From contig CAVOJZ010000002.1 in the NCBI GenBank assembly GCA_963696395.1, positions 848,619-912,618 of the forward strand: 64,000 nucleotides of DNA. Direction: 5' to 3'. This document shows positions 1 through 64,000 of the stretch, piece after piece. The stretch is from an uncultured bacterium (GTDB taxonomy: Bacteria; Patescibacteriota; Minisyncoccia; UBA6257; 2-01-FULL-56-20). How positions within the stretch are numbered: the stretch's first letter is position 1; every line of letters starts with the position of its first letter. Position numbers and translations under genes: made by a program. The notes beneath the pieces are model-generated. The model did no database searches, had not been told where the DNA came from, and saw only the letters and a program-made list of their open reading frames with translations.

Positions 1-207
1 CATGAAGTGCTCGCAAAGTACAGTGCCGCGAAGGTGCTTTTGAAGCCGGCAAGCAAGGGACACGGTCTCCGCGCCGGTGGCAGCGTTCGCTTCGTATTGG
101 CGTTCGCCGGCATAAAAGACGCGACAGCGAAGATTCTTGGCCGCACACCGAACAAGCTCACGAACGCCATGGCAACGCTCGAGGCGCTCAAAAAATTGAA
201 AGCCTAA
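1..207 (+). CDS. rpsE: 30S ribosomal protein S5, C-terminal part (5' end lies outside the window)
   Basis: In-frame from base 1. The C-terminal S5 motif GHGLRAGGSVRFVLAFAGIKD is present. Sits in the canonical position before L15 and SecY. Confidence 0.8.
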   Translation, partial: HEVLAKYSAAKVLLKPASKGHGLRAGGSVRFVLAFAGIKDATAKILGRTPNKLTNAMATLEALKKLKA

Positions 208-208
208 C

Positions 209-640
209 ATGATTAATCTTCCTTCCATACAAAAGAAATCCCAGCGCATCGGACGCAGCGGAAAGCGCGGCAGCTATTCCGGCCGTGGCGTAAAGGGACA
301 GAAGTCCCGCTCCGGTCATCGCATCCGTCCTGCCGAGCGCGATCTCATCATGCGCATTCCAAAGATGCGCGGTTTCCGCAATAAGCCGAAAGATGCAATT
401 CCGGAAGTATTCAATCTCTCACTCCTCTCGGTTCGCTTGAAGCCGTATATAAAAGGATCCACCCCGGTTGAGCTCACGAACGAGCTTTTGCGCACGGCGC
501 GGCTTGTCCGGAAAGATTTCAACGGCATCGTAAAGATTTTGGGGACAGGGGAGATGGCATTCCCGATTACCGTTTCCGGCATCAAGGTTTCGGCAGGCGC
601 CCGGAAAAAAATTGAGAAAGCTGGCGGCAGCGTAAAATAA
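209..640 (+). CDS. rplO: 50S ribosomal protein L15
   Basis: Gly/Arg-rich N-terminus (GRSGKRGSYSGRGVKGQKSRSG) typical of L15. Located between S5 and secY. Confidence 0.9.
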   Translation: MINLPSIQKKSQRIGRSGKRGSYSGRGVKGQKSRSGHRIRPAERDLIMRIPKMRGFRNKPKDAIPEVFNLSLLSVRLKPYIKGSTPVELTNELLRTARLVRKDFNGIVKILGTGEMAFPITVSGIKVSAGARKKIEKAGGSVK

Positions 641-1912
641 ATGGACCGGCTCCTCCAAATTTTCAGAGTTCCCGAACTTCGCAAAAAGATTCTGATCGTT
701 GCGGGGATTTTGGTGTGCTATCGCGTGCTCGCGGCAATTCCGATTCCGGGCATCAATGCCGTGGCGCTTCAGAATTATTTTAATTCCAACCAACTTCTCG
801 GATTTTTGAACTTCTTCTCCGGCGGCGGTCTCGTCACGCTGTCGGTTGTCATGTTGGGCGTGGGACCGTACATCACCTCCACGATTATCATGCAGCTCAT
901 GACGATCATCTTCCCGAGTATGAAGGAGATGTACTACGAGGAAGGCGCCCGTGGCCAGGCAAAATTCAACCAGTATTCGCGTCTGCTTACGGTTCCGCTC
1001 GCGCTCGTTCAGGCCTACGGCTTCCTCACACTCCTCATTTCGCAGGGTGTTATTCCGCGGCCAGACCCGTTCCATTTTGCAACCAACGTCATCGTGATCA
1101 CCTGCGGTTCTATGATCGCCCTCTGGCTTGGTGAACTCATCACCGAACAGAAAGTGGGCAACGGCATTTCACTCATCATCATGGCCGGTATCATCAGCCG
1201 TTTGCCTTCAGCCGTCGGCACGGCTATCGCGGCTTATACGCCGTCGATGCTCACTCCGTATCTCGGCTTCCTCATCATTGGCATCGCCCTCATTGCCGGC
1301 ATTGTGTACCTGAATGAAGGCGAACGAAAGATTCCGGTTGCCTATGCCCGCCGTGTTCGTGGCAATAAAATGTACGGCGGTGCTTCGAGCTACCTGCCGC
1401 TCAAAGTGAACCAGGCCGGTATGATTCCTTTGATTTTCGCGATTTCGGTTTTACTTTTCCCGCAATTTCTTGCCCAGCTGCTCACCCTCGTTTCAACGAG
1501 TTGGGCGTTGAAAGTAAACGCATTTGCGACCGGATTTTTGAATAACCATTTGTATTACGGCATTTTCTACTTCCTGCTTGTTTTCGCCTTTACGTATTTC
1601 TATACGGCGATCACCTTCAACCCGGAAGAGGTTGCGAAGAACCTCCAGCGGAGTGGTGGATTCGTTCCAGGTATCCGCCCAGGCGAGAGCACAGAAAAAT
1701 TCTTCGGCTCAATCGTTAACCGCATTACATTGTTCGGCGCAAGCTTCCTCGGCTTTATCGCCATTCTGCCGCTCATCGTGCAGGCGTTGACGGGCATCGC
1801 CGTCGTGACCATCAGCGGCACCGCTTTGCTCATCGTGGTGGCCGTTGCACTTGAAACAATGCGTCAGATTGACTCACAGCTCACGGTTCGGGAATACGAA
1901 GGAATAGAATAG
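641..1912 (+). CDS. secY: preprotein translocase subunit SecY
   Basis: 423-aa polytopic membrane protein with the SecY-like N-terminus MDRLLQIFRVPELRKKIL. Conserved rplO-secY-adk-map synteny. Confidence 0.95.
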   Translation: MDRLLQIFRVPELRKKILIVAGILVCYRVLAAIPIPGINAVALQNYFNSNQLLGFLNFFSGGGLVTLSVVMLGVGPYITSTIIMQLMTIIFPSMKEMYYEEGARGQAKFNQYSRLLTVPLALVQAYGFLTLLISQGVIPRPDPFHFATNVIVITCGSMIALWLGELITEQKVGNGISLIIMAGIISRLPSAVGTAIAAYTPSMLTPYLGFLIIGIALIAGIVYLNEGERKIPVAYARRVRGNKMYGGASSYLPLKVNQAGMIPLIFAISVLLFPQFLAQLLTLVSTSWALKVNAFATGFLNNHLYYGIFYFLLVFAFTYFYTAITFNPEEVAKNLQRSGGFVPGIRPGESTEKFFGSIVNRITLFGASFLGFIAILPLIVQALTGIAVVTISGTALLIVVAVALETMRQIDSQLTVREYEGIE

Positions 1913-1930
1913 GGAACTACGCGCGGAAAT

Positions 1931-1965
1931 AAAAAATCCCGCCCAAGATATTTTTTTGGGCGGAG
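1931..1965. terminator. bidirectional terminator-like hairpin between convergent secY and ORF 1996..2565
   Basis: A-tract, then stem cccgcccaa / ttgggcgg with a T-rich loop. On the minus strand the hairpin is followed by a T-run. Confidence 0.5.
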
Positions 1966-1995
1966 TGGGAGCATTGGACCATGGGCGTCCAAACA

Positions 1996-2565
1996 CTAAA
2001 CGATGATGTGGGATTTGTGCCGGGCGATGGGATATTGCATCACTTCAATCTCGTTCTTCACCAGGTTCAGGCCATAGACGCAGTCTTCGAATTTCTGCGA
2101 AAGCAGAGCAAACGTAGGTGCGACTTTTGCATGCTCGTATTGGTCGAATCTGGAAACGATGTAATAGCTCTCCTTCCCGGCCTTCATCCAGTCAACAAAA
2201 TTTTCAACGCGCTGGCGGCGCAAACGGAAATGATTGATGCTCTCCGGATACATCCCGGCGAAAAACAAGGTGAAATCGCCGATATGTTTTCGCACTTCCC
2301 GTTCACGCTCAAAGGAAGGGGCAGGGCCGTAAATGGGGTCCGACTCGATCAGCATCTCGCCGAGATCGAAGATCGGGGTTCCATCGTTGCCGTAGGCCCT
2401 CTTGAGTAATAGCTCTTTATAAGAACAGAACTTGGCAAGCAGGTCGGTGATATACTGCAAAACCGCCGGATCGTTAAACCGAAGTTCGTTCTTGAAATGT
2501 AGATTGATGAGCGGGGCGAACAATTGTTCCAGCAGTTTCGGTTCGGTAACCTCGTTAATCATCAA
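1996..2565 (-). CDS. hypothetical protein (189 aa, soluble, no recognised domain)
   Basis: Clean 189-aa ORF convergent with secY and divergent from the next gene. No motif I can name. Confidence 0.55.
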   Translation of the reverse strand: MMINEVTEPKLLEQLFAPLINLHFKNELRFNDPAVLQYITDLLAKFCSYKELLLKRAYGNDGTPIFDLGEMLIESDPIYGPAPSFEREREVRKHIGDFTLFFAGMYPESINHFRLRRQRVENFVDWMKAGKESYYIVSRFDQYEHAKVAPTFALLSQKFEDCVYGLNLVKNEIEVMQYPIARHKSHIIV

Positions 2566-2656
2566 CGGCCTCCCTTGCTGCTTTTAGCATAGAGGAAATC
2601 AAATATTGCGCAAGTACCGGTCTGGCCAGTCCGGTTTGTTAGGATTAAAGGAATCC

Positions 2657-3313
2657 ATGCCCGACCTTAGCCTTGGTATTGTCCTTGTCCTCATCACTCT
2701 TTTTGGCGCATTTAGTAATTATTTAAACTGGCGGTATTTGAATAACGGCATTATCCGTCTTTTATACTACGTCGGCGCTTTTGTGCATGAGATGTCGCAT
2801 GCGGTGGTGTGCCTGCTTACGGGGGCAAAAATTAAGCAGATTGCCATTTTCTGCGAACAACCGCAGGTTGTGCACCAAAAATCAAAGATTCCGTTCCTGG
2901 GAGAACTTTTAATATCTGCTGCACCGATAGCCGGGGGATTGCTATTTTTGTTTCTCATGAATCGTTATGTTCTGGGAAATTATTTCGTATTACCGGCGAT
3001 TGCGAATGTCAACGATTGGCGATCCATTCTCATGGAGCCGCTTGCCATCGTCTCGCAGATCAATCTGCTTCAATGGCAAAGCTGGGTTATGATACTGTTA
3101 TTTTTTAATGTCGGCGCCATGATCGGCCCTTCGCTCAGAGACTTGAGGAACGTTTGGCCCGCACTCATCGTACTTTTCTTTGTGCAGTCGTCTTTGCTTG
3201 CGGGTATCGGACTCATGGCGCTCGGTTTGATATTTGTAAACATTATTCTGCAGGTTCTTGTTATTGTTCCCTCGGAAATCGGCTCTCTTGCGATGCGGGA
3301 GCGAGTGAGTTGA
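2657..3313 (+). CDS. small polytopic membrane protein with an HExxH motif (putative membrane-embedded zinc metalloprotease-like protein)
   Basis: HEMSH sits inside a hydrophobic segment (FVHEMSHAVVCLLTG). There are several TM helices. The ATG at 2657 is preceded by aaagga; the listed 2606 start is a TTG. Confidence 0.6.
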   Translation: MPDLSLGIVLVLITLFGAFSNYLNWRYLNNGIIRLLYYVGAFVHEMSHAVVCLLTGAKIKQIAIFCEQPQVVHQKSKIPFLGELLISAAPIAGGLLFLFLMNRYVLGNYFVLPAIANVNDWRSILMEPLAIVSQINLLQWQSWVMILLFFNVGAMIGPSLRDLRNVWPALIVLFFVQSSLLAGIGLMALGLIFVNIILQVLVIVPSEIGSLAMRERVS

Positions 3314-3367
3314 CGAATTGGCTTGAATATAGTATGATAGTTTTAGTGGCAGCCCCAAGGAGGGGAT

Positions 3368-3823
3368 ATGCATAAACTTTTTGGCACGCTATGGTTTGCG
3401 ATGTTTTTCGTCGCATCAGCCCTTTCCGCCCAGGTTTTGTTCCCCCCGCAGGGTGCAAATGGTTGGATCGAAGGAGCGTCCGGGGAAAAAGGGTTTTTTA
3501 CGGAATTTGTTTCAGAGGACAAGAACTGCATCGTGAGTGTCAGTAAGAACGGGAAGAAAGTTCGGATTCAGGCATCCGAAAAATCCAAAAACGATTTTCT
3601 CGTGGAGAGCGCTACCGTCACGAGTCGTTCTTTCCTGAAGCTGATTCCAAGGAAGTCCCGGTTCGATCTTGTTTTTCGTGAACAGCACGACGGCAATCCC
3701 GTACAAGAAGTGCGTGGCGACGACGGTACGCCCGACATCATTGCACTGAAGTACGCTCAGCTTGCACAGCGGCTCCCGGCATGGGTCAAAAAATCATTTA
3801 AGAACCATTTTGACCTCAAGTGA
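3368..3823 (+). CDS. secreted hypothetical protein (signal peptide)
   Basis: Strong RBS aaggagggg 4 nt before the ATG. N-terminal hydrophobic signal MHKLFGTLWFAMFFVASALSAQ. A clean terminator follows. Confidence 0.65.
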   Translation: MHKLFGTLWFAMFFVASALSAQVLFPPQGANGWIEGASGEKGFFTEFVSEDKNCIVSVSKNGKKVRIQASEKSKNDFLVESATVTSRSFLKLIPRKSRFDLVFREQHDGNPVQEVRGDDGTPDIIALKYAQLAQRLPAWVKKSFKNHFDLK

Positions 3824-3842
3824 AACAGAGTAATTTCGTTCC

Positions 3843-3870
3843 AGCCCGCGATTCATCGCGGGCTTTTTTT
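3843..3870 (+). terminator. rho-independent terminator
   Basis: Perfect 9-bp stem agcccgcga / tcgcgggct with loop ttca, followed by TTTTTTT. Confidence 0.8.
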
Positions 3871-3930
3871 GCAAAAAAACCCGGCAGGGAGGGATTGGAC
3901 CTCGCTGCCGGGGACGTTGATACGCAGTGC

Positions 3931-4269
3931 TTACTGCGTAGTGCGGGGCTGTTGCTTGAGCCAGGCTTTCTTGAGTGCTTCGACTTCTTGTTTAAGCCGT
4001 AACCTCTCAGGATCGTGGCCGGGTATGCCGCCGCGCGGCCGGACAGATAGACGCATCTTCCGGTCTTGAGCCAGGCGCATTGCCTGACTTGCGATGCCGT
4101 TCGGTTGGTGAATACCGGCGGGCGCATCGCAGCTGTTCGCCAGAGCCATTGGTCCGTCGCGGAGCCGTTTGTGGTCTTCCATGAAGAGACTCCAATCAGG
4201 TAATGTTTGGCTGAACGACCACAGATTACCATAATTTTTAAATTTAAGCAACGCAATCACCATTTCCAA
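3931..4269 (-). CDS. hypothetical protein (112 aa) in a locally GC-rich spacer
   Basis: ORF only. Weak SD and no recognisable domain. Could equally be non-coding. Confidence 0.3.
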   Translation of the reverse strand: MEMVIALLKFKNYGNLWSFSQTLPDWSLFMEDHKRLRDGPMALANSCDAPAGIHQPNGIASQAMRLAQDRKMRLSVRPRGGIPGHDPERLRLKQEVEALKKAWLKQQPRTTQ

Positions 4270-4297
4270 AAATCGATTTTCTTGTTAAACTATTTGC

Positions 4298-4975
4298 ATG
4301 CGTAAGATTGTTGTTGTACTCTACGGCCCGCCCGGTGCAGGGAAGGGCACGCAAGCGAATTTGCTTGCCAATAAACTCGACCTCATCCATTTCGATACGG
4401 GGAAATTTTTGGAATCAATCGTTCACGATCCGCATCGCCAGCATGAAAAAATTGTAAAACGCGAACGGAAGCTTTTTGACGGTGGAAAATTGATGACGCC
4501 AAGCTTTGTGACGGGCGAAGTGATGCGGGAAGCGCAGCGCATTTCAAAAGCGGGCTGGGGAATTGTCTTGAGCGGTTCGCCGCGAACCATGTACGAGGCG
4601 CAAAAACTGTATCCACTTTTCTCAAAGTTGTACGGGAAGAAGAACGTGAATATTTACGTGCTTGATCTTCCGGCTTCGGGATCCATCACGCGCAATGGCG
4701 CACGCATGGTGTGCGGCGAGTGCGGCTATCTTTTGCTCACGGCGTTTTATCCGCATCGGAAGCCGAAACATTGCCCGGTCTGCGCAGGCCCATTTTATAA
4801 GCGCAGTTTGGATAAGCCAAGCGTCATTAAAATTCGATTAAAAGAATATGAAAAGCGGACATTCCCGATTTTTGCCTATGTAAAAAAGCACGGCTATACG
4901 CTTCGCCACGTTGACGCCCGCCCGGCGCCGTATAAAGTGATGGAGCACATTTATGGTCACTTTAAAAACGAATGA
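4298..4975 (+). CDS. adk: adenylate kinase (zinc-finger LID type)
   Basis: P-loop GPPGAGKGTQ and a CGECGY...CPVC zinc knuckle. Located after secY. Confidence 0.95.
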   Translation: MRKIVVVLYGPPGAGKGTQANLLANKLDLIHFDTGKFLESIVHDPHRQHEKIVKRERKLFDGGKLMTPSFVTGEVMREAQRISKAGWGIVLSGSPRTMYEAQKLYPLFSKLYGKKNVNIYVLDLPASGSITRNGARMVCGECGYLLLTAFYPHRKPKHCPVCAGPFYKRSLDKPSVIKIRLKEYEKRTFPIFAYVKKHGYTLRHVDARPAPYKVMEHIYGHFKNE

Positions 4976-5714
4976 GGAGATAGAGATCATGGCCACGGGA
5001 GGAGTAATCCTCGCGGGCGTTCTTCGGCGACTTGAAGCGGAAACCAAAGTTGGCGTGGCGACCATTGAACTTGACCGTTTGGCACGCCTGCTCATCACGG
5101 GTGCCGGAGCAAAGCCGGCTTTTTTGCACTACCGTCCCGCGGGAGCCAGCAAGTCATATCCGTATACGTTGTGCGCTTCGGTTAACGACGTTGTCGTGCA
5201 CGGCCAGCCATCGGTGTATAAAATTCGCGAAGGGGATCTTGTAAAACTCGATCTCGGGTTGAAATATCAAGGGCTTTATCTTGATGCGGCGATTACGGTT
5301 CCGGTGGGCGATGTCGGTGCGAAAGCAAAGAAGTTGATCGAAACCACAAAAGGCGCGCTCGAAGCAGCGGTGAAAGAAGCCAAGCCGGGGAATTCGCTTG
5401 GTGATATTGGCTACGCCGCGCAGAGAGTCGTTGAGAAAAATAAATTTTCGGTGGTCGAAGGGCTTACCGGTCACGGCATCGGAACCGCGCTTCACGAAGA
5501 TCCGACAGTTTTTAATTTCGGACGCAAAGGACAAGGCGAGGATTTGGAAGTTGGCATGGTTATCGCCATCGAACCTATGGTCGCCATAGGGGATGGCGCG
5601 ATCAGGCAATTGCTCGATGAAAGCTATGGAACCGCGGACGGCTCGCTCGCCGCGCATTTTGAGTATACGGTTGCGATTACGGCAAAGGGCCCGCGCATTT
5701 TAACAAAAATATAG
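4953..5714 (+). CDS. map: methionine aminopeptidase type I
   Basis: N-terminus LKTNEEIEIM, then VHGQP, HGIGTALHEDP and metal-ligand motifs. Overlaps the adk 3' end by 23 nt. Confidence 0.95.
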   Translation: MVTLKTNEEIEIMATGGVILAGVLRRLEAETKVGVATIELDRLARLLITGAGAKPAFLHYRPAGASKSYPYTLCASVNDVVVHGQPSVYKIREGDLVKLDLGLKYQGLYLDAAITVPVGDVGAKAKKLIETTKGALEAAVKEAKPGNSLGDIGYAAQRVVEKNKFSVVEGLTGHGIGTALHEDPTVFNFGRKGQGEDLEVGMVIAIEPMVAIGDGAIRQLLDESYGTADGSLAAHFEYTVAITAKGPRILTKI

Positions 5715-5746
5715 CGAGGGGTTTGCTATACTAGTGGTATATCCCC

Positions 5747-6493
5747 ATGGCTCAGCCATACCTCTCAATCATTATTCCGGCCTATAATGAGGCCGAGCGT
5801 ATTCCGAAGACGCTGCTTGATATTGACCGGCGCCTTGAACACGCGGAATATTCCTACGAAATTTTGGTGGTGAATGACGGTTCAAAAGACAATACTGCCG
5901 AGATCGTGCGGAATATGACGAAGGCCGTCCGGAATCTAAAAGTCATTGACCTCAAAGACAACCTTGGCAAGGGCGCCGCCGTACGTCAGGGTATGCTCCT
6001 TTCGAGTGGGAAGATCCGGCTTTTCACCGACGCAGACAATTCGACATCGATTGATCAGTTCAACGGCATGATGCCGTTTTTTAAAGAAGGCTTCGATGTG
6101 ATCATCGGTTCGCGCGCTATTGCCGGAGCAAAGCTCGATCCAGCGGAGCCGATTTTCAAACAGATCCCCGGCAAACTCGGAAACCTTTTCATCCAGGCAC
6201 TTTTACTTCCCGGCATCTGGGATACCCAATGTGGTTTCAAGGCGTTCACCGACGAAGCCGCCGAAAAGATATTTACCATTTCAAAAATCACCGGCTGGGG
6301 ATTTGACGTAGAAATCCTTTCGCTCGCAAAGCTGAAAAGCTATAAAATCAAGGAAATTCCGGTCTATTGGGTGAACGATACCCGGTCGCATGTCGGCGCG
6401 TCCGCCTACTTGAAAGTTTTGTCCGAAACGATTAAAATTCGCCTATGGCTGTGGAGGAAGCAATACGACCCTCCAAGCACAGTTCAAACCTGA
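5747..6493 (+). CDS. family 2 glycosyltransferase (dolichyl/polyprenyl-phosphate sugar transferase-like)
   Basis: SIIIPAYNEAERI, VVNDGSKDNT and a TDADNS DxD-like motif. Confidence 0.85.
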   Translation: MAQPYLSIIIPAYNEAERIPKTLLDIDRRLEHAEYSYEILVVNDGSKDNTAEIVRNMTKAVRNLKVIDLKDNLGKGAAVRQGMLLSSGKIRLFTDADNSTSIDQFNGMMPFFKEGFDVIIGSRAIAGAKLDPAEPIFKQIPGKLGNLFIQALLLPGIWDTQCGFKAFTDEAAEKIFTISKITGWGFDVEILSLAKLKSYKIKEIPVYWVNDTRSHVGASAYLKVLSETIKIRLWLWRKQYDPPSTVQT

Positions 6494-6503
6494 GAAAAGT
6501 CGC

Positions 6504-6530
6504 ATTCCGGCCTCCCCGCCGGAATTTCTT
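6504..6530 (+). terminator. terminator-like hairpin after the GT2 gene
   Basis: Stem attccggc / gccggaat with loop ctcccc, then a T-rich tail. Confidence 0.5.
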
Positions 6531-6556
6531 AACCTAAATACGAATCATTAATTACT

Positions 6557-7015
6557 ATGAGCAAGCAATATGTCACCAGGGAGCGGCTCGAGGAATTTAA
6601 AGCCGAGCTCGAAGAACTCAAAAACACGCGCCGGTTGGAAGTGGCGCAGCGGTTGAAGCAGGCGAAAGAATACGGCGACCTTTCGGAAAATTCCGAATAC
6701 GTTGAAGCTCGCGAAGAGCAGGCAAATGTCGAAACGCGCATCGGGGAGCTTGAGGATCTCGTGAAGAATGCCGTGATCATCGAAAAGTCCGAGGGCGGAG
6801 ACACGGTGCAGGTCGGTTCGACCATAACCGTGAAGAAGGGAGATAAGACGGCAACCTACACGATCGTCGGTGCGTACGAAGCAAAACCGGAAGAAGGAAA
6901 AATTTCCGATGAGTCACCGTTGGGCCGTGCATTCCTCAAGCGCAAGGCGGGAGATTCGGTGAATATCGCGACGCCGGCCGGCGCCATGACGTACGAGATC
7001 AAGGAGATCAAATAA
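6557..7015 (+). CDS. greA: transcription elongation factor GreA
   Basis: Coiled-coil N-terminus followed by the GDLSENSEYVEAREEQ motif and the FKBP-like C-terminal domain. Confidence 0.9.
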   Translation: MSKQYVTRERLEEFKAELEELKNTRRLEVAQRLKQAKEYGDLSENSEYVEAREEQANVETRIGELEDLVKNAVIIEKSEGGDTVQVGSTITVKKGDKTATYTIVGAYEAKPEEGKISDESPLGRAFLKRKAGDSVNIATPAGAMTYEIKEIK

Positions 7016-7018
7016 GCG

Positions 7019-7744
7019 ATGGTGGAATTTTCCCACGTTACGAAGACTTTCAAGAAGCGCAAAAGCGCGGTGAATGATTTTTCCCTGACGGTTGATGTTC
7101 CGATTTTTGGATTTCTTGGCCAGAACGGCGCAGGGAAGACGACGATCATGAAAATGACGGTTGGGTTGCTCGCGGCGACGAGCGGTACGATTTTGATTGA
7201 CGGCAAGCCGTCAACGGACGAAGACTCCAAGAAAAAAATGGGCTTCATGCCGGAAACGCCGTACTTCTACGAAACGATGACAGGTTTGGAATTTCTGCGT
7301 TTTAGCGACGAATTGTTCGAATCCACTGACGGCAAAAAGAAACAATACGACGACCTTCTGAAGAAAGTGGGTATTTTCGACGCGCGGAACTTCCAGATCA
7401 AGACTTATTCAAAAGGCATGCGCCAGCGCCTTGCATTTGCCCAGGCGCTTGTTAACGATCCGCAATATCTTTTTCTCGACGAGCCTCTCGACGGCCTCGA
7501 TCCGCTCGGCCGCCGGGAAATGAAAGAGGTGATGCTTGCACTCAAAAAAGAAGGGAAGAATATTTTCCTCAACACACATATTCTGTACGACGTCGAAGAG
7601 ATGTGCGATGAGGTCGGCGTGATCCATGCGGGAAAACTTCTCTACGCAGGATCGGTGAAAGGCTTTTCGCAGGGGAAAACCCTTGAAGAACGCTTTACGG
7701 AAACGCTCGCCGAGCACGAAGGAAAAACACTTGTCCATGCGTAA
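7019..7744 (+). CDS. ABC transporter ATP-binding protein (ABC-2 type)
   Basis: Walker A GQNGAGKTT, signature YSKGMRQR and Walker B LFLDEP. Confidence 0.9.
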   Translation: MVEFSHVTKTFKKRKSAVNDFSLTVDVPIFGFLGQNGAGKTTIMKMTVGLLAATSGTILIDGKPSTDEDSKKKMGFMPETPYFYETMTGLEFLRFSDELFESTDGKKKQYDDLLKKVGIFDARNFQIKTYSKGMRQRLAFAQALVNDPQYLFLDEPLDGLDPLGRREMKEVMLALKKEGKNIFLNTHILYDVEEMCDEVGVIHAGKLLYAGSVKGFSQGKTLEERFTETLAEHEGKTLVHA

Positions 7745-8501
7745 TATTTGGATTATCGCCAAGAATACGTTCAAGCTCGAGGTTCGCGAGAAGATTTTAT
7801 ATGCGATCGTGGTCTTTGCCGTGCTCTATATGCTTTCGTCGCTTTTTCTTGCGGACCTTGTCTTAAAGGAGTTGCCGATGGTGAAAAGCTTTGCACTTTC
7901 GGGCGTCTATTTCTTTAACGCTATCCTCGCAATATTTCTTGGCACGACATCGTTCTTTAAGGACATCGACCGTAAAGTGGTTTATTTTATCCTTTCAAAA
8001 CCCGTCTCCCGCGCGCAATTCCTGCTCGGTAAATACTTTGGACTCTGTATGGTACTGCTTGCAACGACGCTCATTTTTATGGTTGCTTATCTTGGCGTCG
8101 TTGCCTATGAAGGCGGCGGATTCGATGCGATGGGCATTCTTGCCATTGCGATGCAATATCTCGAGATGATGCTTTTCCTCGCGTTCGCAACCTTCGTTTC
8201 AACCTTCTCAACGTCCTTGCTTTCCATCGTTTACACGTCGGCGGTTTTCTTTGCCGGTCATGTGGTGAGCGCCCTCCTTACGGATGCGAAAGCGGTAAAC
8301 ATTGTCGGATTTAAATATCGGATGGTTCAGGTGCTTTATTATGTTTTCCCGAATCTCGAAAAATTCGATATCAGGGATTTCGCCGTACACAGCGTTGCCG
8401 CGCCGCTTCAGTCAACGCTTCTCGCGATTGTTTATGCCGCGGTGTATATCGTTCTTCTTCTCACGGCCGGAATCTGGATTTTTGAAAAGAAAGAAATCTA
8501 G
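7737..8501 (+). CDS. ABC-2 family transporter permease
   Basis: About 6 TM helices. The ATG at 7737 overlaps the ATPase stop by 8 nt; the listed 7683 start is also possible. Confidence 0.7.
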   Translation: MRNIWIIAKNTFKLEVREKILYAIVVFAVLYMLSSLFLADLVLKELPMVKSFALSGVYFFNAILAIFLGTTSFFKDIDRKVVYFILSKPVSRAQFLLGKYFGLCMVLLATTLIFMVAYLGVVAYEGGGFDAMGILAIAMQYLEMMLFLAFATFVSTFSTSLLSIVYTSAVFFAGHVVSALLTDAKAVNIVGFKYRMVQVLYYVFPNLEKFDIRDFAVHSVAAPLQSTLLAIVYAAVYIVLLLTAGIWIFEKKEI

Positions 8502-8503
8502 CG

Positions 8504-9391
8504 ATGGCGAAACGAAGCCTCGGAGCTGTTTCAAAAACGATAATCCTTGTCCTTCTCATAATCGTCATCGTTGTCGTGCAGTACGATTACGATCTTTCGA
8601 GTTCGCAGGTTCCTGCCGGTCTTGCGGGCTATACGTCGCCGGAATTTATCCGTATGGTTGATATGGGCTTCAACTCGACGATTGCTTCGGCTTTGTGGGC
8701 GGGAACCATGCCCGAAGTGCTCGATCTCTTTAACAACAAAACGGAATACCTGAACGACGTTGCCTATGTGATTGCCGTTGATCCTAGGATGAGCTATCCG
8801 TATGCTTTTTCGGTGCTGACGCTGCCGGCGATTCCGAAAGCCCGCTGGGCAGGGGATGCGAGCGATACGCTCGCGCTCGCAATCGGACAGCAGGGCATTC
8901 TGAATGCGGATCCAGACTGGCGCATTCCTTATTACATGGCCATCGATTATTATCTCGACGTTAAAGATACAAAAAGTGCTTTGGAATATTTTGATATCGC
9001 CGGCCGCACGCCGGGAGTACCCGAGTACGCCGAACGTTTTGCCTTGAACTTTGGCATCGGCACCAATGACCGGGCAAAGACGGAAGAGTTGTGGGCGACC
9101 ATCGCGAGCTCGACGAATGACGAGGCCACTCAGGAGCGTGCGAGGGCATACGTAACCCGGCTCCAGATTTTCGATTACCTCGAAGCCGCCGCAAAGCTTT
9201 ATAAGGCTCAAATTGGAGTGTATCCAACGTCTACCGGGGAGCTGGTGACAGCAGGAATTATTCCCTACGTGCCCGATGATCCTTTCGGTTTCACTTTTAT
9301 TTTTCGTTCCGGCGGTCAGGCTGACATAGATTTGAACAAAGCACCGACGGTTGCGCCGCCGGTGCTCGATCAGCTGGAAGCTCCGAAGTAG
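8504..9391 (+). CDS. membrane-anchored hypothetical protein (N-terminal TM, extracytoplasmic helical domain)
   Basis: N-terminal hydrophobic anchor IILVLLIIVIVVV. The antisense 287-aa ORF is Arg-rich junk. Confidence 0.6.
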   Translation: MAKRSLGAVSKTIILVLLIIVIVVVQYDYDLSSSQVPAGLAGYTSPEFIRMVDMGFNSTIASALWAGTMPEVLDLFNNKTEYLNDVAYVIAVDPRMSYPYAFSVLTLPAIPKARWAGDASDTLALAIGQQGILNADPDWRIPYYMAIDYYLDVKDTKSALEYFDIAGRTPGVPEYAERFALNFGIGTNDRAKTEELWATIASSTNDEATQERARAYVTRLQIFDYLEAAAKLYKAQIGVYPTSTGELVTAGIIPYVPDDPFGFTFIFRSGGQADIDLNKAPTVAPPVLDQLEAPK

Positions 9392-9393
9392 CA

Positions 9394-10299
9394 CTAATAC
9401 GTGGTCGTGCTACCCGTGTAGGGGATCATCAAGCCCGTTGTCTGTGACCAGTTACTCAGCTTTGCGTTTATCCAGTTTATGAGTTGTTGAAAACTGAGCG
9501 TTGCGCCGACGTGGATATAATTCATGTAGTTCGGCACGGTGAATGTCTGGCCGTTGCTCAATTGCACAACGAACGATCCGTCGCTATTCACTTGAGTGAT
9601 GGTGCCGCTCAAATTTTCATAATTTGAGATGTTTATATTACTGAGATCGGGGAAAAGCGCAGTGAGTCCGGCGGGAAGACCGGTCGTTGTGGTTATCGGT
9701 AAGGTTGTTGGTGCAATGCCAATCTGCGGCTTCGAAAGGTCTCTTACGACGGTCGCCTGAAGTGTGCCGTCTGGGGTGTATGCACCGTAAGCATTAATTT
9801 GATCTCCCGGAGTGATATTTGCGATTACACCCGGAGTCCGATTCCGGAGCAGGACCTCCGTATCGGCGTTAATTTGGATTTGGTACGCCGTCCCGCTTGC
9901 GATAGCCGGACATGTGGTTGGAATGCTCGACGCCGCCGTCTGATCCGGGAAAGAAAGACAGATAGCCGCAGCGCTTCCGTTTGCCATCTGTCCCGGATCG
10001 ATTGCCTGAATTACGGCCGGTGCCTGATTTGAGGTAACAGCGGTCACGATGAGGCCGTCAAATTGCACCCAATTTCCAGCTGGCAACGGCAAAGTTATCG
10101 TGGGCATTGTCGGTAGCGATGCCGGAGGGTAGTTCCCGGTTGAGCCGCTCGTGGAGGAGGCGGATGAGGAACTCATTGCCGAAGTGTTTTCGGTACTCGT
10201 CCCGGTGTAGGAGAAGAGTTGGGCATTTGCGGTGAGGCCGATGCTCGCTGTGAGGGAAGCGATCGCGAGCGCAAGAAAAATGTTTTGTTTGTTTTTCAT
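9394..10299 (-). CDS. secreted Ser/Thr-rich protein, paralog of 10473..11681
   Basis: Signal peptide MKNKQNIFLALAIASLTASIGLTANA. Shares the modules LLRNRTPG...GDQINAYGAY..DG.LQA.VVRDLSKP and NSDGSFVVQLSNGQTFTV with the neighbouring gene. Confidence 0.7.
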   Translation of the reverse strand: MKNKQNIFLALAIASLTASIGLTANAQLFSYTGTSTENTSAMSSSSASSTSGSTGNYPPASLPTMPTITLPLPAGNWVQFDGLIVTAVTSNQAPAVIQAIDPGQMANGSAAAICLSFPDQTAASSIPTTCPAIASGTAYQIQINADTEVLLRNRTPGVIANITPGDQINAYGAYTPDGTLQATVVRDLSKPQIGIAPTTLPITTTTGLPAGLTALFPDLSNINISNYENLSGTITQVNSDGSFVVQLSNGQTFTVPNYMNYIHVGATLSFQQLINWINAKLSNWSQTTGLMIPYTGSTTTY

Positions 10300-10424
10300 G
10301 ATGTTGCTGTTAATTTATTTTTAACACCCCGAGGGCCATGGATTCCCGGGCGCATTCTTTGATACGGCATGTCGTTTTATTTATTACAAATCAGCATTAT
10401 TCGAGCTCTGAAATGCTTGCAAAC

Positions 10425-10453
10425 AAAAACTCCGGCGACATGCCGGAGTTTTT
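10425..10453. terminator. bidirectional rho-independent terminator
   Basis: AAAAA, then stem actccggc / gccggagt with loop gacat, then TTTTT. Lies immediately downstream of the minus-strand gene that ends at 10473. Confidence 0.75.
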
Positions 10454-10472
10454 GGGAGAACGGGCGATTCAG

Positions 10473-11681
10473 CTACTGATTGGTCGGATTAACGACTGCC
10501 GGCACGGGTATCATCGGGGGCATACTCACTGTGGAGTTCCCGATGGTGATTTGCGAAACAGATGAGATCGTGTTGTTAAGCGAGCTCATGAGTCCGCGAA
10601 CCGTCACGGTCGCGCCTACTGTTATCGGATTCTCGACGGTTACCGTGGATCCGTTGTTCATTTTGATGACGAACGAACCATCTGCATTTATTGCTGTCAC
10701 CGTCCCCGTATAGGCAGATGCCGTTACCGGAAGCGAGAGGTCGCGGATGATGTCTGCGGTGATCGTTTGGCCGTTGTCGCTCGATTCGCCGTACACATTC
10801 AGCATGTCGCCGGTGTTAAGGCTCGAAAGCGAAAGCTGGTTCCGATTGCGATCAAGGATAATCGTCCGTGAATCAACAGTCACGACATATTTATGGAGCA
10901 TCATCCAGTTCGGTGCAAGCGCCGAAGGGGCTGTTACGTTTGCCGTCGCCGGATTGGCGGAAAAATCTGAAACACCCATCGGGCACGCAATCGCCGCACC
11001 GGAGCTGTTGGCATCAAATCCAAGACAGGGCGAACCAACGGCTTGCGTTACAGCGAGCGTCGCAGAGGTTCCCACGCCCGATTCGGCAATCGAAACCAAA
11101 GTTACGTTGTCGAGCTGCATCGTTTGCGTCTCTGCCGGCTTTGATATGTCGCGCACAAGATAGGCCTGGATGCTGCCATCGGCATTGTAATAGCCGAAGA
11201 CGTTAATTTGGTCGCCCTGCGAGAAATCGCTGAGCGATGCCTGAGTTCGGTCGCGAAGGATCAGCTGCGTTGAGGGAGAAACTTCAATGGTGACCGTATT
11301 CTGGTATACCGGAGGGACCGGCATATAGTTCGTACTCGACGTGCTGCCGTTTGCTACAGCCGTCGGCGTTCCGGGGGCGGTTTGAGCCTGCATTGGGCAG
11401 GCGATGGACTCGCCTTGCGCATCGCTTTCCGAATTAAAACGGAGACACGTGCTTGCTCCGGTAGCCGTGATGACTCCGGTGGTATTTGATACCGTAGCCG
11501 CAACGCTTTGGACCGTTAATGTATTAAACTGCACGAATCCCGGAGTAATCGGCGGACTGACGGGTCCCGGGGAGATAAGCGCCGGACCATCTGTCGGAGC
11601 AGCGGTCTGAGCATGCACACCGACTGAGCTAAACATAAGCACAACTAATGCTAAAAGGGCACAAGAAGTTATCTTTTTCAT
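10473..11681 (-). CDS. secreted protein with two copies of the R-D/N-R...GD.(I/L)NV(F/Y)G...(V/I)RD(I/L)S.P module; paralog of 9394..10299
   Basis: Signal peptide MKKITSCALLALVVLMFSSVGVHA. Internal duplication (LILRDRTQ...LVRDISKP and IILDRNRNQ...IIRDLSLP) and a C-terminal NADGSFVIKMNNGSTVTV module shared with the paralog. Confidence 0.75.
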   Translation of the reverse strand: MKKITSCALLALVVLMFSSVGVHAQTAAPTDGPALISPGPVSPPITPGFVQFNTLTVQSVAATVSNTTGVITATGASTCLRFNSESDAQGESIACPMQAQTAPGTPTAVANGSTSSTNYMPVPPVYQNTVTIEVSPSTQLILRDRTQASLSDFSQGDQINVFGYYNADGSIQAYLVRDISKPAETQTMQLDNVTLVSIAESGVGTSATLAVTQAVGSPCLGFDANSSGAAIACPMGVSDFSANPATANVTAPSALAPNWMMLHKYVVTVDSRTIILDRNRNQLSLSSLNTGDMLNVYGESSDNGQTITADIIRDLSLPVTASAYTGTVTAINADGSFVIKMNNGSTVTVENPITVGATVTVRGLMSSLNNTISSVSQITIGNSTVSMPPMIPVPAVVNPTNQ

Positions 11682-11810
11682 TGTTTTAGGGTTTTTTATA
11701 AGCCTCGCGAGGGCTATACGTTTTCGACCTGTACCTTATATGATACCAAACAGAGTCAGATCTGTTACACCATAAAAAAGCCCCCCTAATCATAAAGAAA
11801 AGAGGGGATA

Positions 11811-12476
11811 TTAAGGGATCGAAGCTTGAGCTATATTCGAATAGCCGCTTTCAGCCCATCCACTAGCGTTAGGGCATGAACCGCTGTTCGTATAATCCCC
11901 GTAAAACGTGACCACATAGTAGTAAATGAATCCAGGTTGCTCGCTGTCGTCGGTGTAACTTGTTGTTGTGACTAGACTGGCAAGCTCACTGAAGGGAGGT
12001 CCATCTAATGTACTTACATACACGTTGTATCCCACGTTGCTATAGCATGGATCCGATGCCGATGGGCTCGGATCCCAAGTGAGATTCACGACGTACCATC
12101 CGGTTCCTTTTACCGACAGCTTCGGCGAATTGGTAGCGGTGCTTACCACGGTTACGGTACCGGTTGCGAGACCTCCGGTTGTGGGACTGAAAATCACCGT
12201 GAAGGTGGCTTTGCCTTTCCCTGGGATCGTCTTCGGGAGGGTAATTCCTCCGATCGCGAATTCACTGCTCCCGACGCCATTGATCGCTTTGATGGTCACC
12301 GGAGCGCTTCCGGTGTTTTTTATCGTGATGGTCTTTGCGTTTTGGCTACCATCGTCGATGATCCCGGCATTCCACGATGTTGGACTGAATGCGATTGTGC
12401 CGGCATTGCCGAAACAATTCGCCGAACAGGCAAACAACCAAAATGCGATTGCAGCGAAATTGATATATTTCGGCAT
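11811..12476 (-). CDS. secreted protein with an ASH/choice-of-anchor-D-like domain and one fibronectin-III-like domain
   Basis: Signal peptide. TIKNTGSAPVTIKAINGVGSSEFAI...ATFTVIFSP fits the ASH/Hydin-type Ig fold. NLTWDPSP...GYNVY...YYYVVT fits Fn3. Confidence 0.7.
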   Translation of the reverse strand: MPKYINFAAIAFWLFACSANCFGNAGTIAFSPTSWNAGIIDDGSQNAKTITIKNTGSAPVTIKAINGVGSSEFAIGGITLPKTIPGKGKATFTVIFSPTTGGLATGTVTVVSTATNSPKLSVKGTGWYVVNLTWDPSPSASDPCYSNVGYNVYVSTLDGPPFSELASLVTTTSYTDDSEQPGFIYYYVVTFYGDYTNSGSCPNASGWAESGYSNIAQASIP

Positions 12477-12533
12477 GCAGGCTCTTCCTTTCCTGAATTT
12501 GAAGTTGTGCTGGTTTCAGTATACTATAGGGAA

Positions 12534-15500
12534 ATGCAATCGAGAACAGCCGCCTTCACCATCATTATTTGGGCTGTTTTTAAGATTTTTTTCGTTCCGT
12601 TTTTCGCGCGCGCTGCCCTATATAATGCCGATAGTCTTTTGGGGCACATCGATCAGAGTAATAACCCTATCTACACCGTCGAAGGGGCAAATAACGGGCC
12701 GAACAATCTTGGCTTTGATAATCCTCTTGATATCGCAATTGACTCCATCAACCACCGAGTTTTCGTAATTGACCAAAACAATTCCCGCATCCTCGTTTAC
12801 GCGCTCGACTCAAATGATAATATTGCCGGCACGGCCCCAATCTTTGTCCTCGGGCAAAGTAATTTTATATCTTCGAACGTTGCTACAGCGCAAAATACAC
12901 TCGCTTATCCGGATGGCATCGCTTATGACGCGTCTAATAATCGTCTTTTTGTTTCGGATCAATTTAATAATCGTGTGGTGGTTTTTAATGTTGCACCCGG
13001 CACAATTACAAACGGCGAGAACGCCACGAATATTTTGGGCCAGGCTAATTTCGCCGCCTCAAGTTCAGCAACGTCGCAGAACGGGTTCAGCGCGCCGAGC
13101 GGCCTCGCTTATGACGCGACAACGAGTCGTCTCTTTGTGGGCGATCAAAACAATAACCGCGTTCTGATTTTCAATGTCGCCACGTCGACGTTTGCGAACA
13201 ATGAGAACGCCTCGAGTGTTATTGGCCAGGCTAATTTCACCGCCTCAAGTTCAGCAACGTCGCAGAACGGACTAGCCGGTCCATTCGGTCTCGTCCTCGA
13301 TGGCAACAATCGTCTTTTTGTGGCGGACAACGGCAATAACCGGGTAGTTTATTTCAATGTCGCCACGTCGACGTTTGCGAACAATGAGAACGCCTCGAGT
13401 GTTATTGGCCAGGCTAATTTCACCGCCTCAAGTTCAGCAACGTCGCAGAACGGACTAGCCGGTCCGCAGGGTATCAGCTACGACGGTGTCGGCAACCGTC
13501 TTTTTGTGGCGGACAGCGGCAATAACCGCTTGATGGTTTTTGCGGTTGGCACTTCGACGTTTACAAACGGTGAAAACGCTTCAACCGTTCTCGGTCAAAC
13601 TGATTTTAACGGATCGAACTCAAGCGTTTCACAGAGCAGCCTCAATAATCCTTATGGCGTTGCTTACGACACCATCAACAACGGCCTTTTTGTATCCGAC
13701 GCCGCCAATAACCGACTTCTGGTTTTTCCTGCGGCCACTTCGTCGATATCGAACGGCGAAAACGCTTCAGGCATTCTCGGCGAATCGGTGTATACGCTTG
13801 GTGGCGCAAACGGAGGTCCAAGCGGAGAAGGTATGGATTCCCCGGTTGATACGGCACTTGACACCGTGAACCATCGACTCTTTGTTTCTGACCAGAATAA
13901 CAACCGGGTGCTTGTTTTTACCCTGGATGCAAACAATAAAATTTCAGGCACTACAGCGGCATTTGTTCTTGGGCAAAGTAATCTGACGAGTGGTGCCCCG
14001 AATACGACGCAAAACGGTTTGACCAATCCTTATGGCCTTGCCTATGATGCCGCGAGCAATCGTCTTTTTGTTGCGGACAATGGGAACAACCGGATTCTTG
14101 TGTTTAATGTTGCCCCCGGAACACTCGCAAATAATGAGAACGCAATGAATGTTCTTGGCCAGAGTGGATATACGGCTTCAAGTTCCGCGACGTCAAACAC
14201 TGGGTTGAACTCGCCGTATGGTCTCATGTATGACGCAGCCGGCGGCCGCCTCTTTGTCGCTGACGAAGGGAACAATCGTATTATGGTTTTTAACGCGGGA
14301 AGTTCGACCATAATCAGCGGTGAGGGCGCGGTGAACGAACTTGGCCAGACAGATTTTAACCATTCCCATTCGGGCACATCTCAGAGAGGATTGAACGGCC
14401 CTTCCGGGCTCTCTTATGACCCCGTTTCTAATCGTCTCTTTGCGGTGGATGAAAACAATAATCGTGTCATGATTTTCGCGGTCGGTACGTCAACATTTAC
14501 GAGCGATGAGGTTGCCTCAAATGAGCTCGGTCAATCAAATTTCAGCGGATCAACTGCCACCACAACTCAAAACGGTTTTAACGATCCCTATGGCATCGCC
14601 TACGATACGATTAACGGACGCCTTTTTGTAACAGACACCGGAAATTACCGCATTATGGTTTTTAATAATGTTTCGACGTCGAGCATCTCAAACGACGAGA
14701 ATGCATCTAATGATATCGGTCAGGCGGACTTTGTTTCTTCGGGTGGACCGAATGTTTCCCAGACCGGGATAAATTCGGATAATGCAATCGCCTTCGACCC
14801 GGCAAATAACCGGCTCTTCGCGGTGGATAATTCTCTGAGTCGCCTGATGCAACTTTCGTTTGTAAAGATTACAACAGCGTCTTTACCCACCGGCACGGTT
14901 GGCTCTTCGTATTCACAAACCCTTATCACGACTTCCACCCAAGGGACAGTCACGTTTGCCTTGAAGGCCGGTTCGTTGCCGCCAGGATTAGCACTTTCGA
15001 GTTCGAGCGGAATTATTTCCGGAACTCCTTCGACGGCAACGACGACTACATTCACCGTCGAGGCGGACAATACATTTTCCACGGGATCCTTCTTTGATCA
15101 GGCAACATTGTCGCTTACCACCGCGAATGGGCAGGCGGCGATATCGCTTGCTCCGACCCTCTTAAGCTACACGGCATCTTCGACGGCAACCTCAACGCAT
15201 GAAGGAACTCAGTTTGTTATTCTCACGAACAGCGGTAGCGGATCGTCAACGCTTAATTGGACGGCAAACTCGTCGCAATCTTGGCTCAGTCTAACAAAGT
15301 CAACAGGAACCCTCGCAACGAACGCTACGACGAGCATTGGGTTTATGATAAATCCTTCGTCGCTCGCAATTGGGGCATATAACGCAACGGGAACTTTTTC
15401 AGATGCCTCGTCTTCCAATTCACCACAGACTGTTTCGGTCACCCTCACCATAGCGTCTGCTGCAGGACCGGCAATCTTCCTTTCGCCGACTTCATTAAAC

Positions 15501-16316
15501 TACACCGCAACGGTGGGTGCTTCGTCTCCAAATGAAGGGATATTGAGCGTTACGGTAACAAACAGTGGGTCCGCGTCAACAACGCTTCACTGGGCAGTCG
15601 CTTCATCCCAGTCGTGGCTTACGTTTACCGCGGCGAGTGGCACTTTGGCAACAGGCGTGGCAACGAGCGTTGGGTTTGTGGTCGATCCTTCCTCGCTGGC
15701 TGTGGGAACATTTAATGCAACCGGTACTTTTAGTGATGCATCGTCAACGAATTCTCCGCAATCGGTAAGCGTTGTACTCACGGTTTCGGCGTCGGGTGGA
15801 GGTGGCGGTGGTGGAGGTGGCGGTGGTGGAGGTGGAGGTGGAGGAGGTGGCGGTGGCGGCGGTGGCGGTGGCGGAGGTGGCGGTGGCGGCAGCGGTGGCG
15901 GCAGCGGCAGCGGCAGCGGCAGCTCTTCTACTTCAACGAACGCAACAAGCACCGCAACGAGCGCCAATGTGAACACCGCGAGCTCAACTGATCTAATCGC
16001 AATCCTTCAATCGCTTCTCGCCGAGTTGAATGTGCTTATCGCAAAACTTAACGCAAAACTCATACCACTCCTTACAAGAAATCTTACCGTTGGCAGTTTT
16101 GGCCCTGACGTGAAAGCTTTGCAGACACTGCTCAATGATAACGGCTATCCCATTGCGACGACCGGATCTGGATCGCCCGGGAACGAATCGCAGTATCTTG
16201 GACCGAGAACATCGGCGGCGCTTGCCAAGTTTCAAAAAGCAAACGGTCTTCCGGCGACAGGTTTTTTTGGTTCGCTGACCCGGGCGTTACTGATCAAAAA
16301 GTGGGGCGGGGAATGA
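12534..16316 (+). CDS. giant cell-surface NHL-repeat beta-propeller protein with BACON-like domains, a poly-Gly linker and a C-terminal peptidoglycan-binding domain
   Basis: The ATG at 12534 gives a TM/signal segment TAAFTIIIWAVFKIFFVPFF; the upstream part of the listed ORF overlaps the minus gene. About 14 NHL-type repeats (LFV.D.GNNRV.VF). Two BACON-like modules (STLNWTANSSQSWLSL...). More than 60 consecutive Gly/Ser residues. A PG_binding_1-like end (GPDVKALQTLLNDNGYP...ALAKFQKANGL). Confidence 0.85.
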   Translation: MQSRTAAFTIIIWAVFKIFFVPFFARAALYNADSLLGHIDQSNNPIYTVEGANNGPNNLGFDNPLDIAIDSINHRVFVIDQNNSRILVYALDSNDNIAGTAPIFVLGQSNFISSNVATAQNTLAYPDGIAYDASNNRLFVSDQFNNRVVVFNVAPGTITNGENATNILGQANFAASSSATSQNGFSAPSGLAYDATTSRLFVGDQNNNRVLIFNVATSTFANNENASSVIGQANFTASSSATSQNGLAGPFGLVLDGNNRLFVADNGNNRVVYFNVATSTFANNENASSVIGQANFTASSSATSQNGLAGPQGISYDGVGNRLFVADSGNNRLMVFAVGTSTFTNGENASTVLGQTDFNGSNSSVSQSSLNNPYGVAYDTINNGLFVSDAANNRLLVFPAATSSISNGENASGILGESVYTLGGANGGPSGEGMDSPVDTALDTVNHRLFVSDQNNNRVLVFTLDANNKISGTTAAFVLGQSNLTSGAPNTTQNGLTNPYGLAYDAASNRLFVADNGNNRILVFNVAPGTLANNENAMNVLGQSGYTASSSATSNTGLNSPYGLMYDAAGGRLFVADEGNNRIMVFNAGSSTIISGEGAVNELGQTDFNHSHSGTSQRGLNGPSGLSYDPVSNRLFAVDENNNRVMIFAVGTSTFTSDEVASNELGQSNFSGSTATTTQNGFNDPYGIAYDTINGRLFVTDTGNYRIMVFNNVSTSSISNDENASNDIGQADFVSSGGPNVSQTGINSDNAIAFDPANNRLFAVDNSLSRLMQLSFVKITTASLPTGTVGSSYSQTLITTSTQGTVTFALKAGSLPPGLALSSSSGIISGTPSTATTTTFTVEADNTFSTGSFFDQATLSLTTANGQAAISLAPTLLSYTASSTATSTHEGTQFVILTNSGSGSSTLNWTANSSQSWLSLTKSTGTLATNATTSIGFMINPSSLAIGAYNATGTFSDASSSNSPQTVSVTLTIASAAGPAIFLSPTSLNYTATVGASSPNEGILSVTVTNSGSASTTLHWAVASSQSWLTFTAASGTLATGVATSVGFVVDPSSLAVGTFNATGTFSDASSTNSPQSVSVVLTVSASGGGGGGGGGGGGGGGGGGGGGGGGGGGGGGGGSGGGSGSGSGSSSTSTNATSTATSANVNTASSTDLIAILQSLLAELNVLIAKLNAKLIPLLTRNLTVGSFGPDVKALQTLLNDNGYPIATTGSGSPGNESQYLGPRTSAALAKFQKANGLPATGFFGSLTRALLIKKWGGE
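15793..15921 (+). repeat. (GGN)n followed by (GGC-AGC)n trinucleotide microsatellite encoding a poly-Gly/Gly-Ser linker
   Basis: About 36 uninterrupted GGN codons, then GSGSGS codons, read directly from the sequence. Confidence 0.9.
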
Positions 16317-16376
16317 GCTGGACTTACGGCCTAATCCGTGATATAAACAGCACAGTTGTTCCCAAGGAGGAATCTC

Positions 16377-16607
16377 ATGTTGATGGAAGTTATTTCAAGA
16401 GAGAAATACGAGAAGAAGTACGGACCTATACGCAATAGCTTGCTGGCCGAAGAAACGATTGCCCTTCGTCAGAAGATCGTGGCGTTAAAAATAGGCGAAG
16501 GTTTGATCGTGATTCCTGCCGATGGCAAAAAGCTGAAGCACTTGAATGAGTCCATGCGGCAACGTATGCTCAAGTGGCGCGAGAAGAGAATCTCGATTTC
16601 ATCCTGA
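16377..16607 (+). CDS. small hypothetical protein (76 aa)
   Basis: The ATG at 16377 has the strong RBS aaggagg 7 nt upstream. No recognisable domain. Confidence 0.45.
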   Translation: MLMEVISREKYEKKYGPIRNSLLAEETIALRQKIVALKIGEGLIVIPADGKKLKHLNESMRQRMLKWREKRISISS

Positions 16608-16788
16608 AAGTCTCGTGCAACAAAAAGCCGGTCACAGGAAAGCCTGCTCATATTGTCATATGGAAAATGAAAAAGGAAGGTTCAGGTGCGGAGAACCCAT
16701 CTGCGGAGCAGTCCTCGTCCGTAGCGACAGCGCGTAGAAAACCTGGCCGGCCGCGAACCAAACAATAAGTCTTACTCGTCAGATCCAA

Positions 16789-16821
16789 CGCCTCGCAGCA
16801 CGTATTGCGGGGCGTTTTGTT
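16789..16821 (+). terminator. rho-independent terminator
   Basis: 9-bp stem cgcctcgca / tgcggggcg with one G-U pair and loop gcacgtat, then TTTTGTT. Confidence 0.55.
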
Positions 16822-16881
16822 ATTGGAATTAGTGGATTAATCGATTGATTTATGGTATAACCAGAAAAGCTTGCTATTGTT

Positions 16882-17691
16882 ATGGAGACTAAAATGGAGA
16901 CAAGAATTGCTCTGTGGGCAAAAGTTTGCCAGATGTCGCCGGGAAGATTCTTGATTCTCACTCCCGAAGACAACGAAAATTTATCAAGGCTTCGCGCTCG
17001 CGTAAACAGATATTTAAAAAAGAAAAACTCGGATTGGAGGATCGGCTTCGGTGTTCGGGTTTTGTCGAGAACTTGCAGAAACCATCTCGTGGTGGAAAAG
17101 TGGCGTAGACCGATAGTCGTTCCCCGTAACGGGCTCGTTGATCAATTAGGGGAGCGAGCGGATCGAAATGGAGCTGCGATCGGTCTCGATCAGTTGGAAT
17201 ACCAGATCGTGATTCTCGCGATGCACGGGCACGACAACCCGGAAATTGCGAGCGAGCTCAATATGACTGAACGAACCGTAAAAAAATATTTTAGTTGTAT
17301 GTTTGAAGATTTCAACATTCCCACTAAAATATCGGGACGTAAAGTCATTAAGCGAATTGTTCTGCTTAGTGCGATCGCAAAATCACTGGCGAGGATTCGT
17401 AATAAAGATGGCTTTTGCCCAACCGTGACCACTATGCGTATTCGACGGCTTGGTGAAATGTTTGATCAGTCGTCTTGTAATCTGCGGATCATCCGTCTCG
17501 TGGCCAAGGGATACAAAAATGAGGAAATTGCCGTTATGACCGGAGATTCAGTAGGGGTCGTAAAAAATAAACTTCGAGAGATATTTGCGATCGTTGGTTG
17601 TGAAAGTCGGACCATGTTGTCGCAGAAATTTCTTGAGGATCAATTGATGAGCCGGAAAGTTAAATCCAAGCGTACCCCACGACAAAATTAA
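16882..17691 (+). CDS. transcriptional regulator with two tandem LuxR/GerE-type HTH domains
   Basis: Two LuxR-type HTH domains: LDQLEYQIVILAMHGHDNPEIASELNMTERTVKKY and NLRIIRLVAKGYKNEEIAVMTGDSVGVVKNKLREIF. No receiver or ligand-binding domain recognised. Confidence 0.75.
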   Translation: METKMETRIALWAKVCQMSPGRFLILTPEDNENLSRLRARVNRYLKKKNSDWRIGFGVRVLSRTCRNHLVVEKWRRPIVVPRNGLVDQLGERADRNGAAIGLDQLEYQIVILAMHGHDNPEIASELNMTERTVKKYFSCMFEDFNIPTKISGRKVIKRIVLLSAIAKSLARIRNKDGFCPTVTTMRIRRLGEMFDQSSCNLRIIRLVAKGYKNEEIAVMTGDSVGVVKNKLREIFAIVGCESRTMLSQKFLEDQLMSRKVKSKRTPRQN

Positions 17692-17711
17692 CGTCGTGGG
17701 GCATTTTTTTC
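17675..17711 (+). terminator. rho-independent terminator (overlaps the stop codon of the LuxR gene)
   Basis: Stem ccccacgac / gtcgtgggg with loop aaaattaac, then TTTTTTT. Confidence 0.7.
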
Positions 17712-17736
17712 TCGTTTCTGCTAGACTTTATGCATT

Positions 17737-18765
17737 ATGAAACTATCCATCGGCATCGTAGGCCTCCCGAATGTGGGAAAGTCAACGCTCTTTAAGGTTC
17801 TCACCAAGCAGGATATCACCATTGCGAATTATCCTTTCGCCACCATAGACCCCAATGTTGGCGTCGTTTCGGTTCCCGACGAGCGGCTCGAAAAGCTGAA
17901 CGTTTTAAGCAAGTCCAAGAAAAAAATTCCTGCCGTCGTCGAATTTTATGATATCGCCGGCTTGGTGAAAGGGGCGAATAAAGGGGAGGGTCTTGGAAAC
18001 CAATTCCTCGGCCACATTAAGGAAACCCAAGCGATCGTTATTGTGCTGCGCATCTTTAACAATCCGGAAATTATTCATGTTGAAAACTCGGTGGACGCGT
18101 TGCGCGATCTGGAAATCATCAACTCGGAATTAATTTTGAAAGATCTTGAGCTTGTGGAAAAACGTTTTAATAAAGCTGAGGCTGAAGCGCGAACCGGTAA
18201 AAAGGAAGCTGTGCTCGATAAGGATCTGCTCGGGCGATTAAAGCATTGTTTGGAAGCGGGCAATCTGCCGTTGTCAGACGCATCGCTCGTTCACGACGTT
18301 ACGCATGAAATGAAGACAACGGGGCGCCTCCTCGATCTCAATCTGCTTACGCTCAAGCGACAAATTTATCTTTTAAACGGAGTTCCGAATGAAGCTCCCG
18401 CGCCACTCATCGAAAAAATAAAATCGCTTGGCGCTGATTATGTGATCGTTGACCTTTCGCAGGCGGACGCCATTCCGGAGCTCGTGAAAGAAGCCTACAA
18501 AGTTTTGAATCTTATCAGTTTCTTTACGACGGGCGAAGACGAAACGCGCGCCTGGACTATCGAGCAGGGGACAAAAGCGCCGCAAGCTGCGGGCGTTATC
18601 CACACAGATTTTGAAAAGAAATTCATTCGCCTGGAAGTTGTCGCCTGGGACAAGCTTCTTCAGAGCGGCAGTTGGTCTCATGCCAAGCAAAAAGGCTGGC
18701 TACGCGTTGAAGGCAAGGAATACGTTGTATTAGACGGGGACGTGCTCGAAGTTCGGCACGGATAA
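17737..18765 (+). CDS. ychF: ribosome-binding ATPase YchF (Obg-like ATPase)
   Basis: IGIVGLPNVGKSTLF, NYPFATIDPNVG and the C-terminal TGS-like region. Confidence 0.95.
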   Translation: MKLSIGIVGLPNVGKSTLFKVLTKQDITIANYPFATIDPNVGVVSVPDERLEKLNVLSKSKKKIPAVVEFYDIAGLVKGANKGEGLGNQFLGHIKETQAIVIVLRIFNNPEIIHVENSVDALRDLEIINSELILKDLELVEKRFNKAEAEARTGKKEAVLDKDLLGRLKHCLEAGNLPLSDASLVHDVTHEMKTTGRLLDLNLLTLKRQIYLLNGVPNEAPAPLIEKIKSLGADYVIVDLSQADAIPELVKEAYKVLNLISFFTTGEDETRAWTIEQGTKAPQAAGVIHTDFEKKFIRLEVVAWDKLLQSGSWSHAKQKGWLRVEGKEYVVLDGDVLEVRHG

Positions 18766-18794
18766 TAGGGTCTTTGCGGGGTCAGCGTCGTGAT

Positions 18795-18822
18795 TTGACA
18801 AAATAAGGCTATATGCTATAAT
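18795..18822 (+). promoter_or_regulatory. consensus sigma70-like promoter (TTGACA, 16 nt spacer, TATAAT) whose -10 lies inside an inverted repeat
   Basis: ttgaca at 18795-18800 and tataat at 18817-18822. The -10 is embedded in ggctatat-N6-atatagcc, and the 14-bp palindrome gcggatatatccgc lies downstream at about 18860. Confidence 0.55.
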
Positions 18823-18891
18823 ATAGCCAGATCGTTGTTGGATCGCGAAATCTATAAATCACTCGCGGATATATCCGCCGAAGGAGTCAGT

Positions 18892-19236
18892 ATGCCAAAT
18901 GCTGCGGTATCCAGAATAACCTTCGTTCTTGTGGCGCTCGTGATAGCAACCCCCTGTTTCATTGCCTTCTTGCATCAGCATAATTTTGCCGCAGAAGCTT
19001 CCGCTAATATGGCTGTGGCAAAAATCATGGTGCAAGACAACATCGTCGCGGGGGACGTTGGAAAGTGCAAAACACTTGCCGACTGCTACAGCGTCGACAA
19101 GAATGTCAAAACGCGCGTTCAGCGAGTGGAAAGCGCCCGCAAGTTTTTATGGGCTCCTCTATACAAGCAGACCGCGAAAGAGATAGACGAGTTCATATGT
19201 GAGGCCGATTTCGCCCATTGCCCATATAACGACTGA
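18892..19236 (+). CDS. small membrane-anchored Cys-containing hypothetical protein
   Basis: The ATG has RBS ggag 8 nt upstream. N-terminal TM ITFVLVALVIATPCFIAF and four Cys in the soluble part. Confidence 0.55.
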   Translation: MPNAAVSRITFVLVALVIATPCFIAFLHQHNFAAEASANMAVAKIMVQDNIVAGDVGKCKTLADCYSVDKNVKTRVQRVESARKFLWAPLYKQTAKEIDEFICEADFAHCPYND

Positions 19237-19269
19237 GGGCAGTTCGGTCGGAGATGAATCCCGTGATAC

Positions 19270-19300
19270 ATGGCGTCACGGGATTTTTTATTTCTTTTAT
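19270..19300. terminator. bidirectional terminator between convergent genes
   Basis: Stem cccgtga / tcacggg with a 9-nt loop, then ATTTTTTA. Overlaps the recR stop codon. Confidence 0.65.
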
Positions 19301-19899
19301 CCCCGACGGTCGAGTGCGCTGCCAAGCGTTTCGTCGTCTGCAAATTCAATTTCGCCGCCCGTCGGTAAGCCGCGTCCCAAGCGGCTTATTTTTTTAGTAA
19401 GCGGATAAAATTCTTTCACAAGAATTGAAGCCTGGAAATCGCCAAGCGATGTGGGGTTAAAAGCAAGAATGATTTCATCGGCGGTGCCACCCAAATCATT
19501 CTGGATAAAAGACTTTAAGCTTGCGAGTCGCTCTTTCTGCCACGGCTCGAGGAATCCGGTTTTTGGAATCGGACCCGCGATGAAATACCGACCGATAAAT
19601 TTTTTGGTATCTTCAAGGGAGATGAGGTCGGTTTCTTTTTCAATCACCATGATTACACTTTGTTTTCGTGCGGGATTCTTACAAATATCACAAAGCTCAC
19701 CTTCATTTTGATGAATAAAAAAGCATCGTGCGCATATTTTCACGCTTCGCAGGCCGTCGATGGCTTCAGCAAATCCTTTGAGTTCGCCCTTGCTTTCGCG
19801 GGAAATATAAAATGCCAGTCTGATAGCCTGGCGTGGGCCGATGGAAGGAAGTTTCGAAAGTTCCTCGATGACGTGTTCAACCGGTTTCGGTAGTTTCAT
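19297..19899 (-). CDS. recR: recombination protein RecR
   Basis: HhH motif LPSIGPRQAIRLAFYI, zinc finger CARCFF...CDIC and a Toprim domain. Confidence 0.9.
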   Translation of the reverse strand: MKLPKPVEHVIEELSKLPSIGPRQAIRLAFYISRESKGELKGFAEAIDGLRSVKICARCFFIHQNEGELCDICKNPARKQSVIMVIEKETDLISLEDTKKFIGRYFIAGPIPKTGFLEPWQKERLASLKSFIQNDLGGTADEIILAFNPTSLGDFQASILVKEFYPLTKKISRLGRGLPTGGEIEFADDETLGSALDRRG

Positions 19900-21240
19900 T
19901 TAAAGGGGAGGCAATTCACTATATCGCTTTTCGAGCACCTTGAAACTGGCGCGTTCGGCATCGAAATAGAAATCCATATCACGGAGCGGGCCGTTGCGAT
20001 GTTTTGCAATGCGGAGATGGACGATGTTGTCGGTTTCACTCGCCGTATCATTCGGGTTATGTTCGTCGCGATAGATAAACATGACGATGTCCGCGTCCTG
20101 TTCAATGGACCCCGATTCACGAAGGTCGGAAAGGCGGGGAATCTTGTGGTCGCGTTGTTCAACGCCGCGTGAGAGCTGCGACAGCGCCAATACGGGCACT
20201 TTCAGCTCGCGTGCGAGAGCTTTCAGCCCACGCGAAATTTCCGTGATCATGTTTACCATGCTATCCATGTTTACACGTGGGCGAATGAGCTGGAGGTAGT
20301 CAATAATGAGAAGATCGAGGCCGTGCTCAACCTGCAGGCGGCGCGCCATTGAGCGCATCTGTAGCACGTTGAGCGATGGCGAGTCGTCAATGAAAAGTTT
20401 CACCTGAGAAAGCCGGTCGAGCGAATCCTGAATCATCGGGAGTTCGCTGTCGTTTGCGATCCTGCCCGTCAGAATGTGCCAGAGCGGCACTTGTGATTCT
20501 GCGGCGATAATACGGTCCTGCAATTGTTCGCGGGACATTTCAAGCGAGAACATGCCAACCGTGAAGCCGGCTTTGGCGGCATTTCTCCCGATGTCGAGCG
20601 CGAGGGAAGTTTTGCCGACCGACGGGCGGGCGCCGAGAATAATCAATTCCGATTTCTGAAGGCCTGAAAGCGTTTCATCAAGTTCCGGAAATCCGGTCGG
20701 CACGCCGCGCAATTTTCCACCGCCGGCGTGAAGCGTCGCGATGCGTTCGTATGCCGTCACAAGATCGTCTTTTAGGGCGACAAAGTTTTGCGGCAATGAA
20801 TGTTGTGATATCGCAAGAATTTTTTGTTCGTTGTCGTCGAGAAGGTCATCGATATCAACGCCTGTCGAAAAAGCGCTCTCAGCCATTTCGGCTGAAGCTT
20901 TGATGAGATCGCGCCGAACCTTCTTTTCTTTTACGATTCCGGCGTAGTGCGCAACATGGGATGCGGTTGTAACCTGGTTCGTTATTTCCGCAAGGTAGGT
21001 TGAGCCACCGACTTCTTTCAGATAATCGTTTTCTTTGAGGTAGGTGGTGAGCGAAAGGACGTCGATCGGTTGCCGTTTTTCGTAGAGATGGATGATGGCT
21101 TCATAAATGCGCGCATGAGCCGGCGCATAAAAATCGTTTGCCGTGATAAGGTCGGCCACGCGATAAATCGCATTCTTGTCGATCAACAAACTGCCGAGTA
21201 CGGTTTGCTCGGCCTCGAGGTTTTGGGGAGGCAATTTCAA
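19900..21240 (-). CDS. dnaB: replicative DNA helicase DnaB
   Basis: DnaB N-terminal domain (LEAEQTVLGSLL) and Walker A GARPSVGKTSLAL. No intein. Its stop codon abuts the recR start codon. Confidence 0.95.
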   Translation of the reverse strand: MKLPPQNLEAEQTVLGSLLIDKNAIYRVADLITANDFYAPAHARIYEAIIHLYEKRQPIDVLSLTTYLKENDYLKEVGGSTYLAEITNQVTTASHVAHYAGIVKEKKVRRDLIKASAEMAESAFSTGVDIDDLLDDNEQKILAISQHSLPQNFVALKDDLVTAYERIATLHAGGGKLRGVPTGFPELDETLSGLQKSELIILGARPSVGKTSLALDIGRNAAKAGFTVGMFSLEMSREQLQDRIIAAESQVPLWHILTGRIANDSELPMIQDSLDRLSQVKLFIDDSPSLNVLQMRSMARRLQVEHGLDLLIIDYLQLIRPRVNMDSMVNMITEISRGLKALARELKVPVLALSQLSRGVEQRDHKIPRLSDLRESGSIEQDADIVMFIYRDEHNPNDTASETDNIVHLRIAKHRNGPLRDMDFYFDAERASFKVLEKRYSELPPL

Positions 21241-21264
21241 GTTCTGACTTTTTTGATGTGGCCA

Positions 21265-22638
21265 TTATGCTTTCGGCCAGAGGAAGTATCCCTGTGGCGT
21301 GTCTTCAATTTCATATCCTACGCCACTCATCTGCTTTCGCAAGTCATCGGCCTGAACAAATTGTTTATTAGCTCTTAACTTCTCCCGGTCCTTGGCCATT
21401 TTTTCGACTTCGGAAGGGATTTTAGGGTTTTTTAATGAAATGCCGAGGATCGCAAGCATTTCTAGCAGGTGGTTCTTAATAGCTCTCGCCTCTGATTTTT
21501 TGAGTGTCCAGACGGTGCGCTGAAATTGTGCCATCAGTTCAAAAAGCGAGGCAATGGCCGCCGGAGTATTTGCGTCATCGGCGAGCGCTTCATGGAATTT
21601 TAATGAATATTTTTTAATGATTTCCTGCGCGTCAACAGTTTCTTTTCCGTTTACGCGATCAAGTTTTGCCATGAATGTCCCGAGGGTGTTTATGGCTGCT
21701 TTTGCCTGGTGGGTAAGCGACGGCGAATAATCGATCGGGGAACGATAATGATGGGTGAGCGTAATCCACCGAAGTGTTTCGGGGGCATAATCGGCAAGAT
21801 AATTGCGGATGGTGATAAAATTGCCAAGGCTTTTTGACATTTTCTTTCCTTCGACAAGCAATGCGCCAACGTGCATCCATTCGCGAACAAACGGTTTCTT
21901 GCCGGACGCCGCTTCCTGCTGGGCGATTTCCGCTTCGTGGTGGGGGAACTTCAGATCAACGCCGCCGCCATGAATATCATATTGAGGCCCGAAATAATAT
22001 TCGGAAACCGCGGTATCTTCAATGTGCCAGCCAGGTCGCCCTTCCCCGATCTGCGAACTCCAGTGCGGTTCCGTGGGTTTCGAAAATTTCCACAGGCAAA
22101 AATCTCCTTTATTTCTTTTGTCGTCGGCATCGTCAATGCGGGAAACGCCATCTTCCGCCTGGGCAACCGTTCGGCCGGAAAGTTTTCCGTAATCGGCAAA
22201 TTTGGCGATATCAAAATACCATCCATCGCCATCAATGAGGTAGGCGTAGCCACCGTCAATCAATCGCTCAACCTGCGCCGCAATTTGGGTAATAAAATCG
22301 GTCGCCGACGCATATTTTGTAACTGCATCAACGCCGAGCGTTTTCATATCGGCAAGGTAGGCTTTCAAGAACTTTTCTGCAATCTTTGCCGGCGCTTCAT
22401 TTTCGTCCGCCGCACGGCGGATGATTTTGTCGTCAATATCCGTTATATTTTGGAGATAAAAAACTTCATATCCTTGCGAGCGGAGGTATTTTGCAAAGAA
22501 ATCGAAAAAAATATATGTCCGCGCGTTCCCAATGTGCAGATAGTCGTAGACCGTCGGTCCGCACACAAAAAGCCGAAGCTTTTTCTGTTCGGGCAGAAGT
22601 TCTTTTTCCCGAGAAAGCGTGTTGTAGAGCTTGATCAT
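21265..22638 (-). CDS. cysS: cysteine--tRNA ligase
   Basis: HIGNARTY (HIGH motif), KMSKSLGN and Zn-binding Cys residues. Confidence 0.95.
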   Translation of the reverse strand: MIKLYNTLSREKELLPEQKKLRLFVCGPTVYDYLHIGNARTYIFFDFFAKYLRSQGYEVFYLQNITDIDDKIIRRAADENEAPAKIAEKFLKAYLADMKTLGVDAVTKYASATDFITQIAAQVERLIDGGYAYLIDGDGWYFDIAKFADYGKLSGRTVAQAEDGVSRIDDADDKRNKGDFCLWKFSKPTEPHWSSQIGEGRPGWHIEDTAVSEYYFGPQYDIHGGGVDLKFPHHEAEIAQQEAASGKKPFVREWMHVGALLVEGKKMSKSLGNFITIRNYLADYAPETLRWITLTHHYRSPIDYSPSLTHQAKAAINTLGTFMAKLDRVNGKETVDAQEIIKKYSLKFHEALADDANTPAAIASLFELMAQFQRTVWTLKKSEARAIKNHLLEMLAILGISLKNPKIPSEVEKMAKDREKLRANKQFVQADDLRKQMSGVGYEIEDTPQGYFLWPKA

Positions 22639-22641
22639 GCA

Positions 22642-23523
22642 TTAAAACCAGCCTTTTCGTTTAAAGTAAACCGTCACCGCAATCATGGCGAACGCCATGG
22701 TTCCGAAGACGATCCAAAAAGCGCCGGGCAAATTGATGATGGGCGTGTCGCGCGTGTTCATGCTGAAGAGAGCGGCAAGTAGCATGAAAGGGAATGTGAG
22801 GAACGAAAGCGAGGTAAATGTTTTCATTACGCTGTTGATCTTCAGGTTCATCAGCTGATTGTTGGTGTCTTCAAAATCAGAAATGGCTTCCCGATAGTCT
22901 TCAAGCTGATTCACAATTTTCAGCTGGTCGCCCATGATGTCGTTCAGATATACTTCTGCGTCGCCGTCCCAGAATTTTTTGCCTTTCACGGCAAGCGACC
23001 GGAAAACCGGTTCCTGGAGCCTGATCACAATCCGGTATTCCGAAACGTCGCGCTTCACGTATGTGATGCGCTGGAGGATGTCGAGTTCATGATCTTTGAA
23101 TATTTCTTTTCCGATCGTCTCAACTTTTTCGCGGATGTGACGAAGCTGGCGCTCTTCGAAATTCATAAGGTGCTCTATCAGCTGATACATGATTTCAAGC
23201 GAAGACGTGTAGCGGCGAACCTCGAGGCCGTCGTAAACGTCTTTCATGGTTTCATAATGAACCGTGATGACAGTGTCCTTTGTGACGATAAAATCTATTT
23301 CGGTTCGGATGGACGCCTCGTCGTCCTTATCGTAGAGAGGGAAGTAATAGATGAAGTAGAGATAATTCTTATACGCCTCGACGCGAGCTCTCGCAGAGGG
23401 ACCGCGAAGTTCTTCGATGATGACCGGATGTACGCCGAATTGTTCGGTGAGCCATTTCAATTCCTTTTCCGTGGGGCCGTGGATATCAATCCACTGGACG
23501 CCTTTGCCCTTTTTAATGTCCAT
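22642..23523 (-). CDS. corA: CorA-family divalent cation (Mg2+/Co2+) transporter with an SMN variant of the GMN signature
   Basis: Two C-terminal TM helices with the loop LFSMNTRD and a KRKGWF tail. This aligns with the canonical IYGMNF...KKKKWL. Confidence 0.85.
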   Translation of the reverse strand: MDIKKGKGVQWIDIHGPTEKELKWLTEQFGVHPVIIEELRGPSARARVEAYKNYLYFIYYFPLYDKDDEASIRTEIDFIVTKDTVITVHYETMKDVYDGLEVRRYTSSLEIMYQLIEHLMNFEERQLRHIREKVETIGKEIFKDHELDILQRITYVKRDVSEYRIVIRLQEPVFRSLAVKGKKFWDGDAEVYLNDIMGDQLKIVNQLEDYREAISDFEDTNNQLMNLKINSVMKTFTSLSFLTFPFMLLAALFSMNTRDTPIINLPGAFWIVFGTMAFAMIAVTVYFKRKGWF

Positions 23524-23556
23524 GAGTTTATTTTAGCATAGCGCGAAACGATGGCG

Positions 23557-23644
23557 GCGCAGTTTTGAGGGTCGCGTCGCTTTCTGCTGTACGCGTGTCT
23601 CGGCCTCGCCGCCTTTGCGGCTTCGGCACCCCTCAAAACTGTGC
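23557..23644. other. GC-rich extended stem-loop element (15-bp closing stem enclosing about 58 nt with an internal hairpin); candidate cis-regulatory RNA or sRNA
   Basis: gcgcagttttgaggg (23557-23571) pairs with ccctcaaaactgtgc (23630-23644), 12 bp perfect plus 3 more. Inside is the hairpin gccgc-cttt-gcggc. Non-coding and GC-rich. Confidence 0.5.
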
Positions 23645-23695
23645 TGCCACTTTTTGCCCGTATGGGGCATTTTGTTCGAATCCAGCCCGATGCAC

Positions 23696-23728
23696 AAAAA
23701 AAGGGCGAGTGAGGGACTCGTCCTTTTT
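23696..23728. terminator. bidirectional rho-independent terminator
   Basis: A-run, then stem gggcgag / ctcgtcc (one G-U pair) with loop tgaggga, then TTTTT. Confidence 0.7.
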
Positions 23729-23875
23729 GTCTAGTTCCGGCTGGCTAGCCGAAATCATTTTCGTCGTTGTGGCAATCGCCTTCGGTGATATCTTCTCCGC
23801 CGATCAAGGTTCACCACCTTTCTGAGCTACTACACCCATTATACCAATTATGGGTGATTCTTCGTGTGCGAGCGG

Positions 23876-24025
23876 TCAAAAATGACGTCGTAGTTGCCAG
23901 CGGGCAAAAAGGAGTCCCGCAAGGAGGCCGCCGGTAATCGATATATTCGGCGGGACTTCCAAGCCATATCGCAAGATCGATGAAATTATCACCCAGAAAA
24001 TGACGCCGCCGAAAATGCCTCTCAT
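23876..24025 (-). CDS. small hydrophobic protein (49 aa, two predicted TM segments)
   Basis: The ATG at 24025 has GGAGG 9 nt upstream. Hydrophobic segments GIFGGVIFWVIISSIL and ITGGLLAGLLFARW. A terminator lies downstream. Confidence 0.4.
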   Translation of the reverse strand: MRGIFGGVIFWVIISSILRYGLEVPPNISITGGLLAGLLFARWQLRRHF

Positions 24026-24107
24026 ATAGTTATTCCTCCGAAAAAGCTGTTGATATGATACGCCGCAGGAGCGGCTTGTCAATGTTTTTGCTCGGACTGG
24101 CAGTCTC

Positions 24108-24135
24108 TTGACGAGATTGCTAACGGGCGTATAAT
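24108..24135 (+). promoter_or_regulatory. candidate sigma70 promoter for the hrcA-grpE-dnaK operon (leaderless or very short leader)
   Basis: ttgacg at 24108-24113 and tataat at 24130-24135 with a 16-nt spacer. The -10 ends 5 nt before the hrcA ATG. No CIRCE inverted repeat (TTAGCACTC-N9-GAGTGCTAA) was seen. Confidence 0.45.
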
Positions 24136-24140
24136 GGTTC

Positions 24141-24818
24141 ATGATGAACGATCGAAGTGTGAATATTCTTGAGGCGGTGATCCAGGAATTTATCGATTCC
24201 GGCGAGCCGGTGAGTTCCGGATATCTCTATGACCGTTATGATTTCGGCATCAAACCGGCGATGATTCGTCTGGAACTCGATGCGCTCGAAGAAGATGGTT
24301 TTTTGGTTCAGCCTCATCATTCGGCCGGACGGGTGCCGACCGATGCCGGATACGAATTTTTTGCCAATCGCATGATAGTGAACGCGGCGCGGGCGCATCG
24401 GCACCAAAGCGAGCCGACCCTTAAAGAATTACTCGAAGAACGGGCGTGGCCGGACGCTCTCGCGCGATTGTCTTCGGAGCTTGGGCTTTTGGGTGTTGCT
24501 GCGGATCTTGCGCACGATATGGTCTACAAGGCCGGCTTGGAACAACTCATCAATAATCTTGACTGGCAGGATCGTGACGGGATCCGTTCGGTGATCCATG
24601 ATTTCGAAGAGGTTGACGAACGCTTGCCGCGCGCCGCGGAGCGAATGGCCGCGGGACCAAATGTGTTTATTGGCAAGAAAAGCCCGGTCACGAAAAGCGA
24701 AAACCTCTCCGTTGTCTGCGGAAATTTCGATATCGGCGGTGCAACGGTTTCGATTTTCGCGATTGGCCCAAAACGTATGGATTATAAAAAAACAATCAGG
24801 ATATTCAAAAATTTATAA
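24141..24818 (+). CDS. hrcA: heat-inducible transcription repressor HrcA (short form)
   Basis: wHTH N-terminus (ILEAVIQEFIDSGEPVSSGYL). Position before grpE-dnaK. Confidence 0.85.
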   Translation: MMNDRSVNILEAVIQEFIDSGEPVSSGYLYDRYDFGIKPAMIRLELDALEEDGFLVQPHHSAGRVPTDAGYEFFANRMIVNAARAHRHQSEPTLKELLEERAWPDALARLSSELGLLGVAADLAHDMVYKAGLEQLINNLDWQDRDGIRSVIHDFEEVDERLPRAAERMAAGPNVFIGKKSPVTKSENLSVVCGNFDIGGATVSIFAIGPKRMDYKKTIRIFKNL

Positions 24819-24826
24819 ATAAAACT

Positions 24827-25318
24827 ATGGCCGACGAACCGGAAAATAAAATGAACGAGCAGGGAACCGATGAGAAGTTGGCAGCGCTAGAGAAGCAACG
24901 TGACGAATATCTGGCGGGATGGCAGCGCGCAAAAGCGGATTTCATCAATTACCGAAAAGAAGAGATGAAGCATTTGGAAAATGTCGCGCAATACGGAAGC
25001 CAGGATCTGATACGCGATTTGATCGGCGTCCTCGATAATTTTGATCTTGGGCTGCGGTCGCTTGAGAAAAACGGGCCGGTGGAAAAAGGAGTATATCTGA
25101 TCCGGACGCAGATCGAGGATATTCTGAAGAAACGTGGGCTCACAAAAATTGACATAAAGGATGGCGATGCGTTCGATCCAAGCATTGCGGAAGCGTTGAG
25201 CGAGATATCCTCGGATCGGCCGCCCGGCACCGTAGTTGAAACGATAGAGCCGGGATATCGGCTCCACGAGAAAGTATTGCGGCCGGCGAGGGTAATAGTC
25301 AGTAAAGAAAACGTATAA
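24827..25318 (+). CDS. grpE: nucleotide exchange factor GrpE
   Basis: Coiled-coil region followed by the GrpE core FINYRKEEMKHLENVAQYG...LIGVLDNFD. Confidence 0.9.
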   Translation: MADEPENKMNEQGTDEKLAALEKQRDEYLAGWQRAKADFINYRKEEMKHLENVAQYGSQDLIRDLIGVLDNFDLGLRSLEKNGPVEKGVYLIRTQIEDILKKRGLTKIDIKDGDAFDPSIAEALSEISSDRPPGTVVETIEPGYRLHEKVLRPARVIVSKENV

Positions 25319-25339
25319 TTAAAAAAATATTAAACTAAC

Positions 25340-27241
25340 ATGCCAAAAATTTTAGGAATCGATTTGGGAACTACAAACTCTGCGGTTGCGGTGATGTCGG
25401 GCGGTGAGCCGAAAATTCTCGAAAACGCAGAAGGCAACCGCACCACGCCTTCCATCGTTGCGATTTCAAAATCCAACGAACGCCTAGTCGGTTTGCTCGC
25501 AAAGCGGCAATCGGTCACAAATCCCAAAAACACCATTTTTTCGGTGAAGCGGCTCATCGGACGCAAATGGAGCGATCCGGAAGTTCAGCGCGACAAAGCG
25601 TGGCTTTCCTATGATCTGCAGGAGGGGCCGAATGGCAGCGTGCAGGTGAAGATGGGTGATAAATGGTATTCCCCAGAAGAGATTTCCTCGATGGTGTTGG
25701 CCAAATTAAAAGCCGATGCGGAAGCCAAGCTCGGAGAGAAAGTGGATGAGGCCGTTATCACCGTTCCGGCATATTTTGACGATTCGCAACGCCAGGCAAC
25801 AAAAAATGCCGGCGAGATTGCAGGACTCAAAGTGAGCCGTATCATAAACGAGCCGACAGCCGCCGCTTTTGCTTACGGATTGAACAAGGAAAAGAACCAG
25901 AAAATCGCGGTATACGATTTCGGTGGCGGAACGTTTGATATCTCGGTTCTCGAGATCAGCTATGACCCCGATTCAAAAGAGCAGACCGTGGAAGTTCGTT
26001 CGACGGGCGGCGATACGCATCTCGGCGGCGATGACTTCGATAAAAAGATTCAGCAGTATCTGGTTGACGAATACAAGAAGCAGGAAGCGATAGACATTTC
26101 AAAAGATGCGCTTGCGCTCCAGCGCCTGAAAGAGGCTGCGGAAAAAGCAAAGCACGAGCTTTCCTCGGCGACCGAAACCGAAATAAACCTGCCGTACATT
26201 TCTTCCGATGCAAACGGGCCGAAGCACTTCGTGATGAAACTTTCCCGTGCCAAGCTCGAATCGCTTGTCCAGGAATATATTGACCACTCAATCCAACTCA
26301 CAAGAGAGGCCGTAACCGCGCAGGCGCCAAAGGGAGCCGGCTACCAACTTTCCGAAATCAATGAGGTGATTCTCGTCGGCGGACAAACGCGCATGCCGGC
26401 GATCCAGGAGGCGGTGAAAAAACTTTTCGGCAAGGATCCGCATCAAGGCATCAACCCGGACGAAGTCGTTGCCGTCGGCGCTGCAGTGCAGGCCGGCATT
26501 TTGCAGGGCGACGTCAAGGACATTTTACTTCTCGATGTGACGCCGCTTGGCTTGAGCATTGAAACGTTTGGGAGTGTTGCAACCCCGATGATTCCAAAGA
26601 ATACGACGGTGCCAACCGCCAAGACGCAGGTCTTTTCCACGGCGGCTGATAATCAGACGTCGGTTGAGGTCCACGTTTTGCAGGGTGAACGCCCGATGGC
26701 GGCGGATAATAAGACGCTCGCCAAATTTATTCTCGACGGAATCCCGCCGTCACCGCGGGGCGTGCCGCAGATTGAAGTGACATTCGACATTGACGCGAAC
26801 GGCATCCTGAATGTTTCTGCAAAGGACAAGGCCAGCGGCAAAACGCAATCGGTGAAGATTGAAGCTTCGACGAATCTTTCGAAAGATGAAATCGAACGCC
26901 TGAAAAAAGAAGCCGTTGAGCATGCCGCCGAAGATGCAAAAAAGAAAGAGTTCATTGAAGTTCGTAACCAAGCCGAGTCGCTTGCGTATCTTGCAGAGAA
27001 ATCGATGAGAGAAGCTGGGGATAAACTGCCCGCCGACGTGAAAGCGAGCATCACCGAAAAGCTGGATGCGCTCAATAAGGCGAAGGAAACCGAAGATGCC
27101 GCCGCAATTCAGTCCGCGGCGCAGGCACTCTCTCTCGAAGTACAAAAAATAGGCCAAGCGGCATATAATAAAGAGAATGGTGGACCTGAAACAGGTAATG
27201 GCGGGGGAGTCGCCGACCCAAAACCTGATCAATCAAGCTAA
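25340..27241 (+). CDS. dnaK: molecular chaperone DnaK (Hsp70)
   Basis: [22 protein letters not shown] and all the other Hsp70 hallmarks. Confidence 0.98.
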
Positions 27242-28196
27242 GTTTGCTCCGATCATCAAGGGCCCTGGATTTTACAAATCCATCGTCCTTGATGTCCTGT
27301 CGGTGCTTTCTGCTGGGCTGTTCGGTTTCTCCTATTATCGCTACCTCGAGAATAATATGCCCGTATGGTGGTTGTTGGGGGCGCTTGCACTATGGGGGGT
27401 GCTTTCCGTGCTCCAGGTCTTTCTTGCGCGAGCCACCACGCGCCGCTTAAGCCTCATTCTTGTCGAAGCGATCGCCGCACTTATTTTCTTCTGGCGCGCC
27501 GATCCCGCGATATTATTAACAACCGTCGGCGTGCTCTTTGCATTCCTTGCGTGGGGATACCTCGCGAGCCGCAATGATCTTACGAACAGCGTTGAGATCC
27601 AGTTCTTCAGAGTCACGAGCAATGTGCTCGGGAAGCTTGTAACGGCGAGTCTGCTCTTTATGATCATGATTTATGTGCCGCAGGTAAACCAGGGATCGCT
27701 CTTCGTATCCCGCCAGAGCTTCCGTGAATTTTTTGACTGGGGCGCCGGGTTTGTGGATAACCTCTATCCAAACGTTTCGCTGAATGGATCATTCCAAACA
27801 TTTGCAAAAGGCGTTGCAACGCTTGAGCTAAAGAATAATCCGAACTTCCAGACGATGACTCCGCAAACGCAGAGTTCAACTATCAATCAGGCGACGACTC
27901 AGCTTGAAACAAATTTCGGCACAACGTCATCGGGCGTTGCGGTTGCGCCGACCGATCCGGCGAGCGATGCATTCTATAACTTCATCGTAGGCATGCTTCA
28001 GGGCTGGAAGAGTCAGGGCTCTTCGTGGTTTATCATCGGTTGGGGTGTAGTACTGTTCCTGGCTCTCAGAACGCTCGGCATCATATTCGTTTGGGTTGAC
28101 CAGTTTATATCACTGATCATCTATGAAAGTTTGCTCGCGACCGGATTTATGAAGATAACCGAGGCTACACAAACCAAGGAAATGATAGGCTATTGA
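27177..28196 (+). CDS. polytopic membrane protein of unknown function inserted between dnaK and dnaJ
   Basis: A hydrophobic TM segment is encoded immediately after the dnaK stop in this frame. The only in-frame ATGs (27177 and 27198) lie inside the dnaK 3' end, so the start is uncertain. Confidence 0.5.
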
Positions 28197-28242
28197 GTAA
28201 TACTTAATAATTTATTAATCTAGTGCGTATTACTATATTGAA

Positions 28243-29331
28243 ATGAAAGACTATTACACCATTTTAGGCGTAACGCGAACGGCCACCGAAGATGAAATAA
28301 AAAAGGCCTATCGCAAACTTGCGCATCAATATCATCCCGACAAAGCCGGCGGCGACGAAACAAAGTTCAAAGAAATCAACGAAGCTTACCAGGTGCTTTC
28401 TGATAAGAATAAACGCGCCCAATACGACCGCTTTGGCAATGCCGGGCCGTCCATGGGCGGATTTCCGGGAGCGGGCGGAGGATTTCCCGAAGGTTTTGGC
28501 TTCGGCTTCGACCCTCAAAACATGGGCGACATGGGCGATCTTGGCGACATATTCGACAGCTTTATGGAGGGCCTCGGTATGCGTCAGCGTAGGAAGACCT
28601 ATGAAAAAGGTTCCGACCTCGAAGTTCAGGAAAATATCACTCTCGAAGAAGCATTCCGTGGTGTGACCAAAACGCTCCGGTTGCGGACGTTTATCCAATG
28701 TGCAAAATGCAGCGGAAAAGGCGCCGAACCCGGCAGCACGTTCGAGAAATGTTCGACGTGCGATGGCCAGGGCGAGATTCGCGAACAGCGGCGGACGTTC
28801 TTCGGCAGTTTTTCGCAGGTGAAGCTCTGCACAAAATGCCATGGGTCCGGCCAGATTCCCAAAAAGCCATGCGCTGTTTGCCGCGGAGCCGGGCGTATCG
28901 AGTCGCAAAGGGAAATTAAATTCGAAATTTTGCCGGGCATCGAAGACGGACAGCTCATCAAGATCAACGCCGCCGGAGAAGCGGGTGAACGTGGTGCGGC
29001 TGCCGGTGATCTCTACATCCGGATCCGTGTGCAGCCTCATTCGACGTTCGAACGCCACGGGCGGGATCTTCTCGTGCATCGGGAATTGAAGATTGTTGAT
29101 CTTTTGCTCGGGAAGAAATTGGAAGTGCCAACGGTTTCCGGCGGAAAGATTTCCGTTGAGATACCGGCAAATTTTAACTTGAAAGATCATTTGCGTATCC
29201 CGAGCGAGGGCATGCCACAGTTCGGTTCACGTTCGCGCGGGGATCTTTTGGTGAGCTTTATCATTAAAGCTCCAAAGCAGCCCGGTTCACGCGCGAAGAA
29301 GTTGCTCGAAGAATTGGAAAAGGAAATTTAG
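28243..29331 (+). CDS. dnaJ: molecular chaperone DnaJ
   Basis: J-domain with HPD ([12 protein letters not shown]), a G/F region and four CxxCxGxG zinc-finger repeats. Confidence 0.95.
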
Positions 29332-29335
29332 GGCC

Positions 29336-29605
29336 GTGAAACATTTGCATATTAAAATCTTCGGCCGCGTACAGGGCGTCAATTTTCGTAACTCCGCAAA
29401 GAAAGAAGCTGAAAAGCTCGGTATTATTGGCTATGCCCTCAACGAAGACGACGGGTCGGTTTTCATAGAAGCCCAGGGCGGAAGCGAAGCGCTGGATCAA
29501 TTTCTGGTCTGGTGCCATAAAGGACCCTGGCTCGCAAAGGTGGAAAAGGTGGAGCATTTCGAAAAAATGCCGGAAGAGCGCTTTGAGGATTTTAGCGTTC
29601 GATAA
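29336..29605 (+). CDS. acyP: acylphosphatase
   Basis: The conserved motif is present as VQGVNFR, with a G-to-N substitution at the middle Gly of the canonical VQGVGFR. Confidence 0.85.
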   Translation: MKHLHIKIFGRVQGVNFRNSAKKEAEKLGIIGYALNEDDGSVFIEAQGGSEALDQFLVWCHKGPWLAKVEKVEHFEKMPEERFEDFSVR

Positions 29606-29674
29606 TCATTTTTCAACACTCTTCCAGAGCGCCTGGTTTAGTGTTATCCTTAGGGAAATTCCATAATCTTTTCC

Positions 29675-30898
29675 ATGCGCCAATCAGAGCTATTCACCAC
29701 CGTAGAACATAATCCACCCAAAGACGAAACAACATTGAATGCCCAGCTTTTGGCGCGGGCGGGGTTCGTTTCGAAGCTCATGTCGGGAGTTTATAGTTAT
29801 CTTCCGTTGGGGCTTAAAACATTGCGGAAAATCGAGAATATCGTTCGTGAAGAGATGGACGCCGTTGGCGGGCAGGAAGTTCTCATGCCGATGCTCCACC
29901 CAAAACATAATTGGGTGACAACCGGAGGTTGGGATAAGATAGACGTCCTTTTCAAGTTAAAGAGCCGCACGGAAAAAGAATTTGCGCTCGGACAAAGCGA
30001 AGAAGAAGTTGTGACGCCGCTCGTTATGAAATACGCGACGACATACCGCGATTTGCCGAAAGCGGTTTACCAAATCGGTTGGAAGTTCCGGGACGAGCTT
30101 AGATCCAAATCGGGTCTGTTGCGCGGCGTGGAGTTCCTTATGAAAGATATGTATAGCTTCCATGAGACGCAGGAAGACTTCGATCGGTTCTATGCCACCG
30201 TCAAAAAGGCGTATTTTAAGGTGTATTCAAAGCTCGGCCTCACGGCAAAGGCCACGGAAGCCTCGGGCGGCGCATTTACCGAAAAAATTTCCTACGAGTT
30301 TATGGTGCTTACCGATGCGGGGGAAGATGACATCCTCTATTGCGACGCGTGTGATTTTTGCGTGAATGTTGAGATCGCAAAGGAAAAAGAAGGAGATGCC
30401 TGCACACGATGCAACAAGGGGAAACTCCAAAAAGCACGGGCATCGGAGGTCGGGAACGTCTTTGATCTCGGGCAGAAATTCACCAAAGATTTCGATTTAA
30501 CCTTCACCGATAAAGACGGAAAGAAACAATATCCAATTATGGGATGCTATGGCATTGGCATCTCACGCCTTATGGGTGTTATTGCCGAGAAATATAATGA
30601 TAAAAATGGTATACTGTGGCCGGAGTCAGTCGCTCCATTCAAGGTGCATTTGCTTGCTTTGAACGGTGCGGATGGCAACACAGCCTATGAGGCCTTGCAG
30701 AAAAAAGGCATCGAGGTACTCTTTGACGATAGAGAAATTTCCGCGGGAGCAAAGTTCACCGAAGCGGACCTCATCGGCATCCCATGGCGGATGGTCGTGA
30801 GTCCCAAGCTTGCGTCCGGCACCGTGGAAATTAAAAAGCGGAGCGAGCAGGAGGCAGAAGTGGTTGAGATCGACGAAGCAATTAAATTAATTAAATAA
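29675..30898 (+). CDS. proS: proline--tRNA ligase (short form lacking the INS editing domain)
   Basis: Bacterial ProRS N-terminus MRQSELF...LLARAGF..SG.Y..LPLGL..L.KIENIVREEM, class II motifs and a C-terminal anticodon-binding domain. Only 407 aa. Confidence 0.9.
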   Translation: MRQSELFTTVEHNPPKDETTLNAQLLARAGFVSKLMSGVYSYLPLGLKTLRKIENIVREEMDAVGGQEVLMPMLHPKHNWVTTGGWDKIDVLFKLKSRTEKEFALGQSEEEVVTPLVMKYATTYRDLPKAVYQIGWKFRDELRSKSGLLRGVEFLMKDMYSFHETQEDFDRFYATVKKAYFKVYSKLGLTAKATEASGGAFTEKISYEFMVLTDAGEDDILYCDACDFCVNVEIAKEKEGDACTRCNKGKLQKARASEVGNVFDLGQKFTKDFDLTFTDKDGKKQYPIMGCYGIGISRLMGVIAEKYNDKNGILWPESVAPFKVHLLALNGADGNTAYEALQKKGIEVLFDDREISAGAKFTEADLIGIPWRMVVSPKLASGTVEIKKRSEQEAEVVEIDEAIKLIK

Positions 30899-30911
30899 TT
30901 ATTAACGCTGG

Positions 30912-31955
30912 ATGGCACTTTTCGACTCAATATTTAAAGATATCGGCATTGACCTTGGCACGGCAAATTCGCTTATCTATGTGAAAGGGAAAGGCATATT
31001 GGTGAACGAACCGTCGGTCGCCGCGATCAATACAAAAACAAATCAGGTTGTTGCGGTAGGTGATGAAGCAAAAAAAATGCTCGGCCGCGTGCCGCCGCAT
31101 ATCAGCGTTGTGCGTCCGCTTGTGAACGGCGTCATTTCTGACTTTGAAATGACAGAAGAAATGTTGAGGCACCTTTTGAGCCGCCCAAAAGCGGGTTCAA
31201 TGATTTCATACCGCCGCGCCATTCTCGCTATTCCGAATAACCTTACGGAAGTCGAACGAAAATCAGTGGAAGATGCCGCGATCAACGCAGGTGTTTCGAA
31301 AGTGTATCTCGTAGAATCACCAACGGCCGCCGCGCTTGGGGCAGGGTTGCCGATTAATCTCCCGTCGGCCAGTTTAATCATAGACATCGGCGGTGGAACC
31401 ACGGATATTGCCGTGATTTCCATGGGCGGAACGGTTGTATCCCGGACGCTGAAAGTTGCCGGAGATCGTTTCAATGAGGATATTATCCGTTTTGTCCGCG
31501 ATGAGTTCCATCTTGCCATCGGTGAACCGACAGCGGAGTTCGCAAAAATTGCCGTGGGATCCGCGATGCCGCTCGATGAGCGCATGGAAGTCCCGATTCG
31601 TGGAAGAGATTTGAGCACGGGGCTTCCGAACGAGATCGCTCTCAAAAACAACCACGTACGTATGGCGCTTTCAAAATCACTCCGTGCAATCATAGATTCC
31701 GTCCATGAGGTTATTGAAGAGACGCCGCCGGAACTTTCGGGCGATATTTTGCAACAGGGGATTATGTTGTGCGGCGGCGGCGCTCTATTGCGCGGCCTCG
31801 ATGAACTGATTGAAAAAGAAACCAATGTTGCCGTGCATATTGCCGACGATCCATTAACGTGCGTTGTGCGCGGCCTCGGCCAGATTGTTGATAATCTCGA
31901 TGCGCACCGCGAGTTGCTTGATAATCCGCTTAAGCCGCTTTCTATAAATCTATGA
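30912..31955 (+). CDS. mreB: rod shape-determining protein MreB
   Basis: IGIDLGTANSLIYV and DIGGGTTDIAVIS. Confidence 0.95.
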   Translation: MALFDSIFKDIGIDLGTANSLIYVKGKGILVNEPSVAAINTKTNQVVAVGDEAKKMLGRVPPHISVVRPLVNGVISDFEMTEEMLRHLLSRPKAGSMISYRRAILAIPNNLTEVERKSVEDAAINAGVSKVYLVESPTAAALGAGLPINLPSASLIIDIGGGTTDIAVISMGGTVVSRTLKVAGDRFNEDIIRFVRDEFHLAIGEPTAEFAKIAVGSAMPLDERMEVPIRGRDLSTGLPNEIALKNNHVRMALSKSLRAIIDSVHEVIEETPPELSGDILQQGIMLCGGGALLRGLDELIEKETNVAVHIADDPLTCVVRGLGQIVDNLDAHRELLDNPLKPLSINL

Positions 31956-32635
31956 GACGGCGCAGGCTGACTCTCGGTATCCTTATCCTCATTCTTGTTT
32001 CGGCGATCATTTTTATGCCAGCCTACGGCTGGAAGTTGCGGCAGTGGCTTAGTCCTGCAGCCTCGGACGATGCCGCATCGGACGCGAGCGCTGAAAATCT
32101 TGCTGCAGAAAATGAAACGCTGAAAGCTCAGGTGGCGACGTATGCGACTGTTGAAGCGCAATTGCCGCAGACACCGGCGCACTATATCCGCGCGATGGTT
32201 TATTCGCGTTACCCGCTCAATTTTAAAAATGAAATATTAGTGAATGCCGGTTCCGAAGATGGCGTTGCGACCGGTACTGCGGTGATGTTTCAGGGAATGC
32301 TCATCGGCCGCGTTACCGGCATTTTTGCCCACGAAGCGATCGTACAGACCATTTTTGATCCTGGGTTTGTTATGCCGGTGCGGGTGAGCCCCTCGAGTTA
32401 TGATGGTCTTTTTGAAGGAGGATCATATCCAAAAGTCGGGTCGATCACGCGGACAGCAATTTTGCAGGCGGGTGATGTTATTTACGCAGCCGCTCCAGGG
32501 TTGCCATACGGCGCTCCGGTTGGAACCATATCTGCGACATCAACATCAGCCGACAGCTTATTTACGGAGGCATCGGTCGTTTTTCCATACGACCTGAACG
32601 AGATCCAAACCGTTCTGATCGCTCAGGCTCCATGA
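31952..32635 (+). CDS. mreC: rod shape-determining protein MreC
   Basis: N-terminal TM, a coiled coil and a beta-rich C-terminus. Start overlaps the mreB stop (ATGA). Confidence 0.75.
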   Translation: MRRRRLTLGILILILVSAIIFMPAYGWKLRQWLSPAASDDAASDASAENLAAENETLKAQVATYATVEAQLPQTPAHYIRAMVYSRYPLNFKNEILVNAGSEDGVATGTAVMFQGMLIGRVTGIFAHEAIVQTIFDPGFVMPVRVSPSSYDGLFEGGSYPKVGSITRTAILQAGDVIYAAAPGLPYGAPVGTISATSTSADSLFTEASVVFPYDLNEIQTVLIAQAP

Positions 32636-33066
32636 TCAGATTTATCCTTGCATCACTTTTTCTCGCGCTCGCGATTGTTCTGCAGTTTTGGTTTGCATCG
32701 TTCGGTGTATATATCAACGTGATTCTTGCATCGCTTATGACGTTTGCATTTCTGTTCGACATTTGGGATCTTGTCATTTTTATTCTGGCCGCAATTTTTA
32801 TCATCAACTGGCAACCGACGTTCAGTTTGGAAATTGCATTATTCATCGCACTGCCACTCCTCGCCTATTCGATCAACCGATATTCTTCCACCGAACCGTG
32901 GGTGGCGAGCCTTACGAGCATTCTTGTCGGCCTTGTTATTCTCTATCTTGCGGTTGCACCGGGCCTTTTCTTTTCTGAGTGGAAGGTGTTTGTGACAGAT
33001 CTCCTTGCCTGCCTCATTTTTTCAAGCGTTGCGTTCGGAGCGCTTAACCGTCGCGAAAGTCGATAA
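32632..33066 (+). CDS. mreD: MreD-like small polytopic membrane protein
   Basis: 144-aa protein with 4-5 TM helices between mreC and the PBP2 gene. Confidence 0.5.
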   Translation: MIRFILASLFLALAIVLQFWFASFGVYINVILASLMTFAFLFDIWDLVIFILAAIFIINWQPTFSLEIALFIALPLLAYSINRYSSTEPWVASLTSILVGLVILYLAVAPGLFFSEWKVFVTDLLACLIFSSVAFGALNRRESR

Positions 33067-33075
33067 TCCAGGCCC

Positions 33076-34992
33076 ATGTCCCGCCCCGCGAGAAAATATA
33101 ACGACGTTGCATTTGAAGAATCTCTTGGTGACGATTGGGGTAAAGATCTCACCATGGTTGAGGTGCCGCTTGGGAATAAGCCGTTGTGGTCGCTTGGGGT
33201 CGTGCTGTTCATCGTCGGCCTTCTTATCGTTTCCCGCGTTGTCTTTCTGAATGCGGCCTCTGGCGCGTATTACTCCGGCCGTGCGGCTGCAAACGTTGCG
33301 CAATCGCAGGCAACTCCGGCTCCGCGAGGTGTTATTTATGACCGGGAAGGAGAGGCGCTTGTAAAAAACAACGCGGTTTTTGCGGCATATCTCGACCCGC
33401 ACCAATTTCTCACAAACCTCTCTGCGCAAGCGGGTACGATGCAGGGGATACAGAATATTTTCGGGATGTCGTCGGATACCGTTTGGTCAATGTTAAGCCA
33501 AAGTGAAGCGCAAGATTTTGCTGTGCCGATTGTTTTGAGCGATGACCTCACGCCGTCACAATTGGTGAACGTGCAAGCCATCAGCACGTCATATCCGGCA
33601 ATTCTGTTAAAGAGCGACTTCCAGCGGTCATATCCTGACGGCGCAATTTTTTCTTCGGTGTTGGGATATACCGGGCATGTAACTCAAGCCGATCTCGCAA
33701 ACAACCCGGATCTTACCGCGCAGGATTTTGTCGGCAAGGCTGGTATCGAAAAATATTATGACAGCACGCTTGAGGGCAGTCCGGGTGTGGAGGTGCAGTT
33801 TAAGAACGCACAAGGGCAGGTTTTGAAAGCGCAACAACAATCAAACCCGACGATCGGAAGATCAATTAATCTCACGATTGACGGTGGCTTGCAGACGTAT
33901 TTTTATAATCGTCTCGCATCCGGCCTCGCGGTGCTTGGGCGCCAGGTTGGCATCGGCCTTGCGATCAATCCTCAAAACGGACAGGTTTTGTCACTCATTA
34001 ACCTTCCCGGTTTTGACGGCAATGTTTTTTCGCACCCGGCGTCGAGCAGCGCCGAAATACAAAACTTGTTGACGTCTTCCGACCGGCCGCTTTTTGATCG
34101 CGTTGTTTCCGGTTTTTATAACCCCGGTTCCACCATTAAACCGCTCGACGCCGTAGCCGTTTTAAAAAACGGGATCGTCGATCCGAATCGCGAGATATAT
34201 TCGGCGGGATACATCATGGTACCGGATCCTTATAATTCTTCCACTCCAAAAAAATATATGGACTGGCGATATCAGGGGAATGTAAATCTGGCATCGGCGC
34301 TCGCGCAATCGTCAGACGTGTATTTTTATGTTGTCGTCGGCGGATCGCCGGTTTCAACGCCGATGCTGAATGACCCGAGCGATTACGGCATTGCAGGGCT
34401 CGGCATTGATCAGCTCCATTCTTGGTGGGAACAATTCGGGCTTGGCAAAGTCACCGGCATAGACCTGCCCGGCGAGGCGGAAGGTTTTTTACCAACGCCC
34501 CAATGGAAGCAGCAAAAGATGGGAACGCCATGGCTTCTGGGGGACACCTATAACGTGGCAATCGGACAAGGGGACTTACTGGTCTCTCCACTCCAGCTTT
34601 TGAGCTATATCGACGCAATCGCGAACGGAGGAACCATTTATCGTCCCTATCTGAATATGAGTTCGACGCCGGTTGTAAACGAGGATCTCACTTCGCTCCT
34701 TCCGCAAATTCAGGATGTTCAGGAAGGTATGCGCGAAGGGGTAACGTCGCCTCTCGGCACGGCGTATACCTTGCATGATCTCCCGTTTTCCGTTTGTGCT
34801 AAAACCGGCAGCGCTCAAGTGCAGAACAACCAACAGGAGAATGCCTTATTCGTCGGCTATGCGCCATGCGACAATCCTCAAATCGCTTTGCTCATCCTCA
34901 TCGAAAATTCAAAACAAGGAAGCTTGAATGCCGTTCCAATCGCCAAAGATGTCCTGAACTGGTATTATGAAAACAGGCTAACGAGCCATTAA
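33076..34992 (+). CDS. mrdA: penicillin-binding protein 2 (class B transpeptidase)
   Basis: N-terminal TM and a dimerisation domain. Transpeptidase motifs STIKP (SxxK), SSD-like and KTG(S). Confidence 0.85.
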   Translation: MSRPARKYNDVAFEESLGDDWGKDLTMVEVPLGNKPLWSLGVVLFIVGLLIVSRVVFLNAASGAYYSGRAAANVAQSQATPAPRGVIYDREGEALVKNNAVFAAYLDPHQFLTNLSAQAGTMQGIQNIFGMSSDTVWSMLSQSEAQDFAVPIVLSDDLTPSQLVNVQAISTSYPAILLKSDFQRSYPDGAIFSSVLGYTGHVTQADLANNPDLTAQDFVGKAGIEKYYDSTLEGSPGVEVQFKNAQGQVLKAQQQSNPTIGRSINLTIDGGLQTYFYNRLASGLAVLGRQVGIGLAINPQNGQVLSLINLPGFDGNVFSHPASSSAEIQNLLTSSDRPLFDRVVSGFYNPGSTIKPLDAVAVLKNGIVDPNREIYSAGYIMVPDPYNSSTPKKYMDWRYQGNVNLASALAQSSDVYFYVVVGGSPVSTPMLNDPSDYGIAGLGIDQLHSWWEQFGLGKVTGIDLPGEAEGFLPTPQWKQQKMGTPWLLGDTYNVAIGQGDLLVSPLQLLSYIDAIANGGTIYRPYLNMSSTPVVNEDLTSLLPQIQDVQEGMREGVTSPLGTAYTLHDLPFSVCAKTGSAQVQNNQQENALFVGYAPCDNPQIALLILIENSKQGSLNAVPIAKDVLNWYYENRLTSH

Positions 34993-34994
34993 CG

Positions 34995-36008
34995 ATGTCA
35001 GAATTACGGCAAGATATAATTTCAGGCGATTGGGTGATTCTTGCACCCGGACGCGCGGCCCGACCGCAATTTTTGGATGCAAAAAAGGCGCCGCGGAAAC
35101 CCCAGCCAAAAAACGCATGCCCGTTCGAAGACTTAAAGAAATCCGAAAACTGGCCGCCGGTTTTCACGTATCCCGAAAAAAATATTTTGGATGGCAAATG
35201 GAAGATTGCGGTCGTCCACAACAAATATCCCGCGCTTATGCCGAGCAATGTTTGTTCCGTGAAATTCGAAGACGGCATGTATCACGGGAAAACAGGCGTC
35301 GGTTCACATCAATTGATCATCACCCGCGACCATAACAAAAATTTTGCCGATCTGAGTCCGGAAATGGCTACGAAGGTTTTCGAAATAATTCAGGCCTGCC
35401 ACGTGATGGCCGGAAAGGATAAGTGTGCGGAATACGTTTCATCGTTTCTCAACTGGGGAGTGTCGTCAGGCGCTTCGATCGCGCATCCCCATTATCAGGT
35501 TCTCACCCTGCCGATCGTGCCGGTGCATGCAATCAATTCGCTCCGGGGTGCGCATAAATATTATGCTAAGCATCACCGTTGCATCCGTTGCGATATCATC
35601 AAAAACGAAAAGAAAAGCAGGGCAAGGGTCATAGAAGAAAATGCCGAGGCGATTGCGATCGCGCCGTACGCATCAAAATATCCACTCGAGGTTTCAATCC
35701 TACCCAAGAAGCATATATCGTCATTCAGGAATGCTCCGCCCGCGGTTGTGAAAGGTGTTGCGTTGCTCCTGCAGTCGGTGATGAAGCGCATCAAGAAATA
35801 TGCCAACGATCCCGATTTGAATTTCTATGTTCATGACGCCCCGCTCAGCCAGGGAAATTATCGTCGCAGGGATTATCAGTATCACCATTGGCACGTTGAA
35901 GTCGTTCCGAAGATTTCCACGACAGCCGGTTTTGAACTTTCAACCTGGATCGATATCAACACGCTCGACCCGGACCACGCGGCTGCTATCTTGCGCGGTG
36001 AGCAATGA
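34995..36008 (+). CDS. galT: GalT-like HIT-family nucleotidyltransferase (galactose-1-phosphate uridylyltransferase-like)
   Basis: HIT-type HPHYQV (HxHxQ) motif and an N-terminal CPF..E Zn-site-like region. Confidence 0.7.
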   Translation: MSELRQDIISGDWVILAPGRAARPQFLDAKKAPRKPQPKNACPFEDLKKSENWPPVFTYPEKNILDGKWKIAVVHNKYPALMPSNVCSVKFEDGMYHGKTGVGSHQLIITRDHNKNFADLSPEMATKVFEIIQACHVMAGKDKCAEYVSSFLNWGVSSGASIAHPHYQVLTLPIVPVHAINSLRGAHKYYAKHHRCIRCDIIKNEKKSRARVIEENAEAIAIAPYASKYPLEVSILPKKHISSFRNAPPAVVKGVALLLQSVMKRIKKYANDPDLNFYVHDAPLSQGNYRRRDYQYHHWHVEVVPKISTTAGFELSTWIDINTLDPDHAAAILRGEQ

Positions 36009-36352
36009 TCAAGAAAATCATACAGCATCGTATCGTTGCAACTCTTTCCGCTTCCGCAATCGCTTTTGTAATTGGCGGGTTTGCCTGGATTATGATCGCA
36101 ATCAACCGGCTCGACGCGAGCGGACCTTTCATCCTTCATTTTAACGACATGGCCGGCATCACGTCCGTAGGGGATCTGAGCGTGATCGTATTTATGGGTA
36201 TTTTCGGTATCGTTGCCACCGTCATGAGTTTTTTTGTATCGCTCGAGCTCGATGAGCGAGATCCGTTTCTCGGCAAAATTATGGCGGGGGGAGGCCTCAT
36301 TTTTGCCATCTTGCTTTTTATCGCCTTTGCCTCTATACTAAACGTCAATTAA
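36005..36352 (+). CDS. small polytopic membrane protein
   Basis: 115-aa protein with 3-4 TM helices. Confidence 0.5.
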   Translation: MIKKIIQHRIVATLSASAIAFVIGGFAWIMIAINRLDASGPFILHFNDMAGITSVGDLSVIVFMGIFGIVATVMSFFVSLELDERDPFLGKIMAGGGLIFAILLFIAFASILNVN

Positions 36353-36356
36353 AGCC

Positions 36357-36659
36357 ATGGCTGATTTCGCAATCATCAAGACCGGCGGAAAGCAATACAA
36401 GGTTTCCGAGGGTCAAAAGATTAAAGTGGAAAAACTCGAACCGAAGGGCGATACGGCCGCTTTCGAAGTCTTGTTGCGCTCGGTTGGGGGTAAGGTTGAA
36501 ATCGGCAAGCCGACGCTTCCGGCAGCCGCCCAGGGCCGGTTTATCGGCAACGGACGCGGCGAAAAGAAGATCATTTTCAAATATCATTCAAAGACCCGCC
36601 AACGCAAAAAGAAGGGACATCGGCAGGAATATACCGAAATCGAGATAGTAAAGATATAG
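36357..36659 (+). CDS. rplU: 50S ribosomal protein L21
   Basis: MADFAIIKTGGKQYKVSEGQKIKVEKL. Confidence 0.9.
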   Translation: MADFAIIKTGGKQYKVSEGQKIKVEKLEPKGDTAAFEVLLRSVGGKVEIGKPTLPAAAQGRFIGNGRGEKKIIFKYHSKTRQRKKKGHRQEYTEIEIVKI

Positions 36660-36660
36660 G

Positions 36661-36690
36661 GATCCGGATTGCCGGGTCCTTTTTTTGGCG
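36661..36690 (+). terminator. rho-independent terminator after rplU
   Basis: Stem ggatccgg / ccgggtcc (one G-U pair) with loop attg, then TTTTTTT. Confidence 0.6.
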
Positions 36691-36697
36691 CATAGGG

Positions 36698-36705
36698 TGT
36701 ATAAT
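36698..36705 (+). promoter_or_regulatory. extended -10 element (TGTATAAT) upstream of the malic enzyme gene
   Basis: tgtataat lies 18 nt before the ATG at 36723. Confidence 0.4.
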
Positions 36706-36722
36706 GCGTCTGAACATAATTC

Positions 36723-37859
36723 ATGGAAAAAATTTACGAAGAATCTCTTGAGTTACATAAAAAGCATCACGGAAAGCTCGAAGTGCACAGCAAGGTGCCG
36801 ATTGAAACCCGGAATGATCTATCGCTTGCGTATACGCCGGGTGTTGGCCAGGTGAGCATTGAAATCGGCAAAGACCCGGCGCTCGCGCGGGAGTATACCC
36901 TCAAGCGCAATACCATCGGCATAGTTTCGGACGGGTCGGCTATCCTGGGTCTCGGCAATTTGGGCGCCGAAGCTGCCATTCCCGTGATGGAAGGCAAAGC
37001 GGTGCTTTTTAAAAAATTTGCCGATGTTGATGCATTTCCAATTTGCCTTGCTACGCAGGATGTTGATGAAATTGTGGAGACCGTAAAAAGGATCGCCCCT
37101 GTTTTTGGCGGAATCAACCTCGAGGATATTTCCGCGCCGCGATGTTTTGAGATTGAGAGGCGATTGCAGGAAGAGCTTACCATTCCCGTGATGCACGACG
37201 ATCAGCACGGCACCGCCGTGGTTGTTCTGGCCGGCCTTATAAACGCGCTTACGCTAAAGAAAATGCCCAAAGCGAATGCACGCGTTATGGTGAACGGAGC
37301 CGGCGCGGCGGGAACCGCCGTCACTAAATTACTTTTAGAATATGGCATCCGCGACATTGTGGTTTGCGACAGCAAGGGTGCCATTGATAAGAATCGCAAA
37401 GATTTAAATGATGAGAAAATAGAACTCGCCGGGATAACGAATCCACGCGGTGTGAGCGGCGGCCTCGCGGACGTAATAAGAGAAGCCGATGTATTCATCG
37501 GTCTCAGCAAAGCGGGAGTCCTTACCGAAGCCATGGTCATGTCCATGCGTAAAGGCCCGATAGTTTTTGCCCTCGCGAATCCAGTCCCCGAGATAATGCC
37601 CGATAAGGCAATTCACGCAGGAGCATTTGTTGTTGCGACCGGCCGTTCGGATTTTCCAAATCAAATCAATAACGTCCTCGCGTTCCCGGGGATTTTTCGC
37701 GGAGCTCTCGACCACGGCATCCGCCAGTTTACATCGGCTATGTTTATTGATGCCGCCAAGCGACTGGCCGCTTGCGTTAAAGAGCCCAAGCCCGATCTCA
37801 TTTTCCCGAGCGTTTTTAATCTTTCCGTTGTCTCCGCGGTTAAGGAAGCAATCAGATAG
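36723..37859 (+). CDS. NAD(P)-dependent malic enzyme (short form)
   Basis: Malic enzyme N-terminal and NAD-binding motifs (LAYTPGVG, GAGAAG). Confidence 0.9.
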   Translation: MEKIYEESLELHKKHHGKLEVHSKVPIETRNDLSLAYTPGVGQVSIEIGKDPALAREYTLKRNTIGIVSDGSAILGLGNLGAEAAIPVMEGKAVLFKKFADVDAFPICLATQDVDEIVETVKRIAPVFGGINLEDISAPRCFEIERRLQEELTIPVMHDDQHGTAVVVLAGLINALTLKKMPKANARVMVNGAGAAGTAVTKLLLEYGIRDIVVCDSKGAIDKNRKDLNDEKIELAGITNPRGVSGGLADVIREADVFIGLSKAGVLTEAMVMSMRKGPIVFALANPVPEIMPDKAIHAGAFVVATGRSDFPNQINNVLAFPGIFRGALDHGIRQFTSAMFIDAAKRLAACVKEPKPDLIFPSVFNLSVVSAVKEAIR

Positions 37860-37872
37860 CGGCAAACTTATC

Positions 37873-39426
37873 TTAATTGATCGTAAAGATTGAACTGCTT
37901 GGCGTGCCCAATGGAATCTGATCGGCTTGATCCGGCAACAGATAATGAATGTTGTGCTCGGTTTGGCCTTGTGCTGTGAACGAATCGGTGATGAACATGG
38001 TGGTTTCTGCGGGAACCGGAATGCCGCGAGCCAGAACGCCGCCGGCAGTCACGACCACATATTTCGGCGTGTTCAACGGAAGCGCGTTTATTGCCCGCCC
38101 GATCTCCACATAATTCTCGTTAAATGCTCCTGGGACATTCGGATTGTCCGCCCAGACAATAAAATAATCGGTGTAACCAACCGTGCCCACAAGAAGAATA
38201 AAGACTACGCCGACAAAAAGCGCAAATTTTTTATTGGCACGCTTCATCACGCCGTATAGCCACATGCCGGCAATTGCGGCAAAAATCAACGCGGGCGGCA
38301 GCATTAATAAGGAGCGGAGCGCATGCGGAATACCTTCGTCGGATGCCGCGGCGGGAATGGATGCAAAGATAAACCAAAGAAACGTAAGCAGTAAGCCGAA
38401 GGAGGAAAGGGATAAAAGAAAATTATTCTCTATCGCATTTTGAACTGCGCCTTTGCGCCGGCGCCATTTTTTCTGCAAGGTGTATATTCCCAAAATGATG
38501 CCCAATAAAAACAGGATGCCAACCGGCCAGAAAAGTTCAGGCGCACCGCTGATGTTTTGCCGCCAATTACTGTCTCCCCGGAAATTGAATTCAAGGGCCG
38601 TTTTCAAAAGATTGACGCCGAACTCGCGAACCGGATTGGCGTTATTCGTGACTGAGATTTCCGCGGTTCGTCCGAAGAAATCAGCTGGATGTGTGGCAAA
38701 GTAATAGCCGATCGGCGCGGCGACAATGAAGATGGCGACGATGAAAACAGCGGCACGCTTCCAGAATCCTGGATTTTTTCTAAAAAAAGGAATGAAAAGC
38801 AAAAAGATGAGTGGGGTAATACGGAAGGCGATGTATGTATAGAAGCCGAGACCGTAGATAATGCCCGCGAGGATCGCGTAGAACCAGGGAGATTTAAAGC
38901 ACGACCAAAATGACGCGTGGCCAATGGCGGTGCTGGATTTGCCGGAGCGGATCGCTTTTATAAACAGATAGAGCGCCCACGTGAGCAGGAGCGGTGCCAT
39001 AATCGCGCGGAAGCCGATGCGCGAGAAATTTATATGCCAAAAACTGGTCGCCAATAAAAACGCCGCGAGCAGGCCGATCTCATAACCGAAAAGCTCCGCA
39101 ACCAACAGATAAAGGGCGAGCACCGTGAGAACGCCGGAGATTGCCGCCGGCAAGCGAATCACCCACGGTTCATAAATCGGCCAGACTTTCAGGAAGACCG
39201 CGATGACATTCACGTATAAACCTTCGCGCCCATTGTCCTCGGGATAAAAAACCTGGAAGTGCCCGGTCTGTGCCACCTCCGTTGCGTTGTTCCCGTCCAT
39301 CGCTTCATCGGGATAGAGCCCCGGGGGCGTGGACGTTAAATGGTAGAAGCGCAGGAAGGTTGCTATAATGAGGATACCGGCAAGAAGCCAAACCCGGGTG
39401 GACTTGCTCATAAATTTATTATACAT
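37873..39426 (-). CDS. GT-C family 39/83 glycosyltransferase (ArnT/PMT-like polyprenyl-phosphate-sugar transferase)
   Basis: Polytopic protein with the N-terminal loop LYPDEAMDG (DE motif), typical of PMT/ArnT enzymes. Confidence 0.85.
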   Translation of the reverse strand: MYNKFMSKSTRVWLLAGILIIATFLRFYHLTSTPPGLYPDEAMDGNNATEVAQTGHFQVFYPEDNGREGLYVNVIAVFLKVWPIYEPWVIRLPAAISGVLTVLALYLLVAELFGYEIGLLAAFLLATSFWHINFSRIGFRAIMAPLLLTWALYLFIKAIRSGKSSTAIGHASFWSCFKSPWFYAILAGIIYGLGFYTYIAFRITPLIFLLFIPFFRKNPGFWKRAAVFIVAIFIVAAPIGYYFATHPADFFGRTAEISVTNNANPVREFGVNLLKTALEFNFRGDSNWRQNISGAPELFWPVGILFLLGIILGIYTLQKKWRRRKGAVQNAIENNFLLSLSSFGLLLTFLWFIFASIPAAASDEGIPHALRSLLMLPPALIFAAIAGMWLYGVMKRANKKFALFVGVVFILLVGTVGYTDYFIVWADNPNVPGAFNENYVEIGRAINALPLNTPKYVVVTAGGVLARGIPVPAETTMFITDSFTAQGQTEHNIHYLLPDQADQIPLGTPSSSIFTIN

Positions 39427-39826
39427 GAATCAACCGCCGTCATTTGAACAAAAGATTGAATCCGACATGCACCAGCTCGCCGCCGAGATTCAGCGCAACC
39501 GGGAGCATCCGGAATTTCGGCATGAAGGCGAGCGAGCGCTCGTAAAAGAATCCCTGCGAACGTTTCCGCAGGCAGACGCAGGAAGCCCCTTCACGCCTTC
39601 ACCGAACAGTTCAGCGACACACGGACCACTGCCCGCGTACGTCGACGGATCATCGCCCGAGGTAAAGCTTGAAATTGAATATCTCTTGGATGTGGCGCTG
39701 AAGCACGGAATCAGTAAAGCGCTCGCAGAATCCCAAAAATCACCTTATTTTGTGCAGGATGCATTTCATGACGCACTTGCGGGAACGCTCTATCCGGAGC
39801 TGCAGAAGCGGGGGATTGTGAAATGA
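39425..39826 (+). CDS. hypothetical soluble protein
   Basis: ORF only. The ATG at 39425 overlaps the divergent GT39 start codon (cATGa); alternative ATG at 39467. Confidence 0.45.
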   Translation: MNQPPSFEQKIESDMHQLAAEIQRNREHPEFRHEGERALVKESLRTFPQADAGSPFTPSPNSSATHGPLPAYVDGSSPEVKLEIEYLLDVALKHGISKALAESQKSPYFVQDAFHDALAGTLYPELQKRGIVK

Positions 39827-39833
39827 TCTTCCA

Positions 39834-42227
39834 ATGGCATTTTCTATATTCTTTTCCATCACGATCGGGACCGTCGCGGGCATAGCCGTTTATTTTATAC
39901 TTCGTTCGATCACGCGCCGGGCAATATCCGCATCGCTTGCGACCTCAATTTTTTTGATCAAAATTCCGCATGCGGGGCAGGCCGGAGCGGCTGCCGGGTC
40001 GGGCAATTCAGAGCACGCCGATTTTAAAGCCGAACTCGCACATTTTGAACAATTGCTCGGAAGCCTGGCGTCGATCAAAAAACCCGTTATATTCGAACTC
40101 GCTGTTCCGCACGTCGGCGAAGAAATCCATTTTTATCTCGGCGTTCCCAAACTTTCCGCCGAAACGGCGGCAAAACAAATCCAGGGATTATGGAGCGGCG
40201 CAAGCGTTCAGCTCGTGCAGGACGATTTTAATATTTTCAACGTCAACGGTTCTACTGCCGTCGCGGTCATCACCCAAAAAGAAAATTTTGCATTGCCCAT
40301 CAAAACCTATGCTGAACTCGGCGTTGACACCTTCGAATCAATTATCGGCGCGTTTTCAAAAGTGAACGAGGTCGGAGAAGGCGTGGCGATGCAGATGATT
40401 ATGATGCCGGCATCAAGCAATATGAAAAAGACCGTGCAGGGCTATATTAATCTTTTGAAGAAAGGCGAATCTCCCAAAAAAGTTCTGGGCAAAGGCCTTT
40501 CGGTGAGCACGTCCGACGTGATCGAGGTTTTCAACCCGAAGACCAAAGAAGAGAAGCAGGAAGAAAAAGTGGTGGACGAGGAAGCCATCAAGGCACTCCA
40601 AATGAAAGTCGCGAAACCTCTTTTCAGTGTGAATGTGCGTCTTGTGGCATCTGCCGGTTCGCCTTTTCAGGCGAACGACATCGTTGATGGTTTGGCTGCG
40701 GGCTTCAATCAATTTGGCAGCCCGATGAGAAACGAATTCAAAGTGGTAAAGCAAAGGAATCCAAAGGGCCTTATCAATAAATTTATATATCGCTTATTCG
40801 ATCCGGGAACCGCCATGACGTTATCTGCCGAAGAGATCGCAAGTTTTTATCACTTGCCGATTGCTTCTACCGAAACGCCGCATGTGAAATGGCTGAAATC
40901 AAAAGAAGCCCCGGCGCCGGATAATGTTCCCCGAAGCGGCCTCGAGATCGGGGAGAGCGTCTATCGCGGACAAACAAAGCCGATCTATATCACGGACGAT
41001 GATCGCCGCCGGCACATCTACGTTATCGGGCAGACCGGCACCGGCAAATCAACGCTTCTTGGCAATATGATTTTGGAAGATATTAAGGCCGGGAAAGGGG
41101 TTGCGATAATTGATCCGCACGGCGATCTCGTTGAAAATGCGCTTGGCTTTGTTCCGCGCGAACGCCTTGATGACGTGATTTATTTCAATCCCGGAGACCT
41201 TGAGCGCCCGCTTGGCCTTAATATGCTCGATTTCAATTACGATCGCCCTGAAGAGAAGACGTTTATTGTGAACGAAATGCAGAGCATTTTTAACAAGCTT
41301 TTCAGTCAGGAAACGATGGGGCCGATGTTCGAGCAATATATGCGGAATGCACTTTTGCTCCTCATGGAAGACATGCCAAACGAGCCGGCAACGCTTGTTG
41401 AGGTGCCGCGCATTTTCACTGACAGCGCCTATCGCATGCGAAAGCTCGCGCGCATTCATAATCCGGTGGTCATCGACTTCTGGGAAAAAGAAGCCGTGAA
41501 GGCCGGCGGCGAGGCATCGCTCGCCAATATGACGCCGTATATCACTTCAAAGTTCAATAATTTCATTTCGAACGATTATATGCGTCCAATCATCGGTCAA
41601 GCAAAATCGGCATTCAATTTCCGGGAGGTTATGGATAGCGGCAAAATTCTGCTCATCAATCTTGCCAAAGGGCGCATCGGTGATATTAACGCGAATTTAC
41701 TCGGCATGGTCTTTACCGGAAAGATCCTGATGGCTGCGTTATCGCGTGTTGATGTTGCGGACGCCGAGAAACGCCGCGACTTTAACCTTTATATAGATGA
41801 ATTCCAGAACTTTACGACCGATTCGATCGCGACCATTCTTTCCGAAGCCAGGAAGTACAGACTGAACCTCACCATGGCACATCAATTCATTGCCCAACTT
41901 GAAGAAAAAATAAAAAACGCCGTATTCGGAAACGTCGGTTCGGAAATTGTATTCCGCGTCGGTGTTCAGGACGCAGAATTTCTCACCAAACAATTCGAGC
42001 CGGTTTTCGATCAAAACGATCTTTTGAATATAGACAATCTGAATGCCTATGCCAAAATCCTGATTAACGGCCAGACGTCAAAACCCTTCAATATTCATAT
42101 CGGGACAGCCTCCTGGAATGGCGGCGATAAGGCGCTTGCGGCGAAACTAAAGGAGTATTCACGAACCAAATATGGCATGGATCGGCAGGCCATTGAAGGA
42201 GACATCTATAAACGTTTAAGAGAATGA
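39834..42227 (+). CDS. membrane-anchored P-loop ATPase of the VirD4/TraG/HerA (DUF87 AAA-like) superfamily
   Basis: N-terminal TM. Walker A GQTGTGKST, IIDPHGDL, Walker B LYIDEF and a TMAHQ...FRV C-terminal motif typical of T4SS coupling and HerA-like ATPases. Confidence 0.8.
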   Translation: MAFSIFFSITIGTVAGIAVYFILRSITRRAISASLATSIFLIKIPHAGQAGAAAGSGNSEHADFKAELAHFEQLLGSLASIKKPVIFELAVPHVGEEIHFYLGVPKLSAETAAKQIQGLWSGASVQLVQDDFNIFNVNGSTAVAVITQKENFALPIKTYAELGVDTFESIIGAFSKVNEVGEGVAMQMIMMPASSNMKKTVQGYINLLKKGESPKKVLGKGLSVSTSDVIEVFNPKTKEEKQEEKVVDEEAIKALQMKVAKPLFSVNVRLVASAGSPFQANDIVDGLAAGFNQFGSPMRNEFKVVKQRNPKGLINKFIYRLFDPGTAMTLSAEEIASFYHLPIASTETPHVKWLKSKEAPAPDNVPRSGLEIGESVYRGQTKPIYITDDDRRRHIYVIGQTGTGKSTLLGNMILEDIKAGKGVAIIDPHGDLVENALGFVPRERLDDVIYFNPGDLERPLGLNMLDFNYDRPEEKTFIVNEMQSIFNKLFSQETMGPMFEQYMRNALLLLMEDMPNEPATLVEVPRIFTDSAYRMRKLARIHNPVVIDFWEKEAVKAGGEASLANMTPYITSKFNNFISNDYMRPIIGQAKSAFNFREVMDSGKILLINLAKGRIGDINANLLGMVFTGKILMAALSRVDVADAEKRRDFNLYIDEFQNFTTDSIATILSEARKYRLNLTMAHQFIAQLEEKIKNAVFGNVGSEIVFRVGVQDAEFLTKQFEPVFDQNDLLNIDNLNAYAKILINGQTSKPFNIHIGTASWNGGDKALAAKLKEYSRTKYGMDRQAIEGDIYKRLRE

Positions 42228-43342
42228 TCAAATATCTCAGGACGACCAACCCCAAAAAACTTCACGGAACCGCACTTTTGCGGCTCGATTTTAACACCGA
42301 GGATGACTGGCGCATGCAGGCCGTATTGCCAACCATACAATTTCTATTGAAACACGCCGATAAGATTGTAATCGTGAGCCATAAAGGGCGTCCCGACGGA
42401 TTCGATGAAAAATTCAGCCTTCGGAGGAACGCAACACATTTATCTAAGCTCATCGGCCAGAAAGTACAATTTATCGATTATTTCAGGTTTGCCGTCATTC
42501 AGCGCCTGGTCGCTGACGCACCCCGGGGATCCGTTTTCCTCCTCGAAAACCTCCGTTTTTTAAAGCAAGAAGAAAATAACGACCCCGAGTTAGCCCATGA
42601 GCTTGCTCTACTCGCCGATTTTTATGTGAACGATGCTTTTGCCGTGTCCCATCGCGCCAATACATCGGTCGTTGCCGTCACGAAGCTTTTGCCAAGTTAC
42701 GCGGGGTTTGAGCTTGAGCACGAAATTAAATCCTTATCACGGGCCATGGTTCGGCCCAGGCATCCGTTGGTCATGATTCTCGGCGGTGCCAAAGCCGAAG
42801 ACAAGCTTGGCATAATTACTTTCTTTGAAAACAAGGCAGATTGGTTTTTACTCGGCGGCGGTCCTGCGAATACGCTGCTTGCCATGGGAGGCACGGACAT
42901 CAAAAAATCGATCCGGGACACCGCGAAAGAAAGCCTTGCGGTGCTTGAGCGGTTGATGAGTTCAAAAAAAACTGCCGGCAGGATTTTAGTGCCATCCGAC
43001 CTTGTATGGAACGATAATGCGATTTTGGACTTTGGTCCGAAGACGGCAAAACTATTTTCCGCAAAAATAGCGCAGGCGAAAACCATTGTATGGAGCGGGC
43101 CTCTCGGCTTTATCGAAAAAAAGAAATTTGCAAAAGGCAGCATTGCAGTTTCCCGAGCGATCGTAAAAAACAGACACGCGTTCTCGATTACCGGCGGCGG
43201 AGAGACGGTGATGTTTTTAAGAAAATATAAATTCGATAAAAAATTCAGTTTTATTTCAACCGGCGGCGGCGCCATGCTCGATTTCCTCGCCGGGAAAAAA
43301 CTTCCCGGTATCGTAGCTTTGGAATCCGCGCGGCGGAAATAA
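42224..43342 (+). CDS. pgk: phosphoglycerate kinase
   Basis: LRLDFN, VSHKGRP and GGGA motifs. Confidence 0.9.
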   Translation: MIKYLRTTNPKKLHGTALLRLDFNTEDDWRMQAVLPTIQFLLKHADKIVIVSHKGRPDGFDEKFSLRRNATHLSKLIGQKVQFIDYFRFAVIQRLVADAPRGSVFLLENLRFLKQEENNDPELAHELALLADFYVNDAFAVSHRANTSVVAVTKLLPSYAGFELEHEIKSLSRAMVRPRHPLVMILGGAKAEDKLGIITFFENKADWFLLGGGPANTLLAMGGTDIKKSIRDTAKESLAVLERLMSSKKTAGRILVPSDLVWNDNAILDFGPKTAKLFSAKIAQAKTIVWSGPLGFIEKKKFAKGSIAVSRAIVKNRHAFSITGGGETVMFLRKYKFDKKFSFISTGGGAMLDFLAGKKLPGIVALESARRK

Positions 43343-43346
43343 AAAT

Positions 43347-43919
43347 ATGAAGGGAAAGCAAACGCTGATCGTGCTCGAGTTGTTGGCAGTGCAGCCGACG
43401 GGTTCGTACGATCTTTTGCAAAAATTATTCGAAGCCGAATATGAGACGACCTACCGGCGTGAAGTAAAAGAACGAGGACGTGTTCTTGCCGTAAAGCTGA
43501 TGCGCTCCCGGTATCACAATTTTCTTTATAAGTTAATGCGCGATGGACTTATCGTTCAGAAAGAAGAAGGCGCCGGGAAGCATTTTGCCATTTCAAAAAA
43601 AGGCCAATCAAAACTCCTATCATTGCGGGGCAGGGGAACACTTCCCGATAAGAAAAATTATCCGAAAGAGGATGGAGCCGGTTTTACGGTGGTGACGTTT
43701 GATATACCCGAAGCTGATCGGAAAAAAAGGGATTGGTTGCGAAGCGTTTTAAAGCATTTGGGATTTACGATGGTGCATAAGAGCGTGTGGCTGGGGAAAA
43801 CTCGCATACCGATTCATCTTCTGCGCGATCTGCAGACACTCAATCTTTTTGAGCATATGGAGGTATTCCAGGTGTCAAAACTCGGAAATCTCAAAAAATT
43901 TTCAGCGTCGAAGGCTTAA
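43347..43919 (+). CDS. PaaX-like transcriptional regulator: N-terminal winged HTH fused to a Cas2/VapD-fold domain
   Basis: The wHTH (IVLELLAVQPTGSYDL...LMRDGLIV) is followed by FTVVTFDIPEADRKKRDWLRSVLKHLGFTMVHKSVW. That segment matches the Cas2 core and the middle domain of PaaX. Confidence 0.6.
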   Translation: MKGKQTLIVLELLAVQPTGSYDLLQKLFEAEYETTYRREVKERGRVLAVKLMRSRYHNFLYKLMRDGLIVQKEEGAGKHFAISKKGQSKLLSLRGRGTLPDKKNYPKEDGAGFTVVTFDIPEADRKKRDWLRSVLKHLGFTMVHKSVWLGKTRIPIHLLRDLQTLNLFEHMEVFQVSKLGNLKKFSASKA

Positions 43920-44133
43920 GCTGTTTTAGTGCTGCGGCCGGGAATTCATATAGATAAGAGCGAATCCATTCTTCCGTTCGTGGCAACGGATAATTGACGA
44001 TGTTTTTGAAAAGAGACGACAGGCTTGTTGTCGTTTGTTAAAAAAAACGATTCGCATTTTATCATCCGAAAAACGGCAATCGGCTCCTTATGGTTCTGGA
44101 CAATAATAATCTTGCTGGTATTGCAAATCTCCG

Positions 44134-44142
44134 TGCTAAAAT
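44134..44142 (+). promoter_or_regulatory. extended -10 element (TGcTAAAAT) upstream of the giant gene
   Basis: tgctaaaat lies 14 nt before the ATG at 44156. Confidence 0.35.
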
Positions 44143-44155
44143 TTAACTAAAGAGT

Positions 44156-47100
44156 ATGAAAAGACGCCGCGGTTTCCAGAAAACTATTTCGATCGGGGTC
44201 GCCATTTTTTCGGTTCTGATTTTTTTAGCAACTAATTTTGATGTTGCGAATGCACTCACTTACACATTTTCACAAAGCAACTGGAGTGGCGGGGTGAATG
44301 GAGGAACCTTACAATCTCCGACGACAAGTTCAACCCAGTATGCTTCGGTAAGCAATGTGATCGCGGGAACGAATACTATTACGCTCGCAACATCTTCACT
44401 TTCGATTACGCAAACATCCGACGCGGATTTTAATGCAGGGACATTTGCGAGCACCACCGAAACTGGAGTCGCCGCATCGGGAAGCGTTATATTAGTGGCG
44501 GCGCCAGCGGCAACGACTACGCTGGTATATTCCTATACGGGCGCGACATCAACCTTTACGGTTCCGACCGGTGTGACGAGTATCACGATTCACGCCGTGG
44601 GCGCTGGCGGAGAAAATGGTTATGCGTCAGGTGGCGCTGGCGGATCGAGTACGGGAACTTTGGCGGTGACTCCTGGTCAGATATTTTACATCGTTGTCGG
44701 TGGCACTGGCGTTGCTTCCAGTAGTGGAAATTATATCGGAGGGTACGGCGGCGGAGGCAGTGGTTTTGGCGGCGCAGGCGACGGCGGTGGCGGTGGTATG
44801 ACCTGGTTTGGAGCATCGAGCACAATCGGCACGTCAACGTCAACATCCCAGGTCATATTGGTAGCCGGCGGCGGCGGAGGCAGCGGGGAAAATTCCCTTT
44901 ATAGTGGCGCCGCAGGCGGCGGTAGTAGTGGTGCCGCTGCTGGTACTGGCGGCGGTGGTGGCACCCAGGTCGCCGGAGGCGCCGCAGGTGCTGGCGGAGG
45001 CGATAGCGCAGGTTCTTTCGGACAGGGTGGCAACTCTCCACCGGCTGCTGGCCAGGGTGGTGGTGGTGGTGGTGGCTATTTCGGGGGCGGCGGCGGCAGT
45101 TGTAATTCGGGCTGTAGTAATAGTGCCGGCGGCGGCGGATCCGGCTTTATAAAAAACACGCTTACGAATGCAACGACGACTCTCGGAACTGGTGCGGCGT
45201 CCTCCACGAATGGATCGCTTACCATTACCTATGGACCAGCTCGCGTCACTTCGTATTCCTATACGGGCGCGACATCAACTTTTACGGTTCCGACCGGTGT
45301 GACGAGCATCACGATTCACGCCGTGGGCGCAACCGTAGCCGCTTCCGCTAGCGAAGGGGGCGCGAGTACAGGTACTCTCGCGGTAACTCCGGGACAAACA
45401 TACTATATTGTTGTTGGTGGGCAGAATTCGGGGGCCAACGGGGGATATGGGGGAGGCGGAACCGGTGCTATCAATGGCGGGGCGGGAATGACCTGGTTCG
45501 GGGCGTCGAGTACGATTGGCACATCAACATCCACATCACAGGTCATATTGGTCGCCGGCGGTGGTGGTAGCGACGGTGTTGGTGGTGGCGCCAACGGTGG
45601 TAGCGAGGGTTCCGGCGGCGGTGGCGGCGGCGGTACTCAGTTAGCCGGTGGCGCTGGCGGCATTGATGAATCCGATGGCAATCCGGGATCTTTCGGCCGA
45701 GGCGGCAGTGAGTCAGGCAACGGCGGCGGCGATGGCGGCGGCGGCGGATACTTTGGCGGCGGACAGGGCGGATATTACGAAGATGGAGGTACAAGCGATG
45801 CCGGCGGCGGCGGATCCGGCTTTATAAAAAACACGCTTACGAATGCAACGACGACTCAGGGAATTATCGGTCCCTCCGGGAACGGTTCTTTGAGCGTCAC
45901 CGATATTCCGCCGGGTCTTTACGTTGCCTCGGGCACATTCGTTTCTTCAGCAATCAATGCCACCAATTTTTCATGGGGAACGATCTCTTGGGTGAATAGC
46001 GGCTCGGCGTCAACGACGATCACCATGCAGGCGCGTTCGGCGGCTACGAGTGCGGGATTGTCCGCAAAGGCGTGGGGAAGTTGCGCTGCAATCACAAGCG
46101 GCGGATTGCTCACAAGTGGGAACTGCGTGACGAACGGAGATTCATATATCCAATACCAGGCAACGCTTTCCACGGCAAGTTCGACGCAAAGCCCATCTCT
46201 TGATAGCGTGACTATGACCTATGTAGGATACGTCGCTTCCGGAACACTCGTTTCGCAACCATTCAACACTGGTGATCCAACCGACGCAATTGGTGAGCTT
46301 GATTGGACCGAAGCAACATCGACTGGTGCGGGTGTCACGGTGTCGCTACGCTCGGCTTCAACCTCCGCAGGACTTTCGTCAGCGAGTTGGCAGAATTTCA
46401 CCGATCAGACTCCGGGAGCGACAAATGTCGCCGTAACGTCTTCTATTTACACACACACCACTCAAGGAGAACAGACAAACGACGGTAGTAACTGCAATGA
46501 TGAAATAGGCACACAATTCAACACCTCACAAAATGGAAGTATCACTGCGATTCAGTTCTATAAAGATCCAAATGACACCATTACTCATATTGGAAACATC
46601 TGGGATGCTTCCACGACGGCGCTTCTTGCCTCCACTACCTTTATCAATGAATCTGCTTCTGGGTGGCAGACGCAAAATCTAGCATCGCCCCTTTCCGTTA
46701 CTGCCGGAAAACAGTACATCGTTTCCTATGGATCTAAAGTGTGCCCTTCAACTGCGTCAGGCGTATTACCCCTGACAAATGGCCCGCTGACACTTCCCGT
46801 AAGTGCGCACGCGTACTATGCTGGGCTTAATAAACTTGACGCTTTTCCAAACACACACGAAATCAATGGCATATATGATTTGACCGATGTCGTCTTTTCT
46901 TATCAGGTTGCATCAAATGTCACCGTCCCCAACGCCGTCATTCCCTCAGCTTTAGAGTCCAACTCTCAATACTGGCAATATATGGTGACTGAAAGTTCGA
47001 CGGGTGCTTCAACTCCGACCGTTTCGAATGTGACGGTAAAATATGTTATCAATGCTCCGCCACAATTTAACACGGCAATTGGTGGCGGGACTGGCGTTGC

Positions 47101-50100
47101 CGTGAGCGAATTGAATGGCACCTCATCCAATCCGGGCCTGGTTCAATTCCAATTTTCCGCTCTTGATCCTGATGCAGATAGTGATGGTGCCTCCGGTGGG
47201 CACGCCACGTCTACGGTCACGCCAAGCTATCAATATTCGCTGAATGGCGGCGCAACATGGAATACGATGAACACGTTTATCACGCCAAATGCGACATCGG
47301 ATATTGTCATGGCAACAAACACATATTCACCGACGTCCACTATTGTTTGGAACGCGGCGGCTGACGTGGGATCTCAATATACCGGCAATGCAGAAATCGC
47401 GGTCACGTTAAATGACCACCAGTTGGCAAACAATACGGCAACGGCGACGAGCACGGCCTTCGTGCTCGATACAAAAGCTCCCGTTATTAATTCGCTGACC
47501 ATGGATGCGAGTCAGGGGACGATTAACTATAATTTCGCGGATAATTCAAGTTTTTCGTATCGATTGTCGGCATCTCCATTCGCGACGTCCACGCCGACGT
47601 CGTCACTGCCCTTCGTCGCAGTTAACGGAAATGCGACGAGTGTTTCAAATTATGCATTCAATTTCATTGCAACAAGCAGTCCGGTGATATCCATTGAAGT
47701 CGAAGACATCTATGGAAATGATGCGTATCAAACGTTTACCGGTCCCGTCGAACCGACAGGGCTTGCTGTTAAGGACATTTCGAACCGGCAGACAGGGGTT
47801 TTCGGCGTTTATCTTTCTTGGGCAACGAGCACTATTGGAAGTTTCAAACAGTACGATATTTTCCGTTCCACGGGTGGTTCTTTTTCGCAAATTGCGACCA
47901 ACGTCAGTGTGGGTAGTACAACCTACGCCGATTACGGACTTTCGTCGTCGACGGCCTATTACTATAAAATCAGGGTAGAGGATACCAACGGCAATATTTC
48001 TGCGTTTACGCCACAATTTTTTATCACGCCGACCGGAAGTGGCGGTGGTCCGGCGATTTCATCCGTGTCGGCTAATCCGGGCGACACAAACGCAATCGTT
48101 AACTGGAATACGAATATTTTACCTGCGTCATCGTACGTGTATTATTCAACATCGCCGGTGATGGCCGCGCCCGTTTCGATTGTTGCCGCTGTCGCAACAT
48201 CAGGGCCGCCATTTGTGAATACCGCGAATCTCATCAATCTTACGCCGTCATCAACATACTATTACTATGTGCAGTCAACCGATTCTCAAGGAAATACCAC
48301 AATCGATAATAACAGTGGAAATTATTATTCATTCAAAGCCACTAACTCTCAGCCGCCTGTCATCAGCAATATCCAGATTACACCAACGCAGAACGCAGCC
48401 GACATTCGTTGGCAGACCAGCAAACCCAGCAATTCGGCGGTTTATTTTGGGACTTCTTCCGGGCAGGAAACAACCTCGGTTAGCAGTACTGTTTCTTTAA
48501 CTACGACACCGGAAGTTTTGTTAACCGGTCTCCAGGCGTCCACCACTTACTACTATTACCTTTATTCCGCCGATTCGTTGAACCATGTGGCAACAACCAC
48601 CGAATCGTTCTTCTCGACCTCGCAATTCGCGCCGATCATTTCCGGTGTGACGAATGCTGCTGTGACAACAAGTACGGTCACAGTCACTTGGACAACCGAC
48701 AAATCTTCAAATTCGTTCATCTTTTATTCTGCGACAACAACGCCGAGTTCTTTTGTTGGCGTTGCGGGCAATAGCACAACCACAGCTCATACGGTGACGG
48801 CTACCGGTCTTACGCCGACCACCACCTACTATTATTACGTGCAGTCGACGGATCCGTCGGGCGACATCGGCACCGACAACAATAACGGCATGTATTATAC
48901 GGTCAAGACCGCGCTCGACACTTCACCGCCCACAATTTCCGGAATTCAGACCCCGTCCCTTGGCCAGACGGTGGCAACGGTGACCTGGGATACCAACAAG
49001 CCGGCAAGCTCGCAGGTCTTTTACGGCACCTCGAGCGTGGCTTATGCATTTTCGTCGCCGATGGACGGAACGCTTCTTACGGCGCATTCTGTGTCTTTGA
49101 GTAACTTGGCGGCTGCGACGCCATACTACTTTATGGTGCGTTCAACGGATCAGTACGGCAATAGCGCAACATCAACCCAGCAAACATTCACAACCCTCAC
49201 GTTGCCCGGCCCGCAGATTACGAGTGTCACCGTGGCTTCAACTTCCGACTTTGGCGCCACGGTTGCATGGACGACAAATACCAATTCCGATTCTCACGTT
49301 TATTACTCCACGAGCACGAACTCTTTTGCCAATTCCGCCGGTAGCGCTCAGCTCGTCGGGGGAATAGCTCCCTTCGCACATTCGGTATCGCTTACCGGCT
49401 TAACGCCTTCGACCACCTACTATTTCTACGTTCAGTCAACGGATGTGAACAATAATACGTCGATTGATAAAAATGGCGGCGTCTATTATTCACTCGCGAC
49501 CACTAATAACGCAAATCCGACCATTTCAAATATCGCGGCATCCTCGCTTACGGCTTCTTCGTCGATTATCACCTGGTCGACCGACAAATTATCCAACTCG
49601 CAGGTTCTCTACGGAACCACATCCGGAAGCTATCCGTCGTCAACGATCATCCAGGATAATAATCCCCGCGTCACCGCGCACTCGGTGGCGATAACCGGAC
49701 TTGCGGCAAATACGGAATATTACTACGTCGTTCGATCGACAGATTCCGCCGGCAATTCCTCCCAATCTGCCGAACAAAACTTTACAACCGTAACGCCGGC
49801 CGGCCCGCAGATTTCTTCCGTTGTTGCGGCATCCACGAGCGACTTCGGCGCGACGATAACCTGGATTACGAACACCAATTCGGATTCTCATGTCTATTAT
49901 TCAGATAGTACGTCAACCTTTACGCTTTCCTCGGGTAGTGGGAGTTTGGTCGGCGGCACGCCGCCGTATCAGCATTCGGTAACGATATCCGGACTCTCGC
50001 CTTCGAGCACCTATTACTTCTATGTCCAATCGGTTGATGCCTATAACAATTCTTCAATCGATAAGAATGGGGGATCCTATTATTCATTCTTCACGACGAA

Positions 50101-53100
50101 TGCGCAAAACCCGGTCATTTCCGGAGTTGCCGTAGTGGTTGAAAGCCAGACGACTGCCGGCATCACCTGGTCGACCGACAAATTATCCAACTCGCAGGTT
50201 CTCTACGGAACCACGTCCGGAAGCTATCCGTCGTCAAGCGCAATATTCGACCAGTCATATGTGACGACGCCGCACACGGTGGCGCTTTCAGGGTTAGCCG
50301 CGAACACAACGTACTACTTCGTCGCTCGTTCGGTTGACGACGTCGGGAACGCCGGCACCTCAACTCAGTCCACGTTTCAAACATTGCCGCCGACAGCACC
50401 TCAGATTTCAGGAATAAGTTCAACGACTTCCGATTTCGCCGCAACCGTCACGTGGTTGACGAACAGCGCCGCGGATTCCAAGGTGTACTACGGAACATCC
50501 AGTTCATCTCTCACGCTTCTTGCGGCAAGTTCGTCGCTCGTTACATCGCATTCTGTTCCAATTGCCGGCCTTGCACCCGGGACGAATTATTACTTCTATG
50601 TGCAGTCAACGGATGCGAGCAACAACACGACGATCGATAATAATCTCGGGGCGTACTATCCGTTTACAACCACGCATAGTCAGTTGCCGCTAATATCCGG
50701 GGTCAGTTCAAACGCGGTTACAACCACGAGCACTCTCGTAACCTGGAGCACAAATACGTCCGCAAATTCAGCCGTGTATTTTGCCACATCAACCGCCGGC
50801 GTGCTGGGATCGACGCCGATCGTAAATAGCTCATTGCTCACCAGCCATAGCATGCAGCTCACGAGCCTCATGCCGGGTACCCAATATTATTATGCCGTTC
50901 AATCGACTGATGGATTTGGAAATACAGCAACCGATACCAGTGGCGGCGCTTACTATTCGCTCACGACACTTCCGGCGGCAACGTTAATCACGGGTGTCGC
51001 GGCAACGTCAACGCCAACCTCGTTTATCGCTCAATGGACCACAAGCATTCCGGCGACTTCATATGTTTATTATTCCACGGCCACTTCGACCATCGGAACC
51101 GGAACTTCGGTCGGCAATGACACCCAAACAACCTCGCATTCGATAACGGTTCCGAATCTTACCGCGAGCACAACGTATTACTTCTACGTGAAGTCAACCG
51201 ATGCAAACGGCAATACGGCAACCGATACCAATGGCGGCTCGTATTATGCGGTCACCACGCTTCCCGGAATCGCCATTTCGAACGTCGCGGCGGCTCCGGC
51301 GGACACAAGCGTTTCTATTACATGGGACACGCAGGTTTCCGCCGATTCGTTCGTTTTTTACGGCACCGCCACCTCATCTCTCAATACTTCATTTGGAAGC
51401 TCAACGCTTGTTGGCGGGGTTGCGCCGTTCGCGCACTCGGTGCTTGTGACCGGCCTTACCCCTTCGACAACGTATTACTTTTATGTTCAATCAACTGATG
51501 CGAACGGCAACATCATGGTTGATAACAATAACGGAAATTATTACACGTTCACCACGACGTTTTCACAGCCTCCGGTTTTGAGCAATATCAATGTTTCCTA
51601 TCTCACCGGCGATACTGCGGCCATTTCGTGGACGACGGACAAACTGACGAATTCAGAAGTGGATTACGGGATCGCGAGCGGACAGGAAACCTCAAGCACT
51701 GCGTCATCGTCGCTTGCGACGAGCCATCAGATCTTCATTACCGGTCTTGCACCGCAGACAACGTATTATTACGTGGTCAGTTCTGTCGACGCGGAGGGGA
51801 ATGCCGCATCATCAACCGAGCTCACCTTTACAACGCAGACGCCGGTCTTCTCGAACGTAACAACGACCTATGCGGGAGACACGTCGGCAATCATTGCGTG
51901 GCAAACGACCATGGACTCCAACTCGTATGTCCATTACTTTGATCCGGCAGCCGGCGGGTCGTTGGCGATCGGTGTTGGAACGTCAACATTCGTTGGAGGG
52001 TCGGCTCCATTCCAGCACTCCATAGAAATTGACGGTTTGAATCCGGGAACAACCTATGAATATTATCTTGAATCAGACGACGCGAACGGCATTACTCATG
52101 TGGATGACAATTATAAGAATTACTACACCTTCGCAACCACCGACCATAGGCCACCGGTAATTACCGATATCCAAACGCCGATCATAAACCAGAGCTCGGC
52201 CATCATAACCTGGGCTACCGATAAGCTTTCGACAAGCCAGATAAATTGGGGCACCGCCTCCGGTGTTTACGGAACAAGCACGACGGTTGATCCGACGCTT
52301 ACGATTTATCACGCCGTCCCCCTCATGAATCTTGCGGCGTCAACCACCTATTATTTCCAGGCTGTTTCACAGACGAGCATCGGTAGCCAGGCGGTCTCGG
52401 GAGATAATTCGTTTTCAACGGAATCCGTTAATCAACCCATCATTGAAGGTTCCGGCGGTGGCATAATATATATTTATCCAGCTGTCGATACTACGCCGCC
52501 AGTCATCTCAGGCGTAACTGCGACAACGACGCCCTTTGACGCCACAATAAGTTTTTCGACCGATAAGCCGGCAATCGGTTTCGTGGAATATGGTTCGTCA
52601 ACGGACTATGCGTATGGCGCTGCCGACGGCGCTTTTAATGCCAGCCATACCATTCTGGCAAAAGGACTCGTAATGGGAACAACCTATCACTTCTATGTAA
52701 AAGCGATCGATAAATCGGGTAATGTGGCAACGACGACGGATCAAACGTTTACGACGCAATATCTAACAGAGGCATCCTTGTCGCAGACGACCACATTCGA
52801 AAATGCCTATCAATTTCAGCAGGAAATTGAGAATAGCATCGCATCGGCATTGCCAAGCCTTGTCCCGCCTTTCCTCGGTACGCCGATTATCAGCAGTACA
52901 ACGGAAAATAGTGCCACCATCAGCTGGACGACCAATATCAATTCGTATTCAATCGTTTACTATGCGGCGGACAGCGATTATAATAGTACGGCGAAAAATC
53001 CATATACATCTCAAACTTCGGACGTGAATACAAAAACAACCACTCACTCACTCACCCTGACCGGTCTTCAGCCGAACACGCTCTATCACGTTATGGCAGA

Positions 53101-53827
53101 GTCTTTCAGCATTCCTGGAGTTTTTGGCAAGAGTGGAGATATCACCTTTACGACAGCCGCTTCAAAAGTAACGGCCCAGGTGAGTGATATCACGCCCGCA
53201 AGCTTCCGCATTTCGTGGACGACTGACGAACCAACCAATTCTGTGGTTCAATATAAAGATATGACAACCGGTCTCACCCAGACGATTACCGATGACACGA
53301 TGACGACACTTCATGCCGTGGATGTTCCGAATCTCGAATCAGCCAGGACGTATGAGGTTTCCGCCTCCGGTTTTACCGCCTCCGGAAATTCGGTGCCGGC
53401 GGAAAATCTGATAACCGTGCGAACCACAAAAGATGTGACGCCGCCGAAGATCGCTAATATCAAAATCCAGACGATCATCGATCCTCAATCACCGAATGTT
53501 GCACAGGCGCTGGTTGGCTGGACAACCGATAAGCCGGCAAACTCCACGGTTCGCTACGACGCAGGAGTGGGAGGAGCAACGTCAACTTTCTCGCACACCC
53601 TTCAGGATCTTACGAGCTACACCATGAGCCACGTCATTGTGGTGCCAAATCTTGCGCCGGGATCGATCTATCGTATCCAGATTTCCTCCACGGATGAGGC
53701 AAGCAATACCACGACGTTCCCGACGCAAACCATCGTGGTCTCGCAGCAATCACAGTCGATTCTGGATGTTATCCTCAACAATTTCGAAAACACATTCCAG
53801 TTCCTGCAAAACGTCCAACAACCCTAA
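44156..53827 (+). CDS. giant secreted/surface protein (3,223 aa): signal anchor, two tandem glycine-rich domains, a DUF4082-like module and more than 20 fibronectin-III / purple-acid-phosphatase-N-like repeats
   Basis: Single ORF with an N-terminal hydrophobic anchor. Two duplicated Gly-rich domains (YSYTGATSTFTVPTGVTSITIHAVGA...VTPGQ.YYIVVGG). IGTQFNTSQNGSITAIQFYKD fits DUF4082. A repeated module of about 95 aa (TW.T...S.S.VYY.TS...HSV.LTGL.P.TTYYFYVQSTD..GN) recurs along the C-terminal two-thirds. Confidence 0.9.
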   Translation: MKRRRGFQKTISIGVAIFSVLIFLATNFDVANALTYTFSQSNWSGGVNGGTLQSPTTSSTQYASVSNVIAGTNTITLATSSLSITQTSDADFNAGTFASTTETGVAASGSVILVAAPAATTTLVYSYTGATSTFTVPTGVTSITIHAVGAGGENGYASGGAGGSSTGTLAVTPGQIFYIVVGGTGVASSSGNYIGGYGGGGSGFGGAGDGGGGGMTWFGASSTIGTSTSTSQVILVAGGGGGSGENSLYSGAAGGGSSGAAAGTGGGGGTQVAGGAAGAGGGDSAGSFGQGGNSPPAAGQGGGGGGGYFGGGGGSCNSGCSNSAGGGGSGFIKNTLTNATTTLGTGAASSTNGSLTITYGPARVTSYSYTGATSTFTVPTGVTSITIHAVGATVAASASEGGASTGTLAVTPGQTYYIVVGGQNSGANGGYGGGGTGAINGGAGMTWFGASSTIGTSTSTSQVILVAGGGGSDGVGGGANGGSEGSGGGGGGGTQLAGGAGGIDESDGNPGSFGRGGSESGNGGGDGGGGGYFGGGQGGYYEDGGTSDAGGGGSGFIKNTLTNATTTQGIIGPSGNGSLSVTDIPPGLYVASGTFVSSAINATNFSWGTISWVNSGSASTTITMQARSAATSAGLSAKAWGSCAAITSGGLLTSGNCVTNGDSYIQYQATLSTASSTQSPSLDSVTMTYVGYVASGTLVSQPFNTGDPTDAIGELDWTEATSTGAGVTVSLRSASTSAGLSSASWQNFTDQTPGATNVAVTSSIYTHTTQGEQTNDGSNCNDEIGTQFNTSQNGSITAIQFYKDPNDTITHIGNIWDASTTALLASTTFINESASGWQTQNLASPLSVTAGKQYIVSYGSKVCPSTASGVLPLTNGPLTLPVSAHAYYAGLNKLDAFPNTHEINGIYDLTDVVFSYQVASNVTVPNAVIPSALESNSQYWQYMVTESSTGASTPTVSNVTVKYVINAPPQFNTAIGGGTGVAVSELNGTSSNPGLVQFQFSALDPDADSDGASGGHATSTVTPSYQYSLNGGATWNTMNTFITPNATSDIVMATNTYSPTSTIVWNAAADVGSQYTGNAEIAVTLNDHQLANNTATATSTAFVLDTKAPVINSLTMDASQGTINYNFADNSSFSYRLSASPFATSTPTSSLPFVAVNGNATSVSNYAFNFIATSSPVISIEVEDIYGNDAYQTFTGPVEPTGLAVKDISNRQTGVFGVYLSWATSTIGSFKQYDIFRSTGGSFSQIATNVSVGSTTYADYGLSSSTAYYYKIRVEDTNGNISAFTPQFFITPTGSGGGPAISSVSANPGDTNAIVNWNTNILPASSYVYYSTSPVMAAPVSIVAAVATSGPPFVNTANLINLTPSSTYYYYVQSTDSQGNTTIDNNSGNYYSFKATNSQPPVISNIQITPTQNAADIRWQTSKPSNSAVYFGTSSGQETTSVSSTVSLTTTPEVLLTGLQASTTYYYYLYSADSLNHVATTTESFFSTSQFAPIISGVTNAAVTTSTVTVTWTTDKSSNSFIFYSATTTPSSFVGVAGNSTTTAHTVTATGLTPTTTYYYYVQSTDPSGDIGTDNNNGMYYTVKTALDTSPPTISGIQTPSLGQTVATVTWDTNKPASSQVFYGTSSVAYAFSSPMDGTLLTAHSVSLSNLAAATPYYFMVRSTDQYGNSATSTQQTFTTLTLPGPQITSVTVASTSDFGATVAWTTNTNSDSHVYYSTSTNSFANSAGSAQLVGGIAPFAHSVSLTGLTPSTTYYFYVQSTDVNNNTSIDKNGGVYYSLATTNNANPTISNIAASSLTASSSIITWSTDKLSNSQVLYGTTSGSYPSSTIIQDNNPRVTAHSVAITGLAANTEYYYVVRSTDSAGNSSQSAEQNFTTVTPAGPQISSVVAASTSDFGATITWITNTNSDSHVYYSDSTSTFTLSSGSGSLVGGTPPYQHSVTISGLSPSSTYYFYVQSVDAYNNSSIDKNGGSYYSFFTTNAQNPVISGVAVVVESQTTAGITWSTDKLSNSQVLYGTTSGSYPSSSAIFDQSYVTTPHTVALSGLAANTTYYFVARSVDDVGNAGTSTQSTFQTLPPTAPQISGISSTTSDFAATVTWLTNSAADSKVYYGTSSSSLTLLAASSSLVTSHSVPIAGLAPGTNYYFYVQSTDASNNTTIDNNLGAYYPFTTTHSQLPLISGVSSNAVTTTSTLVTWSTNTSANSAVYFATSTAGVLGSTPIVNSSLLTSHSMQLTSLMPGTQYYYAVQSTDGFGNTATDTSGGAYYSLTTLPAATLITGVAATSTPTSFIAQWTTSIPATSYVYYSTATSTIGTGTSVGNDTQTTSHSITVPNLTASTTYYFYVKSTDANGNTATDTNGGSYYAVTTLPGIAISNVAAAPADTSVSITWDTQVSADSFVFYGTATSSLNTSFGSSTLVGGVAPFAHSVLVTGLTPSTTYYFYVQSTDANGNIMVDNNNGNYYTFTTTFSQPPVLSNINVSYLTGDTAAISWTTDKLTNSEVDYGIASGQETSSTASSSLATSHQIFITGLAPQTTYYYVVSSVDAEGNAASSTELTFTTQTPVFSNVTTTYAGDTSAIIAWQTTMDSNSYVHYFDPAAGGSLAIGVGTSTFVGGSAPFQHSIEIDGLNPGTTYEYYLESDDANGITHVDDNYKNYYTFATTDHRPPVITDIQTPIINQSSAIITWATDKLSTSQINWGTASGVYGTSTTVDPTLTIYHAVPLMNLAASTTYYFQAVSQTSIGSQAVSGDNSFSTESVNQPIIEGSGGGIIYIYPAVDTTPPVISGVTATTTPFDATISFSTDKPAIGFVEYGSSTDYAYGAADGAFNASHTILAKGLVMGTTYHFYVKAIDKSGNVATTTDQTFTTQYLTEASLSQTTTFENAYQFQQEIENSIASALPSLVPPFLGTPIISSTTENSATISWTTNINSYSIVYYAADSDYNSTAKNPYTSQTSDVNTKTTTHSLTLTGLQPNTLYHVMAESFSIPGVFGKSGDITFTTAASKVTAQVSDITPASFRISWTTDEPTNSVVQYKDMTTGLTQTITDDTMTTLHAVDVPNLESARTYEVSASGFTASGNSVPAENLITVRTTKDVTPPKIANIKIQTIIDPQSPNVAQALVGWTTDKPANSTVRYDAGVGGATSTFSHTLQDLTSYTMSHVIVVPNLAPGSIYRIQISSTDEASNTTTFPTQTIVVSQQSQSILDVILNNFENTFQFLQNVQQP

Positions 53828-54267
53828 TGCCGAATGCAAAACTCAAAGTATTACTCGTTGACGACGATGAGATAATCAGGATTTACTTCCACGATATTTT
53901 TTGGATCTACGGCTTTGAAAGCCGATGCGATCTCGCGATTGCGGCAAACCTCGACGATGCTGATCGAATAGTAATGGATCCGGCAACCCGCCCGGATGTT
54001 ATTTTCCTTGACCTCGCTCTTCCAAAGAAAGTCGGGGAGAGAACGCTTATCGATCCGAAGTACAGCTTCGAATTTTTGGAAAAAATAAAAAAAGATCCGG
54101 AACTGCATAAGATAAAGGTAATGATTTTTTCTGGCCACTCGGAAAAAGAATACGTAGATGAGGCAAAAGCACGCGGTGCGGATGGTTACATCCATAAAGA
54201 ACAAAGCCTCCCCAAGGATCTTATAGCCACCATCAATAGTGTTATCAACGGTATCAAAAAATCATGA
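53827..54267 (+). CDS. stand-alone response-regulator receiver (CheY-like) domain protein
   Basis: LLVDDD acidic pocket, phospho-acceptor Asp in IFLDLALP, Ser in IFSGHS and Lys in YIHKE. Its ATG shares a base with the giant's stop codon. Confidence 0.8.
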   Translation: MPNAKLKVLLVDDDEIIRIYFHDIFWIYGFESRCDLAIAANLDDADRIVMDPATRPDVIFLDLALPKKVGERTLIDPKYSFEFLEKIKKDPELHKIKVMIFSGHSEKEYVDEAKARGADGYIHKEQSLPKDLIATINSVINGIKKS

Positions 54268-55568
54268 CCGAGCCGATTATCAAGCTGGAAAATGTGAATT
54301 TCTGGTACGATCGCGGGAAGCCGAACGAATACCACGCCTTGAAAGATGTTTCGTGTGAAATTTATCCCGGGGAGTATGCCGCTTTTTTTGGCTCGTCCGG
54401 CTCCGGCAAAACAACACTTCTTTATCTCATAGCAGGCATCGAACAGGGTCAGGAGGGCAAGATTATGATAAACGGGCGCGATATTTCGACCTTCACCAAG
54501 CAGGAACTTGCGATTTACCGCCAGATTGGCGTCGGCATGGTGTTCCAGCAATTCAACCTCATTCCATCGCTTACCGTTGTCCAGAATGTTATTTTGCCGA
54601 TGTCGTTTCTTGGTGCTGCGGAAAGCCGTGCCAAGAAAGAGGCGATGGAGCTTTTGAAGCGGGTCGGCATTGACCATCTTGCGGATCGTTACCCGAGTGA
54701 ATTATCGGGCGGCCAACAGCAGCGTGTCGGTATTGTCCGGGCGCTCGCCAATAACCCGCCGATTATTGTTGCCGACGAACCGCTTGGAAATCTCGACTCC
54801 ACAAACGCAGAAACCGTACTTCAATTCCTGAAAGAGTTGAACGAAAAAGATGGCCGGACCGTAATCATGGTTACTCACGAGGCCTGGAGTCTTCGCGATG
54901 CCAAGAAGGTTTTCTATATCAAAGACGGCGCTGTCACAAAGGAAGCTGCGGGCGATCCCAAAAAGGTCAGCGAAACGCTCTCACGAAGGATGTATGGTAA
55001 GCTTGCTCCCGAGCTGTCACAGAATCAGCTTACGGCGCACACTTTTTCAAATCTTTTTTTGCGCGGGTATTCCGATCCGGAACTTAAGCGCTTTGAATTT
55101 TTCCTGAACCAGCGCTTGGATAGTAAAATCGAACCCGATGTTTTTGCGATGGTTCTGCACCGGCCGTGGCGCGAAGGGGGACTAGGTTTGTGGAAACAAA
55201 AAGCGGCGCGGGTTGCGACGTGGGTTGAAGACGTGATCGAAAAGCGCCGCGAAGTGAGTGATGTATATAAAGAGCTGGAGCTCCACCCCGAATCGCCTCT
55301 GCGCGACGATGTCGAAAAATTGAAGGCGTGGCTTTTGGGAGAATATTCGGGAAAAGTTTCGGAATTACAAAATGACCAGTTAACGGAACTCGTAAATGAG
55401 CGGATAAGAGGGATCATAACGCCCGAGAACCTGTTTTCAATTTTGAGTTTGCCGCGCAGTAAATCCGGGCTGGGCTTTTCAACGCGAACCGCGAGGCGCA
55501 TCGATGAAAAGTTGGAATTTATTTTAAAGGAAGGCCATCCGGATGTGTCATCATTTTCCACCGTATAA
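54264..55568 (+). CDS. MacB/FtsE/LolD-type ABC ATPase with an approximately 200-aa C-terminal extension containing internal tandem repeats
   Basis: Walker A GSSGSGKTT, signature LSGGQQQR and Walker B IIVADEP. The extension carries two similar repeats of about 85 aa (LSQNQLTAHTFSNLF... and LQNDQLTELVNERIRG...). ATGA overlap with the REC gene. Confidence 0.9.
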   Translation: MTEPIIKLENVNFWYDRGKPNEYHALKDVSCEIYPGEYAAFFGSSGSGKTTLLYLIAGIEQGQEGKIMINGRDISTFTKQELAIYRQIGVGMVFQQFNLIPSLTVVQNVILPMSFLGAAESRAKKEAMELLKRVGIDHLADRYPSELSGGQQQRVGIVRALANNPPIIVADEPLGNLDSTNAETVLQFLKELNEKDGRTVIMVTHEAWSLRDAKKVFYIKDGAVTKEAAGDPKKVSETLSRRMYGKLAPELSQNQLTAHTFSNLFLRGYSDPELKRFEFFLNQRLDSKIEPDVFAMVLHRPWREGGLGLWKQKAARVATWVEDVIEKRREVSDVYKELELHPESPLRDDVEKLKAWLLGEYSGKVSELQNDQLTELVNERIRGIITPENLFSILSLPRSKSGLGFSTRTARRIDEKLEFILKEGHPDVSSFSTV

Positions 55569-55573
55569 AACCC

Positions 55574-56797
55574 ATGATACAAAAAGAAATCGTTCCTCAT
55601 CAGCTTGGTATCCGTGATCTTGTGCGGCTTTCTGTACGAAGTTTTTCTGCAAAACCGACACGCACCATCCTCACGATTGTCGGAACGTCGGTTGGTATTG
55701 CCACGGTTGTGGTTCTTGTTTCGCTCGGATATGGGTTGCAGGGTATTTTGCTCGGAAAGCTCATTACCACGCCGCAATCGCTCATAACCTGCTGTGCCTC
55801 ATACCCTTCGGACAGCAGCCTCGTTATAGATCAGGCGAAAGTTGACGCAACTTCAAAACTTCCCGACGTTGCCGAGGTGAGTCCGGAGGCCGAATTTCCG
55901 GGCGCCGTGGAGCTGCCAGGCGGCGCTTCCGGCCTTGTCCTAGTGGACATCGCCGATTCAAACTATTTCCCGTTGTCAGGAGATCTGCCCGATATTGGCA
56001 AAGGATTCGGACCATCGGGCGGTGTCATCATAACGAGCCAGGCGCTGCGACTGCTCGACCTCTCATCAACAGCTTCCACGCTCGGCAAGGAGGTTCTTGT
56101 AACCGCTTTCTATCCCGGTCCCGCAGGAGGCAATGCCTATGACGTCACTTCGACAACTGCAGTCCCGATTACCGGCATTGTTGTCAATAACGCGGAAACG
56201 CCGACCATTATCGTTTCGAACACTTCATTTCCGGTTGCCCCGCCTTATTACAAACAGGTTTATGTCGAAGCAAAAAATGATTCGGCGTTCACCGATTTGC
56301 GAAGCACGCTCGTCGGACAGGGGTTTGTGATTTCCGCCCACATTGATCTCGTCCGACAGGCTCAGCAAGTGACAAACATTATTACGATCATACTCGGCAT
56401 CTTTGGCATCGCTGCACTTCTCGTTTCGGCGATCGGCATGTTCAATACGATGATCGTCGGATTTCTCGAACGAACATACGAAGTTGGAGTTATGAAGGCG
56501 CTTGGCGCCACAGATAGCGACGTGCGGCGTTTGTTTTTGACCGAGGCGCTTGTCATGGGCGTTGCCGGAGGTATTGTCGGCATCGTACTTGGCGTCGGGA
56601 TTGGGTGGCTTCTTAATCTTGTCGTGAGCCTTGTCTCCCAGCATTACGGCGGCGGCGCTTTTACTTTATTTGTGTCGCCTCTCTGGTTTATACTGGTTGT
56701 TATTGGCGTATCGGCTCTGATCGGCCTCGCAGCCGGATTTATTCCCGCGCGGCGCGCGACTCAGCTTTCGCCAAAAGAAGCATTCGTCAGGAAGTAG
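55574..56797 (+). CDS. FtsX/MacB-family ABC permease (N-terminal TM, large extracytoplasmic domain, three C-terminal TMs)
   Basis: Topology as stated, with the FtsX-domain motif LERTYEVGVMKALGATD. Confidence 0.85.
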   Translation: MIQKEIVPHQLGIRDLVRLSVRSFSAKPTRTILTIVGTSVGIATVVVLVSLGYGLQGILLGKLITTPQSLITCCASYPSDSSLVIDQAKVDATSKLPDVAEVSPEAEFPGAVELPGGASGLVLVDIADSNYFPLSGDLPDIGKGFGPSGGVIITSQALRLLDLSSTASTLGKEVLVTAFYPGPAGGNAYDVTSTTAVPITGIVVNNAETPTIIVSNTSFPVAPPYYKQVYVEAKNDSAFTDLRSTLVGQGFVISAHIDLVRQAQQVTNIITIILGIFGIAALLVSAIGMFNTMIVGFLERTYEVGVMKALGATDSDVRRLFLTEALVMGVAGGIVGIVLGVGIGWLLNLVVSLVSQHYGGGAFTLFVSPLWFILVVIGVSALIGLAAGFIPARRATQLSPKEAFVRK

Positions 56798-56809
56798 TCG
56801 TTTCCCGGC

Positions 56810-57781
56810 ATGAAATACGATATTTATTTTCATAATGATTTTGATGGCCGCGCGTGCGCCGCTGTTATGCTCGCTTTTTTACGCAGTCGCGGGGACGACA
56901 TTGAGCACTGCACGGCAGTGAATTATTACCTTCAGGCGGAATGGTTGGACGAGCGTTTTTTCGAAAAACACACTTTTTTCAAAGGAAAGCGGAACCCCGC
57001 TATCGTCGTGGATTTCCTTTATCATCCGAAAGCCGCATGGTGGTTCGATCATCATCCGACCACGTTTAAAAAAGAGGCATGGGGAAAGAACTATAAAGCC
57101 GATAAACAGCACAGCCTGAAACCGCAGTATCCTTCGTGTACACATCTCGTTCTGGCATCGCTCGAGAAAAATTTTGCCTGGCACCCGCCGAAGCATATCG
57201 TTGAACTCGTGAAGTGGCTGGATGTCATCGATGGCGCCAATTACCGATCCGCCCGCCAGACGATAGAAGTAAAGGAACCTGCTTTACAGGTGGATGAATT
57301 CATTGAGCGGAAAGCGCATAGCAGCGCCGAGGACGCCCGCATAATTGATTTGCTTTCCCGTCTCCCGCTTAAAAATATTGCGGCCCTGCCTGAAGTCAAG
57401 AAGTTTGTTTCTTGGATCAAAAAGGAAGACAAAAAGGGCCTCGTCTTTTGCCGGGAGAATGCCAGGATCGTTGGGGGAGTTTGCTCATTGGACCGAAGCA
57501 AATCTGCGCTGAAATTTCCGCATTTTGCTTTGCAATATCTTTTCCCTCGAATTGTGTATTTTATCAGAATAAGCGAACGGGACGGACTCTATCACATCAA
57601 TCTCGGTGTTAGTCCTTGGAAACGGGATAAAAGCACAATACGCGTTGATAGAATCCTAAAGCAATTCGGCGGTGGCGGACACAAAGATGTCGGAGGTGTT
57701 GAATTTAAAACGCACAGCGAAGCTCTTTCGGCAATGTCCGCCATAATCGCAATCATTAATCGTTCTCCGGAGCATGCCTAA
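56810..57781 (+). CDS. DHH-family phosphoesterase (NrnA-like nanoRNase/pAp phosphatase)
   Basis: DHH motif variant YFHNDFDGRACA, a C-terminal DHHA1 domain and the GGGH motif. Confidence 0.8.
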   Translation: MKYDIYFHNDFDGRACAAVMLAFLRSRGDDIEHCTAVNYYLQAEWLDERFFEKHTFFKGKRNPAIVVDFLYHPKAAWWFDHHPTTFKKEAWGKNYKADKQHSLKPQYPSCTHLVLASLEKNFAWHPPKHIVELVKWLDVIDGANYRSARQTIEVKEPALQVDEFIERKAHSSAEDARIIDLLSRLPLKNIAALPEVKKFVSWIKKEDKKGLVFCRENARIVGGVCSLDRSKSALKFPHFALQYLFPRIVYFIRISERDGLYHINLGVSPWKRDKSTIRVDRILKQFGGGGHKDVGGVEFKTHSEALSAMSAIIAIINRSPEHA

Positions 57782-58388
57782 AAAACAAAAGTATTACGCC
57801 TATTTCATCCCCGGCAAAAATAGTTCCGGCGTGGTGTCTGATTGGAAGGAATGCGAAAAGATGGTTAAAGGGGTATACGGAGCGCGGTTTAAGGCATTTG
57901 AAGCAAAACCAGAAGCGGAGGCATGGCTTCGCACCGGCGCGCGGTATGAACTAAAAACGCAGCCTAAATTGCGACCGGGGATCTATTTTGATGCCGGGAC
58001 GGGGCGGGGGGACGGCGTGGAGATCAGCGTGACGGACGAGCATGGTAAAAATCTCCTGCATAAAGTGCTTTCAAAAAGGGCAGTTAACCGTTTCGGAAAG
58101 CATGTGATCGGAAATGAGGCGGCTACGAATAATTATGGCGAACTTCTTGCGTTGAAATATGCGCTTGAAATTGCGCACAAGGAAAAAATCAAAAAGGTAT
58201 TCGGGGACAGCAAGCTGGTCATCGAGTTTTGGTCGCAGTGGCGTATAAAGCGAAACGATCTTCCGGAGGATACTGTTGATCTCGCTGACGAGGTTTCCGC
58301 ATTGAGGGAAACATTTGAAGCCAATGGCGGCGTGATCGAACGGATTTCCGGCGATTATAATCCGGCAGATCTCGGATTTCACTCGTAG
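57774..58388 (+). CDS. rnhA: ribonuclease H (RNase H1-like) with an N-terminal hybrid-binding domain
   Basis: HBD/Cauli_VI-like N-terminus (YYAYFIPGKNSSGVVSDWKECEKMVKGVYGARFKAFEAKPEAEAWL), then an RNase H fold with DEDD residues. Overlaps the DHH gene by 8 nt. Confidence 0.8.
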   Translation: MPKKQKYYAYFIPGKNSSGVVSDWKECEKMVKGVYGARFKAFEAKPEAEAWLRTGARYELKTQPKLRPGIYFDAGTGRGDGVEISVTDEHGKNLLHKVLSKRAVNRFGKHVIGNEAATNNYGELLALKYALEIAHKEKIKKVFGDSKLVIEFWSQWRIKRNDLPEDTVDLADEVSALRETFEANGGVIERISGDYNPADLGFHS

Positions 58389-58399
58389 TTATAAAAAAT

Positions 58400-58426
58400 C
58401 GCCGACGCATAGCTATCGCGTCGGCG
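58400..58426. terminator. hairpin downstream of rnhA (possible terminator)
   Basis: 9-bp stem cgccgacgc / gcgtcggcg with a 9-nt loop, flanked by an A-run. No clean T-run on the + strand. Confidence 0.4.
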
Positions 58427-58726
58427 CGGGTATTCTATTTTCGTACCTTGCTCCGCCTTTTGCCGAATGTGCGGAATTTTTCGGGCGGGTTAATGCGGGG
58501 TTTGGTTTGGTGGTGGGGAAGAATACGTCTTGGGACTTCTTCAGGAGGCTCGGCAAAAGGACCATCGGCAGCATGCAGGTGGGACTTGCGTTTCCACATC
58601 GTTTTCTTGTCTTCTCCTTTTACGAAAATAATAAATCGCACTTGTAGCGCGATGGAACTGTTTCTTATGATACGCCGGCGTCGTATCGCGTCAATAGATT
58701 TTTTTCCACAGGCATGCTATCATGAC

Positions 58727-59124
58727 TATCGGCAATCCAGACGATCGCTCTTCGTTCCGCAAAACGGTGGCGAGGGGAGGAAAGTCCGGACACTCACATT
58801 GCGAAAGCAGTGATAACAATGTAGCAGCTAACAGCTGTCTGCCGTAAGGCAAGAGATGCGATCAGTGACGCCCGTGCTTGAAAAGGCGCGGGGAGCCCTA
58901 TCCCAAGCTTGATGGCTCAATTCCGCCATAGGGATGACAAAGCGGAGGTGAAACGGCAAAATTCTTACAGAGTGCAAGGCCGCGCCTCATGCGCCGCGAA
59001 AGCGATGCATGAGGAGTGCCGCTCGAGTCCGCGAGTGATCAAGGACCCAGATAAATGATCGTCCCTCGCGCGTTGCGAAGCAATGTGCGGGCGACAGAAT
59101 CCGGCTTACGGATTGCCGCATGCG
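58727..59124 (+). ncRNA. rnpB: RNase P RNA (bacterial type)
   Basis: The P4 halves GGGGAGGAAAGUCCGG and ACAGAAUCCGGCUUA. P1 pairing of ggcaatcc (58731-58738) with ggattgcc (59110-59117). Length about 400 nt, with a terminator immediately after. Confidence 0.8.
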
Positions 59125-59149
59125 AAACCCGCCCAAAAGGCGGGTTTTT
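59125..59149 (+). terminator. rho-independent terminator of rnpB
   Basis: aaacccgcc / ggcgggttt stem with loop caaaa, then TTTTT. Confidence 0.85.
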
Positions 59150-59177
59150 GCTGTGCGGTGAATGTTAGACTAATAGT

Positions 59178-61700
59178 ATGGACGAAACTCTGGACCTGAC
59201 CGTTCTCGCAAAACAAACCAACGACGAAATCTTTAAAGCTCTCAAAAGTTCGCCGGCAGGTCTCACGGCGCAGGAGGCGTCAAAACGACTGAAGCTGTAC
59301 GGTTTAAATGAATTTGCCGGAAAGAAAAAACTTCAGCCGGTTGAGATCTTTTTTTCCAAATTCAAAAGTCCGCTTTTGCTTTTACTTATCGCCGCCGCGA
59401 TAATTTCCGGCATTCTCGGTTCCCATATTGAAGCGACGGTGATTTTGGCGATTGTTCTCGGCAGCGCGTTCATTGATTTTATTAATACCTATAAATCGGC
59501 TCAAGCGGCCGAAGCGCTTCAGGAGCAAGTTACAATCACGGCGGGCGTCCTTCGCGGCGGCGAGATTAAAGAACGGAATATGCGGGAAGTTGTCCCGGGC
59601 GATGTTGTTTCGCTCGAAGCCGGAGACTTGGTTCCCGCCGACTGCATATTGCTTGAAGCGCGGGACTTGTTCCTAAACGAAAGCGTTCTCACCGGCGAGT
59701 CGTTGCCGGCCGAAAAAATGCCGGATAAGTCCGGAGAAAAAATGCTCTATTTGGGCACGAGCGTTGTTTCCGGAAAGGGAACCGCCGTGGCCGTTGTTAC
59801 CGGCGTGAAAACTAAGGTTGGCAGTATTGCGGGAAAACTCAAGCGCCCGGATGCGCCAACGGAATTCGAGAAAAATTTGAAAGACTTTAGCCTATTTATT
59901 TTTCGGACGACCCTATTTCTTGTCCTCGCGGTCATTCTTCTTAATATTTTCGTAATCGGCCGCAATTCCCTCGACATCTTTTTGTTCGCCGTAGCAATCG
60001 CCGTCGGCCTTACGCCCGAACTTTTGCCGCTCATCGTAACGAGCAATCTCGCAAAAGGTGCGATCGAAATGTCCAAGAACGGCGTGATCGTAAAGAAGCT
60101 GGCGGCGATCCATAACTTTGGCAGCGTTGATGTCCTTTGTACCGATAAAACGGGCACGCTCACCGAGGATCGCATCGTCCTCATGAAATCCCTCGACGAA
60201 TTCGGTCGCGACAGCGCAGCGACCCATTATTGGGCATACGTTAGCAGCATGCACCAAACCGGAATCAGGGGAGTGATGGATCATGCCATCCAGCAATTCA
60301 CGACTATCAATGTTAAAGAATGGGAAAAGGTTGACGAAATTCCGTTCGACGCCGAACGGCGATGCGAATCTGTGATTGTGAAAAGCAAAAAGGGGACAGT
60401 GCTTATTGCGAAGGGCGCACCGGAGGAGATTTTAAAAATCGCGGACCACTACGGCGTGGAGGCGCCAAAAAAACTTACCGCATCCGTTCGTGCGGCCATC
60501 AATAAAGAATACGAACACCTTTCAACCAATGGATTCCGGGTGCTCGCGGTCGGCATTAAGAAGGTTACCGCAAAGAAAGAACCGTACACCAAGACCGACG
60601 AAAACAATCTTTCTTTTGTGGGGTTCCTGGCATTTCTGGATCCGCCTAAGCGCAGCGTTAAGGATACGCTCAAGAAAATGGCGATTTATAACGTTAGCAT
60701 CAAAATCATTACCGGTGATAATTTCCTGGTAACCAAAAACATTGCCGAGGAGATCGGCCTGCCGATTAGAAATCCATTGACGGGCGAAGACCTCGCAAAA
60801 CTCGACGAACATCAGTTGAAGGCCAAGGTTGACCAGTCGAACATTTTCACGCGCGTGAACCCGGAACAGAAAGAGGCGATCATCCGTGCTTTGCGGCAAA
60901 ACGGTCATGTGGTTGCCTATATGGGCGACGGCGTGAACGATGTGCTTTCCATCAAAGAAGCTGACGTTGGTATTTCAGTGAACAACGCCGTGGATATCGC
61001 AAAAGAAACCGCAGATATTATTTTGCTGCGCAAAGGACTCGGCGAGATTATTGATGGCATCGTGGAAGGCCGCAAAACGTTTGCGAATACCTTCAAGTAT
61101 CTTATGATGGCGCTCAGCTCGAACTTTGGAAATATGTTTAGCATGCCCATTGCGTCAATATTTCTGCCGTTTTTGCCGATGACTGCGTCACAGATCTTGC
61201 TCAATAATTTCCTTTATGACTCGTCTCAGCTCGCCATTCCCTTTGATCACGTTGATCCGGATTTTCTCGAACGCCCAAAAAAATTCGACATCGGCTTCAT
61301 GAAGAAATTTATGATCATTTTTGGCCCACTAAGCTCCTGCTTCGACTTTGCCACATTCGGCGTTTTGCTTTTTGTGCTGCGTTATACCGGTGCAGCCTTT
61401 CAGACCGGTTGGTTCCTGGAGTCGATTGCCACACAAACACTGGTTGTGAACATCATCCGCAGCCGGGCGGATTTCTGGAAGAATGGCGGCCCGAGCAAGG
61501 CGCTTGCCTTTGCCACATTCGGCGCCGTCGGCACGGCATGGGGGATTACGTATTCGTTTCTTGGACCGGCACTAAACTTTACCCGCTTCGGGCTCTATCC
61601 TGTTTTTCTTATCGTGGTAATCGTTATCGTTTACCTCTTCGCCGTTGAAGTGGTTAAAAAATATTTCTATCGGAGATACGGATATCTCATAGAAAAATAA
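59178..61700 (+). CDS. mgtA: Mg2+-importing P-type ATPase (MgtA-like, P3B)
   Basis: Phosphorylation motif CTDKTGTLT, TGES and GDGVNDV. 840 aa with 10 TM helices. Confidence 0.9.
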   Translation: MDETLDLTVLAKQTNDEIFKALKSSPAGLTAQEASKRLKLYGLNEFAGKKKLQPVEIFFSKFKSPLLLLLIAAAIISGILGSHIEATVILAIVLGSAFIDFINTYKSAQAAEALQEQVTITAGVLRGGEIKERNMREVVPGDVVSLEAGDLVPADCILLEARDLFLNESVLTGESLPAEKMPDKSGEKMLYLGTSVVSGKGTAVAVVTGVKTKVGSIAGKLKRPDAPTEFEKNLKDFSLFIFRTTLFLVLAVILLNIFVIGRNSLDIFLFAVAIAVGLTPELLPLIVTSNLAKGAIEMSKNGVIVKKLAAIHNFGSVDVLCTDKTGTLTEDRIVLMKSLDEFGRDSAATHYWAYVSSMHQTGIRGVMDHAIQQFTTINVKEWEKVDEIPFDAERRCESVIVKSKKGTVLIAKGAPEEILKIADHYGVEAPKKLTASVRAAINKEYEHLSTNGFRVLAVGIKKVTAKKEPYTKTDENNLSFVGFLAFLDPPKRSVKDTLKKMAIYNVSIKIITGDNFLVTKNIAEEIGLPIRNPLTGEDLAKLDEHQLKAKVDQSNIFTRVNPEQKEAIIRALRQNGHVVAYMGDGVNDVLSIKEADVGISVNNAVDIAKETADIILLRKGLGEIIDGIVEGRKTFANTFKYLMMALSSNFGNMFSMPIASIFLPFLPMTASQILLNNFLYDSSQLAIPFDHVDPDFLERPKKFDIGFMKKFMIIFGPLSSCFDFATFGVLLFVLRYTGAAFQTGWFLESIATQTLVVNIIRSRADFWKNGGPSKALAFATFGAVGTAWGITYSFLGPALNFTRFGLYPVFLIVVIVIVYLFAVEVVKKYFYRRYGYLIEK

Positions 61701-61719
61701 TGTCCGCTCTCTCGTCGCC

Positions 61720-62202
61720 TTATTTCCTGTTCCGCGGGATAAGCTCAACGTGCTCCGATGGGGAGATATGCAATGCTCGAAGGAGATAAAGCAAAACAGT
61801 CATGATGACGGCGGTCGCGAGAGCGAACATAAAAAGCCCGAGGCCGCAGAGAATGCCGATTGCGGCTGTCATCCAGATGAGTGCCGACGTGGTTAGATTT
61901 CGTGTGTGCTCACCGTTGTGGATGATAAGACCGGCGCCCAGAAATCCGATGCCGACCACGATATTTGCAATGACGCCAACTGCGCTATTCGCCGCCGTTG
62001 GATCGGGCAGGGTGCCAAAGCTCGCCGACGTGATATAGGGGAAGACCAATGCGACCATTGCAAAAATGGATGCGCCGCCGGCAACGAGCATTTCCGTCCG
62101 CACGCCCGCTTCTTTACCCACGACCTCACGTTCGATTCCGAGCATTGCGCCCAGTGCGAGTGCTATGCTGAACCGGATGAGCATTTGTTCAAAACTCAAC
62201 AT
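61720..62202 (-). CDS. mgtC: MgtC/SapB family membrane protein
   Basis: FSIALALGAMLGIEREVVGK, the typical MgtC N-terminus, and 4-5 TM helices. Confidence 0.85.
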   Translation of the reverse strand: MLSFEQMLIRFSIALALGAMLGIEREVVGKEAGVRTEMLVAGGASIFAMVALVFPYITSASFGTLPDPTAANSAVGVIANIVVGIGFLGAGLIIHNGEHTRNLTTSALIWMTAAIGILCGLGLFMFALATAVIMTVLLYLLRALHISPSEHVELIPRNRK

Positions 62203-62234
62203 TGTATTAATATTAGCATATCCAAAAAAATCTT

Positions 62235-63623
62235 ATGAGAACACCGATCGAGGAGATTATCAGAAAAGAAGGGGAGGAAGTCGAACTTTTCGGCTGGGTG
62301 CATGCCCGCCGCGATCATGGGAAGCTTGTGTTTATCGACCTCCGGGATCGAAGCGGTTTTGCGCAAATTGTTTTCGGCCCGAATGTTTCGAACGCATCCG
62401 AACTCCGGCTCGAGTACGTGGTGAAAGTGACCGGGAAAGTTCAAAAACGCCCGCCGAATATGGTGAACGAAAAAATTATCACGGGACATTATGAAGTGAG
62501 CGCGACTACACTCACGATCTTAAATCGTTCCAGCGAATTGCCCATTCCGGTTGATACGGACGGCTATGAAATTAACGAAGAGACGCGCTTGCGGTATCGC
62601 TACCTCGATATTCGCCGTGAACGAATCCACAAAAATCTTCAGCTGAGGCACAAGCTTATAAAATTTATCCGTGATTTTCTCGATGAGCGGGGTTTCTGGG
62701 AAATTGAAACACCGAATCTCACAAAATCCACTCCTGAAGGCGCCCGGGATTATCTTGTCCCATCCCGCATAGAAAACGGCCATTTTTACGCGTTGCCGCA
62801 GTCACCCCAGCAGTACAAACAGCTTTTGATGGTGGGAGGCATTGAAAAGTATTTCCAGATCGCACGATGTTTCCGCGACGAAGACACGCGTGGTGACCGC
62901 CAGCCGGAATTTACCCAGCTCGATATGGAACTGAGCTTTGTCGAACAGGAAGACGTTTTAAAGCTCAACGAGGAACTTTTAATTGCTATCGTCAAAAAGC
63001 TTGCACCGGAAAAGAAGATTCAGGAAATTCCATTCCCGAGAATCACCTACAAAGAGGCGATGGAGAAATACAAAACTGACCGCCCGGATATCAGAAAGGA
63101 TAAAACCGACCCAAACCTTCTTGCTTTCTGCTGGATTCTCGACTTCCCGTTTTTTGAAAAAACAGAAGAAGGAGGATGGACATTTACACATAATCCGTTT
63201 TCCGCGCCGAAACCGGAATACATGGATGACTTGCTTGCACAAAAAAATATCGGCGATATTCTCACCACGCAGTACGACGTAGCTATGAATGGCTTGGAAA
63301 TAGGCGGAGGAAGCATCCGAAACCATCGACCGGAAGCTCTAAAGACCGTTTTCACCATCATGGGTTATACCGACGAGCAAATTGAGAACAAGTTCAAGCA
63401 TATGCTTGATGCCCTTGGAAGCGGTGCCCCGCCGCATGGCGGCATCGCATGGGGCTTGGATCGCTTCGTTTCCCTGCTTGCTGCCGAGCCGAATATCCGC
63501 GAGGTGATAGCATTTCCAAAAACGGGAGACGGACGCGATCCGATGATGGGATCGCCAAGCGGAGTGGATAAGAAACAGCTTGACGAATTGGGCATAGAAA
63601 TAAAAAAAACTGCTAAGAAATAA
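62235..63623 (+). CDS. aspS: aspartate--tRNA ligase (compact form without the bacterial GAD insertion)
   Basis: OB-fold N-terminus GWVHARRDHGKLVFIDLRDRSG, motif 2 FRDEDTRGDRQPEFTQLDMELSF and motif 3 GGGSIR. 462 aa. Confidence 0.9.
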   Translation: MRTPIEEIIRKEGEEVELFGWVHARRDHGKLVFIDLRDRSGFAQIVFGPNVSNASELRLEYVVKVTGKVQKRPPNMVNEKIITGHYEVSATTLTILNRSSELPIPVDTDGYEINEETRLRYRYLDIRRERIHKNLQLRHKLIKFIRDFLDERGFWEIETPNLTKSTPEGARDYLVPSRIENGHFYALPQSPQQYKQLLMVGGIEKYFQIARCFRDEDTRGDRQPEFTQLDMELSFVEQEDVLKLNEELLIAIVKKLAPEKKIQEIPFPRITYKEAMEKYKTDRPDIRKDKTDPNLLAFCWILDFPFFEKTEEGGWTFTHNPFSAPKPEYMDDLLAQKNIGDILTTQYDVAMNGLEIGGGSIRNHRPEALKTVFTIMGYTDEQIENKFKHMLDALGSGAPPHGGIAWGLDRFVSLLAAEPNIREVIAFPKTGDGRDPMMGSPSGVDKKQLDELGIEIKKTAKK

Positions 63624-63631
63624 TAAAAAAC

Positions 63632-64000
63632 ATGACACATCCAAAGGAAGAGCAGACCTATGTAATGTTAAAACCCGATGCGATCCAAAAGGGTCTCATC
63701 GGAGAGGTCATCAAGCGCTTCGAACAGCGCGATTTGAAGATTATCGCGCTCGAAATGTTTCAGCCGACAAAGACGCAAATTGACGATCATTATCCGAAAG
63801 ACGAAGCATGGATCCGCCGTGTGGGGCAGAAAACCCTTTCAACCTACGAGAAATATGGCATCAGCCCAAAGGAAGAGCTCGGTACCGACAACGATCTCGA
63901 AATCGGTAAAGAGGTCAGAAAGTGGCTCGTTGACTATATGGTTTCGGCGCCTTTGGTTCGTATGGTTGTGCAAGGAATTCATGCCATCGATGCAGTACGA
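63632..64000 (+). CDS. ndk: nucleoside diphosphate kinase (3' end outside window)
   Basis: YVMLKPDAIQKGLIGEVIKRFE. The active-site His region continues past the window end. Confidence 0.85.
   Translation, partial: MTHPKEEQTYVMLKPDAIQKGLIGEVIKRFEQRDLKIIALEMFQPTKTQIDDHYPKDEAWIRRVGQKTLSTYEKYGISPKEELGTDNDLEIGKEVRKWLVDYMVSAPLVRMVVQGIHAIDAVR

Follow-up and report, generated by a model that had tools for sequence, protein, structure and literature searches.

The M. tuberculosis PknD sensor (PDB 1RWI) and the Pizza designs are six-bladed NHL propellers, and the propeller of PknD is extracellular. Among non-covalently bound surface proteins, a C-terminal wall-binding module is common, as exemplified by the LysM of AcmA (PMC3210951). 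For CPR/Patescibacteria, searches of the literature on NHL proteins, peptidoglycan-binding proteins or surface proteins turned up no description of an NHL/PG_binding_1 family. Here we analyze a gene of an ultrasmall Patescibacteria bacterium (Paceibacterota-type). Its product is probably exported by Sec and bound non-covalently to the wall as a surface protein, carrying a twin NHL head on an Ig stalk.

Gene and domain organization

The window, i.e., the whole stretch of 64,000 nt that was analyzed, contains an uninterrupted plus-strand ORF at 12534-16316 (stop codon 16314-16316), which encodes 1,260 aa from the ATG at 12534. This ATG, already taken as the likely start in an earlier note on this DNA, was retained, as the longer form from the TTG at 12342 would share 135 nt with the minus-strand gene 11811-12476; another possible start is a GTG at 12507. 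A promoter scan near the gene start gave no signal exceeding the shuffled expectation. The exact protein, tried with each of the three starts, had no match in a collection of 15 billion sequences, no NCBIfam model came close to its cut-off, and neither the propellers nor the BACON pair nor the anchor has a paralogue elsewhere in the window. Short-read contigs of run ERR11563597 (Logan) match the window at 473-12089 with 0 mismatches and again from 15892 on, over 5,346 nt, while 12090-15891 is not spanned. The following features were identified:

12534..12614, + strand: predicted Sec signal peptide, aa 1-27 (MQSRTAAFTIIIWAVFKIFFVPFFARA), with an n-h-c layout and an AxA site before ALYNADS
12615..13829, + strand: NHL beta-propeller 1, aa 28-432, N-terminal cap and blades 1-6 of ~62 aa each (Pfam NHL, repeat table, AF2, Foldseek)
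13169..13282, + strand: 114-nt exact direct repeat, copy 1, joining blades 3 and 4 (exact-match scan)
13352..13465, + strand: 114-nt exact direct repeat, copy 2, joining blades 4 and 5 (exact-match scan)
13830..14858, + strand: NHL beta-propeller 2, aa 433-775, blades 7-12 (Pfam NHL, repeat table, AF2, Foldseek)
14871..15080, + strand: He_PIG (putative Ig), aa 780-849 (Pfam PF05345, E 1.8e-9, 38.4 bits, cut-off 24)
15141..15455, + strand: BACON_2/ASH-like Ig beta-sandwich 1, aa ~870-974 (Pfam BACON_2, AF2, Foldseek)
15471..15788, + strand: BACON_2/ASH-like Ig beta-sandwich 2, aa ~980-1085 (Pfam BACON_2, AF2, Foldseek)
15792..15989, + strand: disordered low-complexity tether, aa 1087-1152, a Gly/Ser-only part followed by a Ser/Thr/Ala/Asn-rich part (composition; AF2 pLDDT <50)
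15795..15890, + strand: 32 consecutive Gly codons, aa 1088-1119 (15 GGT, 10 GGC, 7 GGA; composition)
15984..16073, + strand: long amphipathic helix, aa 1151-1180 (DLIAILQSLLAELNVLIAKLNAKL), its Leu/Ile residues spaced in a heptad-like manner (AF2)
16101..16292, + strand: PG_binding_1, aa 1190-1253 (Pfam PF01471, E 6.5e-13, 49.1 bits, cut-off 23)

The Pfam matches to NHL (PF01436; 166.4 bits, cut-off 20, 11 stretches), BACON_2 (PF19190; 47.9 bits, cut-off 25, 2 stretches) and PG_binding_1 (profile positions 2-57 of 57) all exceed the curated cut-offs, so the domain assignments proposed earlier stand, and the AF2 models agree for the propellers, both BACON_2 modules and PG_binding_1. The latter is modelled as three helices (aa 1191-1202, 1224-1236 and 1247-1258; block-mean pLDDT ~86-95), in keeping with the PG_binding_1-like C-terminal domain previously proposed. 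The Ig-like region and the two BACON-like modules also hold. The first is He_PIG, a domain placed after the propellers in many homologues and assigned here by Pfam alone, in a region with an AF2 pLDDT of ~40-50. Both BACON_2 sandwiches are modelled with pLDDT >90, and Foldseek matches them best to Ig domains of the ASH/HYDIN/CEP192 type and to P. gingivalis 2QSV; the HYDIN_VesB_CFA65-like_Ig model scores 20.9, below its cut-off of 25.5. Carbohydrate binding by BACON domains is an assumption.

The glycine tether and the C-terminal cassette

The only unusual feature of the protein is its 32-glycine tether. The whole low-complexity linker comprises ~67 aa with 51 G+S, and its Gly/Ser-only stretch comprises 46 aa (38 G, 8 S); the poly-glycine linker described earlier is therefore present, but the count of more than 60 Gly/Ser given for it is too high. 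The Gly tract is encoded by an in-frame 15-nt tandem array (TRF: 6.1 copies, 92% matches), which can grow or shrink by slippage without loss of the frame, and its length may vary. Following up the suggestion that conservation of the tract be checked, we found it in relatives but not at a conserved length: 83 of 188 relatives have ≥4 consecutive Gly within 160 aa upstream of PG_binding_1, and the longest run among the 188 is 11. At about three times this maximum, the tract of the query may be viewed as an expanded spacer.

It is fairly unlikely that the length of 32 is an assembly or consensus artefact, with a true tract near the size seen in relatives (≤ ~11). The maximum of 11 among the 188 relatives would fit such an error, as would the proneness of low-complexity GGN arrays to it; moreover, an independent Logan contig begins at 15892, right at the end of the tract, so that the short-read assembly stops exactly there without crossing the gene and the tract length comes from the source assembly alone. 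However, the helix and PG_binding_1 downstream stay in frame, and the mixture of GGT, GGC and GGA codons with a clean 15-nt period is no homopolymer. The ceiling of 11 may itself be an ascertainment effect in short-read databases, since short-read contigs break at long tracts, as here, and long tracts are consequently under-represented.

The helix that follows the tether is also conserved upstream of PG_binding_1 in relatives and, judging from its Leu/Ile spacing, may act as a coiled coil. PG_binding_1 of the query type has 11,710 representative relatives/clusters, and those examined are largely from Patescibacteria; the domain lies ≤15 aa from the C-terminus in 147 of the 188 relatives that carry it. 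The same cassette of poly-Gly, Ser/Thr-rich stretch, helix and PG_binding_1 is found on small unrelated proteins and, among the relatives examined, on proteins of 161-1,638 aa. A sortase LPXTG motif and a C-terminal TM segment are absent from the query, which ends in ...LLIKKWGGE, and SLH (PF00395) has no Pfam match in it but is present in two homologues (P0046 and P0094). Tentatively, the cassette could be a Patescibacteria-wide, sortase-independent display tag in which the GGN microsatellite serves as a length-variable spacer that determines the reach of the passenger across the wall or S-layer. In addition, the Gly tract might offer Gly-Gly endopeptidases an inbuilt site at which to cut and release the head. 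Searched against PDB sequences, the C-terminal part matched nothing but artificial (G4S)n linkers in engineered proteins, an uninformative result.

N-terminus and predicted export

The N-terminal segment has an n-h-c layout with ARA at its end, followed by ALYNADSLLGH, and this junction aligns with AxA followed by A(L/S/A)YNAS(G/D)LLGQ in ~20 homologues. An AxA at the hydrophobic end together with a conserved mature start is the pattern characteristic of processing by signal peptidase I. The segment thus looks like a cleavable Sec signal peptide, cut after ARA, and the protein is probably released from the membrane, so that the 'N-terminal anchor' named in the earlier note is better read as a cleaved signal peptide. 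An uncleaved signal anchor, which would hold the N-terminus in the membrane and the C-terminus on peptidoglycan and so bridge two layers in the orientation first envisaged, is unlikely. The h-region of ~20 aa is long enough to span a membrane, and aa 2-19 form a lone helix in the AF2 model. Nevertheless, signal peptides of the Gram-positive type typically have long h-regions, and in the query as in the ~20 homologues the small-residue AxA stands at the hydrophobic end, with the conserved mature sequence beginning right after it.

Proposed wall attachment and orientation

The domain inventory is consistent with the arrangement that had been proposed, in which a flexible tether separates a displayed propeller head from a C-terminal domain that grips peptidoglycan. 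This orientation had been called unusual; given the predicted signal peptide, the precedent of AcmA-type proteins and the C-terminal position of the domain in most relatives, it is ordinary for a non-covalently wall-bound surface protein. Genes for MreB and a PBP2-type transpeptidase also lie in the window and indicate that the cell makes peptidoglycan.

It is considerably less probable that PG_binding_1 targets the peptidoglycan of another cell, i.e., that of a host, the protein then being a released or bridging adhesin that is not self-anchored. PG_binding_1 is often found in hydrolases that attack the walls of other cells, and the query has a weak SleB-like match. Cultivated Patescibacteria, moreover, are described as episymbionts living on other bacteria (PMC11623550). 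On the other hand, the query contains no lytic domain by Pfam, the genome has its own wall machinery, and homologues swap PG_binding_1 for SLH domains, which are known self-wall anchors. The cassette also ends hundreds of unrelated proteins (161 to >5,000 aa), nearly always at the extreme C-terminus, as would be expected of a general tag for retention more than of a device for recognising a host. We therefore prefer attachment to the producer's own wall.

The twin NHL propeller

A motif-based repeat table gives 12 NHL repeats of ~62 aa each, and the AF2 model of the N-terminal 809 aa (mean pLDDT 85.5) shows 12 four-stranded blades, those of propeller 1 with pLDDT ~90. The NHL identity noted earlier is thereby upheld by Pfam and AF2, but the count of about 14 repeats becomes 12, which probably form two propellers of six blades each. 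Blades 1 and 7 share 56% identity. In Foldseek, the six-bladed NHL domains of Thin, TRIM71 and Pizza6 (6D69/6XG7, 8J72 and 6QSD) match with target-normalised TM scores of 0.81-0.85 over ~336-370 aligned columns; each covers about half of the model, which points to two propellers, and on this model the 12 blades would close into two six-bladed rings.

The two 114-nt copies are offset by 183 nt and lie in an array with a 183-nt period at 13017-13529. An exact duplication had been reported correctly, but not its extent: the 120-nt segments given for it, 13161-13280 and 13341-13460, are identical at 34 of 120 positions in register, while the true repeat is 114 nt at 13169-13282 and 13352-13465.

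In the homologue alignment, the invariant columns correspond to one structural motif that recurs in each blade, and neither a ligand nor a conserved pocket could be identified on the propellers. An enrichment of N-x-S/T sequons in the propellers was considered and dropped (17 observed, 20 ± 3.7 in composition shuffles). That the propellers are surface-displayed enzymes (lactonase, arylesterase or SGL-like) and not binding modules is very improbable: Pfam Arylesterase (73.5 bits), SGL (45 bits) and SdiA-regulated (44 bits) all exceed their cut-offs, but the best stretch of each is a partial profile (e.g., 41-83 of 86) and all overlap NHL, the nearest structures by sequence and fold are non-catalytic NHL propellers (Pizza/PknD, TRIM71, Thin, NHLRC2), the blade-by-blade repetition of the invariant columns leaves no single active site, and the NCBIfam enzyme models are all far from cut-off.

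Homologues and gene neighborhood

More than 3,200 homologues were found, mostly in Patescibacteria, where the layout of 12 NHL repeats, He_PIG and, further on, PG_binding_1 recurs. PF01471 is present in 22 of the best 120, and in other homologues it is replaced by SLH (PF00395), a histidine-kinase ATPase (PF02518) or RHS (PF05593), suggesting that the twin propeller is a portable extracellular binding or sensing module with an interchangeable anchor. The family is large but unstudied, and our account of the query annotates, with good support, an uncharacterised family.

The best homologue is 52% identical and there is no close orthologue; a scan of GTDB representative genomes gave distant relatives only (≤34% identity over the propellers). 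DnaK relatives, at identities of up to 88%, bear the names Candidatus Paceibacterota or Minisyncoccia, which supports a Paceibacterota-type producer. When an orthologue was sought by DnaK synteny, the contig of the 95% relative stopped too early, and a relative with 88% DnaK identity lacked the gene at the syntenic position and had a reverse transcriptase and bAvd pair upstream of YchF, where it would be. Conserved context therefore gives no argument for function.

Discussion

In the mechanism that we propose, signal peptidase would cut after ARA at aa 27, and the three-helix PG_binding_1 domain at the C-terminus would bind the producer's own peptidoglycan, possibly oligomerised by the heptad-patterned helix that precedes it. 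The disordered tether of ~67 aa, with its 32 Gly, and the three Ig-like domains (He_PIG and two BACON_2/ASH-like) would project the propellers outward, and the two six-bladed propellers may form a ligand-binding head, acting as an adhesin or a sensor whose ligand comes from a partner cell or the environment.

Large, fast-evolving surface proteins such as this one are plausible candidates for the factors by which Patescibacteria recognise their partner cells or adhere to them. The reuse of the twin NHL propeller with kinase, RHS and SLH partners suggests a general extracellular binding module. The C-terminal cassette of Gly tract, helix and PG_binding_1 would mark a very large set of proteins as wall-retained and provides a simple sequence rule to list Patescibacteria surface proteomes. 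Current understanding is unchanged by any of these results; the main use of the analysis lies in this rule and not in the single gene.

The closest counterparts are uncharacterised Patescibacteria proteins with NHL, He_PIG and PG_binding_1 (e.g., P0041, P0043, P0085 and P0068), which are 45-52% identical to the query over the propellers. They share the junction of AxA followed by A-x-YNAS, 12 blades with a GENA..LGQ.NFT motif, He_PIG, a Gly-rich stretch, the conserved helix and the C-terminal PG_binding_1. Among their source names are 'peptidoglycan-binding protein [Patescibacteria group bacterium]' and 'putative Ig domain-containing protein'. The query differs in having two BACON_2 modules, which occur in none of the best 120 homologues; in 15 homologues examined, the segment from He_PIG to the anchor consists of FN3, other Ig or unassigned sequence. 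For these modules the nearest relatives are the BACON_2/'choice-of-anchor D'/ASH-type tandem pairs of Nitrospira, KSB1 and Gemmatimonadota (P0128, P0129, P0132 and P0133), ~105-aa modules that are 36-38% identical and have the same conserved G-x-G-T-L-x-W and W-L motifs. Unlike the query, the proteins with these pairs lack PF01471 and NHL in precomputed Pfam lists.

In overall plan, the query resembles L. lactis AcmA, with its C-terminal LysM, and S-layer proteins with wall-binding domains in combining an N-terminal functional domain, low-complexity spacers and a C-terminal wall module (PMC3210951). It differs from them in that this module is a single PG_binding_1 after a putative coiled coil instead of LysM or SLH, and in lacking a hydrolase domain. 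The head resembles Pizza (sequence match E 1e-29; Foldseek TM 0.81 to Pizza6S) and PknD (E 2.6e-11), and some homologues of the query carry a histidine kinase fusion, as PknD carries a kinase. Compared with the 42-aa blades of PknD and Pizza, those of the query are ~62 aa long, with two extended conserved loops. In contrast to PknD, the query has two tandem propellers and no kinase, and a wall anchor takes the place of the transmembrane link.

Gene Start and Domain Composition

The NHL protein is encoded by a single open reading frame on the + strand that ends with the stop codon at 16314-16316 and specifies 1,260 aa when read from the ATG at 12534. Alternative in-frame starts are present at TTG 12342, which would cause a 135-nt overlap with the minus-strand gene 11811-12476, and at GTG 12507. 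ATG 12534, also favored in the earlier note, is preferred since a typical signal-peptide N-terminus results. A TATACT hexamer is located 8 nt 5' of this codon (window 12520-12536, +) and was not flagged in the promoter scan. A Shine-Dalgarno sequence at normal spacing is absent, and AGGGAA directly abuts the ATG. From its sequence, the mRNA may be leaderless or carry a very short leader.

A Pfam scan bore out the NHL, BACON, PG-binding and Ig-like assignments made previously, each scoring above the curated cut-off. Structure prediction recovered the propellers, the beta-sandwiches and a three-helix domain; the He_PIG segment was without a confident model and is assigned by Pfam alone.

Table. 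Features of the NHL protein (Pfam scan; structural elements and pLDDT from the model of aa 775-1260)
NHL, propeller region: Pfam 166 bits, E 2.8e-50, 11 stretches
He_PIG, aa 780-849: Pfam E 1.8e-9
BACON_2, aa 882-966 (best stretch), second module at ~980-1085 from the model: Pfam E 1.3e-12, 2 stretches
Beta-sandwich 1, aa ~870-974: pLDDT >90
Beta-sandwich 2, aa ~980-1085: pLDDT >90
Disordered stretch, aa ~1091-1148: pLDDT <50
30-residue helix, aa 1151-1180: model
PG_binding_1, aa 1190-1253: Pfam E 6.5e-13
Three-helix domain, aa 1191-1258: model

The Glycine Tract and the C-Terminal Cassette

As assembled, the glycine run is 32 residues long (aa 1088-1119, nt 15795-15890). The stretch made up of Gly and Ser only spans 46 aa and the full low-complexity linker 67 aa, 51 of which are Gly or Ser rather than the more than 60 counted before. 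Small proteins related to the NHL protein solely by their C-terminus display the same order of elements, namely a passenger domain, a run of 5-11 Gly, a Ser/Thr/Ala/Pro-rich stretch, a helix of the LVAQLQTQLQALLAQIAAL type and FTRNLTVGSxGxDVKALQ...GYFGxxTR. An exhaustive search of representative clusters with aa 1143-1260 returned 11,710 clusters at E <= 1e-3 (93 at E <= 1e-30), the relatives residing in proteins of 161 to 5,549 aa. The PG_binding_1-type domain lies at most 15 aa from the C-terminus in 147 of 188 relatives; 83 of the 188 have 4 or more consecutive Gly within 160 aa upstream of the domain, and 30 have 8 or more. The closest cassette relatives, 58-66% identical over helix and domain, have G7-G11 runs, and their Gly/Ser stretches reach 37 aa. 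The runs in these closest relatives and in the 83 show that the anchor module has a Gly tract as a conserved element. The longest run among the 188 relatives is 11, and that of 32 appears to be by far the longest seen.

In the DNA, the tract consists of 6.1 copies of a 15-nt period with 92% matches and mixed GGT, GGC and GGA codons, a pattern that looks like the signature of in-frame slippage expansion. Independent short-read contigs (Logan ERR11563597) matched the window at 473-12089 with 0 mismatches and again from 15892 over 5,346 nt to ~21237. The latter contig starts exactly past the Gly run, and 12090-15891 is uncovered by ERR11563597 contigs. A tract length that is wrong through assembly, which would be compatible with the main reading, is unlikely. 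As a short-read contig breaks at the tract here, the ceiling of 11 Gly may partly be an ascertainment effect; long Gly tracts are probably under-represented in short-read databases. We only tentatively propose, as a possibility that we hold to be less than even, that the cassette of Gly tract, helix and PG_binding_1 serves Patescibacteria generally as a surface-display tag whose length can be tuned and which may be cleavable.

For the BACON_2 sandwiches, the structural matches were ASH/HYDIN/CEP192-type Ig domains and P. gingivalis 2QSV, consistent with a secondary Pfam match to HYDIN_VesB_CFA65-like_Ig. BACON_2 was found in none of the best 120 homologues of the whole protein, and the nearest relatives of the tandem pair (36-38%) belong to Nitrospira, KSB1 and Gemmatimonadota proteins that, in contrast to the NHL protein, have no PG_binding_1. 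By this comparison, the pair is a local domain shuffle. Its insertion and the 32-Gly run, about three times the length found in any relative sampled, stand out as local peculiarities.

Predicted Export and Wall Retention

The N-terminus, MQSR-TAAFTIIIWAVFKIFFVPFF-ARA followed by ALYNADSLLGH, has n-, h- and c-regions like those of Sec signal peptides. When 25 members of the family are aligned, every hydrophobic stretch closes with a small-x-small motif (ALA, AHA, SHA, AFA, ASA, ARA and others), and A-(L/S/A)-Y-N-A-S-(G/D)-L-L-G-Q, the strongly conserved start of the mature sequence, comes directly after it. This junction pattern is the one expected from signal peptidase I processing, and the NHL protein is predicted to be cleaved there. 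The motif and the conserved mature start argue against the retained N-terminal anchor proposed earlier, which we consider quite unlikely; a cleavable Sec signal peptide is the more probable reading.

Genes for MreB and a PBP2-type transpeptidase also lie in the window; therefore, the producer makes its own peptidoglycan. That the PG_binding_1 anchor is instead directed at the wall of a host is very unlikely.

The Propeller Head

The repeats number 12, of ~62 aa each, and not about 14 as first estimated. An exact DNA duplication does exist, but the 120-nt segments originally reported are out of register (34/120 identical). The true repeat is 114 nt long (13169-13282 = 13352-13465, offset 183 nt) and belongs to an array with a period of 183 nt (13017-13529, 83% matches).

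Residues 1-809 were modelled with AlphaFold2 from 24 homologues (mean pLDDT 85.5, pTM 0.73); after an N-terminal helix, the model displays 12 blades of four strands each. In Foldseek searches, each match to a six-bladed NHL domain covered about half of the model, at target-normalised TM scores of 0.81-0.85 (Drosophila Thin 6D69/6XG7, TRIM71 8J72, Pizza6S 6QSD), while the matches over the full length were tandem double-propeller proteins. Blade 1 is closest to blade 7 (56%), and blade 2 resembles blade 8 (62%) as much as it does the adjoining blade 3. The half-model matches and these similarities point to a head of two six-bladed propellers whose internal order runs in parallel. Among solved structures, those nearest in sequence are the Pizza/PknD group, SOQ1, NHLRC2 and TRIM71. 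Catalytic propellers are highly improbable: the best Arylesterase, SGL and SdiA-regulated stretches span only part of their profiles and overlap NHL, and no NCBIfam enzyme model came near its cut-off.

Family and Genomic Context

More than 3,200 homologues were retrieved at E <= 1e-5, many of them with a common layout that runs from a signal peptide through 12 NHL blades, He_PIG and a variable middle to a conserved helix and PG_binding_1; PF01471 was present in 22 of the 120 best. Among the homologues, the anchor is swapped for SLH domains in P0046 and P0094, and the twin propeller is joined to histidine-kinase ATPase domains (P0053, P0062, P0078, P0086, P0087, P0097 and others) or to RHS repeats (P0064, P0110). 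Because these partners vary, we read the twin propeller as a portable module for binding or sensing outside the cell, and the anchor as an exchangeable retention device.

The best homologues stem from Peribacteria, Pacebacteria, Falkowbacteria, Parcubacteria and Saccharimonadales, with at most 52% identity and no close orthologue found. The source contig measures 913,682 bp, and the DnaK encoded in the window shares 86-88% identity with proteins labelled Candidatus Paceibacterota (Minisyncoccia 81-82%, Liptonbacteria 82%). The other-strand neighbours are secreted DUF5666 and Ig/FN3-like proteins, and no conserved operon was found around the gene.

Table. Other features of the window
9394-10299 (-) and 10473-11681 (-): adjoining secreted proteins; DUF5666 repeats, N-termini of low complexity and rich in Ser/Thr
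11811-12476 (-): divergent neighbour, 57 nt from the start of the NHL gene, 221 aa; N-terminal hydrophobic segment closing in lipobox-like LFAC before S; HYDIN/ASH-type Ig match just above cut-off, DUF1573/ASH matches weaker
16882-17691 (+): 269-aa protein 3' of the NHL gene, GerE/LuxR-type HTH mid-protein (aa 106-146)
37873-39426 (-): PMT_2-family glycosyltransferase, dolichyl-phosphate-mannose protein mannosyltransferase-like
44156-53827 (+): 3,223-aa open reading frame, at least 15 FN3/Pur_ac_phosph_N-type repeats, N-terminal ALK/LTK-type glycine-rich domain, several G5-G7 runs
58729-59123 (+): bacterial RNase P RNA class A, 103 bits (gathering score 100)

The two DUF5666 proteins and the NHL protein form a small surface/secreted protein cluster. 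The exact 11811-12476 protein was absent from the protein records searched, and the Logan contig breaks inside its gene, at 12089. The 3,223-aa frame probably encodes a further large protein of this organism's surface. It is pure speculation that the PMT_2 protein could O-glycosylate Ser/Thr-rich linkers such as aa 1133-1152. No tRNA genes were found across the 64 kb.

The YchF-RecR-DnaB-CysS-CorA-HrcA-GrpE-DnaK block is syntenic in the relative with 88% DnaK identity, where the NHL gene is absent upstream of YchF and an RVT_1 reverse transcriptase and bAvd lie directly upstream of it (contig_32526 of ERZ25039540, 1729-3121). This pair is a hallmark of diversity-generating retroelements; the window holds the LuxR-type gene, which is kept in the Logan contig, and the NHL gene there instead. 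The NHL gene has the character of a surface gene that evolves fast and is specific to the strain.

Proposed Mechanism and Comparison With Known Systems

In the best-supported reading, the protein would be exported by Sec and its signal peptide cleaved, after which the C-terminal PG_binding_1 would hold it on the producer's own wall. The preceding helix, judging from its Leu/Ile 3-4 heptad spacing, could oligomerise and add avidity. The flexible ~67-aa tether and three Ig-like domains would serve as a stalk, presenting the two NHL propellers outward as a ligand-binding head.

All of the domains are already known, and public Patescibacteria genomes commonly contain this architecture, under generic annotation only; we found no paper describing an NHL/PG_binding_1 family in Patescibacteria. 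The NHL protein is a new member of an uncharacterised family. Its orientation had been called unusual, a view that does not hold up against the layout of non-covalently bound surface proteins. AcmA binds the wall via a C-terminal LysM (PMC3210951); the NHL protein has a predicted wall-binding module, PG_binding_1, at the corresponding C-terminal position. By analogy, its topology would be the standard one for non-covalently bound Gram-positive-type surface proteins such as AcmA.

Follow-up and report, generated by a model that had tools for sequence, protein, structure and literature searches.

A giant surface protein genetically linked to a MacB/FtsX-type ABC transporter and a receiver domain: an apparently undescribed module of the Patescibacteria

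A giant surface protein and a MacB/FtsX-type ABC transporter, usually together with a receiver (REC) protein, make up a conserved and apparently undescribed module of the Patescibacteria (CPR), a large assemblage of uncultured, ultra-small bacteria. The copy described here lies on the forward strand of a 64-kb stretch of DNA from an uncultured bacterium (the window). A preliminary description of this DNA, which did not recognise the arrangement as a known module, had assigned it to a CPR cell, and indeed all relatives of the module are Patescibacteria, the closest being a Paceibacterota MAG, and no description of a giant–REC–ABC–FtsX module was found in the searchable literature. Our leading but tentative reading is that the module is a Patescibacteria-specific type VII (MacB/Lol/FtsEX-like) ABC mechanotransducer dedicated to one giant adhesin.

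Gene layout and conservation of the linkage

Five open reading frames occupy the region, encoding a PaaX-like protein (43347-43919, 190 aa), the giant (44156-53827, 3,223 aa), REC (53827-54267, 146 aa), the ABC ATPase (54264-55568, 434 aa) and the FtsX permease (55574-56797, 407 aa), and their lengths, domain calls and stop/start junctions are all as previously described. On inspection of the sequence the giant and REC genes overlap by 1 nt (ccTAATGcc at 53825-53829) and the REC and ABC genes by 4 nt (tcATGAcc at 54264-54267), followed by a 5-nt gap before the FtsX start at 55574; no Shine-Dalgarno-like motif is visible 5' of the REC, ABC or FtsX starts. These overlaps had been taken as evidence of coupling, but by themselves they are no proof of it since tight junctions are common throughout this genome: of 33 pairs of same-strand neighbours in the window, 18 overlap or are spaced by 15 nt or less, and unrelated pairs such as VirD4-like/PGK (ATGA overlap) and PGK/PaaX-like (4-nt gap) are equally tight. 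The transcript may also extend further, since the next gene 3' of FtsX, g323, starts only 12 nt downstream. The real evidence for a module is conservation across genomes and not the style of the junctions.

Linkage was ascertained in two ways. Using the C-terminal extension of the ATPase, in 49 species-representative Patescibacteria genomes, ABC was followed by FtsX in 49/49, REC was a direct neighbour in 42 of 46 informative loci, and 33 of approximately 43 contained a giant whose C-terminus is homologous. Using the giant tail alone, in 53 dereplicated metagenome clusters of which four were uninformative, the ABC/FtsX module was in the locus of 39/49. The giant and ABC/FtsX are therefore linked in approximately 77–80% of informative loci by either ascertainment, and the giant, REC, extended ABC and FtsX/MacB_PCD proteins form a real functional unit, as first proposed. 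The preliminary description had allowed for two contrary outcomes, homologous giants unlinked to these genes or an ordinary FtsEX beside division genes, and neither was found.

The linkage persists through several rearrangements. The giant is divergent from REC–ABC–FtsX in seven loci (L001, L006, L013, L045, L069, L083 and L121), the order is ABC–FtsX–REC–giant in L014, L032 and L044, ABC is divergent from FtsX→giant in L132, and an additional gene separates giant and REC in L039, L041, L077, L118 and L123. Distant ATPases (27–31% identity in the extension) still adjoin giants that share the mature N-terminus and have a cognate tail, and one MAG carries two divergent modules (53–71% identity), each with its own giant. 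There is a negligible chance that tight gene packing and inherited synteny, with no functional relationship, account for this. Overlapping or abutting genes are typical of the genome, unrelated pairs included, as such an explanation requires, but general synteny has decayed (the commonest of the other families around the module, LeuRS, TypA, YchF and similar, occurs in only 13/51 loci) and the four genes stay together despite inversion and changes of order, even at 27% identity, so that packing is effectively refuted by the reciprocal conservation tests. The pairing is not obligatory in cis, given that approximately 10 Yonathbacteria-like loci keep REC–ABC–FtsX with no giant within 10 kb and approximately 10 tail-bearing giants have no module in the flank retrieved; upstream, most of this flank is taken up by the giant itself, and some divergent modules may have escaped notice.

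The PaaX-like small regulator (43347..43919), with a putative N-terminal wHTH and a PaaX_M/Cas2-like domain (Pfam, E 2.2e-12), had been described with the operon but recurs as a loosely associated neighbour and does not belong to the fixed gene set; its homologues lie near the module or giants in approximately 17 of 136 loci (including L006, L014, L041, L067, L072, L075 and L110), at varying positions. It is probably a separate transcription unit. In the 236-nt intergenic region between it and the giant (43920..44155), a terminator-like hairpin (44015-44032) and a promoter-like site (44038-44065) match consensus, in scans that were at chance level overall.

The giant surface protein

The giant comprises a signal peptide, two Gly-rich modules, a DUF4082 domain, 20 fn3-like repeats and a C-terminal helix. 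Its Sec-type signal peptide (44156..44254, aa 1-33, hydrophobic core aa 10-28), with a predicted cut between VANA and LTYTF, precedes a mature N-terminus of conserved sequence, (A)TY.F.Q..WSGG, an architecture also seen in L004, L010, L013, L030, L032, L036, L045, L132 and L133. The tandem Gly-rich modules (ALK_LTK_GRD; 44528..45901, aa ~125-358 and ~367-582) score 35.4 bits against a Pfam cut-off of 24.5 and are duplicates, with 65% identity between the copies by self-BLAST. DUF4082 (46472..46855, aa 773-900) matched Pfam with an E value of 7.4e-28 and 97.7 bits when the giant was scanned as a sub-region. The array of fn3/Pur_ac_phosph_N-like repeats (47765..53728, aa 1204-3191) was recovered as 18 stretches by Pfam alone and as 20 repeats by self-HMM, which supports the Fn3-like repeats of the preliminary description and makes its count of ‘more than 20’ slightly generous. 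The giant's conserved terminal domain is the last of these repeats (aa ~3099-3194), predicted to be a β-sandwich (pLDDT 81–88).

Beyond it lies the C-terminal tail SQSILDVILNNFENTFQFLQNVQQP (53750..53824, aa 3199-3223). The giants, which span 1,400–3,200 aa, all end in a near-invariant, predicted 22-residue amphipathic helix containing ESIVDVIFKNFDETFNFI. It aligns at the very end of the protein in every family member, has a helical hydrophobic moment of 0.50–0.55 and includes the 10-aa block that is best conserved within the last 150 aa (68 sequences). AF2 places a helix at aa 3202-3220 with moderate confidence (pLDDT ~65, from a six-sequence alignment). Giant heads vary, with the last fn3 domain and tail constant. 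From this sequence pattern the tail is a candidate for the element recognised by the transporter, and the mature N-terminus, likewise conserved, could equally be that element. The C-terminal helix had been overlooked previously.

A conserved motif at the extreme C-terminus is also reminiscent of type 1 secretion (T1SS) substrates, and the giant adhesins LapA and SiiE rely on ABC-driven T1SS (PMC6272769). The transporter could on this basis be the export route of the giant, with the tail an uncleaved secretion signal of a type 1-like system in a monoderm. We consider this very improbable, and the export across the membrane that had initially been suggested is unlikely, since all complete giants begin with a signal peptide of the Sec type that includes an AXA site. 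The permease, moreover, is of type VII with four TM segments, and a HlyB-type exporter, a membrane-fusion protein and RTX repeats are all absent. Members of the type VII superfamily (MacB, LolCDE and FtsEX structures) are not known to have a transmembrane substrate channel.

The transporter and the receiver

The nucleotide-binding domain of the ATPase (54264..54950, aa 1-229) belongs to the MacB/LolD/FtsE clade and contains the Pfam domain ABC_tran at aa 26-174. Across 47 ATPase sequences there is no variation in Walker A, the Q-loop, LSGGQ, Walker B (D171-E172) or H205, and judged by sequence the catalytic motifs are all intact. LolD was the best NCBIfam match (199.7 bits) and FtsE the second (193.9 bits), with BceA, YtrE and Spr0694 among the closest solved relatives. 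The C-terminal extension (54951..55568, aa 230-434) is a duplicated all-helical domain, a feature overlooked in the preliminary description, with the motif LE.f...R..G.I....F...LD.P...GG.GL...tA; these 205 aa gave no Pfam match and no PDB/solved structural analogue and define a family with 135 or more clusters. The permease (55574..56797, 407 aa) matches FtsX (77 bits) and MacB_PCD (34.2 bits), both over the Pfam cut-off, and has four TM segments in a TM scan (aa 31-49, 269-287, 325-343 and 372-390) with a 220-aa loop, aa ~50-268, as its outside domain. Among solved structures it is closest to YtrF, MacB, Spr0695 and LolE/C/F, the alignment to Acinetobacter baumannii MacB being full-length (E 1.7e-25), and its predicted topology is that of a type VII protein with a MacB_PCD domain.

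The FtsE score, the matches of the permease to FtsX models, YtrEF as the closest solved pair and the sight of no further FtsEX in the window would fit FtsEX/YtrEF-like wall remodelling, in which a hydrolase or synthase is activated or positioned so that a 3,000-residue giant can pass through the peptidoglycan/S-layer or be fixed in it, or else the division FtsEX of the lineage with the giant as a passenger neighbour. We regard this as improbable, because the FtsE/FtsX equivalog cut-offs are missed widely (193.9 vs 264.85, 48.3 vs 255 and 35.7 vs 225), the outside domain of the permease is MacB_PCD and not FtsX ECD, the conserved surroundings include neither a coiled-coil hydrolase of the EnvC/PcsB/CwlO type nor a division gene, and two paralogous modules in one MAG fit a single-copy division function poorly.

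The stand-alone REC (53827..54267, 146 aa; Pfam Response_reg 50.7 bits vs a cut-off of 30.2) has a canonical active site (D12, D13, D62, S102 and K124) and a family-specific insertion after β3. Control by phosphorylation, as suggested earlier, is consistent with this site and at best applies to part of the family: the phospho-acceptor Asp is replaced by Gly or Cys in 12/40 orthologues, REC is absent from at least nine module lineages, and no histidine kinase was found in the window or conserved across 130 loci. The lineages that lack REC keep the ATPase extension, so there is no clean pattern of REC–extension co-loss.

A rather unlikely alternative, though one we give some weight, is that the link is functional but indirect: the transporter would handle some other substrate required by the giant (a lipid or glycolipid, the cleaved signal peptide or a small amphipathic peptide) or protect the membrane at the attachment site, and co-inheritance would reflect co-regulation with no contact. 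Monoderm MacB-type pumps, HrtBA, BceAB and YbbAP remove small molecules of hydrophobic or amphipathic character from the outer leaflet (PMC12646458), the closest solved relative YtrEF is part of a cell-envelope stress operon, and the Yonathbacteria-like loci manage with no adjacent giant. Set against this are the reciprocal linkage, held over deep divergence and several rearrangements, the separate giant of each paralogous module, REC, ABC and FtsX as the sole conserved neighbours of the giant, and an invariant terminal helix on a fast-evolving giant, which calls for a conserved binding partner.

Relationship to known systems and proposed function

Assignment of the module to FtsEX, Lol, MacAB or type 1 secretion was considered and rejected. 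Scores far below the equivalog and Lol cut-offs make it neither an ordinary FtsEX nor a Lol system. FtsEX with its extracellular partner is nevertheless the best analogy for how it may work. Both have a separate ATPase and a 4-TM FtsX-family permease, and FtsEX, through its large outside domain, binds a helical element in a dedicated protein outside the cell (EnvC in E. coli; PcsB, CwlO and RipC in monoderms and mycobacteria), with ATP hydrolysis serving mechanotransmission and not transport (PMC7668044 and PMC10694151). The module differs in its missed FtsE/FtsX cut-offs, in having MacB_PCD in place of FtsX ECD, in a partner that is an fn3 adhesin-like protein of 1,400–3,200 aa and not a coiled-coil hydrolase activator, in lacking a division-gene context and in adding REC and a 200-aa helical ATPase extension. 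LolCDE shares the LolD and LolC/E/F matches and offers the concept of extraction, proposed here for the giant's anchor: LolCDE and YbbAP-TesA use ATP to extract from the outer leaflet the hydrophobic anchor by which a Sec-exported protein is embedded in the membrane (PMC8333309 and PMC12646458). Yet the module scores far under the Lol cut-offs (199.7 vs 307.75 and 47.4 vs 362), has a single permease gene, no LolA/LolB and no lipobox, its candidate anchor is a C-terminal amphipathic helix and not an N-terminal triacyl group, and its hosts have no outer membrane.

MacAB-TolC, Spr0694/0695, YtrEF and YknYZ share the MacB_PCD and FtsX permease, but unlike MacAB-TolC the module has ATPase and permease as separate genes, and among the loci compared no MacA/HlyD-type adaptor, hydrolase or division gene is conserved around it; it also has a dedicated giant neighbour, an extended ATPase and a REC subunit. 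LapA (LapBCE, LapD/LapG) and SiiE (SiiCDF) are likewise giant repetitive adhesins encoded beside their own ABC system, with a cytoplasmic signalling input that sets surface retention or release (PMC6272769 and PMC7493085). Those systems are T1SS (HlyB-type exporter, MFP and OMP) with no Sec signal, with RTX/BIg repeats and under c-di-GMP or proton-channel control, whereas the present giant depends on Sec, its ABC system is of type VII and a REC domain provides the signalling element. In BceAB-BceRS a type VII-related ABC is also wired to two-component signalling, and BceA is among the closest solved ATPases, but BceB has 10 TM segments and signals to a histidine kinase and DNA-binding regulator, in contrast to a 4-TM permease, no kinase and a REC without output domain. 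New in the module are the invariant tail helix of the giant, the duplicated helical ATPase domain, and a REC that is canonical here yet acceptor-less in approximately 30% of orthologues.

Type VII ABC systems typically pair with a dedicated extracytoplasmic partner, as in FtsEX-EnvC, LolCDE-LolA, MacAB-TolC and YbbAP-TesA (PMC12646458 and PMC7668044). As a mechanotransducer for the giant, the module may work as follows. The giant would be exported via Sec and its signal peptide cleaved at the AXA site, its variable head of Gly-rich modules and DUF4082 being projected on a stalk of approximately 20 fn3 repeats, with the amphipathic C-terminal helix remaining at the membrane surface. There we infer that the FtsX/MacB_PCD permease dimer would make physical contact with the tail through its extracytoplasmic domain and TM groove, and ATP binding and hydrolysis would be transmitted outward as in FtsEX-EnvC or LolCDE. 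The work done by the transporter could run in either direction, the giant being held and actuated by it, or its tail being extracted and released for hand-over to the wall or shedding. On the cytoplasmic side, control would lie with the stand-alone REC, which presumably contacts the unique helical C-terminal domain of the ATPase, and which may be phosphorylated in this genome and act without phosphorylation in other lineages. By means of this module the cell can probably use ATP to keep hold of its main attachment protein, to move it or to release it.

Gene organisation of the locus

The five open reading frames named in the preliminary description were recovered at exactly the same positions, all on the forward strand (+): a PaaX-like gene (43347-43919; 190 aa, PaaX_M/Cas2-like domain), the giant surface protein (44156-53827; 3,223 aa), a stand-alone receiver (REC; 53827-54267; 146 aa, Response_reg), an ABC ATPase (54264-55568; 434 aa, ABC_tran followed by a 205-aa extension without a Pfam match) and a permease (55574-56797; 407 aa, FtsX and MacB_PCD). 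The domain calls made there (PaaX_M, Gly-rich, DUF4082, fn3-like, Response_reg, ABC_tran, and FtsX with MacB_PCD) were likewise upheld. Read from the sequence, the last A of the giant TAA stop is the A of the REC ATG, the REC stop and ABC start form ATGA, and 5 bases separate the ABC and permease genes. No Shine-Dalgarno-like motif precedes the REC, ABC or permease starts, which would be compatible with termination-reinitiation. These junctions had been read as evidence of coupling, an argument not borne out by a crude gene call of the window, where 18 of 33 same-strand neighbour pairs overlap or are spaced by <=15 nt, clearly unrelated pairs included: genes for a VirD4-like ATPase and phosphoglycerate kinase (PGK) share an ATGA overlap, and the PGK and PaaX-like genes are 4 nt apart. 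Gene spacing in the window is thus what mere gene packing, one rival explanation of the linkage, would look like.

The PaaX-like gene had been described as a regulator upstream of the module (giant, REC, ATPase and permease). Its PaaX_M domain was confirmed, and 236 nt containing a hairpin and a promoter-like site separate it from the giant gene, promoter and terminator scans of the window being overall at chance level. The gene has no fixed place beside the module, being present in only ~17 of 136 loci, at varying positions and on either strand, and is not counted as part of it.

The other neighbours in the window are the PGK and VirD4-like genes, an RNase H gene and a P-type ATPase gene. The VirD4/TraG/HerA-like ATPase (39834-42227, +; 797 aa) overlaps the PGK start with its stop; in L016, L041 and L124, homologues lie downstream of the module at a distance of 5-8 kb. 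The gene g323 (56810-57781, +; 323 aa, no Pfam or NCBIfam match) starts 12 nt downstream of the permease gene and has, by eye, a DHH-like 'HNDFDGRACAAV' motif near its N-terminus; only L002, L053 and L136, the closest relatives, have it after FtsX, along with the RNase H gene (57774-58388 in the window).

Assignment of the ABC transporter

The ATPase has LolD, FtsE, MacB and DevA as its top NCBIfam matches (E 1e-54 to 1e-59) and MJ0796, YtrE, BceA, Spr0694, MacB and LolD as its top PDB matches. Walker A, Q-loop, LSGGQ, the Walker B Asp-Glu and the H-loop His are invariant in 47/47 orthologues, and it is therefore predicted to be active. The permease scores 77 bits with FtsX (PF02687; cut-off 25.5) and 34.2 bits with MacB_PCD (cut-off 27), and has TM helices at aa 31-49, 269-287, 325-343 and 372-390 with a 220-aa outside domain between TM1 and TM2; among solved structures, YtrEF, MacB (aligning with the whole permease), Spr0694/0695 and LolCDE/LolF come closest, true FtsX being distant. 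On these sequence matches we assign the pair to the type VII ABC superfamily, the MacB/LolCDE/FtsEX mechanotransducers.

None of the named members of that superfamily fits. The preliminary description had allowed that the pair might be an ordinary FtsEX beside cell-division genes, yet it falls short of the equivalog cut-offs (FtsE 193.9 vs 264.85; FtsX_Gneg 48.3 vs 255; FtsX_Gpos 35.7 vs 225; FtsX_actino 21.4 vs 250), and no division or hydrolase-activator gene (ftsY, or an EnvC/PcsB/CwlO-type partner) is conserved in 51 or 131 loci. Wall remodelling is a rival reading for a pair whose ATPase counts FtsE among its best matches; a second FtsEX and a hydrolase partner were sought in the window and the related loci and not found. 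LolCDE was rejected on LolD (199.7 vs 307.75) and lolCE (47.4 vs 362.45) scores and on the signal site of the giant, which is an AXA site without a lipobox Cys, and MacAB-TolC on MacB scores of 184.8 (ATPase) and 82 against a cut-off of 966. No third conserved family, including any MFP (MacA/HlyD-family) adaptor, stands next to ABC/FtsX in the loci examined. A rival in which the giant is the cargo of a type 1-like export system was rejected on three counts: the permease is of the FtsX and not the HlyB type, there is no MFP, and giants carry Sec-type signal peptides.

The window encodes a separate transporter, of the ABC-2/DrrA type and not FtsEX, comprising a DrrA-like ATPase (7019-7744, +) and an ABC2_membrane_2 permease (7683-8501, +), beside a 295-aa protein without a family match (8504-9391, +).

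Conservation of the module around the ATPase

The exact sequence of the window ATPase had no match in the collection searched, and word-indexed protein searches returned only 2 matches for the extension and only 5 for the giant C-terminus. An exhaustive HMMER search with the extension (family cut-off E < 1e-3, clusters at 50% identity) gave a family of 135 clusters defined by the extension alone, more than 50 of them ~420-450-aa proteins with the same NBD plus extension layout. A genome-scan pattern derived from a nine-sequence alignment of close members, covering the 'GGvGLW' subfamily, yielded 49 loci from species-representative genomes, all of them Patescibacteria (Paceibacterota, Wolfe-, Yonath-, Lipton-, Kaiser-, Terry-, Nomura- and Staskawiczbacteria) apart from two evidently mis-binned contigs. 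The module is complete in L020 and L038, labelled Thermoplasmata archaeon and Burkholderiales, which are probably binning errors. The closest relative is the Paceibacterota MAG locus L002, with protein identities of 64-88% and an identical gene order, including g323 and RNase H.

Within ±8-10 kb of each match, tblastn maps placed FtsX next to ABC in 49/49 loci, REC adjacent in 42 of 46 informative loci (39 upstream of ABC; downstream of FtsX in L014, L032 and L044) and a giant with a homologous C-terminus in 33 of ~43. With all ORFs clustered, shadow ORFs included, giant and ABC fell into one family and antisense 'families' arose, so greedy gene calls were used together with the tblastn maps. 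Among clustered crude gene calls the ABC family occurred in 51 loci, FtsX in 50, REC in 40 (a few more being masked by antisense ORFs) and the giant in 33, whilst the next most frequent family reached only 13; the four module families are the sole conserved ones, and of the conserved neighbours of the ABC/permease pair the giant alone is secreted. The runners-up (LeuRS, TypA/BipA, YchF, DUF5671 and an IS200-like transposase) reflect sub-clade synteny and lie outside the module.

Distant ATPase relatives, with 27-31% identity in the extension, keep the association: L133 has a 2,207-aa giant overlapping ABC→FtsX, L134 a giant C-terminus followed by ABC, and L132 an ABC gene divergent from FtsX→giant. 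One MAG, with the caveat that MAGs can be chimeric, holds two modules sharing 53-71% identity, and each has a giant of its own.

Several loci depart from this layout. Yonathbacteria-like loci (L009, L011, L015, L017, L018, L029, L031 and L050) have a REC with Gly at the acceptor position, ABC and FtsX with no giant within 10 kb, and a DUF5671 membrane protein and LeuRS as divergent neighbours; the same neighbours occur in L045 with the giant in place, which suggests that the giant has been lost or relocated in the former. In the Kaiserbacteria loci L021 (1026-2323) and L129, two short remnants of the giant terminal domain lie directly upstream of ABC-FtsX, each adjoining an IS200-like transposase gene, and REC is absent; the giant appears to have been destroyed through IS insertion in this lineage. 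The L001 and L136 contigs contain many frameshift-split genes, with giant, ABC and FtsX each called in pieces, as is typical of uncorrected long-read assemblies; truncated versions of these families are consequently present in protein databases.

Anatomy of the giant and its invariant tail

Every complete giant homologue begins with basic residues, after which come a hydrophobic core and an AXA site, features from which export by Sec would be expected, and then a conserved mature N-terminus, (A)TY.F.Q..WSGG. In the window giant the sole hydrophobic segment is aa 10-28, and no lipobox Cys was found. Two tandem Gly-rich modules (ALK_LTK_GRD), 65% identical to each other, a DUF4082 domain (aa 773-900, E 7e-28) and 20 fn3/Pur_ac_phosph_N-like repeats (aa 1204-3191) make up its body. 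Heads of the giants are variable, the Gly-rich region and DUF4082 being detectable in some homologues only; what stays constant is the last fn3 domain and, even more so, the ~22 residues at the end.

This tail has the consensus …RTIITPr..ESIvDVIFKNF(D/E)(D/E)TFnFi.Nv-COOH and reads SQSILDVILNNFENTFQFLQNVQQP in the window. Across 68 dereplicated sequences, no other 10-residue block within the last 150 residues is as conserved as its core (aa 3204-3213), which has a helical hydrophobic moment of 0.50-0.55. An AF2 model of the giant C-terminus, based on six sequences, predicted a β-sandwich (aa ~3099-3194, pLDDT 81-88), a short linker and a separate helix (aa 3202-3220, pLDDT ~65), the tail in this model not belonging to the fn3 fold as one of its strands. 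That the terminal helix is invariant while the rest of the protein evolves fast implies that it binds a conserved partner; since the only conserved candidates are the three neighbour proteins, and only the permease among them has an outside domain, the permease is the candidate.

A second large surface protein of the window (12342-16316, +; 1,324 aa), with NHL repeats, BACON_2, He_PIG and a C-terminal PG_binding_1 domain, has no linked ABC system. The window also encodes two neighbouring DUF5666 proteins (9394-10299, - and 10473-11681, -), with a HYDIN/VesB-like Ig-domain protein (11811-12476, -) near them.

Conservation of the module around the giant

Against ascertainment bias, metagenome contigs were searched with the last 70 residues of the giant only, giving 80 tail loci that were dereplicated into 53 clusters. 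The ABC/FtsX module was present in 39 of these, 4 were too short to judge and 10 lacked the module in the flank covered; as the upstream flank is mostly giant body, divergent modules would be missed, and the linkage of ~80% is a lower bound. The commonest arrangement was tail→REC→ABC→FtsX. Roughly nine clusters had giant→ABC→FtsX with REC absent, six had the module upstream of the giant and divergent, and five had an extra ~640-aa membrane protein between giant and REC. The insert (L039, 2717-4627; L041, 3661-5613; also L077, L078, L118, L119 and L123), seen in one sub-clade, combines a signal peptide and TM segments with a region of 'SGYAWGxxxGWVN' repeats and a CarboxypepD_reg domain. In L120 the giant is followed by an ABC of the ordinary NMT1/BPD importer kind.

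Mere gene packing, compatible with the tight spacing common in the window, had been expected to leave giants of other genomes unlinked to ABC/FtsX genes, which is not what either search found. We consider it highly probable that the giant and transporter genes are functionally coupled.

The ATPase extension and the receiver

Within the extension a ~55-residue unit, LE.f...R..G.I....F...LD.P...GG.GL...tA......lE, is duplicated, and a confident AF2 model is all-helical with two equivalent halves (pLDDT 88, pTM 0.74). REC is its obvious candidate partner, a pairing we put forward tentatively: modules without REC retain the extension, and no REC-ABC fusions were found, long N- or C-terminal extras being of low complexity and the hits P0058 and P0120 false positives.

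Phosphorylation control of the module, proposed from the presence of the receiver, stood in part. The window REC (Response_reg, 50.7 bits vs 30.2) has the full catalytic set (D12, D13, D62, S102 and K124), so that such control is possible there. It is not general, because of 40 REC orthologues, in which S102 and K124 show practically no variation, 28 have Asp at the acceptor position, 11 have Gly and 1 has Cys, no histidine kinase (HisKA or HATPase_c) was found among scanned window ORFs >=140 aa, and the related loci share no conserved kinase family. The Gly and Cys forms cluster in the Yonathbacteria-like clade and L032/L044, where, judging by the substituted acceptor, REC must be a pseudo-receiver. 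On this pattern of residues REC looks more like a regulatory subunit that was uncoupled from phosphorylation in some lineages and dropped in others.

A proposed mechanism

In all characterised type VII ABC systems, cytoplasmic ATP hydrolysis works on a dedicated extracytoplasmic partner and does not serve to pass a substrate through the membrane, the known examples being FtsEX-EnvC, LolCDE-LolA, MacAB-TolC and YbbAP-TesA (PMC12646458, PMC7668044, PMC8333309). By analogy, the most economical reading would be that the giant is the partner of the transporter and its C-terminal helix the handle. Whether the transporter acts directly on the giant we judge an even call; a rival is an indirect link via another substrate. 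That the tail is the element recognised we regard as plausible but slightly more doubtful than that. The tail might be a docking element, comparable to the FtsX-EnvC helix, or an in-plane membrane anchor extracted by the transporter, comparable to Lol; the N-terminal adhesive head would be distal and the tail proximal. A complete ATP-powered adhesion device, in which the transporter grips the tail under control of a REC docked on the extension and the adhesin is tensioned, retracted or shed, is a speculative and, on present evidence, rather unlikely extension of this reading.

Novelty and significance

Full-text searches (Patescibacteria/Parcubacteria/CPR, giant and surface proteins, fn3, MacB/FtsX, receivers, type VII ABC) found no published description of the module, in keeping with the initial impression that it had not been described. 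Large fn3-bearing surface proteins have been named as candidate host-interaction factors in papers on CPR epibionts, with associated machinery unreported (PMC13059738). The superfamilies of the parts are already known and the working principle has precedents; the partner class, the invariant tail, the ATPase extension and the REC subunit are new. Tail motif and extension provide two new family signatures for annotation, both missed by Pfam and NCBIfam. For the ABC field, the system would give the type VII mechanotransducers a fifth functional type and a new mode of regulation; were the adhesion device real, a type VII ABC system would for the first time have an adhesin as its partner, and an ABC ATPase would for the first time be controlled directly by a REC subunit.

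A large part of bacterial diversity belongs to the Patescibacteria/CPR, whose members are thought to live in attachment to other cells; to our knowledge, almost nothing is known of how they attach and detach. The module ties one widespread class of giants to an energy-using machine and a signalling input, and offers three concrete handles, namely the C-terminal helix, the ATPase extension and REC in its canonical and pseudo-receiver forms, which are open to work with purified proteins and structure prediction and need no culturing. If the adhesion-device reading is true, these genome-reduced episymbionts would possess a means of switchable host attachment and detachment.
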